DNA of 64,000 nt from Alphaproteobacteria bacterium. GTDB taxonomy: Bacteria; Pseudomonadota; Alphaproteobacteria; UBA828. The notes under the pieces are model-generated. The model worked only from the letters and a program-made list of their open reading frames with translations. It did no database searches and was not told where the DNA came from. The translations under genes and the position numbers were made by a program. Location of the stretch: contig CBDCCI010000002.1 of the NCBI GenBank assembly GCA_965214705.1, positions 2,912,001 through 2,976,000 on the forward strand. Direction: 5' to 3'. Shown in pieces: positions 1 through 64,000 of this stretch; the first letter of the stretch is position 1; the number at the start of each line of letters is the position of its first letter.

Positions 1-1
1 C

Positions 2-1870
<1,869 letters not shown>

Positions 1871-1957
1871 CTATGGATCGGAACGGTCCCGGAGACCGCT
1901 CCGGCAGCCGCCAATCCGGCTGCAGGGGGCGAGCGTAGGCACCGCGACTATATCGTG

Positions 1958-1983
1958 TATAACGACGAATATTCGTTGTTATA
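1958..1983. promoter_or_regulatory. AT-rich near-perfect palindrome in the katG/oxyR divergent promoter, probable OxyR site
   Basis: TATAACGACGAATATTCGTTGTTATA has dyad symmetry with one mismatched pair and lies between the divergent katG and oxyR. Confidence 0.6.
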
Positions 1984-2020
1984 ATCGTATATTGCGAAGA
2001 CTCGCTCCCGGAGCTGCCCG

Positions 2021-2923
2021 ATGAAGCGCCTGCCCACGATGAAGCAGCTCGAATACCTGGCGGCGCTGGCCGAGACGCAGCACTTCGGCCGCGCGTCCGA
2101 GCGCTGTCACGTCACCCAGTCGACCCTGAGCGCGGGCATCCGCGATCTGGAGGCGGTGCTCGGCACCGCGGTCGCGGAGCGCTCGAACCGGCGCGTGCTG
2201 ATGACGCGCGTCGGCGAACGGATCGCAGAGCGGGCGAAGACGTTGTTGCGCGACGCCGAAGAGGTGATGGAGATCGCGAGGGCCGGGCGCGCGCCGATGA
2301 CCGGAGAGATGCGCCTCGGGGTGATCCCGACGATCGGCCCCTTCCTCCTGCCCCGCGTCCTGCCGGCGCTGCGCGAGAAGTTCCCGGAGCTGACGCTGTA
2401 TCTACGAGAGGAACAGACCGGCCCGCTGCTGGCCCGGCTGGAGGACGGGGAGGTCGATGCCGCGCTGATCGCGCTGCCCTGCGAGACCGGGGACCTCGCC
2501 ACCGAGGACATCGGCGAGGACGAGTTCCTGTTCGCCTGCGATCGCGACCACCCTCTCGCAGGCGCCGCCCAAGTGCCCCTCGACGCGCTGGCCGGTGAAC
2601 GGCTCCTGCTGCTGGAAGAGGGCCACTGCCTGCGCGGCCATGCCCTCGACGCCTGCGAGATGGGCGACACCCGGGCGCGCGCGCAGTTTGAGGCCAGCAG
2701 CCTGCACACGCTGGTGCAGATGGTGGCGGCTGGCATTGGCGTCACCCTCGTGCCGAGGCTCGCGGTCGACGCCCGGATCGCCGAGGGAACCGATATCTCG
2801 CTCTCGCGGCTTGCCGCGCCCGCATCGCGCCGGATCGGATTGGCCTGGCGGCAGACGTCGTTGAGAACCGACGAGTTCAGACTGCTGGCGGACGCCCTGC
2901 GCGAGTTGGCCGAGGTGGCGTAA
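2021..2923 (+). CDS. oxyR: LysR-family H2O2 sensor OxyR
   Basis: N-terminal LysR HTH (HFGRASERCHVTQSTLS); redox cysteines in EEGHCLRGHALDAC; divergent from katG. Confidence 0.93.
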   Translation: MKRLPTMKQLEYLAALAETQHFGRASERCHVTQSTLSAGIRDLEAVLGTAVAERSNRRVLMTRVGERIAERAKTLLRDAEEVMEIARAGRAPMTGEMRLGVIPTIGPFLLPRVLPALREKFPELTLYLREEQTGPLLARLEDGEVDAALIALPCETGDLATEDIGEDEFLFACDRDHPLAGAAQVPLDALAGERLLLLEEGHCLRGHALDACEMGDTRARAQFEASSLHTLVQMVAAGIGVTLVPRLAVDARIAEGTDISLSRLAAPASRRIGLAWRQTSLRTDEFRLLADALRELAEVA

Positions 2924-2996
2924 CCCGATTACAGAAGATCGCTACCGCAGCGCAGCGCGGCTTGCGTATTCCACGCTGGAGCGCCCGCCCGCGGCG

Positions 2997-3971
2997 CTAC
3001 CTTTCCGAGCGGGCCTCAGACCAGGCTCGGCCGAAGTCCGTCAGGTCGAACTCAAGATCGACATCGCCTTCGTCCGTGCAGATGCCCACGGTGAGAACGC
3101 CGCCGCGCTTCAGCGCCGCGACCGTCGCTTCATCTACGAAGTAATCCGCCCATCCGAGGTAATGCGTCCGGGGCTGCGGAACGGTGAAGACGGCGTCCAA
3201 CTCGACGGGCGTTCCGCCGTCCACGCTGAGCGCAACGCTGCCGGCCACCCCGTCGGAGCCCGCGCAACCTCCGATCGACTGCGCCTCGACCTTCATCGGA
3301 TAGCCCGACGCCGTCCGTTCGGACGACAGCGTCACCGTCCCCTCCAGGCCGGTGCCCTGCCGGCGTTCCAGGGCTCTCCAGAGCAGGCGTTTCCCGTCGA
3401 CTGCGATCGAAGCAGGATCGATCACGAAGTCCAGCCCGTTCATGTCCGCGACTGCCCGCGCCAGTCCGGCCAGGGAATATTCCAGCCGCAGGGGCGAACC
3501 GGCGGGCAGGCAATTCCTCATGGGTTCGCGGTCCACATGCAGCGTCGTTCCCTCGATCAACGCTCTCATCATCGGTCGCGGGAGGCGGAAGCGTCCTTCG
3601 AGAACATCGATACGGAAGTCCACCGCGGTCTCCGGACCGCCGTCTATACGGTACCGGATCCGCCATCCCGAGCTGTGCGCGCACAGGGTGCGACGCTGGA
3701 ATTCCAGGGCGGCAACATAGTCGCCTCCGTCCGGCGCCATGCGCCGGAGTTCCAGGGCGACGCCCCGGCTCACCGCCCTCGCGGCGAAATGCTCCGTGGA
3801 TTGCGAGCCGTGCCTCTTGCTCTCGGTCAGCTCCCAGCCTTGTGCCGGCGACGCCGGTGCGAGGCCCGCTGCGATGGCGACGAGCAGCGCTGCGAGACCT
3901 GCGCCCAGGCCGTCGGCGGTCTTCGGGCGCCGCGTGCCGCCGAACGCAAGCCGAGACGCCGCGCGGGACAT
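2997..3971 (-). CDS. Hypothetical exported protein
   Basis: 324-aa ORF with a hydrophobic signal-like segment (LAALLVAIAAGLAPASPAQG), 15 bp downstream of the PCS-like gene. Confidence 0.65.
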   Translation of the reverse strand: MSRAASRLAFGGTRRPKTADGLGAGLAALLVAIAAGLAPASPAQGWELTESKRHGSQSTEHFAARAVSRGVALELRRMAPDGGDYVAALEFQRRTLCAHSSGWRIRYRIDGGPETAVDFRIDVLEGRFRLPRPMMRALIEGTTLHVDREPMRNCLPAGSPLRLEYSLAGLARAVADMNGLDFVIDPASIAVDGKRLLWRALERRQGTGLEGTVTLSSERTASGYPMKVEAQSIGGCAGSDGVAGSVALSVDGGTPVELDAVFTVPQPRTHYLGWADYFVDEATVAALKRGGVLTVGICTDEGDVDLEFDLTDFGRAWSEARSER

Positions 3972-3986
3972 GTCCCGCCGCTCGGC

Positions 3987-4799
3987 CTACTCCCCTTCCG
4001 AAACAAGCAGGTATCCGCGGTTCTCGACGGTATCGAACGTGCGCATCGCCGCGATCAGGTCGCCGGAGCCGACCCACACCCAGGGCGCCCGGTTGGGGTT
4101 CACGTCCATGATCAGGAAGGAATCGCTGCGCTCGTCATACGCCCCGAGCGGGGAGATGTGACCGCCGCCCTGCTGGCCCAGCGCCTTGCGCGCGTAGTTG
4201 ACCAGCACGTAGTCGTCCCCGGAGGCGAGGTTCGCGGCGATCTCCCGCCTGATCTCCTCTGCGTCCGCGCCGTCGTCCACGACCCGGGTCACGACCTCAA
4301 GGCCGTGGCTTCTCAGGACCTGCGCGAACTGGCGCAGCTGCAGGCCGTAGTCGCGCTTCGCCTCGCCCTCGATGAGGATGGGCTTGCCCAGGACCTTGAG
4401 GCGCGATTTCGTCCGCTCACCGAGCACGTTGTTGGGCGTGTATTTGCCGTAGAACGGATCGGCGTCCTGCCAGAGCCAGGCCATCTCGTCCTCGGCGATC
4501 GAGCTGCGGTCACGCGGCAGTCCCTCCCGTTTGCCCAGCCGCAGCGCGTTCAGCACGATCGCCGAGGAGACCGGGCCGCAGAAGATGGCGTTGTCCTGGC
4601 TGATGAAGTGATTGCTGAGCGGGAAGAAATCCGTCCTGTGGGCTGAGCTGGAGAAACGCTCGGCGCTCTCCCCGGACTGCCATTCGACGAGAGCCGCCGG
4701 GCGCGGCTCGGCGCTGTCCGCTGCACGTCCGTCGATCGAAACGACCATGAAGGCGTACAGCAGCGCGAGGATCGAAACCAGCGTCGTGGTCTTCATCAT
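3987..4799 (-). CDS. Phytochelatin synthase family protein with signal peptide
   Basis: Papain-like triad motifs Q-D-N-A-I-F-C-G-P, GGGHISPLGAY and FLIMDVN; GAGGAG RBS. Confidence 0.9.
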   Translation of the reverse strand: MMKTTTLVSILALLYAFMVVSIDGRAADSAEPRPAALVEWQSGESAERFSSSAHRTDFFPLSNHFISQDNAIFCGPVSSAIVLNALRLGKREGLPRDRSSIAEDEMAWLWQDADPFYGKYTPNNVLGERTKSRLKVLGKPILIEGEAKRDYGLQLRQFAQVLRSHGLEVVTRVVDDGADAEEIRREIAANLASGDDYVLVNYARKALGQQGGGHISPLGAYDERSDSFLIMDVNPNRAPWVWVGSGDLIAAMRTFDTVENRGYLLVSEGE

Positions 4800-5223
4800 G
4801 GGGCTCCTCGGTCAGGGTGGCGTGCCAGCCTCGCGAACGCGGCGAGGGTTCCCGAGACACTGTGCGAACGAAATTGCCGCGGATGAACCGGCTCGCTGCG
4901 GCTCGTGGCGATACCCTCGAACGAAAGCATCGATCGACATTGTCCCGGTTGCGTGAATGTCTCCGCCGGCCGGGCCGGGGACATCGCGATTGGGAAAGGC
5001 CCCTGGACCGGTTCGATGCCCCGCCCGTCTGCGGCGCTTTCCGATCGTCTCCCGGGACATTGCATGTTGCGAAGCGCCCTGCAAGCGTTCCGGTGATCGC
5101 TTCGACAAGCCCCTCAGTTCAGCGACGCGCTTTGGTGCTGTCTTGCCCGCAAGCCTGCCTGCTCGTGCCCGATCGTGGCCAACGGGAGGGCGATCGTCTC
5201 GGTGCAACCAGCGGCAAAGGTTT

Positions 5224-5283
5224 CAATTGGCCGATGCATAATCTTGCAATCAGCCGGACACCGAACTTACAATTGGCCGATGC
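5224..5283 (+). repeat. Three direct repeats at 23-bp period overlapping the ATPase start codon
   Basis: CAATTGGCCGATGC (5224), CAATCAGCCGGA (5247), CAATTGGCCGATGC (5270). Confidence 0.75.
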
Positions 5284-6620
5284 CGAGCTCGGTCTTCTAT
5301 CCCCGGTCCGTCGAGCGCCGGCTGGTCGAAGCGCTCGAGGATTCGCCGGTCGTGCTGATACACGGCCCGCGTCAGTGCGGCAAGACCACGCTCGCTCAAT
5401 TCACCTGCGCGCCGAACTACCTGACCTGGGGCGGTGACCACCTGACCTGGGGCGGCGAGCGGCTCGCATGGGGATACTCCCGGGAAGATCGGGACTACAC
5501 GTATTTCAGCTTCGACGATCCTGTCACCAGAGACGGCGCCCGGGCCGACCCCACGGGTTTCGTTGCTGACTTGCCGGAACGCGTAATCCTCGACGAAGTC
5601 CAACGCGTTCCCGAGCTGTTTGAGGCGATCAAGATATCCGTGGACCGCCAGCGGGCGCCGGGACGTTTCCTGCTTACGGGCTCCACCAACGTTTTTCTCG
5701 TTCCGCAATTATCGGACTCGCTGGCGGGACGCATACAGATCGTGCCGCTGCATCCCTTGACACAGTATGAGCTTACGGGTCGGTCGGACCCGTCCCGTCC
5801 CGATGCGGACTTCCTGAATGCCCTGTTCGGCGACGGTTTCCCGATATTCCAATGCGAACGTCTCGGTAGCCAGCTTGTCGAAAGAATCGTTGCCGGCGGC
5901 TATCCCGCGGCATTGGAGCGTCCGACGGCGAGGCGCGCGGCAAACTGGTATCGCAACTATGTGGAGGCACTTGTCCAGCGTGACGCGCGGGACATGACGC
6001 GGGTCCGCTCGCTCGACGTCCTGCCTCGGCTTCTGCGCGCCGCAGCCGCGCAGACGGCCCAGCTCTTCAACCTCAGCAGCCTGGCTTCGCCGTTCGAGCT
6101 CAGCCGGCCTTCGATCGGGGACTACGTTACGCTTCTCGAGAGGCTTTTCCTTCTGGAACGGCTCCCTGCCTGGCACGGCAATCGGCTGAAGCGGCTGGTC
6201 AAGAGTCCGAAGTTGCATCTCACGGATACCGGCCTCGCCGCGGCTTTGCTCGGCGCCGACGCCAAGGCTTTGGCAGCAGACGGAACCCTCCTGGGTCATT
6301 TTCTGGAAACGTTTGCGTTTCGGGAGTTGCGAAGAGAGGCGAGTTGGCAGGACACACCGATCGAGTTCTTCCATTTTCGGGACAAGGACGGCGCCGAAAC
6401 GGATATCGTGATGGAGCAGGCGTCCGGCGCCGTCGCCGGCGTGGAAATCAAGGCGGCCGCGTCGGTGAGTTCGAGGGACTTTCGTGGACTGCGCAAGCTC
6501 GAAAGAGCAGCCGGTAACCGCTTCGTCCGCGGTGTGGTGCTCTATGACGGCGAGACCGCCATCCCCTTTGGCGATCGCTTTCATGCAGTGCCGATATCGC
6601 GGTTGTGGAAAATTCCGTAA
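5280..6620 (+). CDS. AAA_14 ATPase with C-terminal DUF4143 (PD-(D/E)xK-like) domain
   Basis: GPRQCGKTT, ILDEVQRVP, FLLTGS, SLAGR, KSPKLHLTDTGL, ETD...GVEIK; start placed at ATG 5280. Confidence 0.9.
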   Translation: MPSSVFYPRSVERRLVEALEDSPVVLIHGPRQCGKTTLAQFTCAPNYLTWGGDHLTWGGERLAWGYSREDRDYTYFSFDDPVTRDGARADPTGFVADLPERVILDEVQRVPELFEAIKISVDRQRAPGRFLLTGSTNVFLVPQLSDSLAGRIQIVPLHPLTQYELTGRSDPSRPDADFLNALFGDGFPIFQCERLGSQLVERIVAGGYPAALERPTARRAANWYRNYVEALVQRDARDMTRVRSLDVLPRLLRAAAAQTAQLFNLSSLASPFELSRPSIGDYVTLLERLFLLERLPAWHGNRLKRLVKSPKLHLTDTGLAAALLGADAKALAADGTLLGHFLETFAFRELRREASWQDTPIEFFHFRDKDGAETDIVMEQASGAVAGVEIKAAASVSSRDFRGLRKLERAAGNRFVRGVVLYDGETAIPFGDRFHAVPISRLWKIP

Positions 6621-6742
6621 GTGCTACGGAGACTCGCAAGGCCCGGGCCGCGAGCATCGGCGTCTCCCGCTCCCGCATCGGTTTTTCCAGGAAGATCGAA
6701 TGACCGGAGACGGCTTGAGGCACGTCGGCGTCAATGAATACG

Positions 6743-7792
6743 TCAGCCACCGCTCGGCTTGTTCGCGTCCTTCGCGCGATGAAGGAACACGGAGGGGTCT
6801 GCGCGCCATTCCTCGTAGCCGATGCGGCCGGAATCGGTCAGCTGGCCGATCTTGGTGTCCAGGCACGCAGCGAGCGCATGGTCCGAAGCCGCCAGCGCGA
6901 AACCGCCGAGCTCCCGGCGGCGGTCGCGCGCGCCGAGCACGAACGTACCGACGGACTCGGCGACGGCGTCCGCATTGCCGATCATGCCGCGGGCGACCGC
7001 ATCGACCATGCCGTTGCGCAACGCTTCCAGATGAGCGTCTTCGTCCTGGAAATAGACCACCTGCGGCATGTGTGCCGCGTCGCCGGGCGGCTCCAGCCGC
7101 CGCCGGCCTTCCAGCGAGGGCGAGGAGCCGGCCGCAGTGATCGCAAGGCGTTCACCCCCGGCCTCCAGCACCGCCCCGGAGGCAAGATGAACCCGCACGC
7201 CCGGCCGCAGCGCACCATCCGGCCCGGTATAGCCGGTCAGTTGCAGCAGCCGTTCCTCTCCGGTGGTGCCGGGCACCGCGGCGATGCGGATCTCCGGCGT
7301 GAAGCCGCGATAGGCGGCGAAGCGCCCGGCGTCCGCGACACGCACCAGCAACGTCTGGACGAACGCGATATGCCCCGAGGTGAAGACCACCGCCTTCCGT
7401 CCGGCGGCGTCGTGGGTGCGGTCCTCGCGGATCGTGATGCCACCGCCGATCAGGTCGTAGTCGGGCGTCGCGGCCTTGAGCCAGATGCCGGCGAACGCGC
7501 CACCGATTGCGCGCCGGGAAAACCGCGCCGCGCCCATCGCCTCCAGCGCCGTCAACAGGTCCGCCTCGTAGCCGCGGTGTTCGTGGAAGCCGGCGCTGCC
7601 GGGGTCCCGGTCCGCGCTGTAGCTCACCGGCGCGAAGTCGGGGTAGAAGCCGACCTTGAGGACTCGCCCATCCTGCGTGCAGGCGGCGGGTGCGTCGGCA
7701 GCCGCCGCGCCGGCGGCAAGCAGCGCAGCTGCCATGCCGAACGCGAACGCCACGACCCCGAAGCCCCGTGTCGTGCGCCGTTCCTGGACCAT
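6743..7792 (-). CDS. Amino-acid ABC-type substrate-binding domain protein
   Basis: Signal peptide; LKVGFYPDFAPVSY, GYEADLL, GGGITIREDR, ALRNGMVDAVA. Confidence 0.8.
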   Translation of the reverse strand: MVQERRTTRGFGVVAFAFGMAAALLAAGAAAADAPAACTQDGRVLKVGFYPDFAPVSYSADRDPGSAGFHEHRGYEADLLTALEAMGAARFSRRAIGGAFAGIWLKAATPDYDLIGGGITIREDRTHDAAGRKAVVFTSGHIAFVQTLLVRVADAGRFAAYRGFTPEIRIAAVPGTTGEERLLQLTGYTGPDGALRPGVRVHLASGAVLEAGGERLAITAAGSSPSLEGRRRLEPPGDAAHMPQVVYFQDEDAHLEALRNGMVDAVARGMIGNADAVAESVGTFVLGARDRRRELGGFALAASDHALAACLDTKIGQLTDSGRIGYEEWRADPSVFLHRAKDANKPSGG

Positions 7793-7911
7793 TGTTTGCC
7801 TCCCTGGCGCCGGTCGGTCTGTTGTTCGGCGCACAAACTGGACGCCAATCGGCGTGGCAGGGCCTTGATTGTCGTTAATTTGGAAGGGTCAAACCAGGAC
7901 ACCGAACACTC

Positions 7912-8144
7912 GAGGCCAGCAGCCTGCACACGCTGGTGCAGATGGTCGCGGCGGGCATCGGCGTCACCCTCGTACCGCGGCTCTCGGTCGAGGCACATAT
8001 GGCCCGGTGAATGGTATCTCGCTCGCGCCGCTTGCAGCGCCCGCATCGCGCCGGATCGGACTGGCCTGGCGGCAAACGTTGTTGAGAGCCGACGAGTTCC
8101 GATTGCTCGCTCACATGCTGCGCGATCTGGCCGAGGTGGCGTGA
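7912..8144 (+). pseudogene. Diverged, frameshifted copy of the oxyR 3' end
   Basis: Aligns by eye to 2690-2923 (EASSLHTLVQMVAAGIGVTLVPRL...ASRRIGLAWRQT...LAEVA*) with a 1-nt deletion and no 5' part. Confidence 0.9.
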
Positions 8145-8413
8145 CCCTCGGCCTGGCCTTGCTCGCCGTCCGCGCGATGCCGCGCGGCCGGCCTAATGCC
8201 GATGCGGTATGCCGAAAGAGAGGCAGTCGGGGAACCGGCGCTGTGCGCCCTGCCCAAGGCGGTCGCCCCAGGTGTTCGCAACCGGCGGTTTCGACAAGGA
8301 GCTGAGGATCCACGGGACCGGCTCTGAAACGCTCGCGTCCGTGGCCGGCTGATAGGCGTATTCCTGCTTCAGCCCTACCTCGGAGGAAGTCTTGCATCCC
8401 GGCGAGGGAGGCC

Positions 8414-10198
8414 CTAGCGACCTTCCCCTGCGGCGTTGCGTTCGTCCTCGGCGAACATCTCTTCCAGCTCCCGGGTCCAGTGCTTCGCCTCTTCGATCAT
8501 GCGGTCGGTGTCGTGCGCGATCTCGTGCTGCTGGATCAGGCGCGCGGTGTCGTGGTCGCGGAAGGTCTCGACGGTACGCCGGCTGTCGAATTGGCTTATG
8601 CCCAGCTCGGTCATGATCCCTTGGGCGAGCTCGAGGCTCGAATGGAAGGTGTCGCGAACGATGCGCTCGACGCCGAGGTCCATCAGCGCGTAGGCGTGCT
8701 GGCGGTTGCGCGCACGGGCGAAGATCGTGAGATGCGGGAAGTGCTTGCGCACCGCCCGCGCCGTCGCGAGCGAGCGCTCCACATCCTCGATGGCGAGCAC
8801 GAAGAGCACGGCCTTGTCGGCCTTCGCGGCGCGCAGCAGCTCAACCCGGCTCGCGTCGCCATAGTAGATCTTGTTGCCGAATCGGCGCACGAAGTCGACC
8901 TGCTCGGCGCTGGACTCGAGTGCGGTGAAGCCGATGCGGCGCAAACGCAGGATGCGGCCCACGATTTGGCCGACCCGGCCGAATCCCGCGATGATGACCC
9001 GGTTCTCCTCGTCGATGTGGCGCTCGTACTCCGGTTCCGCCTCTTTCCCGAGGCGGGCGTTCAGCCAGTCGCCGGCCCTGAAGGCGAGGGGTGTCGTCGC
9101 CATCGAAAGCGTCACCGCGACGATCAGCATGTCGGCTGTGCGCCCGTCCATCAGCGCGGACGACACGCCGAGCGCGACGATGACGAAGGCGAACTCGCCG
9201 CCCTGCGAGAGCGCCACGGCCGTGCCGCGGATCGTCCGCCAGTTCGGTGTGTCGATGCGCGCGACGGCGGCCAGGCAGAGCATCTTGACGAGCATCAGGC
9301 CGAGGGCGAGGCCGAGCACCGTGAGCGGCGTCTCGATCACCAATCCGATGTTGACCGTCATCCCGACCGCCATGAAGAACAGGCCGAGCAGCAGGCCCTT
9401 GAAGGGTTCGATGTCGGCTTCCAGCTCGTGCCGGTATTCGGAATCGGCAAGAAGCACGCCGGCCAGGAACGCGCCGAGCGCCATGGAGAGGCCGACATGC
9501 TCCATCAGCAGGGCCACGCCCACGACCGTGAGGAGGGCCGTGGCGGTGAACACCTCGTGGGTGCCGAACCGCGCGACGAGTCGGAGGACATGGCGCAGCA
9601 GGTAGCGGCCGCCGACGGCGACGAGCGCGATCATGCCGACCGCCTCGGCGATGCCGAGCCAGAGCGTCCCGCCCCCGGCGCCGCCGGACGCGGGCGCCAG
9701 CAGGGGCAGGAGGGCCAGGATCGGGATCACCGCGAGGTCCTGGAACAGCAGGATCGAGAACGACAGGCGGCCGTGGCGGGTGGTGAGTTCGTTGCGCTCG
9801 GCCAGCGCCTGCAGGGCGAAGGCGGTCGACGACAGCGACAGGGCAAGCCCCGCGACCACGGCGGTCTCGATCGGCAGTCCGAGCGCGAAGGCGATACCGG
9901 CGAACGCCGCGGCGGTCAGCGCGACCTGCCCGCCGCCCAGCCCAAAGACCGCCCGGCGCATGGCCCAGAGGCGGCGCGGCTGCAGTTCGAGGCCGATGAC
10001 GAACAGCAGCAGGACGACTCCGAACTCGGCGAAGTGGAGGATCGCCTGCTCGTCGTGGACCAGATCCAGCGCCCACGGCCCCACGATCACGCCTGCCAGC
10101 ATGTAGCCCAGGACCGACCCCAGTCCGGCCCGCCTGGCGAGCGGGACGACCACCACGGCCGCAGCAAGAAAGATGGCAACCTGTTCAAGAAACGCCAT
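8414..10198 (-). CDS. kefC: Glutathione-gated K+ efflux CPA2 antiporter (KefB/KefC)
   Basis: HFAEFGVVLLLFVIGLEL, SEYRHELEADIEPFKGLLLGLFF, KTN domain IIAGFGRVGQ, YYGDASR; start set at ATG 10198. Confidence 0.9.
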   Translation of the reverse strand: MAFLEQVAIFLAAAVVVVPLARRAGLGSVLGYMLAGVIVGPWALDLVHDEQAILHFAEFGVVLLLFVIGLELQPRRLWAMRRAVFGLGGGQVALTAAAFAGIAFALGLPIETAVVAGLALSLSSTAFALQALAERNELTTRHGRLSFSILLFQDLAVIPILALLPLLAPASGGAGGGTLWLGIAEAVGMIALVAVGGRYLLRHVLRLVARFGTHEVFTATALLTVVGVALLMEHVGLSMALGAFLAGVLLADSEYRHELEADIEPFKGLLLGLFFMAVGMTVNIGLVIETPLTVLGLALGLMLVKMLCLAAVARIDTPNWRTIRGTAVALSQGGEFAFVIVALGVSSALMDGRTADMLIVAVTLSMATTPLAFRAGDWLNARLGKEAEPEYERHIDEENRVIIAGFGRVGQIVGRILRLRRIGFTALESSAEQVDFVRRFGNKIYYGDASRVELLRAAKADKAVLFVLAIEDVERSLATARAVRKHFPHLTIFARARNRQHAYALMDLGVERIVRDTFHSSLELAQGIMTELGISQFDSRRTVETFRDHDTARLIQQHEIAHDTDRMIEEAKHWTRELEEMFAEDERNAAGEGR

Positions 10199-10310
10199 GC
10201 GACGCACTCCTTCTGCTCGAACCGCGCCCACCGCTCCGGAGCTTGCGGCCGCAAATCCGGGACCCTACCCTGTCGCGTGCACCGTCCGACACCAATGGGG
10301 CGTCCCGAAC

Positions 10311-10763
10311 ATGCTCGACATCGAGAAGGTGGACCATATCGGCATCCGGGTCAGCGACAGGGCGGTGTCCGTCGCCTTCTACGAACGGCTGGGATTCCAA
10401 ACCCTTTCGGATACGGGTTTCGAGAAGGGTCACCCGATCATCATGCAGCATCCGTCCGGCGTGGTGCTCAACCTGCTGGGGCCGGCAGACACGGCGGGCG
10501 ACAGGAACATCCTGATGGACGTCGACCAAAAATATCCGGGCATCACCCACGTCTCGTTCAAGGTGGCTTCCCTCAACGCCGCCAAGCGGTTCCTCGCGGA
10601 GCACGGCATTCCGCTGAGCGGCCAGTTCTCGTTCAAGGACCTGCGGGCCGTCTTCATCCGCGATCCCGACCGCAACGTGATCGAGCTCGACGCCTATGCC
10701 GGGGACGAACCGGAGACGCGGGCCGGCGAGCCCGAGGACGCCGGCTACCGGGCACATCCATAG
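10311..10763 (+). CDS. VOC/glyoxalase family protein
   Basis: DHIGIRV...FYERLGF...THVSFKV...FIRDPDRNVIEL. Confidence 0.88.
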   Translation: MLDIEKVDHIGIRVSDRAVSVAFYERLGFQTLSDTGFEKGHPIIMQHPSGVVLNLLGPADTAGDRNILMDVDQKYPGITHVSFKVASLNAAKRFLAEHGIPLSGQFSFKDLRAVFIRDPDRNVIELDAYAGDEPETRAGEPEDAGYRAHP

Positions 10764-10947
10764 CCGTACGGTTCCGGATCGGGCGTCCGGGACCGGTTCG
10801 CAACGACACCGGCGCCGGATGCTGCGACACGGCGGAGGAGCTTATCTCTCCGGGTCCGGGTCGTAGAAGAGGTTCGTTCTGCGGCTCCCCGCCGTCGCCC
10901 GGCGTCTGGTTCGAACGCCGGGACGCCAGTGAGCAATCGACCCGGGC

Positions 10948-11592
10948 TCAGGCGGCGCGTTCCCGAAGCTCGCGCAGGTGGGGCTCGGCCTCTTCCAGCA
11001 CCCGGGTGTAGGACGGACGCGTGCGCAGACGGTCCCAGTAGGCCGCGATCGCCGGGCGTTCGGCGAACGGGAACTGCTCCCCGGCGTAGAGCAGCGCCGG
11101 CGCGGCCGCGCAGTCGGCCATCGTGAAGTCCTCGCCCATCAGCCAGGGACGTCCGTCGAGCCGGTGCTCCAGGAAGTCGTACATCACGCCGGCCCGGAAG
11201 CGGCTGCGATCGATCAACTCCCGGTCGCGCGCCTCCTCCGGCTTCCAGCTCTGGAACAGCAACGAGGCGATCGAGTCGTTGAGGTAAAGGTCCAGCATGC
11301 GGTCGTGGAACCGGGTCTGGCGCGCATCGTCCGGCCCGGGCGGGATCAGCCGCGTCCCGCCGTCGAGGGTCGCATCGAGATACTCGACGATGATCGAGGA
11401 CTCGGGGATGAGGTGGCCGTCGTCGAGCACCAGCAGCGGAATGCGGCCCATCGGATAGAGCTTGCGGTAGCGCTCGCGTTCGGTCTCGTCGAACAGCCTG
11501 ACCTGCTCGGGCTCGAACTCTGCTCCCTTCTCGTGGAGCGCGATGAGCACCTTCTGCGAATAGGTCGACAGCGGGAAGTAGTAGAGTTTCAC
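10948..11592 (-). CDS. Glutathione S-transferase family protein
   Basis: GTG start after GAGGGAG; KLYYFPLSTYSQKV, PMGRIPLL, ESSIIVEYL, FTMADC. Confidence 0.9.
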   Translation of the reverse strand: MKLYYFPLSTYSQKVLIALHEKGAEFEPEQVRLFDETERERYRKLYPMGRIPLLVLDDGHLIPESSIIVEYLDATLDGGTRLIPPGPDDARQTRFHDRMLDLYLNDSIASLLFQSWKPEEARDRELIDRSRFRAGVMYDFLEHRLDGRPWLMGEDFTMADCAAAPALLYAGEQFPFAERPAIAAYWDRLRTRPSYTRVLEEAEPHLRELRERAA

Positions 11593-11641
11593 CGCAGTTC
11601 TCCCTCTTGGGTCTGAACGGATTGCGGACGTTGCGGGGAGC

Positions 11642-12091
11642 TCAGCCGACATGCAGTGTTTCGAGCTTCGCCAGGCAACCGGTCCAGCCGCTCTCGTGCC
11701 GATCGCGATCCTCGGCGTCGGCGAAGCGGGAATGGGTGAGGGTGAGGCGTGTCGCGCCCTCCGGCGCCGGCTCGAGCTCGACGGTAACGAGAGATTCGAC
11801 GTCGCTGCCCTCCCACTGCCAGGTGTGGACCAGCCGGCGGTTGGGCACCACCTCGCGGTAGACCCCGCGGGTGATGTGGCGCTCGCCCTTCGCCCCGCGC
11901 ATCTCGACGAGGAAGGCCCCTCCCACCTCGACCTCGGCGACCGCGCGCGCCACCGAGAGATCGCCCGGCGCAAACCACTTGCGCATCGCCTCCGGATCGG
12001 TCCACGCGGCGTACACTTTCTCCACCGGCGCATCGATCGTGCGGTTCAGCGTCAAGTAAAACGCGCGTTGGTCGGGCCGATGCTCCGTCAT
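11642..12091 (-). CDS. SRPBCC/AHSA1-like ligand-binding protein
   Basis: RTIDAPVEKVYAAWTDPE, GVYREVVPNRRLVHTW, HESGW. Confidence 0.9.
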   Translation of the reverse strand: MTEHRPDQRAFYLTLNRTIDAPVEKVYAAWTDPEAMRKWFAPGDLSVARAVAEVEVGGAFLVEMRGAKGERHITRGVYREVVPNRRLVHTWQWEGSDVESLVTVELEPAPEGATRLTLTHSRFADAEDRDRHESGWTGCLAKLETLHVG

Positions 12092-12147
12092 GCCGGTTGC
12101 TCCTCAATAGGTCCGGGGATCGAACTGTGCAGGCGAGTCCGGATCGG

Positions 12148-12489
12148 TCACCGCGTCCCGCCGGATTCGCCGAAGGTGGTCCTGACCAGGCTGTCGAGCG
12201 CATCGAGGCGTTCGCTCCAGAAGCGCTCGTGGAACTCGAGCCAGGCGCGGGCGTCCTCAAGCGCCGCCGGGTTCATCCGGCACACCCGTTCCCGGCCCCG
12301 CGCCTCGCGCGTCACGAGCCCGGCGCGTTCGAGCACGCCCAGGTGCTTGGACACCGCGGCAAGAGAGATGGGAAAGGGTTCGGAGAGAGCGCCTACGGTC
12401 GCCTCGCCCCCGGCCAGGCGGGCGAGGATGGCGCGGCGCGTGGGATCGGCGAGCGCGCGGAACACCAGATCGAGATTCTGTTCAACCAT
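12148..12489 (-). CDS. ArsR/SmtB family transcriptional regulator
   Basis: VFRALADPTRRAIL, SLAAVSKHLGVLERAGLV, FWSERLDAL. Confidence 0.92.
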   Translation of the reverse strand: MVEQNLDLVFRALADPTRRAILARLAGGEATVGALSEPFPISLAAVSKHLGVLERAGLVTREARGRERVCRMNPAALEDARAWLEFHERFWSERLDALDSLVRTTFGESGGTR

Positions 12490-12538
12490 GCAGTTGAGTA
12501 TAGAGGCATTCCGGCGGACATTCAACCATAAGGTTTGA
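12481..12538. promoter_or_regulatory. Two ArsR-type operator palindromes
   Basis: TTCAACCATGCAGTTGA (12481, over the start codon) and TTCAACCATAAGGTTTGA (12521), 40 bp apart. Confidence 0.7.
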
Positions 12539-12880
12539 TGTTGTCGCGGGCCTCATGGTTGCGGGACGATCCACCGTGACACGGAACCCGGTCAGTTGCG
12601 AACGGCCGGTCCGAGAAATCGTCGTACAGCATTGGCGCGCCTCCTACCGAAGAGGCGTCGCCCGTGAGGGTCACGGACGATCCTTGCAGAGGTATCGAGG
12701 TCGACAACGTCGACCGCGCCAGGAACCTGCTGAGCCTGTGGCCCCGTCTTGCAAACTCTCCTCATGGCACGCCGCCTCTCCTTCACTGGGCCATCCACAA
12801 AGATAGACGATCGGCGGCGGCAAACGCGCCTCGCGTGGCAACGGGAACTACAGGCGAAGTGGTCGGGCCAGCGAGGGTGT

Positions 12881-13600
12881 TCACCGCGAGGTTGCTTGCC
12901 TCAAGTAGACGAAGGTCTGGCCATCTTCGACAAAGGTCAATGCCAGCGTACTCGCGCTTTCAGTCAAAGAGGCCCTCAGCAAGGACTTGCTCCCATCTGC
13001 TTCGGTAAGGGCGATCGTGTCGCCGGCGAGAGAATACGGCCTGGTTTGAGAGAAGGTGAGTGATGTCGTCATCACGTTGTCCACGATCTCCAGCGTACCC
13101 GAGACCAGGAGCGGGAATATCGCGGTTCTGGATCGGCGCAGGTCCAGCGCATATGTTCCCTGCAATGCATCTTCAGTGACGTCGTTGGACGTACCGGCGC
13201 CGTTCGATCTCCCGAACACGAATACCGCGACGCTATCCCCGATTTCGTCTACCAGTGTCAGCGTATTACCGTTGTTGGCGAGCGACGCCTGTATCACATC
13301 CTCGAAACCGTTTTGGAACGTAACCGTAAGGTCGTCATCCGCCAGTGTGAAACGTCCCTCCCCAGCAAATGTCGGTGCGAACGTCAGAGTCTCGGCGCCG
13401 ATCTCGAGCCTCTCGGAGATCATGTGGAAGGCGGTGTCGCTGTCTGATTGGGCCGGCCAGCGATCCGTGCTCAACTCGTAGGTGCCGAGAAGATTGGCAA
13501 TCGTCAGCGCGCTCGTTTTCTCTTCATCGGCGTGAGCGATTCCGACCAACAGTACCGTGGTCGCTATGGTTCCCCATAACCAAGCTGCCGCCGGACTCAT
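12881..13600 (-). CDS. Hypothetical exported protein with two internal beta-rich repeats
   Basis: Signal peptide (AHA-D); LLGTYEL...LEI...ASL...TLTL repeated as LQGTYAL...LEI...ASL...TLAL. Confidence 0.7.
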   Translation of the reverse strand: MSPAAAWLWGTIATTVLLVGIAHADEEKTSALTIANLLGTYELSTDRWPAQSDSDTAFHMISERLEIGAETLTFAPTFAGEGRFTLADDDLTVTFQNGFEDVIQASLANNGNTLTLVDEIGDSVAVFVFGRSNGAGTSNDVTEDALQGTYALDLRRSRTAIFPLLVSGTLEIVDNVMTTSLTFSQTRPYSLAGDTIALTEADGSKSLLRASLTESASTLALTFVEDGQTFVYLRQATSR

Positions 13601-13895
13601 GGTTGGTGCCCTATCGGTGATGTCATGTGAACCGTCGGTAATTCGAATCGGTTTCGGTCTCAGCCGACAGCTTCTCCGCCAAGTACATCACGCGGCCGGA
13701 GGCGGAATCGGGCAGCATTATGCAAGAGTCACCGTCGCGTCGCAAAACGAAGGCGATTGTGTCGAAGGCACGCAACCGCAATCTGGGAGGAGATCGGTCG
13801 TTTCACGCCTCGGCGCCCAATTCGATGTGGAACGTGAGAGTCTCCGAAGCGGCATGCCGCTTCGACGGAGCGGTTCTGTCCGCGATGACGACGGC

Positions 13896-15275
13896 TCACT
13901 CCAGCGGCTTCAGGTCGCCCAGCATCGTCGGAATCAGCTCGCTCACGGTGGGATGAACATGCACGGCCCGCTGGATGGTCGTGTACGGCGCGTCTGCGTA
14001 CATGATGTCGAGGATCGAATGAATGACCTCGTCGCCGCCGATGCCGAGTATCGCGGCGCCGAGGATTCTTTCCGTCTCCGCGTCGACCAGCACCTTCATG
14101 AACCCGAGGGTCTCGCTGCGCTCGCGTGCCCGCCCCACCCGTGCCATCGCCATCTTGCCGATGAGCGCGCTCCGCCCCGAAGCGCGCACCTCCCGCTCCG
14201 TCAGTCCTGCCCGTCCGAGCGGTGGATCGATGTAGAGCCCGTAGGCCGTGATGCGGTCGTTCACCGAGCGGCGATCGTCATCGAACAGGTTGGCGGCGAC
14301 GATCTCGAAGTCGTCAAAGGAGGTGTGGGTGAAAGCGCCCCGCCCATTGACGTCGCCGAGCGCCCACACGTTCGGAACACTGGTCCGCAGCCGGTCGTCG
14401 ACCCGGATGAAACCGCGCGGGTCGGTCTCGATCCCGGCTTCGTCCAAACCGAGATCGTCGGTATTGGGCCTGCGCCCCACCGCGAGAAGCAGGTGACTGC
14501 CCAGCACCTCTGGGGCTCCCTCGTCGCATTCCACCTGAACCGAGATTCCCCGATCCAGCTTCCTCACGGCCAGGCATTCGGCGCGCAGTCGAACCTCGAT
14601 CCCCTCGGCCTGCAGTATCTCCCGTACCGCCTCGGACACGTCATCGTCGTCGCGGGCGATCAGCCGATCCTGCATCTCCACGATCGTGACCCGGCTCCCG
14701 AAACGGCGATACATCTGCGCGAACTCAAGCCCGATGTAGCTGCCGCCGATGACGATCAGGTGCTCGGGAAGAGCATCGATATCCATCATCGACGAATTGG
14801 TCAGGTAGTCGATCTCGTTCAGGCCAGGCAGGTCGGGAACGAACGCGCGAGCGCCCGTGTTGATGAAGATCCTCCCGGCCTCCAGCCGCTCGCCGCCCAC
14901 ACGCACCGTGCACGAGTCCTCGAAACGCGCGTGTCCTTCGTACACCGTGCAGTTGGACATGCTCCGGAGCCAGGCGGTCACGCCTTCGCTCGATTGCCGC
15001 ACGATGGCGTCCTTGCGGGCCTTGACCCGCTTCATGTTCACCTCGACGGGACCCCCAATCGCAACACCGAAGTCGTCGCCCCGACGGGCCATGTGGGCGG
15101 CGCGGGCGCTCGCCACCAGCGCCTTGGTGGGGATGCAGCCCACGTTCACGCAGGTACCGCCGAACAGCTTGCGCTCGATGACGGCGGTCTTCAGGCCTTC
15201 GCCGGTCAGTCTCGCCGCCATCGACGGTCCGGACTGACCCGTACCGATGACGATCGCGTCGTATCTCTGTGCCAT
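13896..15275 (-). CDS. FAD-dependent pyridine nucleotide-disulfide oxidoreductase (MerA/RclA/Lpd-like)
   Basis: IGTGQSG, GGTCVNVGCIPTK, GGSYIGLE, WALGDVNG, HPTVSE; no C-terminal CC pair. Confidence 0.92.
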   Translation of the reverse strand: MAQRYDAIVIGTGQSGPSMAARLTGEGLKTAVIERKLFGGTCVNVGCIPTKALVASARAAHMARRGDDFGVAIGGPVEVNMKRVKARKDAIVRQSSEGVTAWLRSMSNCTVYEGHARFEDSCTVRVGGERLEAGRIFINTGARAFVPDLPGLNEIDYLTNSSMMDIDALPEHLIVIGGSYIGLEFAQMYRRFGSRVTIVEMQDRLIARDDDDVSEAVREILQAEGIEVRLRAECLAVRKLDRGISVQVECDEGAPEVLGSHLLLAVGRRPNTDDLGLDEAGIETDPRGFIRVDDRLRTSVPNVWALGDVNGRGAFTHTSFDDFEIVAANLFDDDRRSVNDRITAYGLYIDPPLGRAGLTEREVRASGRSALIGKMAMARVGRARERSETLGFMKVLVDAETERILGAAILGIGGDEVIHSILDIMYADAPYTTIQRAVHVHPTVSELIPTMLGDLKPLE

Positions 15276-16019
15276 GACTCGCTCCTCCGGGCCGATGAGC
15301 GCGGGCATTCCCTGCCGCGCTGCGCCATCTTGCGAACCGATTGTACGCTCGCGCTCCGGGCGGGTACGAGGGCGCGAGCCCGGAGCCGGGCCCGGGAAGC
15401 CGAAGCGGCCGGAATAGCGGCGCCCCCGTGGCAAACGGATGACGATGCCTAGATTTCCGTCCGGCTTCGCAACCGGCAGGCAGGTTGGACGGCATGTCGG
15501 GAGCGGCACAGAGGGCTGCAACCCATAGAATCGGTCGAGCGCGCAGCCAGGCGGACACCATCGCTGGCCCGCTCTGCACGGCAGCGAAACGGCACGAAGA
15601 CGACGGCGGGCACGGCGACGGCGAGATCCGGCGCCGATAAGGACTTGCCGCATTGGCACCCGCCACCGATCGTGTCGGTGAGCCGCTCGCTCGACGACGC
15701 GTCGAACGTTCATTGCCGCGCCCGGCGGCGGTATTCAAATTCCGGCGGGATACGAGTCGGAAGCCGATCACGGGCGCGCTTCATCGCCCCGCTTCGCTCG
15801 CCCCTGGTCTCAAAGAAGAGCAGTTCGTCGAGCACCGGGCGTGACGCAGAACAGCGCCCCTCCGCGGATGTATGCGGCGCGACGCCGAACAAGCGGACCT
15901 GAATGCCGGCCGTTTGGAGCCGATGCGGTCTTGTGGATAACCCACCCGTCAGGGGCCAGGAATCGATGGACGCCGGTCGGCTCCATTGGGAAGTTTGCCC
16001 GGGAAGGAGAGGAATCACA

Positions 16020-16562
16020 TCAAATTCCCGGTGGGCTGCGCGCACCCTCCCCGAGTTCTCGCTGCATGAGCACCGTGTCGAGCCAGCGTCCGTGCTTGCG
16101 GCCGACGTTCCTGAGGGTGCCAACGATCTCGAACCCCGCCGCCAGGTGAAGGCGCATCGACGCCGGGTCTTCGGACTCGGCTACGATTGCCACCATCTGA
16201 CGGAAGCCTCGATCCGTGCAGGCCTGAATCAGGGCACGAAGCAACGCCGTGCCGATTCCGCCACGCCTGGCCGAGCGCTCGACGTACACGGAGTTCTCCA
16301 CTGTACGACCGTAGGCGGGACGGGCTCGATAGGGGCCCGCGTAGGCGAAGCCGCAAATGTCACCGCCGCGCTCAGCAACGAAGCAGGGGTAGTTGTCCTC
16401 GATCAACAACCGCCAGCGCCTGCGCATTTCGGCCTCATCCGGCGCCACCGTCTCGAAGCTCGCAGTGCCGGCTTCGACGTAGTAGGCGTAAATGGCCGTG
16501 ACTGCCGGCATGTCGGCATCGCACGGCGGGCGAACGGTCAGTGCTTTCATGTGCGCTTCCAT
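16020..16562 (-). CDS. GNAT N-acetyltransferase (phosphinothricin acetyltransferase-like)
   Basis: GTASFET, RPAYGRTVENSVYV, RRGGIG, VGRKHGRWLDTVLMQ. Confidence 0.9.
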   Translation of the reverse strand: MEAHMKALTVRPPCDADMPAVTAIYAYYVEAGTASFETVAPDEAEMRRRWRLLIEDNYPCFVAERGGDICGFAYAGPYRARPAYGRTVENSVYVERSARRGGIGTALLRALIQACTDRGFRQMVAIVAESEDPASMRLHLAAGFEIVGTLRNVGRKHGRWLDTVLMQRELGEGARSPPGI

Positions 16563-16976
16563 GTTGTCGCCGAGATAGTCCCGGCGATTCCGAAATTGCA
16601 AATGTACGGTCTTGTCGCTTCGGTTGAGCATCCACTCTCCGCCCCGCTCTTGCTGGACGGGTCGGCCGAAGCTCGGCGGTCCAACCCGGCCCCTCGATCA
16701 GGACTCTTCACGGACCGAACAGCAGATTCCAGGTTGGACCGAGAGAGGTATCGGGCAACGACAGGCACCCCAACGCCGCGTTGCGCGTTCTCGCGGGACG
16801 CCCGCGGGACGCATGGCCGACCGCAATGAACGGGAACACTCGACCCCGCTTGACCCCCACACCGCCTTGAAACGCCGCATCCAATCACCACGTCAATTCA
16901 TTGCTGCACATGTTCCAGGATCGATTGCGGCGCCGTTTTGGGACCGGAGCCCACGATGGCCAATGCGGGGGGAATC

Positions 16977-17900
16977 ATGACATCACCACACGCCGCCGCC
17001 ATCCCGGCGACCGTGGACGGGAGCGGTGTCTCCCGATACCTCCGCGAGATCCGCCAGTTTCCGCTCCTCACGCCCGAAGAGGAGTTCATGCTGGCCAAGC
17101 GCTGGCGAGAGCACGACGACGCCGAGGCGGCACACCGGCTCGTGACCAGCCACCTGCGCCTGGTGGCCAGGATCGCCATGGGCTATCGCGGCTACGGTCT
17201 CCCGGTGGGCGAGCTGATCTCCGAGGGCAACAGCGGCCTCATGCAGGCGGTCAAGCGCTTCGATCCGGACCGCGGCTTCCGCCTTGCCACCTACGCCATG
17301 TGGTGGATTCGCGCCTCGATGCAGGAATACATCCTGCGCTCCTGGTCGCTGGTGAAGATGGGCACCACAGCTGCGCAGAAGAAGCTCTTCTTCAACCTGC
17401 GCAAGCTGAAGGGCGAGATCGAGGCGATCGACGACGGCGATCTGACGCCCGAGCAAGTGGAGCACATCGCGACCGCGCTCAACGTCTCCCAGGACGATGT
17501 CACCTCCATGAACCGGCGGATGATCGGTCCAGAACTGTCGTTGAATGCGCCCATTCGAGAGGAGGGCGGTGGCGAGTGGCAGGACTGGCTCGAAGACACC
17601 GGCGAGAGCCAGGAGAGCACCGTCCTCGAAGCGAACGAGCTGGACTACCGGAGGCGGCTCCTCAGAGATTCGCTCGACGTGCTGACAGAGCGAGAGCGGC
17701 ACATCCTGCATGAGCGCAGACTAAAGGAGGAGCCGGCGACACTTGGGGAGCTGAGCCAGGTCCATGGTGTCTCGCGCGAGCGCATCCGCCAAATCGAGGT
17801 AGGGGCCTTCAAGAAGCTGCAGGAAGCGATGCGCACGGCGCACCGCGCGCAGACGGAGCGGATCCCCGACCGTGCCCCCACCGATATGCGGGCATTCTGA
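16977..17900 (+). CDS. rpoH: RNA polymerase sigma-32 factor
   Basis: RpoH box QKKLFFNLRK; FDPDRGFRLATYAMWWI; VSRERIRQIE. Confidence 0.96.
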   Translation: MTSPHAAAIPATVDGSGVSRYLREIRQFPLLTPEEEFMLAKRWREHDDAEAAHRLVTSHLRLVARIAMGYRGYGLPVGELISEGNSGLMQAVKRFDPDRGFRLATYAMWWIRASMQEYILRSWSLVKMGTTAAQKKLFFNLRKLKGEIEAIDDGDLTPEQVEHIATALNVSQDDVTSMNRRMIGPELSLNAPIREEGGGEWQDWLEDTGESQESTVLEANELDYRRRLLRDSLDVLTERERHILHERRLKEEPATLGELSQVHGVSRERIRQIEVGAFKKLQEAMRTAHRAQTERIPDRAPTDMRAF

Positions 17901-18333
17901 AGAGCCCGGTGTCGCGTGCCGCCTGATGCTCTTGCTCCACCTTGGGCTCGACGAAGGACATCGGAGCGGCCGGCAGACCCCATATCGGAATCCGGGTTGA
18001 CGATGCAGGTTACTTGGGGAGCGGCCTGAGCTCGCACGTCAGACTGTCGCGAGCTTAATGTTCCACGGCCGCAATTCGTGGATTCTCGATTGCAGCTGGC
18101 CGGCTGCACGACCCACGCATACCCGGCCAAGCCCTGCGGCAAGTTGGAGACGAATATACGCCGGCAATACGGTCACCGCCGCGATCGCGGTTTACAGGGC
18201 CGCAATCCAGAACAGCCGGATCGAGGCAGCATGCATCGCGCGAACACGGGCCGGACCATTCTCGCCGAAACCCTGCCTGCGACGCCGAAGGAGTTCGGCT
18301 GGGCAACACTAGGGTATCGTGCAGCGACGGCAT

Positions 18334-19020
18334 CTACTCCGTTCTCACATGTGCGTTTATCCAGCGGTTGAGCGGACACAGCGCCTCGAGAATTTCTGTC
18401 AAGTAGTCGATGGCGCCTCGCCCGAACAGCCGATCGTCGAACCCGGGTTTCTCCTCGGTTCGGGCGACGATCCCTTTGCGTCGAAGATGGTCCGCCGCCG
18501 GTCCGTCGGCGTCGAAGCCCCGAGGCACGCGCTGCAGTTCCGGCTCGCCCGGCACGCAACCGACTTCACCCGCGGCCGCAATCGCCGCATCCAGTTCTCT
18601 TCGCGCGGTCGCCTTCTGCACGGCCGCACGGTAGCGGTCCAGCCCGACGCCGGAGAAAGCCCAATGACCGGCCCCGAAACCGAAATGGCGATCCGATAGC
18701 ACCAGGTGCGTGCCGGCGGAGCGGTTCGGGTGGTCGCCGGTCCAGAAAACGATGTGCATGCGCGTGTGATAGGGCGTCTTGTCCTTCGAAAAGCGAGTGT
18801 CACGGTGGATGCGCCGCAGGGACCCGTTGATCTTCGGCTCCGCCCGATGCGGCGGCTCGAGCGACGCCGCGACGGGAGACAATGCCTCGATCAACTGCAG
18901 AGCGGGCTGGACAAACGAGGCATCGTATTCCGCTCTGTGTTCTTCGAACCATTGGCGATTGTTGTTCGCCTTCAGCGCCTTCAGGTATTCAACGGATTGC
19001 CGCGGAAGGCCTTCGAACAC
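18334..19020 (-). CDS. DUF2461 family protein
   Basis: LKANNNRQWFEEHRAEY, RIHRDTRFSKDKTPY, LQRVPRGF; GTG start after GGGGAG. Confidence 0.88.
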   Translation of the reverse strand: MFEGLPRQSVEYLKALKANNNRQWFEEHRAEYDASFVQPALQLIEALSPVAASLEPPHRAEPKINGSLRRIHRDTRFSKDKTPYHTRMHIVFWTGDHPNRSAGTHLVLSDRHFGFGAGHWAFSGVGLDRYRAAVQKATARRELDAAIAAAGEVGCVPGEPELQRVPRGFDADGPAADHLRRKGIVARTEEKPGFDDRLFGRGAIDYLTEILEALCPLNRWINAHVRTE

Positions 19021-19031
19021 GACCCGCTCCC

Positions 19032-19361
19032 CTACTTGGGCGGCAGGCCGCCGACGAACCGGGCTGCGAAATCGAGCCAGCTCTTCAGGCCTGTCTCGAT
19101 CGCGGCACCCGCATCTACCCAAACCAGGCCGCCCATCTTGCGGCCCGTGAAGTCCATCGGCCGGGCGCCCGGCCTCGCCAGCGCTTCGGCCTCCTGGTCC
19201 TTGCCGACGCGAAACATGAATCGGTCGCGATCCGCGACGCCCGCGAGCATGTTGCCGTTGAGCAGAAAGCACACGCCGCCAAACATGTTCCGTTCCGTAA
19301 CGCCCTTTGTGCCCGAGAGCGCTTTGCGCAGCAGCTCAGCTAGATGTGGATCGTGCGCCAC
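19032..19361 (-). CDS. TfoX/Sxy N-terminal domain protein
   Basis: ERNMFGGVCFLLNGNM, FTGRKMGGLVWV, LPPK. Confidence 0.88.
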   Translation of the reverse strand: MAHDPHLAELLRKALSGTKGVTERNMFGGVCFLLNGNMLAGVADRDRFMFRVGKDQEAEALARPGARPMDFTGRKMGGLVWVDAGAAIETGLKSWLDFAARFVGGLPPK

Positions 19362-19480
19362 TGCTCACCCCGTCATCCGGGTCGATCTGCCCCTGCCGCC
19401 GCTGACAAGGCAGTCCGACTCGCAAGCGCCTGGGCTGTGACGATGAGCGTCGTCGACACGATGTCACTTCCGTGCCCTTT

Positions 19481-19517
19481 GGCCCCCGAGGGGGCCGGTG
19501 CGGCATGCCGCACCGGC
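19481..19517. terminator. Overlapping GC hairpins including a perfect 24-bp palindrome
   Basis: GGCCCCC-GA-GGGGGCC and GCCGGTGCGGCATGCCGCACCGGC immediately after the VOC stop codon. Confidence 0.5.
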
Positions 19518-19523
19518 AGAACC

Positions 19524-19904
19524 CTACTGCATGCTCTCGTAGGTGATCAGAGAAATGGACGCACCGTATGGATCGCGGATTTTCGCCATTCGTCCTACAC
19601 CTGGAAAATCAGCCGGTTCCTCGATGCCTTCCGCGCCGTTGTCGAGAGCGGCCTGGAAGCGCGCGTCGACGTCGTCGACGGTGATGTAGATCGTCCATGC
19701 GCCGTCCTGAACCGGGACCGGCATGAAGCCGCCGATCGGCTTCTCGCCGACCACGATGCCGGCATAGGACGAGCCGTCCTGCATCGGCATGTCGTTCACG
19801 GTCCAGCCGAGAACCGCTTCGTAGAACTTGCGAGCACCGGCCGGGTCGCTGCCGCTGTGTTGAATCCAGCTCGCTGCGCCGTGCGTATGCATGGGATTGG
19901 ACAT
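19524..19904 (-). CDS. VOC family protein
   Basis: ARKFYEAVLGW, WTIYITVDDVD, PGVGRMAKIRDPYGA. Confidence 0.88.
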   Translation of the reverse strand: MSNPMHTHGAASWIQHSGSDPAGARKFYEAVLGWTVNDMPMQDGSSYAGIVVGEKPIGGFMPVPVQDGAWTIYITVDDVDARFQAALDNGAEGIEEPADFPGVGRMAKIRDPYGASISLITYESMQ

Positions 19905-19963
19905 CGGTTCCTCCTCGGGGTTTCCTCTTCGATGACCCAAGGACGAATGCCGCTTGACGAATC

Positions 19964-21250
19964 CTACACCGGTGCTGATTCTTTCTGCCCTCGATTGCAC
20001 AGTCCCATCTGCTCACGGATGTAATCGGCTTCCTGTCCGGTGGGTTCGAGCTGCAGCGCTCGTTCGTAGGCTGCTGCCGCCTGTTGCGGGTATCCGGCTT
20101 CCTTCAGCAACGAGGCTCGGGTCGTGTGGAAGTATAGATAGCTTGCAAGCGTCTCGGACAGCGGGGCCAGGTGGTGCAGCCCGGCCTGCGCGTCCCTGAC
20201 CTTGGACAACGCCACGGCCCGGTTGAGCGAGACCACCGGCGAAGGCTGAACCTGTTCCAGGGCGGCGTACAGCGTCTCTATCTCTTGCCAGTCGGTTGTA
20301 TTGGCGGTCTCGGCAGTACAATGCACTGCCGCAATGGCAGCCTGAATCTGGTAAGGTCCGGGGCGCCCGTGGCGCAGCGCCTTTTGCAACAGGACGCGCC
20401 CCTCCGAGATTTCCTGCCGGTTCCAGAGGGTCCTGTCCTGTCGGTCCAGCGGAACCAGGCTGTAGTCAGCGTCGATCCGCGCCTTCCGTCGGGAATGCTG
20501 AAACAGGAATAGCGCAAGAAGCCCCATGACCTCGGCCTGAGAGGGATAGAGCGCCAGCAGCAGCCTGACCAGGCGGATGGCCTCCTCGGAGAGTTCCGCA
20601 CGAATGTGCACATCGCCGCCACTTGCAGAGTATCCCTCGCTGAACAGCAGGTAGGCCACGACGCAGACCGCATCGAGCCGGGCAGCACGCTCATGCAGGC
20701 TGGGCACGTCCAGCCGGGCGGCGACCGCCGAAGCTCTCTTCTTGGCCCGGGTGATGCGCTGCTCCATGGCCTTCGGCTTGACGACGAAGCCCCGGGCGAT
20801 TCTCTCCACGGAAAATCCGGCGATGACCTTCAGCGCAAGTGCGAGTTGGTCCTGAAGGCTCAGTTCCGGATGGCAACACATGAACATCAGCCGAAGCACG
20901 TCGTCGCGGAGCTCGGACATGTCGATCCGGTCGGCCAGGTCGGCTTCGACGTTGTCGGCCTCCCCGGAATTCTCCGGCAGAGTGTCGCTGTAGGCGATCC
21001 GCTTGTCTCGACGCATGCGGTCTATGACCGAATTGCGTCCCGTCACCAGCAGCCAGGCTGCGGGATCGCCCGGCAAACCGGCAGAAGGCCAGCGCTCCAG
21101 CGCACGCACGCACGCCTCCTGATAGGCCTCTTCGGCCATGTCGAGATCGGAAAACCGCCGCATCAGTCCCGCGACGACGCGCGGCTTGGCCATGACCAGG
21201 TGAGCGGCGAATTCGCCTTGCCGCTGCATCCGGTCAGCTGCCTCCATCAC
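19964..21250 (-). CDS. ECF sigma factor with C-terminal TPR-like extension (ECF42-like)
   Basis: AEEAYQEA, LRLMFMCCHPEL, EQRITRAK, QDRTLW, GPYQIQAAIAAVH; adjacent to a DGPF protein. Confidence 0.88.
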   Translation of the reverse strand: MMEAADRMQRQGEFAAHLVMAKPRVVAGLMRRFSDLDMAEEAYQEACVRALERWPSAGLPGDPAAWLLVTGRNSVIDRMRRDKRIAYSDTLPENSGEADNVEADLADRIDMSELRDDVLRLMFMCCHPELSLQDQLALALKVIAGFSVERIARGFVVKPKAMEQRITRAKKRASAVAARLDVPSLHERAARLDAVCVVAYLLFSEGYSASGGDVHIRAELSEEAIRLVRLLLALYPSQAEVMGLLALFLFQHSRRKARIDADYSLVPLDRQDRTLWNRQEISEGRVLLQKALRHGRPGPYQIQAAIAAVHCTAETANTTDWQEIETLYAALEQVQPSPVVSLNRAVALSKVRDAQAGLHHLAPLSETLASYLYFHTTRASLLKEAGYPQQAAAAYERALQLEPTGQEADYIREQMGLCNRGQKESAPV

Positions 21251-21614
21251 CTGGTTTCTCGATCGTGCCGCCGCCCCAGCCTACCGGACGCACCTCATAG
21301 GCGGCGAGGCCTTGCGGCAGCTTCTTCGCCTGCTTGACGGCATCCTCGATACTGTCGCACTCAAGAATATAGAGCCCGAGCAGCTGTTCCTTGGTCTCGG
21401 CAAACGGACCGTCGAGAACGAGCACGCCGTCGCCCCGCTTCCTGACCGTCACCGCAGTGGACGTGCCCATCAATCTGGCGACGGCCCCGAGAGTGCCCTT
21501 TGCGCCATGTTCCCGCTGCAGCTCGCGATGTCGCTCCATCGCAGCTTCCTGCTCTTCTTCCGGCAGGCGATCGAATAGACCTTCCATCCCGTAAATCAAT
21601 ATTGCGTACTGCAT
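21234..21614 (-). CDS. YciI-related DGPFAETKE protein
   Basis: LDGPFAETKEQLLGLY motif. Confidence 0.92.
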   Translation of the reverse strand: MQYAILIYGMEGLFDRLPEEEQEAAMERHRELQREHGAKGTLGAVARLMGTSTAVTVRKRGDGVLVLDGPFAETKEQLLGLYILECDSIEDAVKQAKKLPQGLAAYEVRPVGWGGGTIEKPGDGGS

Positions 21615-21829
21615 CGTTCGCTCCCCCGTGCGGCAGTCTCACTATAGACGTTCGAGATGCCGCAAGTCCGACACGGCTTGCCCATTCAGTCGGCACCTCC
21701 TTCAGGTGGCCCGCGCCCTCTTCACTGGAAGGAGTACGATGCTCGGCGTTTCTGCAATGTCCAGCGATTGGGCGAACCGGCAAAGGCGTGCCGCAATTCC
21801 AGCCAACATCTGTTCGAGCTTCGGCTCGG

Positions 21830-22009
21830 CGCGTCGAATGCGTCGTGCTGGGAGGTGAGCCGGCAAGCACACTGATCGGTTATGCGAACAACGTCGGCGC
21901 CGATCTCATCGTCATGGGGTACCGCGGCCGCATGGAGGGGCTCGTCATCGACAGCGTCTCCACGAAGCTGACGAGCCACGCAAACTGCGCGGTGCTGACA
22001 GTCAAGTAG
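21830..22009 (+). pseudogene. Universal stress protein C-terminal remnant
   Basis: GEPASTLIGYANNVGADLIVMGYRG...DSVSTKLTSHANCAVLTVK with no recognisable N-terminal half. Confidence 0.75.
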
Positions 22010-22019
22010 GGAGGGCCGC

Positions 22020-22352
22020 GTGACGGATTGGACGGCCGCTCGCGAGCGACTGGAGCGCCGGCGCTCAGAACCGCGCGAATCGCTCGCGCACTATCAGCGC
22101 GATCTGCGGACCACCCACAACGCCGACTGGGAGGAGCGGGCGGTGGAAGCCCAGGGCGATGAGGTCCTCGAAGGTTTGGAAACGTCCGCGCTGCACGAGA
22201 TCGAACAGATCGATGCCGCCATCAAGAGAATCGAGCTCGTGACTTGCGGCGAACGCCGGGTCTACGGCGAGCCCATCGGCAGGCGGCGGCTCGACGCTCT
22301 GCCTTATGCCGTGAGCTGCGTCCGCTGTGCCGGCTCCGCCACCGGCGGTTGA
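22020..22352 (+). CDS. TraR/DksA family protein with the first CxxC lost (possibly decaying)
   Basis: Paralog of 41468-41806; VTCGERRVYGEPIGRRRLDALPYAVSCVRC. Confidence 0.75.
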   Translation: MTDWTAARERLERRRSEPRESLAHYQRDLRTTHNADWEERAVEAQGDEVLEGLETSALHEIEQIDAAIKRIELVTCGERRVYGEPIGRRRLDALPYAVSCVRCAGSATGG

Positions 22353-22462
22353 GCACGAAGCTCGACGGCGCACGTCTTCGATCCGGGCGAATCACCACAA
22401 GGCGGTGAGCGGCTGGCGAGGGCGTCGTTTGTGGCTGGGCAACGAATGGCAGACTGCCGCTC

Positions 22463-22476
22463 TTGATCGAAGTCAA
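22463..22476. promoter_or_regulatory. FNR/FixK box upstream of ccoN
   Basis: TTGAT-CGAA-GTCAA, one mismatch from TTGAT-N4-ATCAA. Confidence 0.75.
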
Positions 22477-22666
22477 CCATCCGAAAGTTCGATCGGGTAA
22501 GAACTTGCGCTATGACCGATAGGCCGCCGTGCCCAGGCTTGTCGTGCGGACGGCACGCGGGTCAATTCCCGATGGAGCCGGGATCGCGCTTTGGCTAGCA
22601 TTGACGGGCGTCGGATCGAGACCGCCCGGTCACCGGGATCGGCCCGGCGGCCCTACAGGGGGTAGC

Positions 22667-24133
22667 GTGGCGGACGCGGACACCGTTGCGGGAGAGCGAT
22701 ACAACGAGACGGTGGTGCGGTGCTGCACCGTCGCCACCGTGTTCTGGGGCGTGGTCGGCTTCCTGGTCGGTCTCTATCTTGCGCTTGAGCTCGCCTTCCC
22801 CGTCCTCAATTTCGACCTGCCGTGGCTGAGCTTCGGGCGCCTGCGCCCGGTGCACACCTCGGCGGTGATCTTCGCCTTCGGCGGCAACGCGCTGCTCGCG
22901 ACTTCCTTCTACGTGGTGCAGCGGACCTGCAGGGCGCGGCTTTGGGGCGGGCCGCTCGCGATGTTCGTCTTCGTCGGCTACCAGATCTTCATTTGCCTCG
23001 CCGCAAGCGGCTACTTGCTTGGCTACACGCAGAGCAAGGAATACGCCGAGCCCGAGTGGTACACGGACGCCTGGCTCACGCTGGTCTGGGTGGTCTACCT
23101 CGCGGTCTTCCTGGGCACGCTGATCAAGCGCAAGGAGCCGCACATCTACGTCGCGAACTGGTTCTTCCTCGCCTTCATCGTGACCGTCGCGATGCTGCAC
23201 ATCGTGAACGGGCTGAGCTGGCCGGTCTCCTTCCTCGGCACCAAGAGCTACTCGATGTTCGCGGGCGTGCAGGACGCGCTGACCCAGTGGTGGTACGGCC
23301 ACAATGCCGTGGGCTTCTTCCTGACCGCGGGCTTCCTCGGCATGATGTACTACTTCGTGCCCAAGCGCGCCGAGCGGCCTGTCTATTCCTACCGGCTCTC
23401 CATCGTCCACTTCTGGTCGCTGATCTTCCTCTACATCTGGGCGGGGCCCCACCACCTGCACTACACGGCGCTGCCGGATTGGGCGCAGACGCTGGGCATG
23501 ACCTTCTCGGTCATGCTGTGGATGCCGTCCTGGGGCGGAATGATCAACGGCATCATGACCCTCTCCGGCGCGTGGCATAAGCTCCGCACCAACCCGGTGC
23601 TGCGCATGATGGTCACGGCGGTCGCCTTCTACGGCATGAGCACCTTCGAGGGGCCGCTCATGTCCATCAAGGCGGTCAACGCGCTCAGCCACTACACCGA
23701 CTGGACCATCGGCCACGTGCATTCCGGCGCGCTCGGCTGGGTCGCCTTCATCACCTTCGGCGCGGTCTACATGCTGGTGCCGGCGCTCTGGAATCGCCCG
23801 CGCCTCTACTCGATGAAGCTCGTCAGCGTGCATTTCTGGATCGCCACCATCGGGATCGTCTTCTACATCTCCGCGATGTGGGTCTCCGGCATCATGCAGG
23901 GGCTGATGTGGCGCGCCTACGACAGCCTGGGCTTCCTGCAGTACTCCTTCGCCGAGACCGTCGACGCGATGCACCCCTTCTACGTAATCCGCGCGCTGGG
24001 CGGGCTCCTCTTCGTGATCGGCGCGCTGGTCATGGTCTACAACCTGTGGCGGACGATGCGGGGCGACATCCGCGCGTCCGAGCCCCTCGAAGAGCCGCGT
24101 CCCGCCCCGGTCGCCGCCGGCGCGCCGGCGTGA
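22667..24133 (+). CDS. ccoN: cbb3-type cytochrome c oxidase subunit I
   Basis: [39 protein letters not shown]; start re-assigned to GTG 22667. Confidence 0.97.
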
Positions 24134-24143
24134 GGGGGCTGCG

Positions 24144-24890
24144 ATGAGCCTGCACCGGGTCATCGAGCGTCACTCCTTCCTCATGCTCGTGCTGATCCTC
24201 GTCACGGTCGCCATCGGCGGCATCGTCGAGATCGTGCCGCTGTTCACGCTGGAGAGCACGGTGCCGAAGGTGAAGGGGGTGCGCCCCTATTCGCCGCTGG
24301 AGCTCGCGGGCCGCAACATCTACGTGCGCGAGGGCTGCTACGTCTGCCACAGCCAGATGGTGCGGCCCTTCCGCGACGAGGTGGAGCGCTACGGCCACTA
24401 CTCGCTCGCGGCGGAGAGCATGTACGACCACCCCTTCCAGTGGGGATCGAAGCGCACGGGCCCCGATCTCGCGCGCGTCGGCGGGCGCTACTCCAACGAC
24501 TGGCACGTCGCGCATTTTCTGGATCCGCGCGCCGTCGTGCCGGAATCGGTCATGCCGGGCTACGGCTATCTCGCCGAGTGGGAGCTCGGCTACGACGACA
24601 TCGCGGCGCATCTGGAGACCAACCGCCATGTTGGCGTGCCCTACACCGACGAGATGATCGCGAACGCGGCGGACGACCTCGCCGTCCAGGCCGATCCCGA
24701 CGGCGACCACGACGAGCTTCTCGAACGCTACCCGAAGGCGGTGGTGGGCGATTTCGACGGCGACCCCGACGTCCTGAGCGAGATGGACGCGATCATCGCC
24801 TACCTGCAGATGCTCGGCACGCTGGTCGACTTCACCAGCTACCGCCCCGAGTACCTCGATGCCGCGGCCGGGCAGGAGATGGGCGAATGA
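24144..24890 (+). CDS. ccoO: cbb3 oxidase subunit II
   Basis: [28 protein letters not shown]. Confidence 0.97.
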
Positions 24891-25039
24891 TCGAGGCGCT
24901 GCAGGCCTGGTGGTCGGTCGTCCTGCTGGTGGTCTTTCTCGCCATCATCGGCTGGGTCTTCTGGCCGCGGCACAAGAAGCGGCTGGAGAACCACGGCACG
25001 ATCCCGCTGCGCGACGGCGCACCGCCGGAGGAGCGCTGA
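24887..25039 (+). CDS. ccoQ: cbb3 oxidase subunit IV
   Basis: 50-aa single-TM ORF overlapping the ccoO stop (ATGA), ending IPLRD. Confidence 0.88.
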
Positions 25040-25042
25040 GCC

Positions 25043-25927
25043 GTGGCGGACGAGCGCGAGAGGGACGAGGTCACGGGGGTCGAGGTCACGGGGGTCGAGA
25101 CCACCGGCCACGAGTGGGACGGGATCAAGGAGCTCAACAACCCGCTGCCGCGCTGGTGGCTCTACATCCTCTACGCGACCATCGTGTTTGCGCTCATCTG
25201 GTGGGTGCTGTTCCCGGCATGGCCCACGGTCGAGACATATTCCAAGGGCGTGCTCGGCTGGTCGCGCCACCAGCAGTTCGACGAGGAAGTGGCCGCGGCC
25301 CGCGCCAGGCAGGCGACCTACCTGAACCGCATCGCCGAGCTGGAGGTCGGCGAGATCGCGGAGACGCCGGAGCTCAGGGCGTTCGCGATGGCGGGCGGGC
25401 GCTCGGCCTTCGCCGTCAATTGCTCGCAGTGTCACGGCAGCGGCGCCGCCGGCGCACCCGGATACCCCAACCTTAACGACGACGACTGGCTCTGGGGCGG
25501 CGACCTGGAGGCGATCGAGGAGACCATCCGCTACGGCATCCGCTCGGACCATGACGACGCCCGCTTCAACGACATGCCGGCCTTCCTCGTGGACGAGTGG
25601 CTGAGCGAGGAGCAGATCGACGACGTCGCCGAGTACGTCCTCGCCTACACGGAGCGCTCGGGCGATGCCGAGGCGGCCGCGCGCGGTGCGCCGATCTTCG
25701 AGGAGGAATGCTCCCTCTGCCACGGTGAGGAGGGCGGCGGCGATTACGACATGGGCGGGCCCAGGCTGAACGACCACATCTGGCTCTACGGCGGCGAGAA
25801 GGAGGACATCGTCCGCATGGTCTCGTACTCGCGGGGCGGCGTGATGCCGGCCTGGGAGGGGCGCCTCGACGATACCGTGATCAAGCAGCTCGCCGTCTTC
25901 GTGCACGGCCTCGGCGGCGGGGAGTGA
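25043..25927 (+). CDS. ccoP: cbb3 oxidase subunit III
   Basis: TTGHEWDGIKELNNPLPRWW; two CxxCH motifs; 15-bp tandem duplication at 25066-25095 (EVTGV x2). Confidence 0.97.
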   Translation: MADERERDEVTGVEVTGVETTGHEWDGIKELNNPLPRWWLYILYATIVFALIWWVLFPAWPTVETYSKGVLGWSRHQQFDEEVAAARARQATYLNRIAELEVGEIAETPELRAFAMAGGRSAFAVNCSQCHGSGAAGAPGYPNLNDDDWLWGGDLEAIEETIRYGIRSDHDDARFNDMPAFLVDEWLSEEQIDDVAEYVLAYTERSGDAEAAARGAPIFEEECSLCHGEEGGGDYDMGGPRLNDHIWLYGGEKEDIVRMVSYSRGGVMPAWEGRLDDTVIKQLAVFVHGLGGGE

Positions 25928-25944
25928 GGCCCGGCGGAGCCGCC

Positions 25945-27426
25945 ATGGCTTCCAGCAACCAGGCGCAGACGAGCGCCGTCCCCGTCGAGGATGTGGCAGC
26001 CGTCAATGCGCGAAAGAACCGTCCGCTCTACACGAAGAGGGAGCGGATCTATCCGCGCATCCCGCGCGGGCGCTACCGCACCGTCAAGTGGATCGCCATG
26101 GGGGTCACGCTCGCGATCTACTACCTCCTGCCGTGGGCCCGCTGGGAGCGTAGCGCTGGCGCGCCGGACCAGGCGGTGCTGGTCGATATCCCGGCGCGGA
26201 AGTTCTACTTCTTCGCGATCGAGATTTGGCCGCAGGAGATCTACTACTGGGCCGGCCTGCTGATCCTGGCCGCGCTCGGGCTCTTTCTCGTCTCGAGCCT
26301 GCTGGGGCGCGTCTGGTGCGGCTATGCCTGCCCGCAGACCGTGTGGACCGACCTCTTTATTCATGTCGAGCGCTGGATCGAAGGCGACCGCAACGCGCGG
26401 ATGCGCCTCGACAGGGCGCCGTGGCGGGCAGCGAAGATCGTCCGCAAGGCGGCGAAGCACCTCGTCTGGATCGCCATCGGCGTCGCCACCGGGGGCGCCT
26501 GGGTCTTCTACTTCGCCGATGCGCCGACGCTCTTCTCTGAGCTCGTCCGCTTCGAGGCGGCGATCTCGGCCTACGCCACCATGGCCTTCCTCACCGCCAC
26601 GACCTACCTCTTCGCGGGCCACGCGCGGGAGCAGATCTGCACGTATGTCTGCCCCTACGCGCGCTTCCAGGCGGCCATGTTCGACGAGAACACCATGATG
26701 GTGAGCTACGATGCAGCCCGCGGCGAGCCACGCGGCAAGCACAAGGCGGGCCAGTCGTGGGAGGGCCGGGGCGACTGTGTCGACTGCAAGCTCTGCGTCG
26801 CCGTGTGCCCTGCCGGCATCGACATCCGGGACGGCCAGCAGATGGAGTGCATCAACTGCGCGCTCTGCATCGATGCGTGCAACGGCGTGATGCCCAAAGT
26901 AGGGCGGCCGCGGGGGCTGATCCGCTACGACACCCTGAGCAACCTGGAGGCGCGGGCTGCGGGCGAGTCCGCACGGGTGCGCCTCTTCCGGCCGCGCACG
27001 ATCGTCTACATGGTGCTGCTCGCCGCCGCCGCGGTCTTGATGATGGGCACGCTCTTCACCCGCGCCGACCTCGACGTGGCGGTACAGCGAGACCGCAATC
27101 CGCTCTTCGTGCAGCTCTCGGACGGCAGCATCCGGAACGGCTACACGCTGAAGGTGGCCAACAAGTCGCATGACACGCGCGCCCTTGTCCTCACGGCCTC
27201 CGGGATTACGGGTGCCCTCATCGACATGCCCGTCCAGGACGTGCAGGCTGCGACGGAGGTGCTGCTGGTCGTCGAGCCGGACGCGCTCGGCACGTTCCGT
27301 GTCTTCATTCGCGCGCAGCGGGCGGCGCTGGCGGGCAGCTCCACCGATCTCGAGTTCTCGGTCGTGGAGGAGAATGGGGGAGCGGCGGCGCGCTACGACA
27401 CGGTGTTCAGGGGGCCGGAGCCATGA
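25945..27426 (+). CDS. ccoG: cbb3 accessory ferredoxin-like protein CcoG/FixG
   Basis: GRVWCGYACPQTVWTD, CVDCKLCVAVCP, ECINCALCIDAC. Confidence 0.96.
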   Translation: MASSNQAQTSAVPVEDVAAVNARKNRPLYTKRERIYPRIPRGRYRTVKWIAMGVTLAIYYLLPWARWERSAGAPDQAVLVDIPARKFYFFAIEIWPQEIYYWAGLLILAALGLFLVSSLLGRVWCGYACPQTVWTDLFIHVERWIEGDRNARMRLDRAPWRAAKIVRKAAKHLVWIAIGVATGGAWVFYFADAPTLFSELVRFEAAISAYATMAFLTATTYLFAGHAREQICTYVCPYARFQAAMFDENTMMVSYDAARGEPRGKHKAGQSWEGRGDCVDCKLCVAVCPAGIDIRDGQQMECINCALCIDACNGVMPKVGRPRGLIRYDTLSNLEARAAGESARVRLFRPRTIVYMVLLAAAAVLMMGTLFTRADLDVAVQRDRNPLFVQLSDGSIRNGYTLKVANKSHDTRALVLTASGITGALIDMPVQDVQAATEVLLVVEPDALGTFRVFIRAQRAALAGSSTDLEFSVVEENGGAAARYDTVFRGPEP

Positions 27427-27917
27427 CCGTGCAGGACCGGGCGGAGCCCCCCAAGAGCTGGTGGCAGTCGGGACGCTGGATCCCGTGGATCTTCGTCGGT
27501 GGATTCGGCGTGGTGATAGGCGCCAACGTCGCGCTGATCCTCTTTTCACTGGGAAGTTGGACCGGGCTCGAGACCACGGACGCATACCGCAAGGGGCTGG
27601 CCTACAACGACGTGCTCGCTGCGGCGGAGGCGCAGGCCGCGCGCGGCTGGGAGCACGCGATCGACTACGCGGACGAGCGGCTGGACGTCCGTCTGAGCGA
27701 CACGGACGGGCGTGGGCTGGAGGGGCTTATCGTGACGGCGACCTTCGTGCGGCCCACCCATGAGGGCGGCGATGTCCAAGTCCTGCTGGCAGCCGAGGGT
27801 GCCGGGAGCTATGGCGCCCCGGTCGCACTGCCCTATGCCGGCAACTGGGATTTGCGCCTGAGGGCCGAGGGCATCGGCGAGCCCTGGTTCGCCAGCCAGC
27901 GGCTGTGGGTTCGCTGA
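27423..27917 (+). CDS. ccoH: FixH/CcoH
   Basis: GGFGVVIGANV, AYRKGLAYN, RPT; position in the operon. Confidence 0.9.
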   Translation: MTVQDRAEPPKSWWQSGRWIPWIFVGGFGVVIGANVALILFSLGSWTGLETTDAYRKGLAYNDVLAAAEAQAARGWEHAIDYADERLDVRLSDTDGRGLEGLIVTATFVRPTHEGGDVQVLLAAEGAGSYGAPVALPYAGNWDLRLRAEGIGEPWFASQRLWVR

Positions 27918-30106
27918 TGGCCTTCGCGGAGCCCCAAACTGCCGCGGGCGGTGCGTTCGCTCCCTACATCGAGACGCGGGACGGCCGCCACACGCTGCGC
28001 TTCCTGGTGGACGGCATCCACTGCGGCCAGTGCGTCTGGAAGATCGAACAGGCGCTCGTTCGCGAGCCGGGCGTGACCGCCGCACGGGTCAACCTCTCGA
28101 CCAGGCGGCTTGCGCTCACCTGGCGGGGTGCTGCGAGCGACGCGTCGCGCCTCGTCGATGCGGTGGAGCGGCTCGGCTATCGCCTCGTCGCCTACGACCC
28201 CGCTGCGCTCGACACCGGCGCGCGGCAAGAGGAGCGCGCCCTGCTGCGCGCCGTCGCCGTCGCCGGCTTCGCCACGGCCAACGTGATGCTGCTCTCAATC
28301 GCGGTCTGGGCCGGGGCGGTGCAGGACATGGGTCCGGCGACGCGGGATCTGATGCACTGGGTCTCCGCTCTCATCGCGCTGCCGGCGGTGGCCTATGCCG
28401 GGCGGCCCTTCTTCCGCGCGGCGCTCGCCGCCGTCTCCCACCGGCAGCTCACGATGGAGGTGCCGATCTCGCTCGCGGTGATCGCGGCGGCCGCCATGAG
28501 CCTGTTCGAGACCGCGTCGGGCGGCACGCACGTCTACTTCGATTCCGCTTGCGCGCTGCTCTTCTTCCTGCTCATCGGGCGTTATCTCGACCGCCGCGCG
28601 GTCGGCCGCGCGCGCTCGGCGGCGGAGCAGCTTCTGGGGCTCCGGGCACACGCCGTCACGGTGATCGACGCCGACGGGCGCGAGCGTCGGGTTGCGCCGG
28701 AACAGGTCCGCCCCGGCATGCAGGTCCTGGTCGCAGCAGGCGAGCGGATCGGGGTGGACGGCACGGTGGACGGCGCGGCCGGCACGGTCGACACCAGCCT
28801 CATCACCGGCGAGGCCGCGCCCGCGACGCTCGCGCATGGCGCCGCCGCTTACGCCGGCATGGTCAATCTCGCCGGCCCGCTCCGGCTCTCGGTGACGGCG
28901 GTGGGCAACGAGACGCTGCTGGCGGAGATCGTGCGCCTGACCGAGGCGGCGGAGGCCGAGCGCACCCGCTACCAGGCCCTCGCCGATCGATTGGCGAGCC
29001 TCTACGCACCCATCGTGCACGGGCTCAGCGTGGCGAGCTTCCTCGGCTGGTATCTGATCGGCGGGGCGGATTGGCAAGAAGCGCTGCTCATCGCCATCGC
29101 GGTGCTCATCGTCACCTGCCCCTGCGCCTTCGGGCTGGCCGTGCCCATGGTTCAGGCCGTGACCAGCGGTCGCCTGATGCGGCGGGGCATCATCGTGAAG
29201 TCCGGCACCGCGCTGGAGCGGCTGGCCCGCATCGACCAGGTGGTCCTCGACAAGACCGGCACGCTCACCTGCGGCACGCCGGTGCCCGATCTGGTCGGCA
29301 TTGCGCCCGCCGACCTCGAGATCGCGGCCTCGCTCGCCGCGGCGAGCCGCCATCCCCTGGCGCAGGCGCTCGCCCGCGCCTACGGCGCCGCGCGCCCGGC
29401 GGAGGACGTGACGGAAACGCCGGGTTACGGGCTGGAGGGCACGGTCGCTGGCACCCGCGCGCGCCTCGGCAGCCGGGCCTGGTGCGGCGTGGCGGAGGAC
29501 GACGAGGCCGCCGGGCCCGAGCTCTGGCTCGTGCGCGAGAGCCGAACGCCGGTGCACATCCCGTTCTCCGACACCCTGCGGCCCGACGCCGCTTCGGTGG
29601 TCGAGCGGATGCAGTCGCTGGGCCTGCCGGTCACGCTTCTGTCCGGCGACCGGCAGGCGACGGTCGAGAGGGTGGCCGCAACGCTCGGCCTCGATCGCTG
29701 GCGGGCCGCGTGCAAGCCCGGCGACAAGGCGGAGGCGCTCGCCCGACTCTCGCGCGAAGGCCATCGCCCCCTCATGGTCGGCGACGGGATCAATGACGCG
29801 CCGGCGCTGGCCGCGGCCTTCGTCTCGATGTCGCCGGCGAGCGCCGCGGACGTTAGCCAGGCAGCCGCCGATCTGGTGTTCCAGGGCGAGAGGCTCGCGC
29901 CCGTGGCCGAGACCATGGCGCTTGCCCGGCGCGCGGCCAGGGTGGTGTTTCAGAACTTCGCGCTCGCCTTCTCGTACAACGTCATCACCATTCCGCTGGC
30001 AATGGCGGGGCTGGTGTCGCCGCTGGTCGCGGCGATCGCGATGTCCGCGTCGTCGCTCGCGGTCGTGCTGAACGCCTTGCGCCTCGGACGGGAGGGCAGC
30101 GCATGA
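27917..30106 (+). CDS. ccoI: Cu-transporting P1B ATPase CcoI/FixI
   Basis: GIHCGQC, TCPCA, DKTGTLT, SRHP, GDGINDAP. Confidence 0.95.
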   Translation: MAFAEPQTAAGGAFAPYIETRDGRHTLRFLVDGIHCGQCVWKIEQALVREPGVTAARVNLSTRRLALTWRGAASDASRLVDAVERLGYRLVAYDPAALDTGARQEERALLRAVAVAGFATANVMLLSIAVWAGAVQDMGPATRDLMHWVSALIALPAVAYAGRPFFRAALAAVSHRQLTMEVPISLAVIAAAAMSLFETASGGTHVYFDSACALLFFLLIGRYLDRRAVGRARSAAEQLLGLRAHAVTVIDADGRERRVAPEQVRPGMQVLVAAGERIGVDGTVDGAAGTVDTSLITGEAAPATLAHGAAAYAGMVNLAGPLRLSVTAVGNETLLAEIVRLTEAAEAERTRYQALADRLASLYAPIVHGLSVASFLGWYLIGGADWQEALLIAIAVLIVTCPCAFGLAVPMVQAVTSGRLMRRGIIVKSGTALERLARIDQVVLDKTGTLTCGTPVPDLVGIAPADLEIAASLAAASRHPLAQALARAYGAARPAEDVTETPGYGLEGTVAGTRARLGSRAWCGVAEDDEAAGPELWLVRESRTPVHIPFSDTLRPDAASVVERMQSLGLPVTLLSGDRQATVERVAATLGLDRWRAACKPGDKAEALARLSREGHRPLMVGDGINDAPALAAAFVSMSPASAADVSQAAADLVFQGERLAPVAETMALARRAARVVFQNFALAFSYNVITIPLAMAGLVSPLVAAIAMSASSLAVVLNALRLGREGSA

Positions 30107-30273
30107 GCATGCTCCTCTATCTCATTCCCGCCGCGGTGTTTCTCGGCCTCCTCGGCCTCGGCGCCTTTCTCTGGTCCGTGCGCTCGGGCCAGTACGACGA
30201 CCTCGACGGCGAGGCGCACCGCATCCTCTTCGACGACGAGACGCGCGACGAGCGCGAGGAAGATCAGCCATGA
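30103..30273 (+). CDS. ccoS: CcoS/FixS maturation protein
   Basis: Manual translation MSMLLYLIP...FLWSVRSGQYDDLDGEAHRILFDD; below the ORF-track size cutoff. Confidence 0.93.
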   Translation: MSMLLYLIPAAVFLGLLGLGAFLWSVRSGQYDDLDGEAHRILFDDETRDEREEDQP

Positions 30274-31043
30274 CGACGGATCAGACGGCCACCGGTTTCG
30301 GGCTTCCTTCCGAGAAGAAGATCGGCTTCGACCATCCGTGGGCCTGGCTCGCGGCCGGCTACCGCGACATGAAGAAGTCCCCTCACGTGAGCCTCAGCTA
30401 CGGCGCGCTCTTCGCCGCCATGGGGTGCCTGCTGACCTACGGCCTCTACGAGCTCGACGCGGTCTACGTCGCGCTGCCGCTGGCGGCGGGCTTCATGCTG
30501 ATGGGGCCGCTGCTCGCCGTCGGGCTCTACGAGGTGAGCCGCCGCCATGCTGCGGGCGAGAAGGTGACGCTGGGCGCGGCGCTTGGCGCCTGGCGGCGGG
30601 ATCCGGGCGGCGTGTTCGCGCTCGGCTTCGTGCTGATGCTGGTGTTCCTGCTCTGGATCCGCATCGCGACGCTGCTGTTTGCGCTCTTCTACGGAGTCGG
30701 CGAGTTCCACGCCGACGCGTTTGTCTCCGAGACCTTCTTCTCGTTCAAGACGATCTGGTTCCTGATCACGGGCATCGGCATCGGCGCCGTGTTCGCGACC
30801 ATCGTCTTTTCCATGAGCGCGATCGCCTTCCCCATGATCATCGACCGGAAGTCGGGCGCGACGGTCGCCATCCTCTGCAGCCTGCGCGCGGTCGCTCACA
30901 ACTGGCGCCCGCTGGTCCTCTGGGCCGGCCTGATCGTCGCCTTCTCGATCGCAGGCCTCGTGGTCGTCTATATCGGCCTGATCTTCACCCTGCCCCTGAT
31001 CGGCCACGCGAGCTATCACGCCTACCGCGACCTGGTCGAGTAG
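30270..31043 (+). CDS. DUF2189 family membrane protein
   Basis: PWAWLAAGYRD, GPLLAVGLYEVSRR, PLIGHASYHAYRDLV. Confidence 0.88.
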   Translation: MTTDQTATGFGLPSEKKIGFDHPWAWLAAGYRDMKKSPHVSLSYGALFAAMGCLLTYGLYELDAVYVALPLAAGFMLMGPLLAVGLYEVSRRHAAGEKVTLGAALGAWRRDPGGVFALGFVLMLVFLLWIRIATLLFALFYGVGEFHADAFVSETFFSFKTIWFLITGIGIGAVFATIVFSMSAIAFPMIIDRKSGATVAILCSLRAVAHNWRPLVLWAGLIVAFSIAGLVVVYIGLIFTLPLIGHASYHAYRDLVE

Positions 31044-31204
31044 CGGCGACAGTCAGACCGGGCACGGACCGGACACACACATCTGCAGATGGGCGCGTCG
31101 ATCCAGCCGATGAAGGCGCGCTGGACAGGTTCACCGTTCGTGTCTTGGGAGTCGCTATTGCGCAACCGACAACACCGCACATCGAAGGCGACCAGATCAG
31201 GGAC

Positions 31205-31570
31205 GAAGGCATGTCCCCCAAATCCGTTCGAGATCGACGCCTACCCGCCGTCACAAGTCGCGCGGCGTGTCGAATCCGCGGGCGTTGCCAGGACGCGTCT
31301 CTCGACGATGCAAGCGTTCGGTATCACCACTCCTGGCGGTGCGCTCATCGCCTTCGGCGGAACGACTTACACTGTCGGCGTGACCCGCTCGGAGCCCGTC
31401 TTCGCGGCGACCCGGCTTCTCCCCGGCATTGCCTTCTCACTCTGCCCGATGCTGACCGTCACCGGTGGAGCGGAACTCTTCACTGGAAACAATTTTATCA
31501 CCGTGGCCTGGGCTGACCGGAAGTGACGAAGCGTCACCTGCGCCGCAACTGGCTTCTGGTATATCTGGAC
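31205..31570 (+). pseudogene. Truncated, frameshifted formate/nitrite transporter
   Basis: Aligns to the N-terminus of 37597-38418 (FEIDAYPPSQVARRVE, GGAELFTGNN); 1-nt deletion near 31523, continues VTKRHLRRNWLLVY then ends. Confidence 0.85.
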
Positions 31571-31752
31571 CCAGGCAACATCGCCGACGCCCGAATAGCG
31601 TAGGGGAGGGGGCAGGACGCAGGAGAGCCCAAGGAACGGCGCTGCTGCTCTCCTGAGCGGTCGCCTCTCAACGGTGTCGTCGTGAGTTGACAGTGTTGGT
31701 CCGCACGCTCGGCCTTGCTGCGCGAGCGGCGCGAACTCGGGTAGCTTGAACG

Positions 31753-32466
31753 ATGGACCCGTTCGTCGAGATGCTGTTTTGGACCGCGCTCGCCGGGTCT
31801 TGCATACCGGTGGGCGCCTCCCTCGCGCGGATCGAGCGCATTCGCCCACTTTGGCTGGAGGAGGAGTTTCGCCACTTCGTGATCGCCTTCGGCGGCGGCG
31901 TGTTGCTCGGCGCCGTGGCCCTGGTACTGGTGCCGGAAGGAGTGGCGCACGTGTCCCAGCCGTGGGCGGTTGCCGGCCTGATGCTGGCGGGTGGTGTGAC
32001 CTTCATGGCGCTCGACCGCACCCAGGCCAGGTGGAAGCAGGAGACCCCTCAGTTCGTAGCCATGGCGGCCGACTTCCTGCCGGAGTCGCTTGCGCTCGGC
32101 GGCATGTTCGCGGTGGGCGCCGAGGGCGCAGTGCTTCTAGCGGTCCTCATCGGGCTGCAGAACCTGCCCGAGGGCTTCAATGCGTGGCGGGAACTCAGCG
32201 CCAGCTCGTTTAACCGGCGGATCGTACTCGGCTTGATGGTGCTGCTCGCCTGCTTCGGCCCCGTGTGCGGCCTGATTGGCTGGTTCTGGCTCGCCGATCA
32301 GGCCATTGCGCTCGGAGCAATCATGCTGTTCGCGGCCGGTGGCATCCTCTACCTCACCTTCCAGGACATCGCGCCGCAGGCGCGACTGGAGCGGCACTGG
32401 GCGCCGCCGCTCGGTGCCGTGCTGGGCTTTGTGCTCGCACTGCTCGCGGAGATAACGTTCCACTGA
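31753..32466 (+). CDS. ZIP-family divalent metal transporter
   Basis: AFGGGVLL, DFLPE, LQNLPEG, AAGGILY. Confidence 0.85.
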   Translation: MDPFVEMLFWTALAGSCIPVGASLARIERIRPLWLEEEFRHFVIAFGGGVLLGAVALVLVPEGVAHVSQPWAVAGLMLAGGVTFMALDRTQARWKQETPQFVAMAADFLPESLALGGMFAVGAEGAVLLAVLIGLQNLPEGFNAWRELSASSFNRRIVLGLMVLLACFGPVCGLIGWFWLADQAIALGAIMLFAAGGILYLTFQDIAPQARLERHWAPPLGAVLGFVLALLAEITFH

Positions 32467-32515
32467 GGTGGCCGGCTGCCGAATCCTTGGGGCGGAATGA
32501 CCGCGGCACGGCTTA

Positions 32516-33340
32516 CTAGTGCGACATCAGCACCGGCACCGTCATCTCCCGCAGGATGTCACGCGTCGCGCCGCCCAGCAGCAGCTCCCGCAGTCGGCGG
32601 TGACCATAGGCGCCCATGACGAGGAGCTCTGCGCCGACATCGCTGACCGCAGACAGCAGGAGACCGCCGGCATCGCTTCCTGACGACGCGTCCGTATGCA
32701 TGGTCTCGACACTCACCCCGTGCCGCGCCACATGTGCGCTCACGTCTGTAACCTCTATGCGCTTGCTGTCGCCTTCGTCGATACCGAGAACGATCACCTT
32801 GCTTGCCTGCTTCAGAAACGGCAGAGCATCGGCGAGCGCGCGCCTCGCTTCCCGCGAGTCATTCCAGGCGACCATGACCGTCACCGGATCGACGCCGAAC
32901 GAGCCCGCATAGGGCCAGACCAGCACGGGGCCGCCCGCGCTCAGGACGACGCCATCCGCAAGGCCGGATGTGCTGCGCGAATCGTCTGGGTCTGTCTGAC
33001 CGACGATCGTGATGTCGGCGCAGTGCGCGCTGGTCGTGACGGCCTCGATCGGATCTCCAGCCAGGAGACGCCACTCGGATGGCAACGCCGTCTTTGCCAT
33101 TCTCACGGCGAACGCCCGTTCGGCATCCGCGGCCCATTCGCGCTGCTTCCGGCTCACATCCTCCAGGACGCCCTCCGGAATCTCGAAACTGCCGGCATAT
33201 GTGGGCAAGGATGGGAATGGCAGCACGTACACACCCGTCACTCGTCCCCCGCAACGTTCGGCCAGTCCGATCGCCGCATCCAGGCGTGCCGGCGCCCGCC
33301 TGTCGCGAGACAGGTGCACCAGAATATCCCTGTAGGTCAT
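32516..33340 (-). CDS. Tandem-domain universal stress protein
   Basis: YRDILVHL, AWNDSREARRA, LLVMGAYGHRRLRELLLGGATR, PVLMSH. Confidence 0.93.
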   Translation of the reverse strand: MTYRDILVHLSRDRRAPARLDAAIGLAERCGGRVTGVYVLPFPSLPTYAGSFEIPEGVLEDVSRKQREWAADAERAFAVRMAKTALPSEWRLLAGDPIEAVTTSAHCADITIVGQTDPDDSRSTSGLADGVVLSAGGPVLVWPYAGSFGVDPVTVMVAWNDSREARRALADALPFLKQASKVIVLGIDEGDSKRIEVTDVSAHVARHGVSVETMHTDASSGSDAGGLLLSAVSDVGAELLVMGAYGHRRLRELLLGGATRDILREMTVPVLMSH

Positions 33341-33574
33341 GGTTGTTTCCTCCCGCGTTGAGCCATGCGCCCCAAACGTTTCATGTCTAAGAGGAGTCCT
33401 CTCGGTCATCGGGCAAGGAAGGGGGTATGGGATAGATCGGGTCTCCCATGGGAACCGCCGGTTACCGTGATCTTCTTCCAGCTTACCCGCCTGCCAGTCT
33501 CCGACTCGATCTTGCAAGCGAGACGGCGGAGCTTGTCTCGGGGATAATCCGTGTTTCGCACGCTACCGGCTTGG

Positions 33575-34960
33575 TCAAGGAGGCTCTTGCCCGCCGCCTC
33601 CCTCTCGATGCGCGGTATCGGCGTACTGTTCACGAGCGACCCAACGGTCCAACAGGATGGTCGCGACGAGATCCCCGCTGACGTTGATCACCGTACGGCT
33701 CATGTCGAGGATGCGATCCACGCCTATGATCAGCGCGATCCCGGCCGGAGGAATGCCCACGGAACCCAGCACCGTGGCCAGGATGACGATGCCGACACCC
33801 GGCGTCGCCGGCGTGCCGATGGAGGCGCCCACCGCGGTGACCACGATCAGGGCCATGCCGCCGAGGCCGATATCGATGCCGTAGACCTGCGCCAGAAACA
33901 GCGCCGCGATGCCCTGATAGAGCGCAGTGCCGTCCATGTTGATCGTGGCCCCCAGAGGGATCACGAACTGCGAGATCGACGGCCGGACACTCAACTTCTC
34001 CTCGGCCGTCCTGATCGACAGTGGCATGACTGCAGCCGAGCTCGACGTGGAGAACGCCAGCAGCAGGAGCTCGCGCGCCTTGCCGAGATAGCGTCCCGGC
34101 GTGATGCCGCTGCCGACGTAGAGGACGGACAGGCTCACGACCATCAGAATCAGAAGCCCGGCCAGGACGGTGCCCACGTAGACCGCCATGCCGATGATGG
34201 CGTCGAAGCCGATTCTGGTCGTGAGCTGCGCGAGCAGGCCGAAGACGGCGAAGGGCGCAATCCGCATCGCCCAGCGCACGACAGTCATGCAGACTTCCTG
34301 CAGCGAGCCCAGCAAGTCCAGCAGGGGCTTGGCCTGTTGGGGCGCCATCATCACCAGCGCAGCCCCGACCACGATGGAGAAGATCACCACCTGAAGCATG
34401 TTGCTTTCGACCGCGGCCACCAGCGGATTTGCCGGCAGCAGCGCGAGAAGCGCCTGCGGTATATCGGCGATTCGCGGCAACGCCTCGGTATTCGCCCCCT
34501 GGGATGCCGACGCGCGCAGGGTCTGGACGGCTTCGCCCTCGACAAAGCGGCCCGGCTCGATCAGGTCCGCCAGGATCAACCCGATGGCGATCGCGAATGC
34601 GGTGGTCAATACGAAGAGGCCCACCACGCGCAGGCCGACCTTGCGGAGCTGCGCGACGGTCCCCGAAGAGGCGATGCCGCGGATGATGGAGCTGAAGATC
34701 AGGGGAATGACGATCATCTGGATGAGCACCAGGAAGAGTTTTCCAGGGAGGGCCAGCCAGTTGGCGACCGTCGTGGCCGTCTCGGCATCGATCCAGTCGA
34801 CGGAGGGACCCAGCATGATCCCGGTGCCGATGCCGAGAACCATGCCGATCAGAACCTGCAGCCACAGGCGGCCGCGCAGCAGCGAACGGAGGCGTTCGAA
34901 GAACGATGCAGTCGGGCGGGGATGCCGCCCCAGGTCAGAATGAGGTCCGGCGTCAGTCAC
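33575..34960 (-). CDS. Dicarboxylate/amino acid:cation symporter (DAACS)
   Basis: AFSTSSSAA, PLGATINMDGTALY, VDRILDMSRT; start approximate (GTG 34960). Confidence 0.92.
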   Translation of the reverse strand: MTDAGPHSDLGRHPRPTASFFERLRSLLRGRLWLQVLIGMVLGIGTGIMLGPSVDWIDAETATTVANWLALPGKLFLVLIQMIVIPLIFSSIIRGIASSGTVAQLRKVGLRVVGLFVLTTAFAIAIGLILADLIEPGRFVEGEAVQTLRASASQGANTEALPRIADIPQALLALLPANPLVAAVESNMLQVVIFSIVVGAALVMMAPQQAKPLLDLLGSLQEVCMTVVRWAMRIAPFAVFGLLAQLTTRIGFDAIIGMAVYVGTVLAGLLILMVVSLSVLYVGSGITPGRYLGKARELLLLAFSTSSSAAVMPLSIRTAEEKLSVRPSISQFVIPLGATINMDGTALYQGIAALFLAQVYGIDIGLGGMALIVVTAVGASIGTPATPGVGIVILATVLGSVGIPPAGIALIIGVDRILDMSRTVINVSGDLVATILLDRWVAREQYADTAHREGGGGQEPP

Positions 34961-35142
34961 GAGGAGGCGCGTCTCGAACGGTCGGGCAGCACGGCCTGTA
35001 CGACATCGATGACTGAGCCCTCGTGCAGATCGTCTCCGTTGTCGCCGGAGGAGTGCAGAGTCGACGAGCCATTTCTCCGTCGGCCGATCTTCGCTGCCGG
35101 CATCCCGCTCTTTGCTCGGAACCGCCCCGCCTTCGACATTCG

Positions 35143-37530
35143 CTATTCCCCGATCGCCGGCCGGGCCGCGCGCCAATAGTCGAACGCCCTGTCCTGGGCG
35201 ATTCGGAGAAACGTGCCTTCGGCATAGCCAGTCTCGGGATCGTACTCGCCCGCCGGCACGCCTGTGAGAAGGGTCAGGGCTTCCTGGATGGTCGCGACGG
35301 CGTGGACGCTGAATTCCCCCGCCACGCAGGCCGCGAAGACGTCTTCCGACAGCATCAGCTCTCCCGCATTTGCCTTCGGGATGATGACGCCCTGGGTTCC
35401 CGTGAGCGCGCCGGCACTGCATACGGCAAAGAAGCCCTCGACCTTCTCCGTCACCGCGCCGATCGGCTGCACATGGCCGAGCTGGTCGATGGCGCCGGTT
35501 ACCGCGAGGTCCTGACGCAGCGGCACGCCCGTGAGAGCGCTCAGGAGACAGCACATCTCGGCGGCGGAGGCGGAATCGCCGTCGATGCCGCCATAGCTTT
35601 GTTCGAAGGCGACCGACGCGGAGAAGGCCAGCGGATGGCGGGTCTTGAGCAAGTGGCGCAGCAGGCCGCCGAGGATGTAGAAGCCCTTGGTATGGATGGC
35701 GCCCGACAGTTCGGCCTCGCGCTCGATATTGACCACGCCGGCGCTGCCGGGTCCCGCGGTCGCGGTGATACGCTGCGGGAAGCCGAAGGTCAGCGCCCCC
35801 GTGCTCACCACCGCGAGCCCGTTGATCTGACCGGTTTCGCTCCCCTTCGTCCGGATGCCGATTGTGCCCTCGGCGATCAATTCTCGAAACCGCCGGGCCG
35901 GCATGACTCCACGCCGCCTGCCTCGCCGGATCGCCTCGACGACGTCGGCCCCTGACACCGTCTTGCGTTTGCTCGCGGCGGCCAGGAAAGCGGCCTCGCG
36001 GGCGATGTCGGCAAGACGGCCGAAGCGTGTCGTAAGTCGGTCGCGCCGCCCGGCTATGCGTGCGCCGCGATCGACCAGAGCGACAACCGCGTCGCGTGTG
36101 AACGGCGGCAGCTTCTCGTCTCGGGCGATCCGCGAGATAACACCGGCGTAGTATCGAACGCCGGTCTCGTCGCGCGGAATGGTGGTCTCGAAGTCCGCCA
36201 GCACCTTGAACAGTTCGCTAAAGTCCGGGTCGGTAACGCTCAGGAGCTCGTAAAGGCCACCATTGCCGATCAGTACCACCTTGACGTTGATCGGGATGGG
36301 GTCCGGCTTGAGAAAGGGCCCGCCAAATGGAGAAGCGAGCTCCGCCGGCACGATCTCGAGCATGCCGGAGCGAAGGCTGCGCAAGAGCATCTTCCAGGCA
36401 CCGGGTTCGACAAGGACGTCGCGCGCCTCGAGGATCAGGAACCCACCGTCGGCCTGCAGAAGCGACCCTCCCTGTATCATCATGTGATCGGTGTGAAACT
36501 TCCCGTCGGCCACGAACGCGCGCTCGATCTCGCCAAGCAGGTTTCTGAGCGTTGGAGTGTTCTCGACAACGATGGGGCAATCCGAATCGACTTCGTTCTC
36601 GACAAGCGGGTTGATCCGGTACTTGCGGATTGCCAGACCGATCTGGTCGAGGGCGCCCAGGTACTGCACCAGGTCACTCGTCACGCCGGCGAGGAATTCG
36701 CGCACCTGCGGAACGTCGAACTCCGTCTCGATCGCGTCGATGTGATAGCTGAGGAAACGTCGGGTCTTCGATTCGAGAAGCGCGCGCAGCTTCTGGCGGT
36801 ATTCCAGCCTGAGCTCCGCAATGTGGTGGTTGATTTCGTCGAACTTGATCGCAAACGCACCGATGCGATCACGAATACCTTGTATCTCATCGGCCTCGAT
36901 CTTGCCTTGTTTCCGGAGCGTCTCCAGCTGCTCGAACGGCACGGGCTCGCCGTCGACGACGGGGAGGATGCCAGGCTGCACGACGCCGCCCGCCGTGCGG
37001 GTGACCAGCACCAGGCCGTTGGCACGAAGCTCCTCCTCGAACGGCTCACTGAGATCACGCATGGCCTGCTGGGCGCTCTGATCGAGCGCCGCACGCTTGG
37101 CGCGCACGGTATCCGAACTGAGGGTTTGTGCGAGCTGGTCCTCGATGATCTCGATCAGTCGATCGACGCTTTGGCGGAAGGCCCGTCCCTGCCCGCGCGG
37201 CAGCGTGATCAGGCGAGGCCGTCCGGGCTTTGTGAAGTTGTGAACGTAGCAGCGGTCGTCTGTGAGGGGACAGCCGGGGCTGACGTCCTCGAGCAATTGG
37301 CGAAGCAGGCTCTTCCGTCCGGTGCCGGCGATACCACGGACATAGACGTTCTGACCCGGCGCGAACACTTTCAGTCCGTAGCGCAGCGCCTCCATTGCGT
37401 CGTCCTGACCGATGATCCCGGTGATGGGCTCAATGTCGTCGGTCGTACGGAATTCGGGGAGTAGCGGATCGCTGCTCCAGCGCAGAGCACCTTCGCCCAG
37501 CCTCTTGTCCTTCCCGACCTCAGCGCTCAC
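35143..37530 (-). CDS. Lon-like (S16) ATP-dependent protease, LonB/LonC-type
   Basis: GIAGTGRKS, GQINGL, FEQSYGGIDGDSAS, GAVTEKVEGF. Confidence 0.9.
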   Translation of the reverse strand: MSAEVGKDKRLGEGALRWSSDPLLPEFRTTDDIEPITGIIGQDDAMEALRYGLKVFAPGQNVYVRGIAGTGRKSLLRQLLEDVSPGCPLTDDRCYVHNFTKPGRPRLITLPRGQGRAFRQSVDRLIEIIEDQLAQTLSSDTVRAKRAALDQSAQQAMRDLSEPFEEELRANGLVLVTRTAGGVVQPGILPVVDGEPVPFEQLETLRKQGKIEADEIQGIRDRIGAFAIKFDEINHHIAELRLEYRQKLRALLESKTRRFLSYHIDAIETEFDVPQVREFLAGVTSDLVQYLGALDQIGLAIRKYRINPLVENEVDSDCPIVVENTPTLRNLLGEIERAFVADGKFHTDHMMIQGGSLLQADGGFLILEARDVLVEPGAWKMLLRSLRSGMLEIVPAELASPFGGPFLKPDPIPINVKVVLIGNGGLYELLSVTDPDFSELFKVLADFETTIPRDETGVRYYAGVISRIARDEKLPPFTRDAVVALVDRGARIAGRRDRLTTRFGRLADIAREAAFLAAASKRKTVSGADVVEAIRRGRRRGVMPARRFRELIAEGTIGIRTKGSETGQINGLAVVSTGALTFGFPQRITATAGPGSAGVVNIEREAELSGAIHTKGFYILGGLLRHLLKTRHPLAFSASVAFEQSYGGIDGDSASAAEMCCLLSALTGVPLRQDLAVTGAIDQLGHVQPIGAVTEKVEGFFAVCSAGALTGTQGVIIPKANAGELMLSEDVFAACVAGEFSVHAVATIQEALTLLTGVPAGEYDPETGYAEGTFLRIAQDRAFDYWRAARPAIGE

Positions 37531-37596
37531 TGCTCGATCCCTCCTCGTTTGACCCGGACTCGGTGATCCCCATCGCCGGTACCGCGCATGTCTCCG

Positions 37597-38418
37597 CTAC
37601 TCGTGCCTGTGCCTCAGGTACACAAGCCAATAGACGAGCGCGACCAGCACCGTGCCGCCGACCATGTTTCCGAGAGTCACGACGACGATGTTTCGCGCCA
37701 GGCCCACGAGCTGGTCGGCGCCGGGCACCGCACCGCCAGCGAACAGGCCGACAGGAATCAGATACATGTTGGCGACGCTATGCTCGAAGCCGAGCGCGAC
37801 GAAGGCGGAGATCGGAAATACGATGGCCAGGATCTTTCCGCTGACCGTATGGGCCGCAAAGCAGAGCCAGACGGCGAGGCAGACCAGGGCGTTGCACAGG
37901 ATGCCGCGGAAGAAGGCCTCGATACCATTCAACTCGATCTTGGCCTGTGCAATGGCTGCAGCAGTCGCCTGAACCTCCCCGCCGCCGGTTTCCAGGATGC
38001 CCGACAGAAGGACCGCGACCGCACTTGCGACCGCGCCGACGGCGTTGCCGACATAGACCAGGAGCCAGTTCCGCAGCAGGCGGCGCGTCGTCACCCGCCG
38101 CTCGGCCCAGGCCATGGCGATCAGGTTGTTGCCCGTAAAGAGCTCGGCACCCCCGATCACGACCAGGATCAGGCCCAGGGAAAAAGCAATCCCGCCGAGA
38201 AGGCGGGTGGGCCCGAGGCCCAGCTCCGAGCCCGTGACGACGACGGTATAGCTCATGCCGCCGAAGGCGATGAACGCACCGGCCAGCACGCCGAGAACCA
38301 GCGTCTGCAAGAACGGAAGGTGCGCCTTGGCGACGCCTGCAGCCTCAACGCGCTTTGCGATCTGCGCCGGAGAGTAGGCGTCGATATCGAAGGGATGGGG
38401 CGAGCGGTTATCGTTCAT
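37597..38418 (-). CDS. Formate/nitrite transporter
   Basis: GAELFTGNN, GILCNALVCLAVW, GFEHSVANM, GNMVGG. Confidence 0.93.
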   Translation of the reverse strand: MNDNRSPHPFDIDAYSPAQIAKRVEAAGVAKAHLPFLQTLVLGVLAGAFIAFGGMSYTVVVTGSELGLGPTRLLGGIAFSLGLILVVIGGAELFTGNNLIAMAWAERRVTTRRLLRNWLLVYVGNAVGAVASAVAVLLSGILETGGGEVQATAAAIAQAKIELNGIEAFFRGILCNALVCLAVWLCFAAHTVSGKILAIVFPISAFVALGFEHSVANMYLIPVGLFAGGAVPGADQLVGLARNIVVVTLGNMVGGTVLVALVYWLVYLRHRHE

Positions 38419-38585
38419 CGGGGTCCGCCTGACTCAGCTATTCGCCCGTTCAGATCGCGAGAGCCTTCGAGGACGCGCCTCGCGTGGAAACGGCCTGCCC
38501 TGGGGTACGAAAATGTGCGCCGCGGGCAACGCGCGCCGCCGCGCGACTCACATATCCCGTGGCTGCGGCCGAATGGCGACACCGG

Positions 38586-40454
<1,869 letters not shown>

Positions 40455-40611
40455 CCCTATGTCGCGTGTCGGCGCTCATGCCGGCCCGGACGGACCGTTG
40501 GCCACGCCGTCGTCCTCTCCGTCCTAGTCCCCAAGATGGCCGCGAGGGGAAAGGGCAGGGACGGATCCAAGTGGCCTTCCTGCATGGCTCATGTGCGTCC
40601 GTCCGGCAGCC

Positions 40612-41448
40612 TCAATGCGCGAGCAGAACCGGCACGGTGGTGAAGCGCAGGACGTCGCGGGTCGTCCCGCCGAGGACCGTCTCGCGCAAGCGAGAGCGGC
40701 CGTAGGCGCCCATCACGATCAGGTCGGCGCTGCGATTGGCAGCCCTGTTCAGGATTGTGTAGTCGACCGAAGTGCGGGACGTCGTGTCGTCGGTCTCGAC
40801 CGAGACGCCGTGTCCGGCGAGATGGGCCGCGAGGCCGGCGACCGGCGGGAGCTCCCGTCCCTCTTCTTCGATGCGGAGCGCGACGACCCTTTCGGCCCGA
40901 CCCAGGATCGGCAGCGCGTCGCCAACCGCTCGCGCCGCCTCCCGGCTGCCGTTCCAGCAAACCAGCACGCAGCGGCCGACGGTGTCGATCCGAGCGTCGG
41001 CAGGTATGGCGAGAACCGGCCGGCCTGCCGCCAGCGCAATCTGTGCCGGAAGGTCGACGGCAGCGCGTTCCGGCCGGGCATCCGGCCCCACCGGGCCCAC
41101 CACGGTAATGTCGGCGTTGCGGGCGTGATGCGCGACGGTGGCCTCGATGGCGCCGAAGGCGAATTGCCATTCGGGCTTTGAGGTCCAATCGCGCAAGTAC
41201 GTCTCGAAGGCGCGCCGAACATTGTCCGCCCGCTCGAGCGCGGCCGCGTTGTAGCGTTGCCGCATCTCGATCAAGGGCTCGTATGCGTTCCGGAGGCCGA
41301 AGCCGAGACCCGGCGGAAGGTTGGGAACCACGTGCAGGCCGATCAGCCGTGCATCGTTGCCGGTCGCAAGAGCCTTCCCGGCGTCGATCCGCGAAAGATC
41401 GCTCTCCCCGCCGTCCAGATAGACGACGATCGTTCGGTAGCCGGTCAT
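40612..41448 (-). CDS. Tandem-domain universal stress protein
   Basis: CWNGSREAARA, LIVMGAYGRSRLRETVLGGTTR, PVLLAH. Confidence 0.92.
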   Translation of the reverse strand: MTGYRTIVVYLDGGESDLSRIDAGKALATGNDARLIGLHVVPNLPPGLGFGLRNAYEPLIEMRQRYNAAALERADNVRRAFETYLRDWTSKPEWQFAFGAIEATVAHHARNADITVVGPVGPDARPERAAVDLPAQIALAAGRPVLAIPADARIDTVGRCVLVCWNGSREAARAVGDALPILGRAERVVALRIEEEGRELPPVAGLAAHLAGHGVSVETDDTTSRTSVDYTILNRAANRSADLIVMGAYGRSRLRETVLGGTTRDVLRFTTVPVLLAH

Positions 41449-41467
41449 GGTCGCATGGCTCCGCGGC

Positions 41468-41806
41468 TCAGCGCGCTTCGTCGCCATCGGCCACGCTGGC
41501 ACACTCGATGCAGCGGCTGGCGTAGGGCAGCGCGTCCAGTCTCCGCCTTCCGATGGGCCCACCGCAGACTTGGCACGTGCCGTAGGTTCCGCGCTCGATT
41601 CTCCCGAGGGCGGAGCCGATCTGCTCGATTTCCCGAAGCGCCGAGACCTCGAGCTCCTCGAGAACTTCGTCGTCCTCCTTCTCCTGGGCCATGTCTTCGA
41701 CATCGGCGCTGGAGGCCACGCGCAGGTCGCGCTGGTAGTTCGACAGCAAGCGGCGCAGATCGTCTCTTCGTCGCTCGAGCCGGTTGCGATCCGTCGTTAC
41801 CGACAT
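41468..41806 (-). CDS. TraR/DksA C4-type zinc finger protein
   Basis: GTYGTCQVCGGPIGRRRLDALPYASRCIEC. Confidence 0.92.
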   Translation of the reverse strand: MSVTTDRNRLERRRDDLRRLLSNYQRDLRVASSADVEDMAQEKEDDEVLEELEVSALREIEQIGSALGRIERGTYGTCQVCGGPIGRRRLDALPYASRCIECASVADGDEAR

Positions 41807-43467
41807 TGCGCCGTCCCCGAGGCTCCTTCACCGTGGCGCACCGTCCTGCCGCCAGCACAGGACGACCCCGAAGCCGCCTGTTTTCTGCCTTCACGGTTGG
41901 CGCTATCGATCCGGTTCGGGTTCGCCGTCGCGGCCTCCGCGGTCAGCGCGCAAAGCTGTTCCGCGACGGCTGCGGGCTCGGCGAGCGAGACGATGCGGCG
42001 CCACGACATCTCGCCGATGGAATAGCGCTCCTGTCGTTCCACCACGTAGGTCGTCGCATCCGACACGTCGCGGCCGCGCTCGGCGACGCGCCTCCTGAGA
42101 ACCTGCCCCGGCGCTTCGAGCCAGAACCCGGCGAAGGACACGCCTGCATCCTCCGCCACCTCCTCGATCGCCCGGCGCTCCCCGGGGCGCGCGTGCACCG
42201 CATCGACGATGACGCTGGTCCCCGCCACCAGCGCGGTGCGGGCGCGGTCCCGCAGCAGCGCATAGGTTCGCTCACCCGCCGCCGGGGAATACGCACGAGC
42301 GGGCAGCTGGGCCTCCGGATCCGAGTCGAAGAGCCGCTTTCGCACCACGTCGCTCTGCAGCACGAGCGCACCCGGGACGCCGCCAATTCTCGGCGCCATC
42401 AACCTGGCGATCGTCGACTTGCCGCTCCCGGAGAGGCCACCGACGGCGATCAGGCGAGGCGGCGGCGGCGCAATGCAGGTGCCTGCGAGCCCGAAATAGG
42501 CACGTGCGTCTTCGCCCGACGTGTTGTCGGTACCGGTCGACTGAGACCCGCTGGCACGCGTGGCGGCTGCGACATGGGCGCGAATTGCCGCACGGCTCGA
42601 CATGAACAGCGACAACGCCCCGAGGCCATCGATATCGTCGCGCCGCCACAGGTATCGGTTGAGCAGCCGGTTGGCCTCTGCCTCCAGTCCACGGTGCCAG
42701 AGATCCATGAGCAGAAACGCCAGGTCGTAGAAGACGTCGATGCAGGCGAAGCTCTCGCAGAACTCGATCGCATCGAAGAGGGTCGGTTTGCCGTCGACCA
42801 GGCAGACGTTGCGCAGGTGCAGGTCGCCGTGGCAGCGGCGCACGAGACCGTTCCGGCGTCGACGCTCGAGCCGCGAAGACTGGGCCGCCAAGCCCGCGTC
42901 GGCTGCGACCGCGAGATCGGCTACTTCCGCCTGGGCGAAGAGATCGGGATAGCGCGACAGCTCCACAGCGTTCTCCGCGAGCACCCTCGCGATACCTGCG
43001 CGGCCGCCGTACGCCGGCGTGGGCTCGGCATGGTTGTGAAAGCGCGCAACGGCATCGGTCAGCCCGTCCACCAGCCCGGCGGTGAGTTCATGGCGCCGGG
43101 CAAGTTCGTCCAGGACCAGGTTCTCGTCGAACCTGGCCATGCATACGACCCAATCCAGAACTTCGCCCGGCCCGTCCCAGGCCACCTCCCCGTCGGGGCG
43201 GCGCACGATCGCTCTCGCACACCGGTAGATCGACGGCGCGGTGCGGCGGTTGACGCGAATTTCCGCTTCGCACGCGGCGCGGCGCCGCGCCACGGTGGAA
43301 TAGTCCATGTAATCGAAACGGACTGCGCGCTTGAGCTTGATCGCGCTCTCTCCCGACAGGAACACCACCGCCCCGTGAGTCTCGATCCGGCGCACGGCGG
43401 CAGTGCTGCCATGCGCCGCGGGGGTGGACAGGAAGTCAATGACGTCGCTCTGGTCGTCCACGATCAT
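41797..43467 (-). CDS. Bifunctional aminoglycoside phosphotransferase-like / AAA kinase (Rv2004c-like)
   Basis: IETHGA, KLKRAVRFDYMDYST, CHGDLHLRN, FDAIEF, GGLSGSGKST; start set at ATG 43467. Confidence 0.9.
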   Translation of the reverse strand: MIVDDQSDVIDFLSTPAAHGSTAAVRRIETHGAVVFLSGESAIKLKRAVRFDYMDYSTVARRRAACEAEIRVNRRTAPSIYRCARAIVRRPDGEVAWDGPGEVLDWVVCMARFDENLVLDELARRHELTAGLVDGLTDAVARFHNHAEPTPAYGGRAGIARVLAENAVELSRYPDLFAQAEVADLAVAADAGLAAQSSRLERRRRNGLVRRCHGDLHLRNVCLVDGKPTLFDAIEFCESFACIDVFYDLAFLLMDLWHRGLEAEANRLLNRYLWRRDDIDGLGALSLFMSSRAAIRAHVAAATRASGSQSTGTDNTSGEDARAYFGLAGTCIAPPPPRLIAVGGLSGSGKSTIARLMAPRIGGVPGALVLQSDVVRKRLFDSDPEAQLPARAYSPAAGERTYALLRDRARTALVAGTSVIVDAVHARPGERRAIEEVAEDAGVSFAGFWLEAPGQVLRRRVAERGRDVSDATTYVVERQERYSIGEMSWRRIVSLAEPAAVAEQLCALTAEAATANPNRIDSANREGRKQAASGSSCAGGRTVRHGEGASGTAQCR

Positions 43468-43598
43468 GACGATCGAGCGACCCGTTCGCTCGCCTTCACG
43501 GCGGCAACCCGCACGTTCTCGCGATGATCCGCCGCGTTGGAGCGCCGCCCCTGGCGCCACGCCGCGATGCCGCCCACCGCGATGACGATACGCACGAT

Positions 43599-44600
43599 TC
43601 AGCCCCCGATCGTCGCCACGAGGAGCGCCTTGACGGTATGCATCCGGTTTTCCGTCTGTTCGAATTGAATCCCTGCGGCCGACTCGAACACCTCCTCGGT
43701 GACCTCCATCTCGGCAACGCCGAACTTCCTGTAGATTTCCTCGCTCACCCTGCTCCCGCGGCCGTGGAAGGCGGGCAGGCAGTGCATGAATCTTGTGGAG
43801 GGGACGCGGGTAGCCTCCATCAGCTCGCGGTTGACCTGATAGGGCTTGAGCAGCCTGATCCGCTGCTCCCAGCGCTCGCGCGGCTCGCCCATCGAGACCC
43901 ACACGTGGGTGTGCACGAAGTCGCATCTCCGCACCGCCTCGAGCGGGTTCTCGGTGACGGTCAGCCGCGCGCCGTGGGCCGACGCGAGCGCGCGTGCCGT
44001 GTCCTCGAACTCCCGGCTCGGCCAGCAGGCGCGGGGGGCGGCGATTCGAACATCCATCCCCATCAGGCACCCCGCGATCATCAGCGAGTGGCCTACGTCG
44101 CCGCGCGCATCGCCGACGAAGGCGTAAGCGATCTCCGACAGCGGCTTGTCGTCGTGCTCCTGCATGGTGAACAGGGCTGCCAGCGTCTGCGTCGGATGAA
44201 ACTCGTCCGTCAGGCCGTTGAAGACCGGGACGCCGGCGAATGCGGCAAGCTCCTCGACCTCCTCCTGGGCGAAGCCGCGGAATTCTATGGCGTCGCACAT
44301 GCGGCCCAGCACCCTTGCGGTATCCTTCATCGACTCCCTCAAGCCGCTCTGCGAGCCTGCAGGGCCGAGAGCAGTGACCCCGGCCCCCTGATCCATGGCG
44401 GCGACCTCCAGGGCGCACCTGGTGCGGGTCGACGGCTTCTGGAAAACCAGACAGATGTTCTTGCCCTTGAGCCGCCTCTGCTCCCTTCCGCCGTACTTCT
44501 CCCGCTTCAGGGCGTGCGACAGGTCGAGCAGAAAGCGAATCTCCTCCTGATCGAAGTCGAGAAGTTTCAGGAAGCAACGTCCTCTGAGATCGACGGCCAC
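43599..44600 (-). CDS. argF: Ornithine carbamoyltransferase-family protein with atypical active-site residues
   Basis: [24 protein letters not shown]; GTG start after GAGGAG. Confidence 0.85.
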
Positions 44601-44910
44601 TCTGGGAGCCTCCTCACTTTCCGGGGCGGACGGATCCGGGTCGTCCCCATAGCCGGTCCTCGCATCGCAGTCCTCGAGCATGACGGGTGCGTACACGGCG
44701 CCGCGGCAGCTCGGTCCAGCAGGGGGGCGAGGCTTGCCGGACGGTGACCGATCGCCAGCCGCCGGCCTCGACTGCAGAGCCTCCGGGAGCCACCGCGTCT
44801 TCGTGCTTGCGCCGAGGGCGGCTGCTCCCGGAGCGTCTCCCGTCGCGCGAGCGTCCGCTCGGACCGCGAGGGGGAATCGCGGAGAGCCTGGAACCAATGG
44901 GCGCGGGCCC

Positions 44911-45417
44911 CTACGCCGCCTTCTTCACCTCGATCTTCCTGGTCGCCGTTCGGGCCGCCTCCGTCTTGGCGATGGCGATCTTCAGGACGCCCTTGTCGAA
45001 GCTGGCCGACACCTTGTCAGCATCGATCTCCGGCGGCAGCTGGAACGAGCGCCGAAAGGAGCCGTAGCTGCGCTCAAGGCGATAATGGCTGCGGTCCTTG
45101 TCCTCTTCCTTCGTCTCCGACTTCTTCTCGCCCTTGATCGTGAGCACGCCGTCGGTGAGGCTGACTTCCACGTCCTCTTCGTCCAGGCCGGGCAGCTCCG
45201 CCGTCACCTCGAGCCGCCCGTCGGTCTCGGTCACGTCCATGCTGGGCGAGAATCCCCCGTCCCACTGGAAGTGCGCGAGACGCGGGAAGTCGGCACCGAA
45301 GAAGTCGGAGAACAGGCGATCGATCCCCTGATGCAGGGGCATCAGCAATTCGTCCGACGACTTGGGCACAGCATGCTTCCCTTGCGTGCGCCAGGGAAAC
45401 AGTTCTTGCATCGACAT
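44911..45417 (-). CDS. Hsp20/alpha-crystallin
   Basis: [31 protein letters not shown]. Confidence 0.95.
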
Positions 45418-45560
45418 GTTCGCTTCTCCTCTCGTTTTGGCTTCGCGGTCCGATCCGGTGCTGCATCCAGAATTGTGCATCCCCGGGTTCGGGGGCACTC
45501 ATCGACACCGCGATCGCCGCGACCGTGACCCGTCTTCTATTTCGCGGTCTCGGGTGGCGG

Positions 45561-45597
45561 CAATTCGGGATTCGTACCTAAGTGGAATCGCGTAACG
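45561..45597. promoter_or_regulatory. 37-bp conserved motif, copy 1 (candidate FixJ site)
   Basis: CAATTCGGGATTCGTACCTAAGTGGAATCGCGTAACG upstream of the hsp20 operon. Confidence 0.7.
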
Positions 45598-45598
45598 T

Positions 45599-45660
45599 CT
45601 CACAGCCGCACCGGGGGATGGTGGCGACGGCACTGAACCCCGCAGCAAGGCCCCGGATCG
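45599..45660 (+). repeat. ~60-bp direct repeat, copy 1
   Basis: CTCACAGCCGCACCGGGGATGGTGGCGACGGCACTGAACC..., identical for about 40 bp to the copy at 53994. Confidence 0.9.
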
Positions 45661-45852
45661 AACCCAAAGCACAACTGGCGCGTCGGGTGGCTAAGCCTCC
45701 GCGCTGCACGAGATCGAGCAGATCGACGACGCCATTAGTCGGATCGGGCTTGGGGAGCGGCTGTTCCCGAGACACCGGCTCGCGGCAGCAACGCCCAGTG
45801 CCTGCCGACGCTTCGCGATCTGTACATCTGCATTTTCCGCCGCCCCTGTCGA

Positions 45853-47475
45853 TCAGTCGAGTGCGACCTCCCCAGCGACCTCGTCGTGCGCGCCGGCAAG
45901 CGGCACGCCTCTCTCCAGGCCCTTCATGTGGTGGGCGATGCGCCACAGATGGTAGCTGACCCGGTAGAGCCATCGCATGGCGTCGAGCCGCATGAGCGTT
46001 GTTTCCGTATCCACCTCCGACGAGACCGCCGAAGTCACCATGGATTCCCGATAATGACCTCGCCGCCGGCCCAGCATTTGTGTGATCCGATCGAACCTTT
46101 CCAATTCTGACGCGATGTCCGCTTCGGCAGAGCGGTTCAGCGCGTCGCAAAGAACCAGGGAAAGGCGTCGGAGCCGATGCTCGGTGCGCAGGGTCCTCAC
46201 GCGGTCCTCCTGTTGGCCGCGATGAAGCAGGCGCAATGAATGATCCAGGATGTGGATTGTGGCGGCGTGGCGGCTTCGGAATTCCTGATCCAGGGAGTCG
46301 CTACGGATCCGGTCAACGAACGTTCTCGTTCGGACAAGCGCGTCGCTGAGTGCGGTATTCTCCGCCGGTTCTGCGGGTCCTGCGTGCCGGGGATCGAGCA
46401 ACTTCCTGAACGCCGCCGTCACGTGCCCGACGATATCGCTGGCAGTCGAGGTTGCCGCGTAGACCGCAAGCGCCGGATCGTCGAGCAGGCGGTCGTCGAG
46501 GCGGCGTGTGAGCGCCGGCCCCCGATCCGGAAACAGGAATATGATGAGGCGGGCGAACGGCTCCGCAAAGGGAAGCACGAAGGCCACGCCCAGAACGTTG
46601 AAGGCAGTGTGGAAGCCCACCAGTGCGAACTGGGCTGCTTCAACACCACCGCCGGCGAGCCAACGTTCGGTAAGCAGCGCGTAGAGATCGAGAAGGCAGA
46701 AGGCGAGCACGCCGGTCATCAGGTTGTAGATCACATGCGCGAAGCCTGTGCGCCGCGTCGCCGTCGAGCCGCCCACGGTCGCGAGCGCGGCTTTGAAAGT
46801 GGTACCGACGTCCATGCCGATCGCCATTGCTGCGGCCTGCGGGAAAGAGATTGCACCGCTTCCCAGGGCCGCGAGCGCCGTCGCCACGCCGACGCTCGAC
46901 GACTGTGTTACCAGCGTGATTGCAACGCCGATCAGTACCAGCAGCAGCCGTCCGCCCAGGCTGTCATCCGGAAAATCAGCGGGCGTCACGATGCCCTCGA
47001 ACCGGGACATGCCCTCTTGCATGGTGGCGATACCGATGAAGAGCACGCCGAATCCGGCGAGCGCCCAGCCGGCTGCTGCCAGGCGCGAGCCTCCGAACAA
47101 GCGCAACAGAGCGCCGACAAGGACCAGCGGCAGGACGGCGCTGCCGAGGCTGAGCTTGAAGCCCAGGAGCGCCACAAGCCAGCCGGTGATCGTCGTTCCG
47201 ATGTTGGCGCCCAGGACGATGCCGAGGCCCTGCGGAAAGGTCAGCAGCCCGGCTCCGACGAAGCCGACCGCCGTCACCGTCGTCACGCTCGACGACTGTA
47301 CGATTGCCGTGACGACCGCGCCCGCGGCAGCGCCTTTCCAGGGGCTGCTCGTGAACTGCGCCAGCACGCGTTGCATGGAGCCGCCGGCTATGTCGCGCAG
47401 TCCCTGCGTCAGGATGACCATGCCCAGCAGAAACAGTCCAATCCCGCCGAGCGCGACTGGAACGTCTCCATACAT
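45853..47475 (-). CDS. Na/Pi cotransporter family protein
   Basis: GGIGLFLLGM, VQSSS, GANIGTT, TQSSS. Confidence 0.92.
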   Translation of the reverse strand: MYGDVPVALGGIGLFLLGMVILTQGLRDIAGGSMQRVLAQFTSSPWKGAAAGAVVTAIVQSSSVTTVTAVGFVGAGLLTFPQGLGIVLGANIGTTITGWLVALLGFKLSLGSAVLPLVLVGALLRLFGGSRLAAAGWALAGFGVLFIGIATMQEGMSRFEGIVTPADFPDDSLGGRLLLVLIGVAITLVTQSSSVGVATALAALGSGAISFPQAAAMAIGMDVGTTFKAALATVGGSTATRRTGFAHVIYNLMTGVLAFCLLDLYALLTERWLAGGGVEAAQFALVGFHTAFNVLGVAFVLPFAEPFARLIIFLFPDRGPALTRRLDDRLLDDPALAVYAATSTASDIVGHVTAAFRKLLDPRHAGPAEPAENTALSDALVRTRTFVDRIRSDSLDQEFRSRHAATIHILDHSLRLLHRGQQEDRVRTLRTEHRLRRLSLVLCDALNRSAEADIASELERFDRITQMLGRRRGHYRESMVTSAVSSEVDTETTLMRLDAMRWLYRVSYHLWRIAHHMKGLERGVPLAGAHDEVAGEVALD

Positions 47476-47523
47476 GGTCCGGCTAAGCGAGCCCGGCCCG
47501 GCCGGAGAGGCTATGCGGGCAGG

Positions 47524-49119
47524 TCACCGGTCCGAAGCCTCTGGGGTGCGCCAAAAGGGCTTGGCGGCAGCAAAGGCGCGCCAGTCCTCGGCGAGGCTGG
47601 TGCGGGTTTCCTTGCAGACACGGGCGTGCCAGCCGATGACCTGCCCCGCCGCAACGGAGAGCGCCGCGAGATCGCCGCTCTTCCGATGATCGCGAAGCAG
47701 TGCCGTCAGGTGTCGCTCCGCGACAGCGGCATCGTTCAGGCGGCCCAGGCCGCCCTGGAGCCCGCGCGCCGCTCTGATGTAGGCATTGGATTTGCTTTCG
47801 GGGAACTGACCGGCGAAGAATTCGCACGGGTATCGCAGCTTCTTGAGCACGATCCTGAGCCGATGGAGTCCGCTGTCGGAGAGGTTCTCGAAGCCACGGC
47901 CGCGCTTGAAGACCCGCTCGTGGCGCTCGTCGAGAAGACGCCCGGCGAGGCCCGCAAGCGGCCGGTCGAGAACGGCGGGGTCAACCTTCTCCTGCCAGGC
48001 CGCTGTCTCGGTCCAGCGACCGAAGCGAAGCAGGAACGTGGTGAATTCAGGGTCACGCAATGCTTCCGCCCGTCGGTACGCGCGCTCGCGTTGCGCGTCG
48101 GCTGCTGCGGCAAGGCACACGAGGGTCTTGTCGTCCGGCCGCGCTGCCTGGACCGCCGCCAGAATTTCAGTGACGAATACGTCCCAGTCGCGGGCCGGGC
48201 CCAGCAAGTCGATGAGGAGCTTGGCCTCGCGCTCCAGCCACACAAGATCAACGGTCGAGAGAACGGGCTTGAAAGTGGAGAGCATCGAGCGCAGCCGACG
48301 CAGTGCAACACGAAACTGATGCACTCCTTCTGGATCGTCACCGTCCAGCACCGCATCCAGATTCGCCGCACAGTGGTCGGCGCAAGCGAGAAAGATCGCC
48401 CTCAAGGCACTGTCCACCGAGATACCTGGTTCCAGTGCCAGCGCGGGAGCCTTGTGACCGGTATATCCTTCTGCTCCGGCGAGGACGTACCCGCGCTTGG
48501 CTTTGCTGGCCGTCTGAATGCGGAACGACGCGGAGCCCTGCAGAGCCATGGCGAGTTCGTAGAGCGCGCTTGTCGGACCTTCGATCAGCTCAAGTTCGAG
48601 CTCCGAAACCGCATCCCGCTTCCCCTGGGCTTTGATCTCTCCGCTGTCGAGCGCGAGCTCGACCAGGGCGGCCCCGTGATCGAGTGCGGCGACCTCGACT
48701 CTGGCCGTCCGGCGCGTGACATCGGTGCAGAAGACCGGAGTCAGCTCCGCCGGTCCGAGTGGCCCGACCGTGTCGTGGACCGATGGATCTGACGCAAAGG
48801 GGAGGCTGGGCAGTGGCGTCTCGACCGGCCGCGACCATTCCTGGCGTCTGAGGATCAGACCGGGCCCGAAAGGCTCTTTCGACTTCAGGGTCTGGACCAG
48901 ACGTTCCCCGTCTTCACGAATGCGCAGTGTGAAGCCACAGCGGCGCAGGCGGAAGTCGCGCGTATCGTAATAGGTGCTGCGCAGCCGATGCGACGCATAG
49001 TCTGCATCCCCGGATACGGCCGTCCGCCAGCCTCGCTCAAGGGCGGCGGGATTGCCGGCGAGCGTCAGCTCGACCTCAGGCGCCGGCCCACCCTTTGCGG
49101 CTGCAGTTCCCCTTGTCAC
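47524..49119 (-). CDS. CYTH and CHAD domain protein
   Basis: EVEL, YYDT, LRIR, ELELEL (CYTH); HQFRVALRRLRS, LGPARDWDV, KKLRY, LGRLND (CHAD). Confidence 0.92.
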   Translation of the reverse strand: MTRGTAAAKGGPAPEVELTLAGNPAALERGWRTAVSGDADYASHRLRSTYYDTRDFRLRRCGFTLRIREDGERLVQTLKSKEPFGPGLILRRQEWSRPVETPLPSLPFASDPSVHDTVGPLGPAELTPVFCTDVTRRTARVEVAALDHGAALVELALDSGEIKAQGKRDAVSELELELIEGPTSALYELAMALQGSASFRIQTASKAKRGYVLAGAEGYTGHKAPALALEPGISVDSALRAIFLACADHCAANLDAVLDGDDPEGVHQFRVALRRLRSMLSTFKPVLSTVDLVWLEREAKLLIDLLGPARDWDVFVTEILAAVQAARPDDKTLVCLAAAADAQRERAYRRAEALRDPEFTTFLLRFGRWTETAAWQEKVDPAVLDRPLAGLAGRLLDERHERVFKRGRGFENLSDSGLHRLRIVLKKLRYPCEFFAGQFPESKSNAYIRAARGLQGGLGRLNDAAVAERHLTALLRDHRKSGDLAALSVAAGQVIGWHARVCKETRTSLAEDWRAFAAAKPFWRTPEASDR

Positions 49120-49417
49120 TGTCGAATTCGCCCTTCGATCAACGGCCCCGCTATTGAACGCGCTTCAGCGTTCGTCCCCGGGAGGCTCCCATACCGGTGT
49201 CCGTCCGCCAGGAGTTGAAGCTGGCATCGCGCGAAGTACGGGAGTGAGCACCAAATGATTCTAAGTAACTACCCAGGTACCCCGCCGCCAGATCTGAGTG
49301 CGTGCTGATGTTGGTCGCCGCCGGTGCCGTTTGGCCGTCGGCGCATCGATGATCTGCCCCTTGACTGTATAGGCGCGCTCGCCTATGGGTTGCTCTCTCG
49401 CATGAGAGGAGCAGCCG

Positions 49418-50086
49418 GTGGGGTATTTCGGATCGAAGGCGACGACCGGTCTGAGCCAGGCGCTGATTGCGCTGATGCCCCCGCACTCTGTCTATATCGA
49501 GAGCCACTTGGGGGGCGGGGCGCTGATGAAGCGCAAGCCTGCGGCCGTGCGCTTGATCGGGATTGACCGCGACGAGCGGGCGCTTGAGTCCTTCGACTGT
49601 GGCTACCCGGTGGAGTTGGTGCACGGCTGCGCCCACTCCTTTCTGGCCTCGTTCCCGTTCCTGGGCCCGGAGCTGGTCTACAGCGATCCGCCCTATCTGC
49701 ACGCGACCCGGCGTTCGTCGCAGCGCTACCGCTTCGAGTACGAGGAGGCCGACCACGTCGCGCTCCTCGAACTGCTCAAGGGTCTGCCCTGCCAGGTGAT
49801 GGTCTCGGGCCACCCGTCTGCGCTCTATGACGAGTTGCTGGCGGGCTGGCGCCGGCTGGCGCTGCAGGTGACGACCCAGGCCCAGGTGCGGACCGAGGTG
49901 GTGTGGTTCAACTTCGCGCCCGACCGGGTGCACTGGGCGAGCTGCGCGGGCCGCAACTTCACCGACCGCCAGCGCATCAAGCGCAAGGCGGCCAACTGGG
50001 GCCGGCGCTACGAGGCCATGCCGGCGGGCGAACGCCTGGCGGTGCTGGCCGCGATCATGGCCGTCGAGGCTGACGAGGGTTTGTGA
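49418..50086 (+). CDS. Compact Dam/D12-class N6-adenine DNA methyltransferase
   Basis: YFGSK, YIESHLGGGA (SAM binding), YSDPPY (catalytic), RTEVVWFN. Confidence 0.9.
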   Translation: MGYFGSKATTGLSQALIALMPPHSVYIESHLGGGALMKRKPAAVRLIGIDRDERALESFDCGYPVELVHGCAHSFLASFPFLGPELVYSDPPYLHATRRSSQRYRFEYEEADHVALLELLKGLPCQVMVSGHPSALYDELLAGWRRLALQVTTQAQVRTEVVWFNFAPDRVHWASCAGRNFTDRQRIKRKAANWGRRYEAMPAGERLAVLAAIMAVEADEGL

Positions 50087-51645
50087 CAGTGTCGCGCTGG
50101 CACGCGGACCTCGCCGCTCACGACGAGGCTTTCGCGTGCCTGCAGGACCTTTTCACCCCACAATCCTTCGCGATGACCGCCGTCAAAGCCATCCGGGAAT
50201 GGGGCCAGGGGCTGCTTCGCCTGAGCGCGGCGCTGGTCAAGGAGAACGACGCGCTGGAGCGGGAGAACGCCCGCTTGCGCGAGCGGATCGCCGAACTTGA
50301 GCGCAGCGCCGCGCTCGACAGCACCACCAGCTCCAAGCCGCCGGCCAGCGACGGCCTGAAGAAGAAGAGCGGAGACCAGGAGAAGAAGAGCGGAGACCAG
50401 GAGAAGCGCACCCGGAGCCGGCGCGGCAAATCCGACAGGCCCAGCGGCGGTCAGCCGGGCCACAAGGGAACCACCCTGGAGCGGACCGAGAACCCGGACC
50501 ACGTCGTGGATCATGATCCGTCCGCCTGTGAGGGCTGCGGCGCGCCGCTGTCGGACGCCGACCGTCACGGAGCCCCCGTCTGCCGGCAGGTCTTCGATGT
50601 GCCCGAGCCGCAGCCCCTCGAGGCCACCGAGCATCGCGGCCATCGCTGCCTCTGCGCCGCCTGCGGTACCATGACAACAGCCGCCTTCCCGAACGGCGTG
50701 AGCGCCCCGGTCCAGTACGGGCCGCGCATCACCGCGTGGGTGACCTACCTGCTGCACGCTCAGTTCATTCCGGAGAAGCGCGTCGCCGAGGTCATGAGCG
50801 ATCTCTTCGCGGTCAAGATCTCAACGGCCACCATCGCCGCCATGGGCCGGCGCACCGCCCGGCGCTTCGAGGGCTTCCTCGATCGTGTCGCAGAGATCAT
50901 CCGCACCGAAGCCCCGGTCAAACACCTCGACGAGACCGGCATCCGCATCGCCGCCCGGACCCATTGGCTCCACGTGCTGTGCACCCCGTTGCTGACCATC
51001 CTGCGCGTCGCCAGCGGGCGCGGCCATTTCGACGAGAAGCTCAACGGCATCGTCATCCATGACGACTATGCCACCTACTTCGCTCTCGAGGGCGTGCGCC
51101 ACGGGGCCTGCAACGCCCATCACCTGCGTGAGCTCCAGGCCCTGATCGAGATCGAGAAGGAAGACTGGGCAACGAGCACGCACCAGCTGCTCTCCCGTGC
51201 CAACAGAGCCGCCCGCTTCGCCCGCAAGAATGATCGCGACGTGCCCGCATCACTGGTCGCCCGCATCTCGCGAGCCTGGGACCGCATCCTCGAACGTGCC
51301 ATCGCCGCTCACGAAGAGATGCCGCCGCTCCAGACCGGAAAGCGCGGACGACAAAAGCGCCGCATCGGTCACAACCTCGCGCTCCGGCTCCAGAAGTACA
51401 AGGAGGGGTGCCTGCGCTTCCTCACCGACCCGCGAACCCCGTTCTCGAACAATGAGGCGGAGCGCGATCTGCGAATGGGCAAGCTGCGTCAGAAAATCTC
51501 AGGCGGCTTCCGCTCGATGCAAGGTGCCTGCGACTTCGCCAACCTGCGGTCCGTCATCGCCACCGCTCGAAAACAGCGCTGGAATGTCCTCGAAACCCTG
51601 GCGCACCCCGATCCCATGCAGCTAATCCCGGTACTGCGCTTCTGA
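50083..51645 (+). CDS. IS66 family transposase (ISBst12-like single ORF)
   Basis: TSSKPPASD, GGQPGHKG, zinc finger CEGC...CAAC, HLDETG, CNAHHLREL, NNEAERDLR, KISGGFRS. Confidence 0.95.
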   Translation: MTVSRWHADLAAHDEAFACLQDLFTPQSFAMTAVKAIREWGQGLLRLSAALVKENDALERENARLRERIAELERSAALDSTTSSKPPASDGLKKKSGDQEKKSGDQEKRTRSRRGKSDRPSGGQPGHKGTTLERTENPDHVVDHDPSACEGCGAPLSDADRHGAPVCRQVFDVPEPQPLEATEHRGHRCLCAACGTMTTAAFPNGVSAPVQYGPRITAWVTYLLHAQFIPEKRVAEVMSDLFAVKISTATIAAMGRRTARRFEGFLDRVAEIIRTEAPVKHLDETGIRIAARTHWLHVLCTPLLTILRVASGRGHFDEKLNGIVIHDDYATYFALEGVRHGACNAHHLRELQALIEIEKEDWATSTHQLLSRANRAARFARKNDRDVPASLVARISRAWDRILERAIAAHEEMPPLQTGKRGRQKRRIGHNLALRLQKYKEGCLRFLTDPRTPFSNNEAERDLRMGKLRQKISGGFRSMQGACDFANLRSVIATARKQRWNVLETLAHPDPMQLIPVLRF

Positions 51646-51891
51646 AATCCCCCGCCGCTCCGCTCCACGTCAGCGGCACCAGGCCAGAGGCATCAGTCCA
51701 TCACGCGTGAGTGCTCGGCGGAATCAGACCTGGGCAGTTACGATTCTAAGACCAATCTGTCGATCTTGTGACGCGAACGTATGAGTTAATCGTCCTCCAA
51801 TTCGTGAATGTCTTGCATTCTTTCCCAGCGCCGCGTAATCAGTTTATGCGATGATATTTCGCAGCCCCAATTTTCTCCTGTCTCTGACGCT

Positions 51892-53570
51892 GGGTGTAGG
51901 TCTGGCATGGCGATCGTAAGTCATTGATTTAGCGCGATTGGCGGGTGGCCGTAGGCAGCCAGAATCGGGTTTTCGTGACAATCGGCCGGTGCAGGGCCGG
52001 ATTTTGTCACAACGGCGGCATCCAGCAGTGGTGGGTGGGAACGCTCCGCACCGCGAGATGCGGTAGGATGCCGCGCCGACAACCCAACATCAGACCCAAC
52101 ATCAGGAGCGTTCCCATGCCAGTGTCGCAGTCTCTCATCGCCTCGTCCATCGACCTTTTGGGCCTGCCTGCCGAAGTCGCCGAAGCGGTCGCCCAGGTGG
52201 TGGAGTTCTGTCGCGAACAGGCTGGGTCTGACCCGTCTGCCGAGACGTTCGAAACGGTTGAGACGGGGCTGCGGGACGCCATGAACGGCTTGGGTTGCAA
52301 GCTCCTTGGGGCCTTCGCCGAGAGCCGCGACGACGGTGCGAGCCGGATCGAGCGCGACGGACAGAGCTGGGTCCGGGTGGCGGCGACGCCGAAGACGATC
52401 ATGACGACGCTCGGTCCCGTGACCTATCGGCGTGCGCGCTATCGCAGCGGCGCGAGCAGCACGTCGCTGGTGCCGGTGGACGAGAGCCTGGGCCTCATCG
52501 ACGACTACCTGACGCGGCCGGCGGCGCAGCTCGGGCTGATGATGATGGGCCACTGTACGCCGCGTGAAGCGGAGGAGTTCTTCGCGAAAATGGGCGGAAT
52601 GACGCCGTCGGTGAGCACGCTGCAGCGCCTGGCCCTGAGCATGCATGAGCACTGGGAGAGCGTCGCCCCGGAGACGCTGGCCAGCATCCGTGAAACCCAG
52701 GGCATACCGCCCGATGCGGTCACCGCGTCCGTCTCCCTTGACGGCGTCATGGTGGCGCTGCGGGCCGGCGAGGACGGCCGTGCCGAGGCGTGCTGGCGCG
52801 AGGCCTCTTGCGGCACGGTCTCCTTCCACGACGCCGAGGGCCAACGGCTGAAGACCCTCTATCTCGGCCGTATGCCCGAGAGCGGCAAGGCCGCGCTGAA
52901 AGCGCAACTTGCAAGCGAGGTCGCCCATATCCGCCGTGTGAGCCCGAAGATCAGGATCGGCGCCGTCGCCGACGGGGCCGCCGACAACTGGACCTTCCTC
53001 GAAAGCCTCTCGCCCGAGACCGAGGTCATCGACTTCTGGCACGCTTGCGAGCATCTCCGCGTGGCCTCTGACCATGCGGTGGCGCGCCACTGGTTCGAGA
53101 AGCACCGCGAAATCCTGCGCCACGACCCCCGCGGCGTCGACAAGGTGATCCGGGCACTGCGCTACCTCCTGGACAGGGCAAAGGGGGACCCGGCCGAGAT
53201 CGAGCGCGAGCTGGCCTTCTTCCGAAAGCACCGCCATCGGATGCGCTACCACGCCCTGAAGGAAGAGGGCATCGCCATCGGCTCGGGTGTGGTCGAGGCG
53301 GCCTGCAAGACCCTCGTCGCGCAGCGCTTGAAACGCTCGGGCATGCGCTGGCGGATCGACGGCGGGCAGGCGGTTCTGACCTTCCGCGCCCTGATCAAAT
53401 CCGGCCTCTTCGACCGGGCATGGGATGCGCTCATGGACGCCCGATCCGGACCAGCTAACGACAACATCAGCCCAACCGAAGTCCTGGCACTCGCTGCTTG
53501 ACCAAAATGAACCAGCCCATATCCTTTAGCGCCATCACGACTGGCATATCGCCATACGAGAATCACACCC
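51892..53570 (+). mobile_element. ISKra4/ISLre2-type insertion sequence (1679 bp)
   Basis: Imperfect TIRs GGGTGTAGGTCTGGCATGGCGAT / GGGTGTGATTCTCGTATGGCGAT; 8-bp TSD CTGACGCT at 51884-51891 and 53571-53578. Confidence 0.92.
52116..53501 (+). CDS. ISKra4/ISLre2 (UPF0236, mutator-like) transposase
   Basis: SLDGVMV, ADGAADNW, DFWHACEHL, IGSGVVEAACK, RLKRSGMRW. Confidence 0.9.
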   Translation: MPVSQSLIASSIDLLGLPAEVAEAVAQVVEFCREQAGSDPSAETFETVETGLRDAMNGLGCKLLGAFAESRDDGASRIERDGQSWVRVAATPKTIMTTLGPVTYRRARYRSGASSTSLVPVDESLGLIDDYLTRPAAQLGLMMMGHCTPREAEEFFAKMGGMTPSVSTLQRLALSMHEHWESVAPETLASIRETQGIPPDAVTASVSLDGVMVALRAGEDGRAEACWREASCGTVSFHDAEGQRLKTLYLGRMPESGKAALKAQLASEVAHIRRVSPKIRIGAVADGAADNWTFLESLSPETEVIDFWHACEHLRVASDHAVARHWFEKHREILRHDPRGVDKVIRALRYLLDRAKGDPAEIERELAFFRKHRHRMRYHALKEEGIAIGSGVVEAACKTLVAQRLKRSGMRWRIDGGQAVLTFRALIKSGLFDRAWDALMDARSGPANDNISPTEVLALAA

Positions 53571-53676
53571 CTGACGCTTTTATTGGTGATCTTCAGTCCT
53601 ATGAATTGCGTTGACCAGTGATTTGGCCATACTTTCGAATCGGCCGCCTCTTTTATATATCAAGTCTGGGTCCATT

Positions 53677-53713
53677 CAATTCGGGATTCATACTTAGGTG
53701 AAATTGCGTAGCG
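53677..53713. promoter_or_regulatory. 37-bp conserved motif, copy 2
   Basis: CAATTCGGGATTCATACTTAGGTGAAATTGCGTAGCG. Confidence 0.7.
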
Positions 53714-53993
53714 ACTGACCACCGGCACGGAATAAGAGCCAAAGCGCTCCTTCAGCGACAACAGCTCTCCTACCTCACTCCAGAATCGAGCCAGACTGGG
53801 TGGCAATACTCGTCATTCCCCCTCTCCGCGTGCATCATGGAGCCAGCGAATCACATCAGAGAACTATGTGCAATTGTAGTGCTATTCCTATTCCTCAAAG
53901 AACAGGTCCACGAGCTGCTCTATGCCTCCACGGGCCAATCAGCCAGCAAAGATTTCGAGTGATTATTGAGCCAGTCTCCCGATCCTTTTGGTC

Positions 53994-54055
53994 CTCACAG
54001 CCGCACCGGGGATGGTGGCGACGGCACTGAACCGCACAGCAAGCCCCTGAATCGG
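53994..54055 (+). repeat. ~60-bp direct repeat, copy 2
   Basis: Matches 45599-45660; lies just past the fixJ stop codon. Confidence 0.9.
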
Positions 54056-54085
54056 GCACAGGTCGTAACGTGTGGGTGGGCTGGC

Positions 54086-54706
54086 TTACTCGGCGAGCGG
54101 GTCGATACCGGAGACGATTGCCATGCGAACCAGGTGCGACAGGCTGCCGGCGCCCATCTTGACCATGACGTTCTTGCGGTAGATCTCGACCGTGCGCGGA
54201 CTGATGCCAAGCTCGTAGGCGGCGATCTTGTTGGGTCGACCCATGACCAATTGCTCGAACACCTCGCGCTCGCGGGGGGTCAAGGTGTCGATGCGCCGCT
54301 CAATCTCCGATCTCTCGTTCAAATGGCGTCGCAGGTTCGTTCCTGCCTCGATGGCCCGTTCCACACTCGCAATCAGGCGGTCTCGCGCCACCGGCTTCTC
54401 GATAAAGTCGATTGCGCCCGCGCGCATCGCACGCACGGCCATCGCAACGTCGCCATATGCTGTCACGATGATGACTGGAATCGTCTTCTCTTGTTCGGCC
54501 AGTCGCCGTTGAACTTCAAGCCCGTCGATTCCCGGCATCTTGATGTCCAGGACGACGCATGCAGCATCGTCGTCCGTCACTGCATCCAAGAACGCGGCAC
54601 CTGAGTCAAAGGTAGCCGTTCGGAAGCCCGCAGATTGAAGCAGCGCTTCGAGCGCCTCGCACACGGCCTCGTCGTCATCCACCACAAGAACGCGCGCGGG
54701 TGCCAT
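54086..54706 (-). CDS. fixJ: FixJ response regulator (REC + LuxR HTH)
   Basis: VVDDD, LDIKMPG, DFIEKP, LTPREREV, NKIAAYELGISPRTVE. Confidence 0.93.
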   Translation of the reverse strand: MAPARVLVVDDDEAVCEALEALLQSAGFRTATFDSGAAFLDAVTDDDAACVVLDIKMPGIDGLEVQRRLAEQEKTIPVIIVTAYGDVAMAVRAMRAGAIDFIEKPVARDRLIASVERAIEAGTNLRRHLNERSEIERRIDTLTPREREVFEQLVMGRPNKIAAYELGISPRTVEIYRKNVMVKMGAGSLSHLVRMAIVSGIDPLAE

Positions 54707-54707
54707 C

Positions 54708-55862
54708 TCAGCCGCTTCCTTCGGAATGGACAGGGACCGAGAAACGGAAGGTCATGCCGCCGCCTTCGCGCGTCTCGGCGGTGATTTCGCCGCCATGTCC
54801 CTCGACGATGGTACGGCATATCGACAGTCCGATGCCGATGCCATCGGGTTTCGAGGAAACGAAGGGCTCGAACAATCGCGGCTCGATATCGGGCGCCAGT
54901 CCCGGCCCCGTGTCGCTCACCTCCACTTCGACAACGCCGTCACGCTGCACAGTGGCAACGACGATCCTGCGCGACTCGCTGGCGCTCAGCGCATCAATGC
55001 TGTTGCGCACCAGATTGAGCACGACCTGTTGAATCTGGATGCAGTCGATCAGGACCGGCGGCAGATCCTGCGAGAGCTCGAGACTCACCTCAATGCCCGC
55101 CGCCGCGGAGCCCAACGCTGCCAGGGCACAAGTGTCCCGGACCAGCCCGTTGATGTCCTCGACCGCCCGGTCGGTATCGCCACGGTGCGTCAAGTCATAC
55201 AGGCGTTGAATAACGTTGGCTGCTCTGTGAGATTGAGCGACAGCCTTGCTCATATATTCCCGAGCCTGTTTCGGGACTCTGCTGTCGCTATCGTCAATGA
55301 GGGCCGCACCAGCCTCGACGAACCCGACGATGGCAGAAAGTGGCTGATTCAGTTCGTGAGCAAGCGCCGAGCCCATCTCTCCCAGGGCGCTTGCGCGCGA
55401 AACCCGCATCAACTCGGACTGCAGCTCCTCGATTCTCTCTTGAGCGCGCTTTCTTGCCGAGAGATCGTGGACCGTGCCAACGAACAACAACTCCCCGCTC
55501 GCTCCACGGAGCTCGCCGACCGACAGTCGCATCGGAAATGTCGATCCATCGCGCTTTTGCCCTACAACATCGCGACCGATGCCGATGATTTTTGCTTGTC
55601 CGGTCCGAACATAATTCTGCACATACATATCGTGATTGTCGCGGTGAGGCTGCGGCATCAGCAACTTTACGTTCTTGCCGAGTACATGCTCCGCCGGATA
55701 TTCGAACAGCCGTTCGCTCGCTGCGTTGTAGAGCAGAACGGTTCCCAGTTGATCGATTACGATCATGCCGTCGATAGCCTGATCGATCGCCTGGCGGAGT
55801 TCCTGCTCAGTGAATCTTGCCGCCAGCTTGCGTTCTCCCCTGCTTGGCGTCGACCCTGGCAT
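54708..55862 (-). CDS. fixL: Soluble heme-PAS sensor kinase FixL
   Basis: LMPQPHRDNHDMY...KIIGIGRDVVG...FPMRLSVGE heme-PAS; LAHELNQPL; start approximate. Confidence 0.92.
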   Translation of the reverse strand: MPGSTPSRGERKLAARFTEQELRQAIDQAIDGMIVIDQLGTVLLYNAASERLFEYPAEHVLGKNVKLLMPQPHRDNHDMYVQNYVRTGQAKIIGIGRDVVGQKRDGSTFPMRLSVGELRGASGELLFVGTVHDLSARKRAQERIEELQSELMRVSRASALGEMGSALAHELNQPLSAIVGFVEAGAALIDDSDSRVPKQAREYMSKAVAQSHRAANVIQRLYDLTHRGDTDRAVEDINGLVRDTCALAALGSAAAGIEVSLELSQDLPPVLIDCIQIQQVVLNLVRNSIDALSASESRRIVVATVQRDGVVEVEVSDTGPGLAPDIEPRLFEPFVSSKPDGIGIGLSICRTIVEGHGGEITAETREGGGMTFRFSVPVHSEGSG

Positions 55863-56246
55863 TTCAGTATCGACCTTGGTCTTTTCTCCGATTCGACTCC
55901 CAATTGAGCTGGATGGTTTCAGTCCGATGCAGAAACTCATGCCCTGTGTGAGAGCGACTGCGGGCGATACGATCTATGGGCCGATCCCACGCTGCCGGCG
56001 GACGAGGTGAACGCGCGTCCCCATCGAGCCCATGCACGTCGGCCATTCGCTCCCCCGCCTGCACGGCCTCCAGCTCGGCCTGAACCGATCGCTGGGAGCG
56101 CAGGCATCTCGATGACGCACTCCTGCGGCAACCTCGACGCGGGTTGCATCGCCACCCGCACCATACCACAGGACTCGCGATCATGATGGCCGCTGGAACG
56201 CGCTCGAAGCGCTCTCGTAGCTCGGCGGTCGTTTCGTGTGCCAGGT

Positions 56247-57884
56247 TCAATCGATGCGAGGCGGGCCGCCTCGTTGCGTCCGGGCAGGGTGCGGCACTTG
56301 CTCGTCCACGTGTGCGGCGAACCCTGAGCCGGCCTCTGCGTATGCGTTGAATACCGTCGATGCGCCGGCCTGTTCGAGCAGCTTGATCTCGTCCTGGAAC
56401 CTGGCCGTGGCGGCAACCCGACCGCCAAACGAGGCGGCCTTGAGCTGGTCGAGGACCGCGAGGCTGGCCGCCAGGTTCGGCAGCGCCAGCATCACCAGCT
56501 CAAGTGTGTGGGCGGCCCCGACGCGGTCCCAAAAGTCGGCGTCGCTGGGATCGCCGAGCAGCACGTTGCGGCCCGTCGACTGCTGGCGTTCTACCGTGAT
56601 CGGATCGATGTCGATGCCGACCACGGTCGCGCCATGCGATCGATGCATGCTGTCGTAGGTCCCGGTGCCGATACGCCCCATGCCGATGATGGCGATCGTC
56701 GCTCCTCCGATATCGAGCAGCCCGTCGTCGGCGAGACGCCCCGGTCGTTGCAGGCGTTTCCACGTCGTCCGATACCGGGTGTAGATCCGATGGGCAACGA
56801 CGTTGAGTCCCGCGGAGGCGGCGCAGGACAGAGACAACGCAATCGCGATAGCGATCAACCAGCCCCCGTCGATCCAGCCGTTGGCGACGCCGATGGCCGC
56901 GACAATGAGCCCGAATTCGCTGTAGTTGGTCAGGTGCAATGAGGCAAGCAACGAGGTGCGAGCCCGCAGCTTGAACCCCGTCAGCAGACCGAAGAAGAGG
57001 ACCGACTTGAGAAACACGAACGGCGTGATGGCCGCGCCGACCAGAACCGCCTCCATCTCCAGCTGTCCGGACAGTCCGATGGACAGGAAGAAGCCGAGCA
57101 GGAACAGATCCTTGAAGCCCAGCATGGTCTTTGCCAATTCGTCGGCCTTGTTGTGGCTGGCGATCACAACGCCCAGGACGAGGGCACCGAGGTCGCCTTT
57201 CAGCCCAACCAGCTCGAACGCTTCGGCGCCGCCCAAGGCGAGAAGGAAACCGTAGAGGACCAGAAGCTCGCCATGACCGACCCGCTGCAGAACAAGCGTC
57301 AGCACCGGCCGCAGCGGAACGACGAGCAACGCCAGAAGTGCCCATAACGTCGGCCACGTTCCAACCGAGATCGCGAGAAACACGACGGCGGCGAGGTCCT
57401 GCACGATGAGAATACCGATCGCAATTCGTCCATGGAGCGACGTCGTCTCCCCTTTCTCCTCGAGTACCTTCACCACGAAGACGGTGCTGGAAAAGCTCAA
57501 TGCAAAGGCGATCAGCGCAGAGCGCGAAAGATCGAGACCGGAGAGAAAGGACGTGCCCAGAAGGGCCAGGACATAGATGACCGTTCCGAAGACCAGAACG
57601 ACGATCGTCATATGCAACCCGGTGACTGCCCAAACCTGTGGCCGCGCGAAGGTGCGAAGGTTGAGCTTGAGGCCGACGATGAACAGCAACAGGGTGATGC
57701 CGAGGTCCGACAGTTTCTGGAGGATTTCCCCGCTGCCGATTCCGTAAACGTTCAGAACGAACCCGGTCGCGAGGAAGCCGACCAGGGGCGGCAGCCCGAC
57801 GGTCTTGGACAGCAAGCCCATCACGAATGCCATGGCGATCCATGCGACGTCATCCAGGGCGATGGCAATCAACTCGAAATCCAT
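56247..57884 (-). CDS. CPA2 cation:proton antiporter with TrkA-N domain
   Basis: LPPLVGFL, FSSTV, ILIVQD, SEFGLI, IIGMGRIG. Confidence 0.9.
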   Translation of the reverse strand: MDFELIAIALDDVAWIAMAFVMGLLSKTVGLPPLVGFLATGFVLNVYGIGSGEILQKLSDLGITLLLFIVGLKLNLRTFARPQVWAVTGLHMTIVVLVFGTVIYVLALLGTSFLSGLDLSRSALIAFALSFSSTVFVVKVLEEKGETTSLHGRIAIGILIVQDLAAVVFLAISVGTWPTLWALLALLVVPLRPVLTLVLQRVGHGELLVLYGFLLALGGAEAFELVGLKGDLGALVLGVVIASHNKADELAKTMLGFKDLFLLGFFLSIGLSGQLEMEAVLVGAAITPFVFLKSVLFFGLLTGFKLRARTSLLASLHLTNYSEFGLIVAAIGVANGWIDGGWLIAIAIALSLSCAASAGLNVVAHRIYTRYRTTWKRLQRPGRLADDGLLDIGGATIAIIGMGRIGTGTYDSMHRSHGATVVGIDIDPITVERQQSTGRNVLLGDPSDADFWDRVGAAHTLELVMLALPNLAASLAVLDQLKAASFGGRVAATARFQDEIKLLEQAGASTVFNAYAEAGSGFAAHVDEQVPHPARTQRGGPPRID

Positions 57885-58203
57885 GGTGCTACTGCCCGTT
57901 TCTCCCCAAGTCCGAACGCCATTCGCTAAGCCACATTGCAGTCATCCGATACTGAAGAAGGCGTCATTGTCGTTAGTGGAAACATGTCGATCCGGGGCAT
58001 CGCGCCGGCACATGGCCCCGGCGATCGGTGACGGCCCTGGTGACGAGCAGGAGGAACAGTCTCTTGTGGGCGAGCAGGGTTCGCGATTCGAAACCGCGCA
58101 CCCGCCGAAGGATAACCCGGCGGTCATACCGAAGCCGGCTAGTAACTTCCGACTCCGAGCACTGGCACGAATTCTCTCCGAGCAGGCGGCGCGTCGAGAC
58201 TAG

Positions 58204-58325
58204 GCCGTGTATTCACTAACGCAGAAACTGCCTGAATACATGGGATTTTCGTCAGCTGGTCGTTTGAGACATATTTGGGCAAATCATTGTTTGAACAGAA
58301 CTTTCTGCGTTAACGAGTACAGACT
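58204..58325. mobile_element. 122-bp MITE-like element
   Basis: AT-rich; imperfect 24-bp TIRs GCCGTGTATTCACTAACGCAGAAA / AGTCTGTACTCGTTAACGCAGAAA; CTAG on both flanks. Confidence 0.75.
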
Positions 58326-59147
58326 CTAGTGAGACATCAGGACCGGCACGGTCATCTCGCCCAGAACGTGGCGGGTCACGCCGCCCAGCAGGAGCTCCTT
58401 CAGCCGATGGTGACCGTAAGCACCCATGACGAGCAGTTCGGCACCCTGATCGCTCACGGTAGACAGAAGGATATTGGCAACGTCGATGTCCGAAGACCCG
58501 ACCGTGTGCTGGACTCCTGCGCTGACTTCATGCCGGGTTAGATGAGTGCTCACGTCTGCACCCGGAATGCGCCTGCTGTCGCCTGTGTCGATACCGAAGA
58601 CGACCACCTTGTTCGCCTGCTGCAACAGCGGCAGCGCGTCGGTCAGAGCGCGCTTCGCCTCTCGGCTGCCGTTCCAGGCGACCGTGACCGTCTCCGGACT
58701 GACGCCGAAGGAACCGGTGTACGGCCAAACCAGTACGGGTCCTCCGGCGGCGAGCACCACGCCGTCCGCCAAGGCTCCCACGTTATCATCGTCCTCATCA
58801 TGAGTTTGACCGACAATGGTGATGTCGGCGAAGCGTGCGATAGTCGAGACCGCATCGACCGGATCGCCCGTCATGAGGCGCCATTCGCCCTGCACCGACG
58901 TCTGAGCTATCCGCTCCCCGAACGCCCGTTCGACCTCTGCGGCAGAATTGCGCTGGCGCACGTCCAGCTCCCTCAGAATGTTCGGTGGAATTCGAAAGCT
59001 CGCATACTCCTGATAGAGAAGATCGGGTAGCACGTACACGCCGGTGACCCTGCCCTGGTGGCGTTCCGCCAGCGCGATGGCGGCATCCAGGCGCGCGGGC
59101 GAGCGCTTGTCCCGAGCCAAGTGCACCAGAATGTCCCTGTATGCCAT
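58326..59147 (-). CDS. Tandem-domain universal stress protein (close paralog of 32516-33340)
   Basis: YRDILVHLARD, GGPVLVWPY, LLVMGAYGHHRL, PVLMSH. Confidence 0.93.
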   Translation of the reverse strand: MAYRDILVHLARDKRSPARLDAAIALAERHQGRVTGVYVLPDLLYQEYASFRIPPNILRELDVRQRNSAAEVERAFGERIAQTSVQGEWRLMTGDPVDAVSTIARFADITIVGQTHDEDDDNVGALADGVVLAAGGPVLVWPYTGSFGVSPETVTVAWNGSREAKRALTDALPLLQQANKVVVFGIDTGDSRRIPGADVSTHLTRHEVSAGVQHTVGSSDIDVANILLSTVSDQGAELLVMGAYGHHRLKELLLGGVTRHVLGEMTVPVLMSH

Positions 59148-59249
59148 GATCTTCTCCCGTGTCAGGTCGCGCTCACCGGAATCTCTCGTCGTGAGTGCCA
59201 CCGATTGAATGGTCCCGGGGAGCCGGTTCGCGATGCGTCGTGCTTCCGT

Positions 59250-60281
59250 TCAGGGCCTGTCGACAATGGTAGTTGCGGAGAAGCCGAGCCAGTCCACGCG
59301 TCTGCCGATATCGGCCTCTATCTTCTGGATGAATGCGTGAAGATTGCCCTGCGAGTCTCCCAGTTCCTGCTCGCCGCCCACGAAGTCCAGATGGTTCAGG
59401 ACCACCCGGGTCGGCCGGTTGACCGCAAGCGCCCGCTTCACCAGCTTGGCGTCAAAGCGGGCCGGCCTGCGCAACAAGCCGGTGGACACCGTCAGCTCGG
59501 ACGCTATGTCCCGGCGCCCGGTCTCTTCGGCGATGGCCTCCCACGTCATTTCCCCGACGAGCGGTCCCGTATCCCCGGCCTCCCTGATCGGGAAAGACCG
59601 GACGACCATGGTGATGTCATCGACATCCACGGGGCTCAGTCCGGCTTCGGCCAGCGCGCCGGCCGCCGTCGTGCACCGCGCGGTTGCGTGCGGCCAGCAG
59701 CCGCCGTCCAGAATCGACATTCCGAAGCCGTGCGTGCCTTCGACGACGACCCGGTTGCCGTCTTCGATATGCTGGCGGAGACGCGTGCCGACATCGCCAA
59801 GGAAGCGCGCGAGTCTGGGCTCGTCCGCAGCGAAAACGGAACGCAGAGGGAGGTTTCTGGCCTGACGTGCCACCGACGCCATGATGGCCGCACCCACACC
59901 GGAACCGGCCGAGCCCAGCGTGCTGATGAGCTCTCCCGCCATTTCCCATTCCCGGTGCCGGGCGGTTATGACGTGCGCAAGGCGGCTGACCGAAACGCGC
60001 TCCTCGTCCAGGCCCAGCGTCTCGATTTCTTGCAAGAGAATATCGACATCGATGTACGAACCTGCGGGGAAGGCGACATCGACATCCCTGTCGACGCAGC
60101 AGGCGGGCAATTGGCGGAGCGAGTGCCGCTTTCCGGAGCGGTCGTAGGACGTATGTTCCGTGTCGGGACCACCAACACGTACCGCGACGACTTCCTCTTG
60201 AGACCGTCTCACGAGCTCAAGGGCCGTCTTGCCTTTGCCCTCGGAGCCGAACTGACCTCCAATCACGATCGAAACGGGCAT
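59250..60281 (-). CDS. Divergent adenylosuccinate synthetase paralog (PurZ0-like)
   Basis: GGQFGSEGKGK, RQLP, EGTHG, VVRSFPIR...GPL..E..W, NHLD; 343 aa; GGGGAGGT RBS. Confidence 0.85.
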   Translation of the reverse strand: MPVSIVIGGQFGSEGKGKTALELVRRSQEEVVAVRVGGPDTEHTSYDRSGKRHSLRQLPACCVDRDVDVAFPAGSYIDVDILLQEIETLGLDEERVSVSRLAHVITARHREWEMAGELISTLGSAGSGVGAAIMASVARQARNLPLRSVFAADEPRLARFLGDVGTRLRQHIEDGNRVVVEGTHGFGMSILDGGCWPHATARCTTAAGALAEAGLSPVDVDDITMVVRSFPIREAGDTGPLVGEMTWEAIAEETGRRDIASELTVSTGLLRRPARFDAKLVKRALAVNRPTRVVLNHLDFVGGEQELGDSQGNLHAFIQKIEADIGRRVDWLGFSATTIVDRP

Positions 60282-60394
60282 GGCTCACCTCCCCGCGCCT
60301 CGTCCCGAGCGCCGTCGACCTTCGAGTCGATGGGCAGCGGTCCAATCCGAATCGCCCGACTGAATGATGGTCGTGGCCCCTTTGCCGCAAACCG

Positions 60395-60763
60395 TCACGA
60401 GCGAACTCCTGCGGGCTCCGCGTTCGTTGCCGTGAGGCGATCTGGCCTCGTCGCGCCGGCGAGCGGCTCCGCTCGGCAAACGCAGGCCTCTCGCGGTGCA
60501 TCCCTTGGCCCGCCCTTCCGGCTAGGAGCGTCCAGGGCCTGTTCGAGCTGCGCCGCCAACTGCCGCGCCGCTGCCGGGGACAGGACGAAGATGTAATCCC
60601 TGAATTCCCTCTTCCAGTCGGCTTCGCACAAATGAACCGCGACCGTCCGCCCTGTGCCGTCCATCGCCGCGGCCAATTCCCCCACCACACGAACCGGCAG
60701 GCGCGGAAACCCCTTTGGATGCCGGAATCCGTGCTTGATATCGGCAGGAATGCACTTCGTCAT
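60395..60763 (-). CDS. Hypothetical protein
   Basis: MTKCIPADIK...DYIFVLSPAAARQLAAQLEQAL; co-directional with its neighbours. Confidence 0.5.
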   Translation of the reverse strand: MTKCIPADIKHGFRHPKGFPRLPVRVVGELAAAMDGTGRTVAVHLCEADWKREFRDYIFVLSPAAARQLAAQLEQALDAPSRKGGPRDAPREACVCRAEPLAGATRPDRLTATNAEPAGVRS

Positions 60764-60941
60764 CCTCTGTCCTCTGCTCCGATGCCTCTCGGGCCCGATC
60801 AAGATCAACAGGATCGCCGCGGGGAAGACGATCCCCAGGATGAACCTTCAGGAACCGCCGTGCCCTCGATTGCGTGCCGCGAGAGCACGCAACCTCCCGC
60901 CTCGCAACATCGCGTTCCTGATATGGCGCGCGCAGGCCGGT

Positions 60942-61235
60942 TCACCACGCGACGGGCTCCCCATAGCCGTTGAGGAGCCACTTGATTGCGTAATCGACAG
61001 GCTTCTCGATGGGACAGCGCAGCATCGAGAGCCTGATGAGGGCGTCGCGCCTGGCTTCTTCCTCGGTGACGAAAGTGTCCGCGCTAGAGATGATGCTTTC
61101 GTGGAGCCCCTTGCCGTCTTCCGTACGGCAATGCCTGACGAGCGACCAGACGATAGCCGCGTCTCCCGCCTCGTCCGCGTCCTTCTTCAGGCGCGCCGCC
61201 TGGAGCTCGACGATGTAGTGCCAATCCAGGGCCAT
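60942..61235 (-). CDS. Hypothetical protein
   Basis: MALDWHYIVEL...TFVTEEEARRDA...; ATG overlaps the upstream stop (TGATG). Confidence 0.6.
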   Translation of the reverse strand: MALDWHYIVELQAARLKKDADEAGDAAIVWSLVRHCRTEDGKGLHESIISSADTFVTEEEARRDALIRLSMLRCPIEKPVDYAIKWLLNGYGEPVAW

Positions 61236-61588
61236 CAGAAGTTCCTCAGCGTCAGAAGGGCGTTGTGGCAGGCCCAATCCTCGCGGTCCGGGCGCGTGAT
61301 GAGGAGGCGGTCGTCGCCGGCGACGAAGCGCTTCAGTCGATTCCGGAGTTGCCATGCCGATGCTCCCTCGCAGCGAATGCCCCAAAGAGAAGCGAGCACC
61401 TTCCGCCCGGCCATGCTCTTCAGGGCACCAACAAGCTCCGGATAATCGGCATCCGGGCCTGTGAGATCGCAACTCACCAGGTACACCAGCGGCCGATGCA
61501 ATTCGGAAAGGTGGTCCGCGCCTGCGGGTACCGGATGGAACGCAAGCGCGGACCCACGAGACACCGGAGCAGACAGATGGCGTCTCAT
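61235..61588 (-). CDS. Stand-alone Cas2/VapD-like small ferredoxin-fold protein
   Basis: VYLVSCDL..P..DY..L..AL...LASLW.I...SA.QLRNRL....DDRLLI pattern; alternative GTG start at 61486. Confidence 0.6.
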   Translation of the reverse strand: MRRHLSAPVSRGSALAFHPVPAGADHLSELHRPLVYLVSCDLTGPDADYPELVGALKSMAGRKVLASLWGIRCEGASAWQLRNRLKRFVAGDDRLLITRPDREDWACHNALLTLRNF

Positions 61589-61839
61589 GCAGTCAGCCGA
61601 TCCAGGATCTTGCCAGGAGAGAAGTGCACGCGAGCAGTCACCCCCTCCCGATTGGGGCGCAGACAGATCCTGCGAACTGGCTGCACTGGAAGCTCTGCCA
61701 TCTTTGCTGTCTTGCCGTCGGTCAGGCCCAGCAAATGGAGGAGGAGAGTCTTGGTCGTGGTCTCTGATCGCACGTGCCAGCCCTTCCTCGACGCCCAGAC
61801 CGCGAAGCGCAGTATTGGAGACAAGAATTCCGGTCCCAT
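61585..61839 (-). CDS. Possible small hypothetical protein
   Basis: 84-aa ORF whose stop overlaps the next ATG (ATGA); no recognisable motif. Confidence 0.3.
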   Translation of the reverse strand: MGPEFLSPILRFAVWASRKGWHVRSETTTKTLLLHLLGLTDGKTAKMAELPVQPVRRICLRPNREGVTARVHFSPGKILDRLTA

Positions 61840-61909
61840 TGGGAGGCCGGACAGCTGAGTTACGAGCCGTTTCGCGACATCACTACTAGCTGTTGGGCGT
61901 CCACGGTCG

Positions 61910-61946
61910 CAATTCGGGATTCATACCTAAGCGGAATTGCGTAACG
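61910..61946. promoter_or_regulatory. 37-bp conserved motif, copy 3
   Basis: CAATTCGGGATTCATACCTAAGCGGAATTGCGTAACG. Confidence 0.7.
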
Positions 61947-62095
61947 ATCCCGGTGCTCGCGCTTTCCGCCTCCCCGATCAAGGTCTCGAGCCCGCAGACA
62001 AGCGCGTGGACCACGCCGTCTCCGGTGTGTCACAGGGGTTGCGACCGACGCGTTCGGTGATCGGCAGCGGCGGGATCGGCGATGATCGCCATTAG

Positions 62096-62244
62096 GGAAC
62101 CTCTGATTTGTCAGGGGTTCCCGTGGCACAGGGATGTGCCACCAATATCGGTGGCTATAAGTCACTGAAAATGTGAGAAAAGCGGAAAGCGCGCTTTCGC
62201 CTTGCGCGTCTGAGAAGTGCAGGAGGCACTTATTCAGACCTTCC
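62096..62244. mobile_element. 149-bp IS5-family-derived MITE
   Basis: Ends GGAACCTCTGATTT / GGAAGGTCTGAATAAG (reverse complement; resembles the IS5 TIR); TTAG duplicated at 62092-62095 and 62245-62248. Confidence 0.82.
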
Positions 62245-62543
62245 TTAGTGCCACCATGGCTGTGATGAACACCGATTTACCAACCATCGCGCCTTTTCCA
62301 GTGACGCACAGCGGCCCGCTGCACCGCGAAGCTTGTCCCGGCCCCATGATGGAGGATCGTCGTGCGGCATCGTAGCCGGGCAGCGCGAATGCTAATAGCC
62401 TCGTCCTTGCCGTCGACCTCTCGCCCGCCAAATTGCCGTTGAAAGGCGTCCTCCGAGGCACGACATCTTTGTCGGTCGCCGCGAGCGTGATACCCGGCGA
62501 CCCGATGATCGAACGAGTGCGATGCCTCCCGAAAGACGACTGA

Positions 62544-63488
62544 ATGGAGTTCAAGGATTACTACGAGACTCTGGGTGTCGGGCGTGACGCGAAGCCGGAC
62601 GAGATCAAGCGTGCCCACCGGCGCCTGGCGCGCAAGCTCCATCCGGACCTGAACAGAGAGCCGGATGCGGAAGACCGCTTCAAGGAGGTCCAGGAAGCCT
62701 ACGAGGTGCTGAAGGACCCGGAGAAGCGCGCGGCCTACGATCGCTTCGGCGCCGACTGGAAGGCGGGCCAGGAATTCCGCCCGCCGCCGGACTGGCAACC
62801 CGATGTCGACTTCGCCGGAGGCGGCTACACCGGGGCCGGCGAGTTCAGCGACTTCTTCGAGGCCCTGTTCGGCGGCGCCGGGCACCGCCGCTCGAGCGGT
62901 GGCTACACGCATCTGCGCATGAAGGGCGAGGACATTCATGCTCGGATCGCCATCTCGCTGGAGGATTCCTTCCGCGGCGCGACGCGCAACCTAACCCTGG
63001 AGGTCCCGCAGTTTGACGACGAGGGCCGCCTGGTGACCCGGCGACACACCCTGAACGTCACGATCCCGAAGGGCGTGGTCCAGGGCCAGCAGATTCGGCT
63101 CCGGGGCCAGGGCGGGCCGGGCCTCGGCGGCGCTCCGGACGGCGACCTTTACCTGGAAATCGTCTTCGCGCCGCACCGGCTGTTCCACGCGACCGGACGC
63201 GACATCCACCTCGATCTGCCGGTGGCGCCGTGGGAAGCCGCGCTCGGCGCCACGGTCACCGCGCCGACGCTCGGCGGCGACGTGGAGCTGAAGGTCCCCG
63301 CGGGCTCGGCGACCGGGAGCCGGCTGCGGCTGAGGGGCCGGGGCTTGCCCGGCACGCTGGCGGGCGACCAGTATGTCGAGATCGAGATACAGACCCCGAA
63401 GCCGGAGACCGACGAGGCGCGCGCACTCTACGAGCGGATGAGCCGGGAGATGGCCTTCGATCCGCGGGCCGGACTCGGGAAGGGTTGA
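62544..63488 (+). CDS. cbpA: Curved DNA-binding DnaJ-class co-chaperone CbpA
   Basis: [27 protein letters not shown]; no zinc finger; followed by cbpM. Confidence 0.92.
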
Positions 63489-63492
63489 AGCG

Positions 63493-63834
63493 ATGGCCAG
63501 ACGCGAAATTCAGCAATTCTCCGGTACGCTGCTCGACGAGCGCACAGTCTTCACCCTGCGCGAGCTTTGCGTGGCCTGCGGGGTGCATGCGGAGATCGTG
63601 ATCGAGATGGTTGACGAAGGCGTGCTGGAGCCTCGGGGCGCCGATCCGTCCGACTGGCGCTTTTCGGGCAGCGCGGTGACGCGCGCACAGAAGGCACTCA
63701 AACTCTCCCGCGATCTCCGCGTCAACTGGCCAGGGGCAGCTCTTGCCCTCGATCTGCTGGAGGAAATCGAACGTTTGCGTTCGCGCCGTCACGCGGCCTT
63801 GCGGTCCGCACGGCACCAAGACTCCGACGTTTAG
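63493..63834 (+). CDS. cbpM: Chaperone modulator CbpM
   Basis: EMVDEGVLEP, RDLRVNWPGAALALDLLEEIERLR. Confidence 0.92.
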   Translation: MARREIQQFSGTLLDERTVFTLRELCVACGVHAEIVIEMVDEGVLEPRGADPSDWRFSGSAVTRAQKALKLSRDLRVNWPGAALALDLLEEIERLRSRRHAALRSARHQDSDV

Positions 63835-64000
63835 GCCAAGCTCTGGAGAGGGCAATCGGAATTGCCGCACAGACCCTGACGCTGCGGGCCAGCGGTCGGC
63901 CGCCACACCGTGCCCTCATGCGCAGCCGCTGTATCGGAGCCTGCCCGGTGACGCCTTCCGACCGCCAGCCTCAGACCGCCGATCAGCAATCGGTTACGGA

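Follow-up and report, generated by a model that had tools for sequence, protein, structure and literature searches.

A PurZ0-like, serine-13 member of the adenylosuccinate synthetase superfamily with an exchanged acceptor pocket in an alphaproteobacterial genome

Introduction

What reaction, if any, is catalyzed by a bacterial protein that carries the active-site signature of a phage nucleotide ligase and has lost most of the residues with which that ligase holds its nucleotide? To our knowledge, the adenylosuccinate synthetase fold has only two reaction specificities, those of PurA and PurZ/PurZ0. PurA, present in every cell, uses IMP, and PurZ/PurZ0 use dGMP in those phages whose DNA has 2-aminoadenine (Z) in place of A. 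According to PMC13128860, phages are the only reported source of natural dZ-DNA. We examined a gene at 59250..60281 (minus strand) of a 64,000-nucleotide stretch of an alphaproteobacterial genome (contig CBDCCI010000002.1, positions 2,912,001 to 2,976,000; hereafter the window). The original prediction described it as a PurZ0-like, GTP-type paralog with an altered active site, located outside any phage context, and offered a new ligase, a non-catalytic sensor in a hypoxia-regulated operon or a decaying gene as its possible nature.

Results

The gene starts with an ATG at 60281 and its frame is open throughout 343 aa; a Shine-Dalgarno-like GGAGG at 60288..60292 (minus strand), read from the sequence, lies 6 nt 5' of the ATG. 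The product matched Pfam PF00709 with 122.5 bits (cut-off 27), a match far beyond chance that places it in the adenylosuccinate synthetase superfamily. The best NCBIfam matches were all under their own cut-offs (TIGR00184, 145 vs. 395.55; NF003295, 204.2 vs. 368; NF002223, 113 vs. 402), and the PurZ model NF038379 gave 182.9 bits, under its cut-off of 300, so that the model score does not assign the protein to PurZ/PurZ0. The top PDB sequence match was PurZ0 (7vf6, E 1.3e-37). Translation and alignments confirmed that GSEGKG replaces GDEGKG in an intact frame: the P-loop G12-S13-E14-G15-K16-G17 (60231..60248, minus strand) has Ser at the PurA Asp13 position, aligned with S23 of S-2L PurZ and with the Asp of the genome's own PurA. 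According to PMC12884076, Asp13 is conserved in 99% of the PurA clade and Ser occupies this position in all 147 sequences of the phage PurZ group; by this residue the window gene falls with PurZ/PurZ0.

The genome has its canonical purA on a different contig (C1:2798151-2799404; open frame of 431 aa with the GDEGKG and NAGHT motifs, 578 bits; genome completeness 98.5%), and the concern that the window gene might be the only purA was thereby removed. The window gene lacks Asp13, scores too low against the equivalog models and is not the AMP-branch enzyme of the genome; it is not the cell's PurA (EC 6.3.4.4). A fold model of the product was superposed on Pyrococcus horikoshii PurA with a TM score of 0.75 and on PurZ0 (7vf6) with 0.73 (PurA structures overall, 0.69-0.75). 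The model is of moderate quality (pLDDT 75.7) and poor at residues 123-139 and 187-202, so the pocket geometry is not readable from it.

Phylogenetic analysis, one of the checks proposed with the original prediction, placed the protein in a large bacterial Ser13 family that is the nearest group to phage PurZ0/PurZ, outside the phage clade itself; the link between the two groups was moderately supported (88-90). The window protein is 55-64% identical to family members and has its length, P-loop, NHLD and C-terminal motifs in common with them. Within the family it belongs to a nested subclade of eight sequences (72-92% identical; support 100/100), which lies in a 12-row clade (99/95) and a 19-row clade (100/100); a quick 91-row tree agreed on this nesting. 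The original prediction pointed to Ser13 as the hallmark of PurZ/PurZ0. Ser13 is family-wide here, and the subclade is set apart by the remaining motif changes alone. The distribution is patchy, with any relative of the gene found in 2/20 congeners. A scan of genome contigs yielded one subclade locus, L004. In JGI metagenomes, the subclade alignment recovered 438 family relatives, the best 59% identical, and no subclade member; the single subclade protein P0005 as query found no relative. Two relatives within the subclade are disrupted: P0012 has a frameshift after REAGDTG, and P0278 has an ATP-grasp-like N-terminus in place of the P-loop. Either disruption could be an assembly artefact; P0278 hints at a lineage with an ATP-grasp neighbor, and a search of the window and L004 for an ATP-grasp gene found none (best E 0.063).

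The parent family is found in an operon of the form [RNase_H_2 exonuclease + DUF429-like + P-loop kinase] - [PurZ-like] - [dCTP-deaminase-fold protein], with the exonuclease-kinase fusion gene flanking 73, and the dCTP-deaminase-fold gene 75, of 81 family loci. The operon occurs in >300 bacterial species, and there are also fused forms. No description of it was found in the literature searched, and the bacterial Ser13 family is apparently uncharacterised. Every other row of the 12-row and 19-row clades has both partner genes. By profile searches with the partner families, both partners are absent from the window, from the L004 ortholog locus and from the whole genome; as a positive control, the same profiles matched both genes flanking a 42%-identical family member in a congener (E 6e-245 and 2e-78). 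The profile of the dCTP-deaminase-fold partner matched best, among PDB entries, the 155-aa 'dCTP deaminase' entries 8y1w and 9ln0 (E 6e-16). We also considered this partner as a relative of the two annotated dUTPases of phage Archimedes; hhalign probabilities of 18% and 0.1% showed no specific link. In PADLOC the PurZ-like proteins matched no family, and the partner proteins gave weak domain-level matches (dCTPase kinase region, E 1.6e-10; PDC-S44, E 2e-5); that the parent operon serves in defence is no more than a speculation.

All further motif changes that had been listed (DTEHT, GSA, EGTHG, PIREAGDTGP, and TVST) were found in the translation and the alignments; the features below are all on the minus strand. 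The 40s loop P39-D40-T41-E42-H43-T44 (60150..60167) corresponds to N-(S/A)-G-H-T in PurA/PurZ and in the rest of the family, and was aligned to N49/A50/G51/H52/T53 of S-2L PurZ, which touch the dGMP base and the NTP triphosphate according to PMC8342488. N40 and G42 are invariant in 223/223 other family members and S41 is found in 221/223. In G123-S-A125-G-S-G (59898..59915), Ala replaces the family T125 (T in 223/223 other members; T132 of S-2L PurZ), and in E181-G-T-H184-G (59727..59741), His replaces Q184 (Q in 223/223 other members, H in 6/8 subclade members; Q190 of S-2L PurZ). The loop P231-I-R-E234-A-G-D-T238-G-P (59562..59591) differs from the family at V234 and S238; position 234 is V in 223/223 other members and E in 8/8 subclade members, and is aligned to V241 of S-2L PurZ, placed 3.7 Å from ribose C2' in PMC8342488. 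The aspartate loop E262-L-T-V-S-T-G268 (59478..59498; E-Y-T-T-V-T-G in the family) was aligned to Y272-L278 of S-2L PurZ, a loop that touches aspartate there (PMC8342488). Its positions 265-267 differ among subclade members, a pattern that could reflect relaxed, not redirected, selection at this loop. The guanine-type NTP base motif N296-H-L-D299 (59385..59396) is kept: D299 was aligned to the Asp of PurZ0 (Archimedes), of the bacterial family and of the genome's own PurA, and to Q308/N297 of the ATP-using S-2L/phiVC8 PurZ. An Asp in this motif is the feature of the PurZ0 subtype, and Ser13 together with the NHLD Asp bears out the prediction of a PurZ0-like protein of GTP type.

The dGMP pocket of S-2L PurZ (G22, S23, N49, A50, T132, Q190, V241) is represented in the window protein by G12 and S13 only. 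Five base-pocket positions are exchanged, with D40, T41, A125, H184, and E234 in place of N49, A50, T132, Q190, and V241, and E42 in place of G51. Within the subclade, E42, E234, and T238 are fixed in 8/8 and D40, T41, and A125 in 7/8 members; Glu at both 42 and 234 occurs only in this subclade among 280 superfamily proteins compared. The P-loop, His43, Arg139, Thr200, Thr264, Arg271/272, and NHLD are subclade-invariant, His43 presumably being the catalytic acid as in PurA. In E. coli PurA, mutagenesis at the equivalents of Asn38, Thr129, and Gln224 cripples catalysis, and the substitution pattern therefore also fits a loss of catalysis. At 85 columns conserved to ≥95% in the family, subclade members deviate at 10-12 (window gene, 11), and the 223 other members at a median of 0 and a maximum of 6. 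Six of the substituted positions are ligand contacts (dGMP or NTP) in the crystal structure of PurZ: with the ligand-contact positions taken from passages of PMC8342488 and mapped by alignment, changes were found at 6/15 ligand-contact vs. 5/70 other positions (Fisher one-sided p = 0.003).

Genes within ~8 kb code for a universal stress protein (USP), Kef, a PAS kinase, a response regulator, transposases, and CbpA/CbpM, in agreement with the predicted lack of a phage context. No Z-cluster-like gene turned up nearby in the annotation, which covered the window beyond its first 44 kb, or in searches with the partner-family profiles and for MazG; the sole MazG match in the genome is ~1 Mb away. 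Directly 3' of the PurZ0-like gene lies a tandem USP gene (58326..59201, minus strand; PF00582, two stretches), for which the ATG at 59147 is likely the real start. It is syntenic in L004 (codon-position differences 15/8/50), and no terminator-like site was found between the two genes, which are probably co-transcribed, as judged from the sequence. Upstream, a lineage-specific hypothetical ORF (60395..60808, minus strand; 137 aa as listed, 122 aa in relatives) has no Pfam family and five homologs, all in close relatives and 78-99% identical (codon-position differences 21/21/40). The locus has an 8.3-kb insertion relative to that of the ortholog, and transposases are nearby. Regulation by hypoxia was not borne out: a PAS kinase/LuxR-type regulator pair is 3.3 kb from the gene and the USP gene adjoins it, but no TTGA-N6-TCAA (FNR/FixK-type) box was found near the gene, the single match in the window being at 22463 (~0.3 expected by chance). 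A sigma-70 promoter scan of 57800-61600 gave 0 sites.

The gene differs from its 87%-identical L004 ortholog at 111/1032 positions (10.8%), with codon-position differences of 25/22/64 and no indel, and the flanking spacers differ at 24-35%. In the non-coding spacer 5' of the gene (60282..60394, minus strand), 40/113 positions differ from the ortholog's locus, in addition to indels. The dN/dS of 0.225 rests on one ortholog pair from one genus, L004 being the single subclade locus recovered as DNA, and indicates only moderate constraint; the adjacent USP gene appears more constrained. In contigs of four other runs, two of which (X8 and X9) span only parts of the stretch, the SNPs of the coding sequence comprised 12 that are synonymous and 5 that are non-synonymous, with the sequence free of indels, and in two of the runs 13 nt at 60313 in the upstream spacer were missing. 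Strain-private substitutions with a dN/dS near 1 had been named as an outcome that would refute the prediction; instead, eight sequences down to 72% identity have the changes in common, and dN/dS is 0.22.

Discussion

Among the closest known relatives of the window protein, phage PurZ0 (7vf6) has the same short archaeal-type PurA fold, Ser13, guanine-type Asp and PIRxAG-type loop; it is 33-35% identical and keeps the pocket residues (N, G, T, Q, and V) that are replaced in the window protein, and the window gene, unlike phage PurZ0, has no DutZ/DmtZ/DpoZ-type neighbors among the genes annotated. PurZ (DgsS) of cyanophage S-2L and Vibrio phage phiVC8 (7ODX, 6FM1; ~27% identity) has the fold, Ser13, the dimer Arg and the catalytic His in common with it, but uses ATP/dATP. 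The archaeal short PurA (P. horikoshii, 2D7U/5K7X) provided the top full-length NCBIfam model (NF003295) and the top fold match and has the GTP-type motif; it also has Asp13 and the canonical N/G/T/Q/V pocket, all lacking in the window protein. The bacterial Ser13 operon family has both partner genes at most of its loci, whereas the window genome has neither and has the USP gene downstream instead.

We favor, at a probability of about one half, a folded and selectively maintained GTP-dependent ligase that has been neofunctionalized toward a new acceptor. Its ancestor would be a member of the bacterial PurZ0-like family, probably GTP-using, that joined aspartate to (d)GMP. The lineage lacks both operon partners, and on the stem of the subclade acceptor-pocket residues found unchanged across PurA, PurZ, PurZ0, and the bacterial family were exchanged (N40D, S41T, G42E, T125A, Q184H, and V234E). 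The parts for GTP handling and phosphoryl transfer are kept (GSEGKGK, His43, Arg139, which by prediction extends into the other subunit of the dimer, Arg271/272, and NHLD). GTP is then expected to be still bound, and a carbonyl oxygen still activated by phosphoryl transfer and displaced by an amine; the acceptor, and perhaps also the amine, may be different. By comparison with homologs, the new carboxylates D40, E42, and E234 would be placed at the 5'-phosphate, the Mg2+/gamma-phosphate and ribose C2', where E42 could replace the carboxylate lost with Asp13 and E234 could accept a 2'-OH. Since the partner genes are lost and otherwise invariant nucleotide-holding residues are replaced, the reaction is probably a different one now. 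More tentatively, the subclade may represent a third catalytic specificity of the fold, a stand-alone GTP-dependent ligase in a cellular, stress-linked setting whose remodeled, more acidic pocket (D40/E42/E234/H184/A125) would take a new nucleotide-like substrate, perhaps together with another amine, and whose product would be a modified purine nucleotide; as a corollary, the parent operon would be a chromosomal, non-phage pathway of 2-aminoadenine type.

The replacement of acceptor-pocket residues that are invariant in characterized relatives, next to a kept P-loop and NHLD, would also be expected of a pseudoenzyme that binds GTP (or a ppGpp-like nucleotide) and has lost ligation, acting as a nucleotide-binding regulator with the neighboring stress protein. 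The loss of the pathway partners, the adjoining USP gene and the nearby Kef, CbpA/CbpM, and two-component genes agree with such a sensor. It appears doubtful to us, as the invariant His43, Arg139, Thr200, Thr264, and Arg271/272 serve the acceptor and amine sites, not GTP, the replacement residues are fixed over 72-92% identity without drift, and the literature searched held no precedent for a non-catalytic PurA-family protein. Retained PurZ0-type chemistry, (d)GMP + Asp + GTP to succino-2-amino(deoxy)adenylate, carried out with a re-tuned pocket and the host PurB and kinases, draws on Ser13, Gly12, the Phe11 backbone region, NHLD, the top match to 7vf6 and the 182.9 bits of NF038379. A switch from deoxy- to ribonucleotide would be one example, and V234E, at a position 3.7 Å from ribose C2' (PMC8342488), could favor a 2'-OH. 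The NF038379 score is nevertheless under the cut-off, 5/7 named S-2L base-pocket residues and G51 are replaced at positions invariant in all 223 other members (221 for S41), and the genome has neither the dCTP-deaminase-fold partner, which would be the supplier, nor the kinase partner; judged from these residues and genes, the product is most likely not a working PurZ0.

Decay after operon loss, with a stop codon merely still to come, would account for the missing partners, the patchy distribution, the transposases and the 8.3-kb insertion, the disrupted P0012 and P0278 and the variable aspartate loop. For the window copy we consider it quite unlikely: dN/dS is 0.225, synonymous SNPs outnumber non-synonymous ones (12 vs. 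5) in a coding sequence free of the indels seen in the upstream spacer, the gene is 2-3 times better conserved than its flanking spacers, sequences down to 72% identity have the derived residues in common, and a good Shine-Dalgarno sequence is kept. A back-up or stress-specific adenylosuccinate synthetase with ordinary PurA chemistry on IMP is highly improbable. Superfamily membership, and a carboxylate at 42 that might in principle replace Asp13, could be cited for it; against it are Ser13 for the catalytic Asp, the changes at the equivalents of N38, T129, Q224, and V273, all kept in the genome's own PurA, the low TIGR00184 and NF003295 scores and the presence of that canonical purA.

With the new-acceptor ligase as the preferred reading, the subclade amounts to a natural experiment in which the GTP and phosphoryl-transfer machinery was kept and almost the whole acceptor pocket, invariant elsewhere, was exchanged, with selection acting on the new version thereafter. 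An active protein would point to a new modification of purine nucleotides by bacterial, not phage, enzymes and would serve as a template for engineering of the fold. The parent PurZ0-like operon makes it testable whether cells, besides phages, make 2-aminoadenine nucleotides.

Identity of the gene and the bacterial Ser13 family

The PurZ0-like gene (59250..60281, minus strand) is open from its ATG for 343 residues, and GGAGG is located 6 nt ahead of the start codon. The motifs GGQFGSEGKGK, GGPDTEHT, GSAGSG, EGTHG, PIREAGDTGP, ELTVSTG, and NHLD are all found in the translation, as the original prediction had read them. The gene product scored 122.5 bits against Pfam PF00709 (cut-off 27); the top NCBIfam model was NF003295, the archaeal-type short PurA (204 bits, below the cut-off of 368), and the NCBIfam PurZ model NF038379 gave 183 bits (below the cut-off of 300). 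The closest solved structure by sequence is 7VF6 (E 1.3e-37), identified as PurZ0 of Gordonia phage Archimedes (PMC12884076), and the second closest is Pyrococcus horikoshii PurA (8e-35). By the membership tests applied, the gene lies outside PurA and outside phage PurZ/PurZ0. We concluded that it belongs, as an aberrant member, to a bacterial sister family that is uncharacterised.

A word-indexed search for relatives gave 713 matches. When cluster representatives were searched exhaustively with HMMER, 3661 matched at E ≤ 1e-3 and 291 at the stricter E ≤ 1e-30. With each prokaryote species represented by a single genome, a scan found 305 loci that encode a relative, many of them on multi-Mb contigs, in Alphaproteobacteria, Gammaproteobacteria, Binatia, Cyanobacteria, Nitrospirota, Desulfobacterota, Chloroflexota, NC10, and others. 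The P-loop residue is Ser in 114 of the 150 best representatives (GSEGKG in 102, GSEAKG in 12), Asp in four, Gly in four, and another residue in two; the motif was not found in the remaining 26, mostly fragments. Because the loci were scanned for with the peptide pattern QFGSEGKG, the Ser13 invariance among them follows in part from the method; the search of representatives carries no such bias. In its other motifs the family consensus is canonical (PNSGHT, GSTGSG, EGTQG, PIRVAGxSGP, EYTTVTG, and NHLD). GSEGKG, originally noted in place of the GDEGKG of PurA, is therefore present but family-wide, whereas the other motif changes are not shared by the family. Two short Asp13 (GDEGKG) representatives, P0198 and P0268, form long branches inside the otherwise Ser13 family in a 91-row tree, which may reflect Ser-to-Asp reversal or long-branch misplacement. 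The depositors' note on the PurZ CDS of Vibrio phage phiVC8 (NC_027118.1) reads "similar to Solibacter usitatus [YP_827486]", so bacterial chromosomal PurZ relatives were already noticed at annotation time; no study of them was found in the literature searched.

A three-gene operon and the loss of its partners

ORFs were called around 80 genome loci and the window and then clustered. A protein of ∼640 aa is encoded directly upstream of the PurZ-like gene (∼347 aa in the operon), overlapping it on the same strand, at 73 of the 81 loci, and a protein of ∼360 aa directly downstream at 75/81; several loci lacking one partner are 2–2.5 kb contigs that end there. The upstream partner has three parts: an exonuclease-like domain of the RNase_H_2 type (PF13482), a middle region with weak similarity to DUF429, and a nucleotide kinase of the P-loop type (AAA_18). 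In the PDB it is related to AdkA-like kinases and to the exonuclease MrfB. The downstream partner consists of a helical tail and a domain of the dCTP-deaminase/dUTPase fold (PF22769; PDB 8y1w/9ln0, E 6e-16). Some loci additionally have a deoxynucleoside kinase gene, and natural fusions join the PurZ-like protein to the deaminase-fold domain (P0125, 644 aa) or the kinase to the PurZ-like protein (P0222, 540 aa). Examples of the operon are L011:6130-10123 (Hoeflea sp. AS60), L036, L071, L077, and about 70 other loci, and G002:C6:943399-947615 in a congener. The operon resembles a chromosomally encoded version, outside phages, of the phage PurZ0 cluster; no description of it was found in full-text searches of the literature.

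In the 91-row quick tree, the 64-row bacterial family is nearest to the phage PurZ0 and PurZ clade (support 88–89), and the window protein, P0002-P0007, and the ortholog at L004 form an 8-row subclade (SH-aLRT 100). A 47-row tree (LG+G4, ultrafast bootstrap/SH-aLRT) was built without most of the phage rows, the unnamed representatives, and two rows that are long or of unusual composition (L052 and L055). In it the subclade (100/100) is nested in a clade of 12 rows (99/95) and in one of 19 rows (100/100), and all the remaining rows of these clades have both partner genes. The subclade is thus derived from operon-linked ancestors. Neither partner gene is present in the window or at L004. Partner profiles built from 14 and 15 sequences gave no match in the whole host genome or in G007, the 67% complete congener genome that carries the 87%-identical ortholog; as a positive control, the same profiles recovered both partners flanking a 42%-identical member in congener G002 (E 6e-245 and 2e-78). 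Relatives at E ≤ 1e-30 were found in 2/20 congeners and 0/20 more distant relatives.

Replacements in the acceptor pocket

From a 231-sequence family alignment we took the 85 columns whose conservation outside the subclade (223 members) reaches 95% or more. The eight subclade members depart from the consensus at 10–12 of these columns; for the other 223 the median is 0 and the maximum 6. The window protein carries N40D, S41T, G42E, I122L, T125A, Q184H, L188M, V234E, S238T, V273P, and Y300F; N40, G42, T125, Q184, and V234 are each found in 223/223 non-subclade members. E42, E234, and T238 are common to all eight subclade members, and D40, T41, and A125 to seven. Among 280 superfamily proteins compared, only this subclade has Glu at the equivalents of G42 and V234.

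The pocket was aligned with S-2L and phiVC8 PurZ, PurZ0 of Archimedes, family members, two short Asp13 forms, and the host's PurA. The window protein has D40, T41, E42, A125, H184, and E234 where S-2L PurZ has N49, A50, G51, T132, Q190, and V241, and all other rows retain the N, G, T, Q, and V at these positions. In S-2L PurZ, the dGMP base pocket consists of G22, S23, N49, A50, T132, Q190, and V241, with V241 3.7 Å from ribose C2′; the triphosphate is held by S23, G25, G51, H52, and T53, the loop Y272-L278 contacts aspartate, and the phosphate pairs with R146 from the other subunit (PMC8342488). With contacts taken from that paper, the changes in the window protein fall at 6 of 15 contact positions versus 5 of 70 others among the 85 columns (Fisher one-sided p = 0.003). 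G12, S13, G15, K16, H43, R139 (equivalent to R146), T200, T264, R271, R272, N296, D299, and S335 are kept and invariant in the subclade.

Maintenance of the gene and its neighborhood

The gene differs from its 87%-identical ortholog (L004, the same locus as that of G007) at 10.8% of positions without any indel (25, 22, and 64 differences at the three codon positions), and the flanking spacers differ by 24–35% plus indels. The dN/dS ratio for this one pair is 0.225 (Nei-Gojobori), which, together with the residues common to the subclade, bears out the conservation in orthologs that the original prediction had left to be checked. Contigs from four other public runs (four studies) have no indel in the CDS and 17 coding SNPs (12 synonymous and 5 non-synonymous, some on low-depth contigs); the upstream spacer is 13 nt shorter in two of them. 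An AlphaFold2 model from a 22-row alignment (pLDDT 75.7, pTM 0.79) gave a TM of 0.75 to P. horikoshii PurA and 0.73 to PurZ0. The model is unreliable at 123–139, 187–202, and the C-terminus, and therefore unsuited to reading pocket geometry.

About 50–100 nt downstream on the same strand lies a tandem USP gene, with no terminator-like site found in between, followed on that strand by a Kef-type K+/H+ transporter gene. This synteny is common to one congener only and is not independent evidence for a functional link. A second USP paralog (32515-33341) has about 71% DNA identity to the adjacent one (blastn match of L004 1899-2722). On the upstream side come a hypothetical ORF restricted to this lineage, whose only homologs are in close relatives, and divergently oriented cbpA/cbpM-like genes. 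Farther downstream, at 45660-54000, an 8.3-kb stretch absent from L004's syntenic contig contains an IS66-family transposase (50083-51645, plus strand) and a UPF0236-family protein (51945-53501, plus strand), and is therefore probably a mobile-element insertion. Between this stretch and the Kef gene, a minus-strand pair at 54086-55940 encodes a histidine kinase with PAS, HisKA, and HATPase domains (410 aa) and, after it, a response regulator with REC and LuxR/GerE domains (206 aa), a FixL/FixJ-like architecture. A scan of the window found a single TTGA-N6-TCAA (FNR/FixK-type) palindrome, TTGATCGAAGTCAA, at 22463-22476 (about 0.3 expected by chance), shortly ahead of an ORF whose start is at 22529. 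The hypoxia-regulated operon proposed originally is unproven, since no such box lies near the PurZ-like gene and the sequencing runs looked through yielded no RNA data.

Possible function of the gene product

We favor, at a probability of about 0.5, a neofunctionalised GTP-dependent ligase. The gene descends from a pathway enzyme; its lineage has lost the operon partners; superfamily-invariant positions of the acceptor pocket underwent a burst of replacements that have stayed fixed; and the NTP, phosphoryl-transfer, and dimer elements are fully kept under purifying selection. The ligase is favored because these four parts together are the picture that a substrate change gives. The inherited chemistry, as predicted from the family, would begin with GTP phosphorylating a carbonyl oxygen, and displacement by an amine would follow. 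In E. coli PurA the 5′-phosphate is bound by Asn38 and Thr129, and Mg2+/γ-phosphate by the Gly40 carbonyl and Asp13. The new carboxylates D40 and E42 stand at what we take to be the 5′-phosphate and Mg2+/γ-phosphate sites of the homologs. A further one, E234, is placed where S-2L PurZ meets ribose C2′ (PMC8342488). These carboxylates could possibly form a rebuilt metal or base site compensating for the missing Asp13, allow a 2′-OH to be accepted, and weaken the binding of a 5′-phosphate.

A GTP-binding pseudoenzyme seems unlikely. A still functional PurZ0-like enzyme is rather doubtful, with the pocket altered and the partners lost. Two metagenomic relatives of the subclade count against strong maintenance: P0012 (295 aa) has a frameshift after REAGDTG, and in P0278 (515 aa) a D-Ala-D-Ala-ligase-like (ATP-grasp) N-terminal part is joined to a subclade protein lacking the P-loop; each could be a genuine disruption or an artefact of assembly. 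A remnant in slow decay is nevertheless improbable, given the dN/dS ratio. A back-up PurA is very improbable; the host genome (7.9 Mb in 3 contigs, with a completeness of 98.5%) has on a different contig the canonical purA that the original prediction had wished to see confirmed (431-aa open frame, 578 bits, with GDEGKG and NAGHT). The ligase remains the preferred reading. In this small and rare subclade, the rewiring of the pocket is a solid observation and unusual for this fold.
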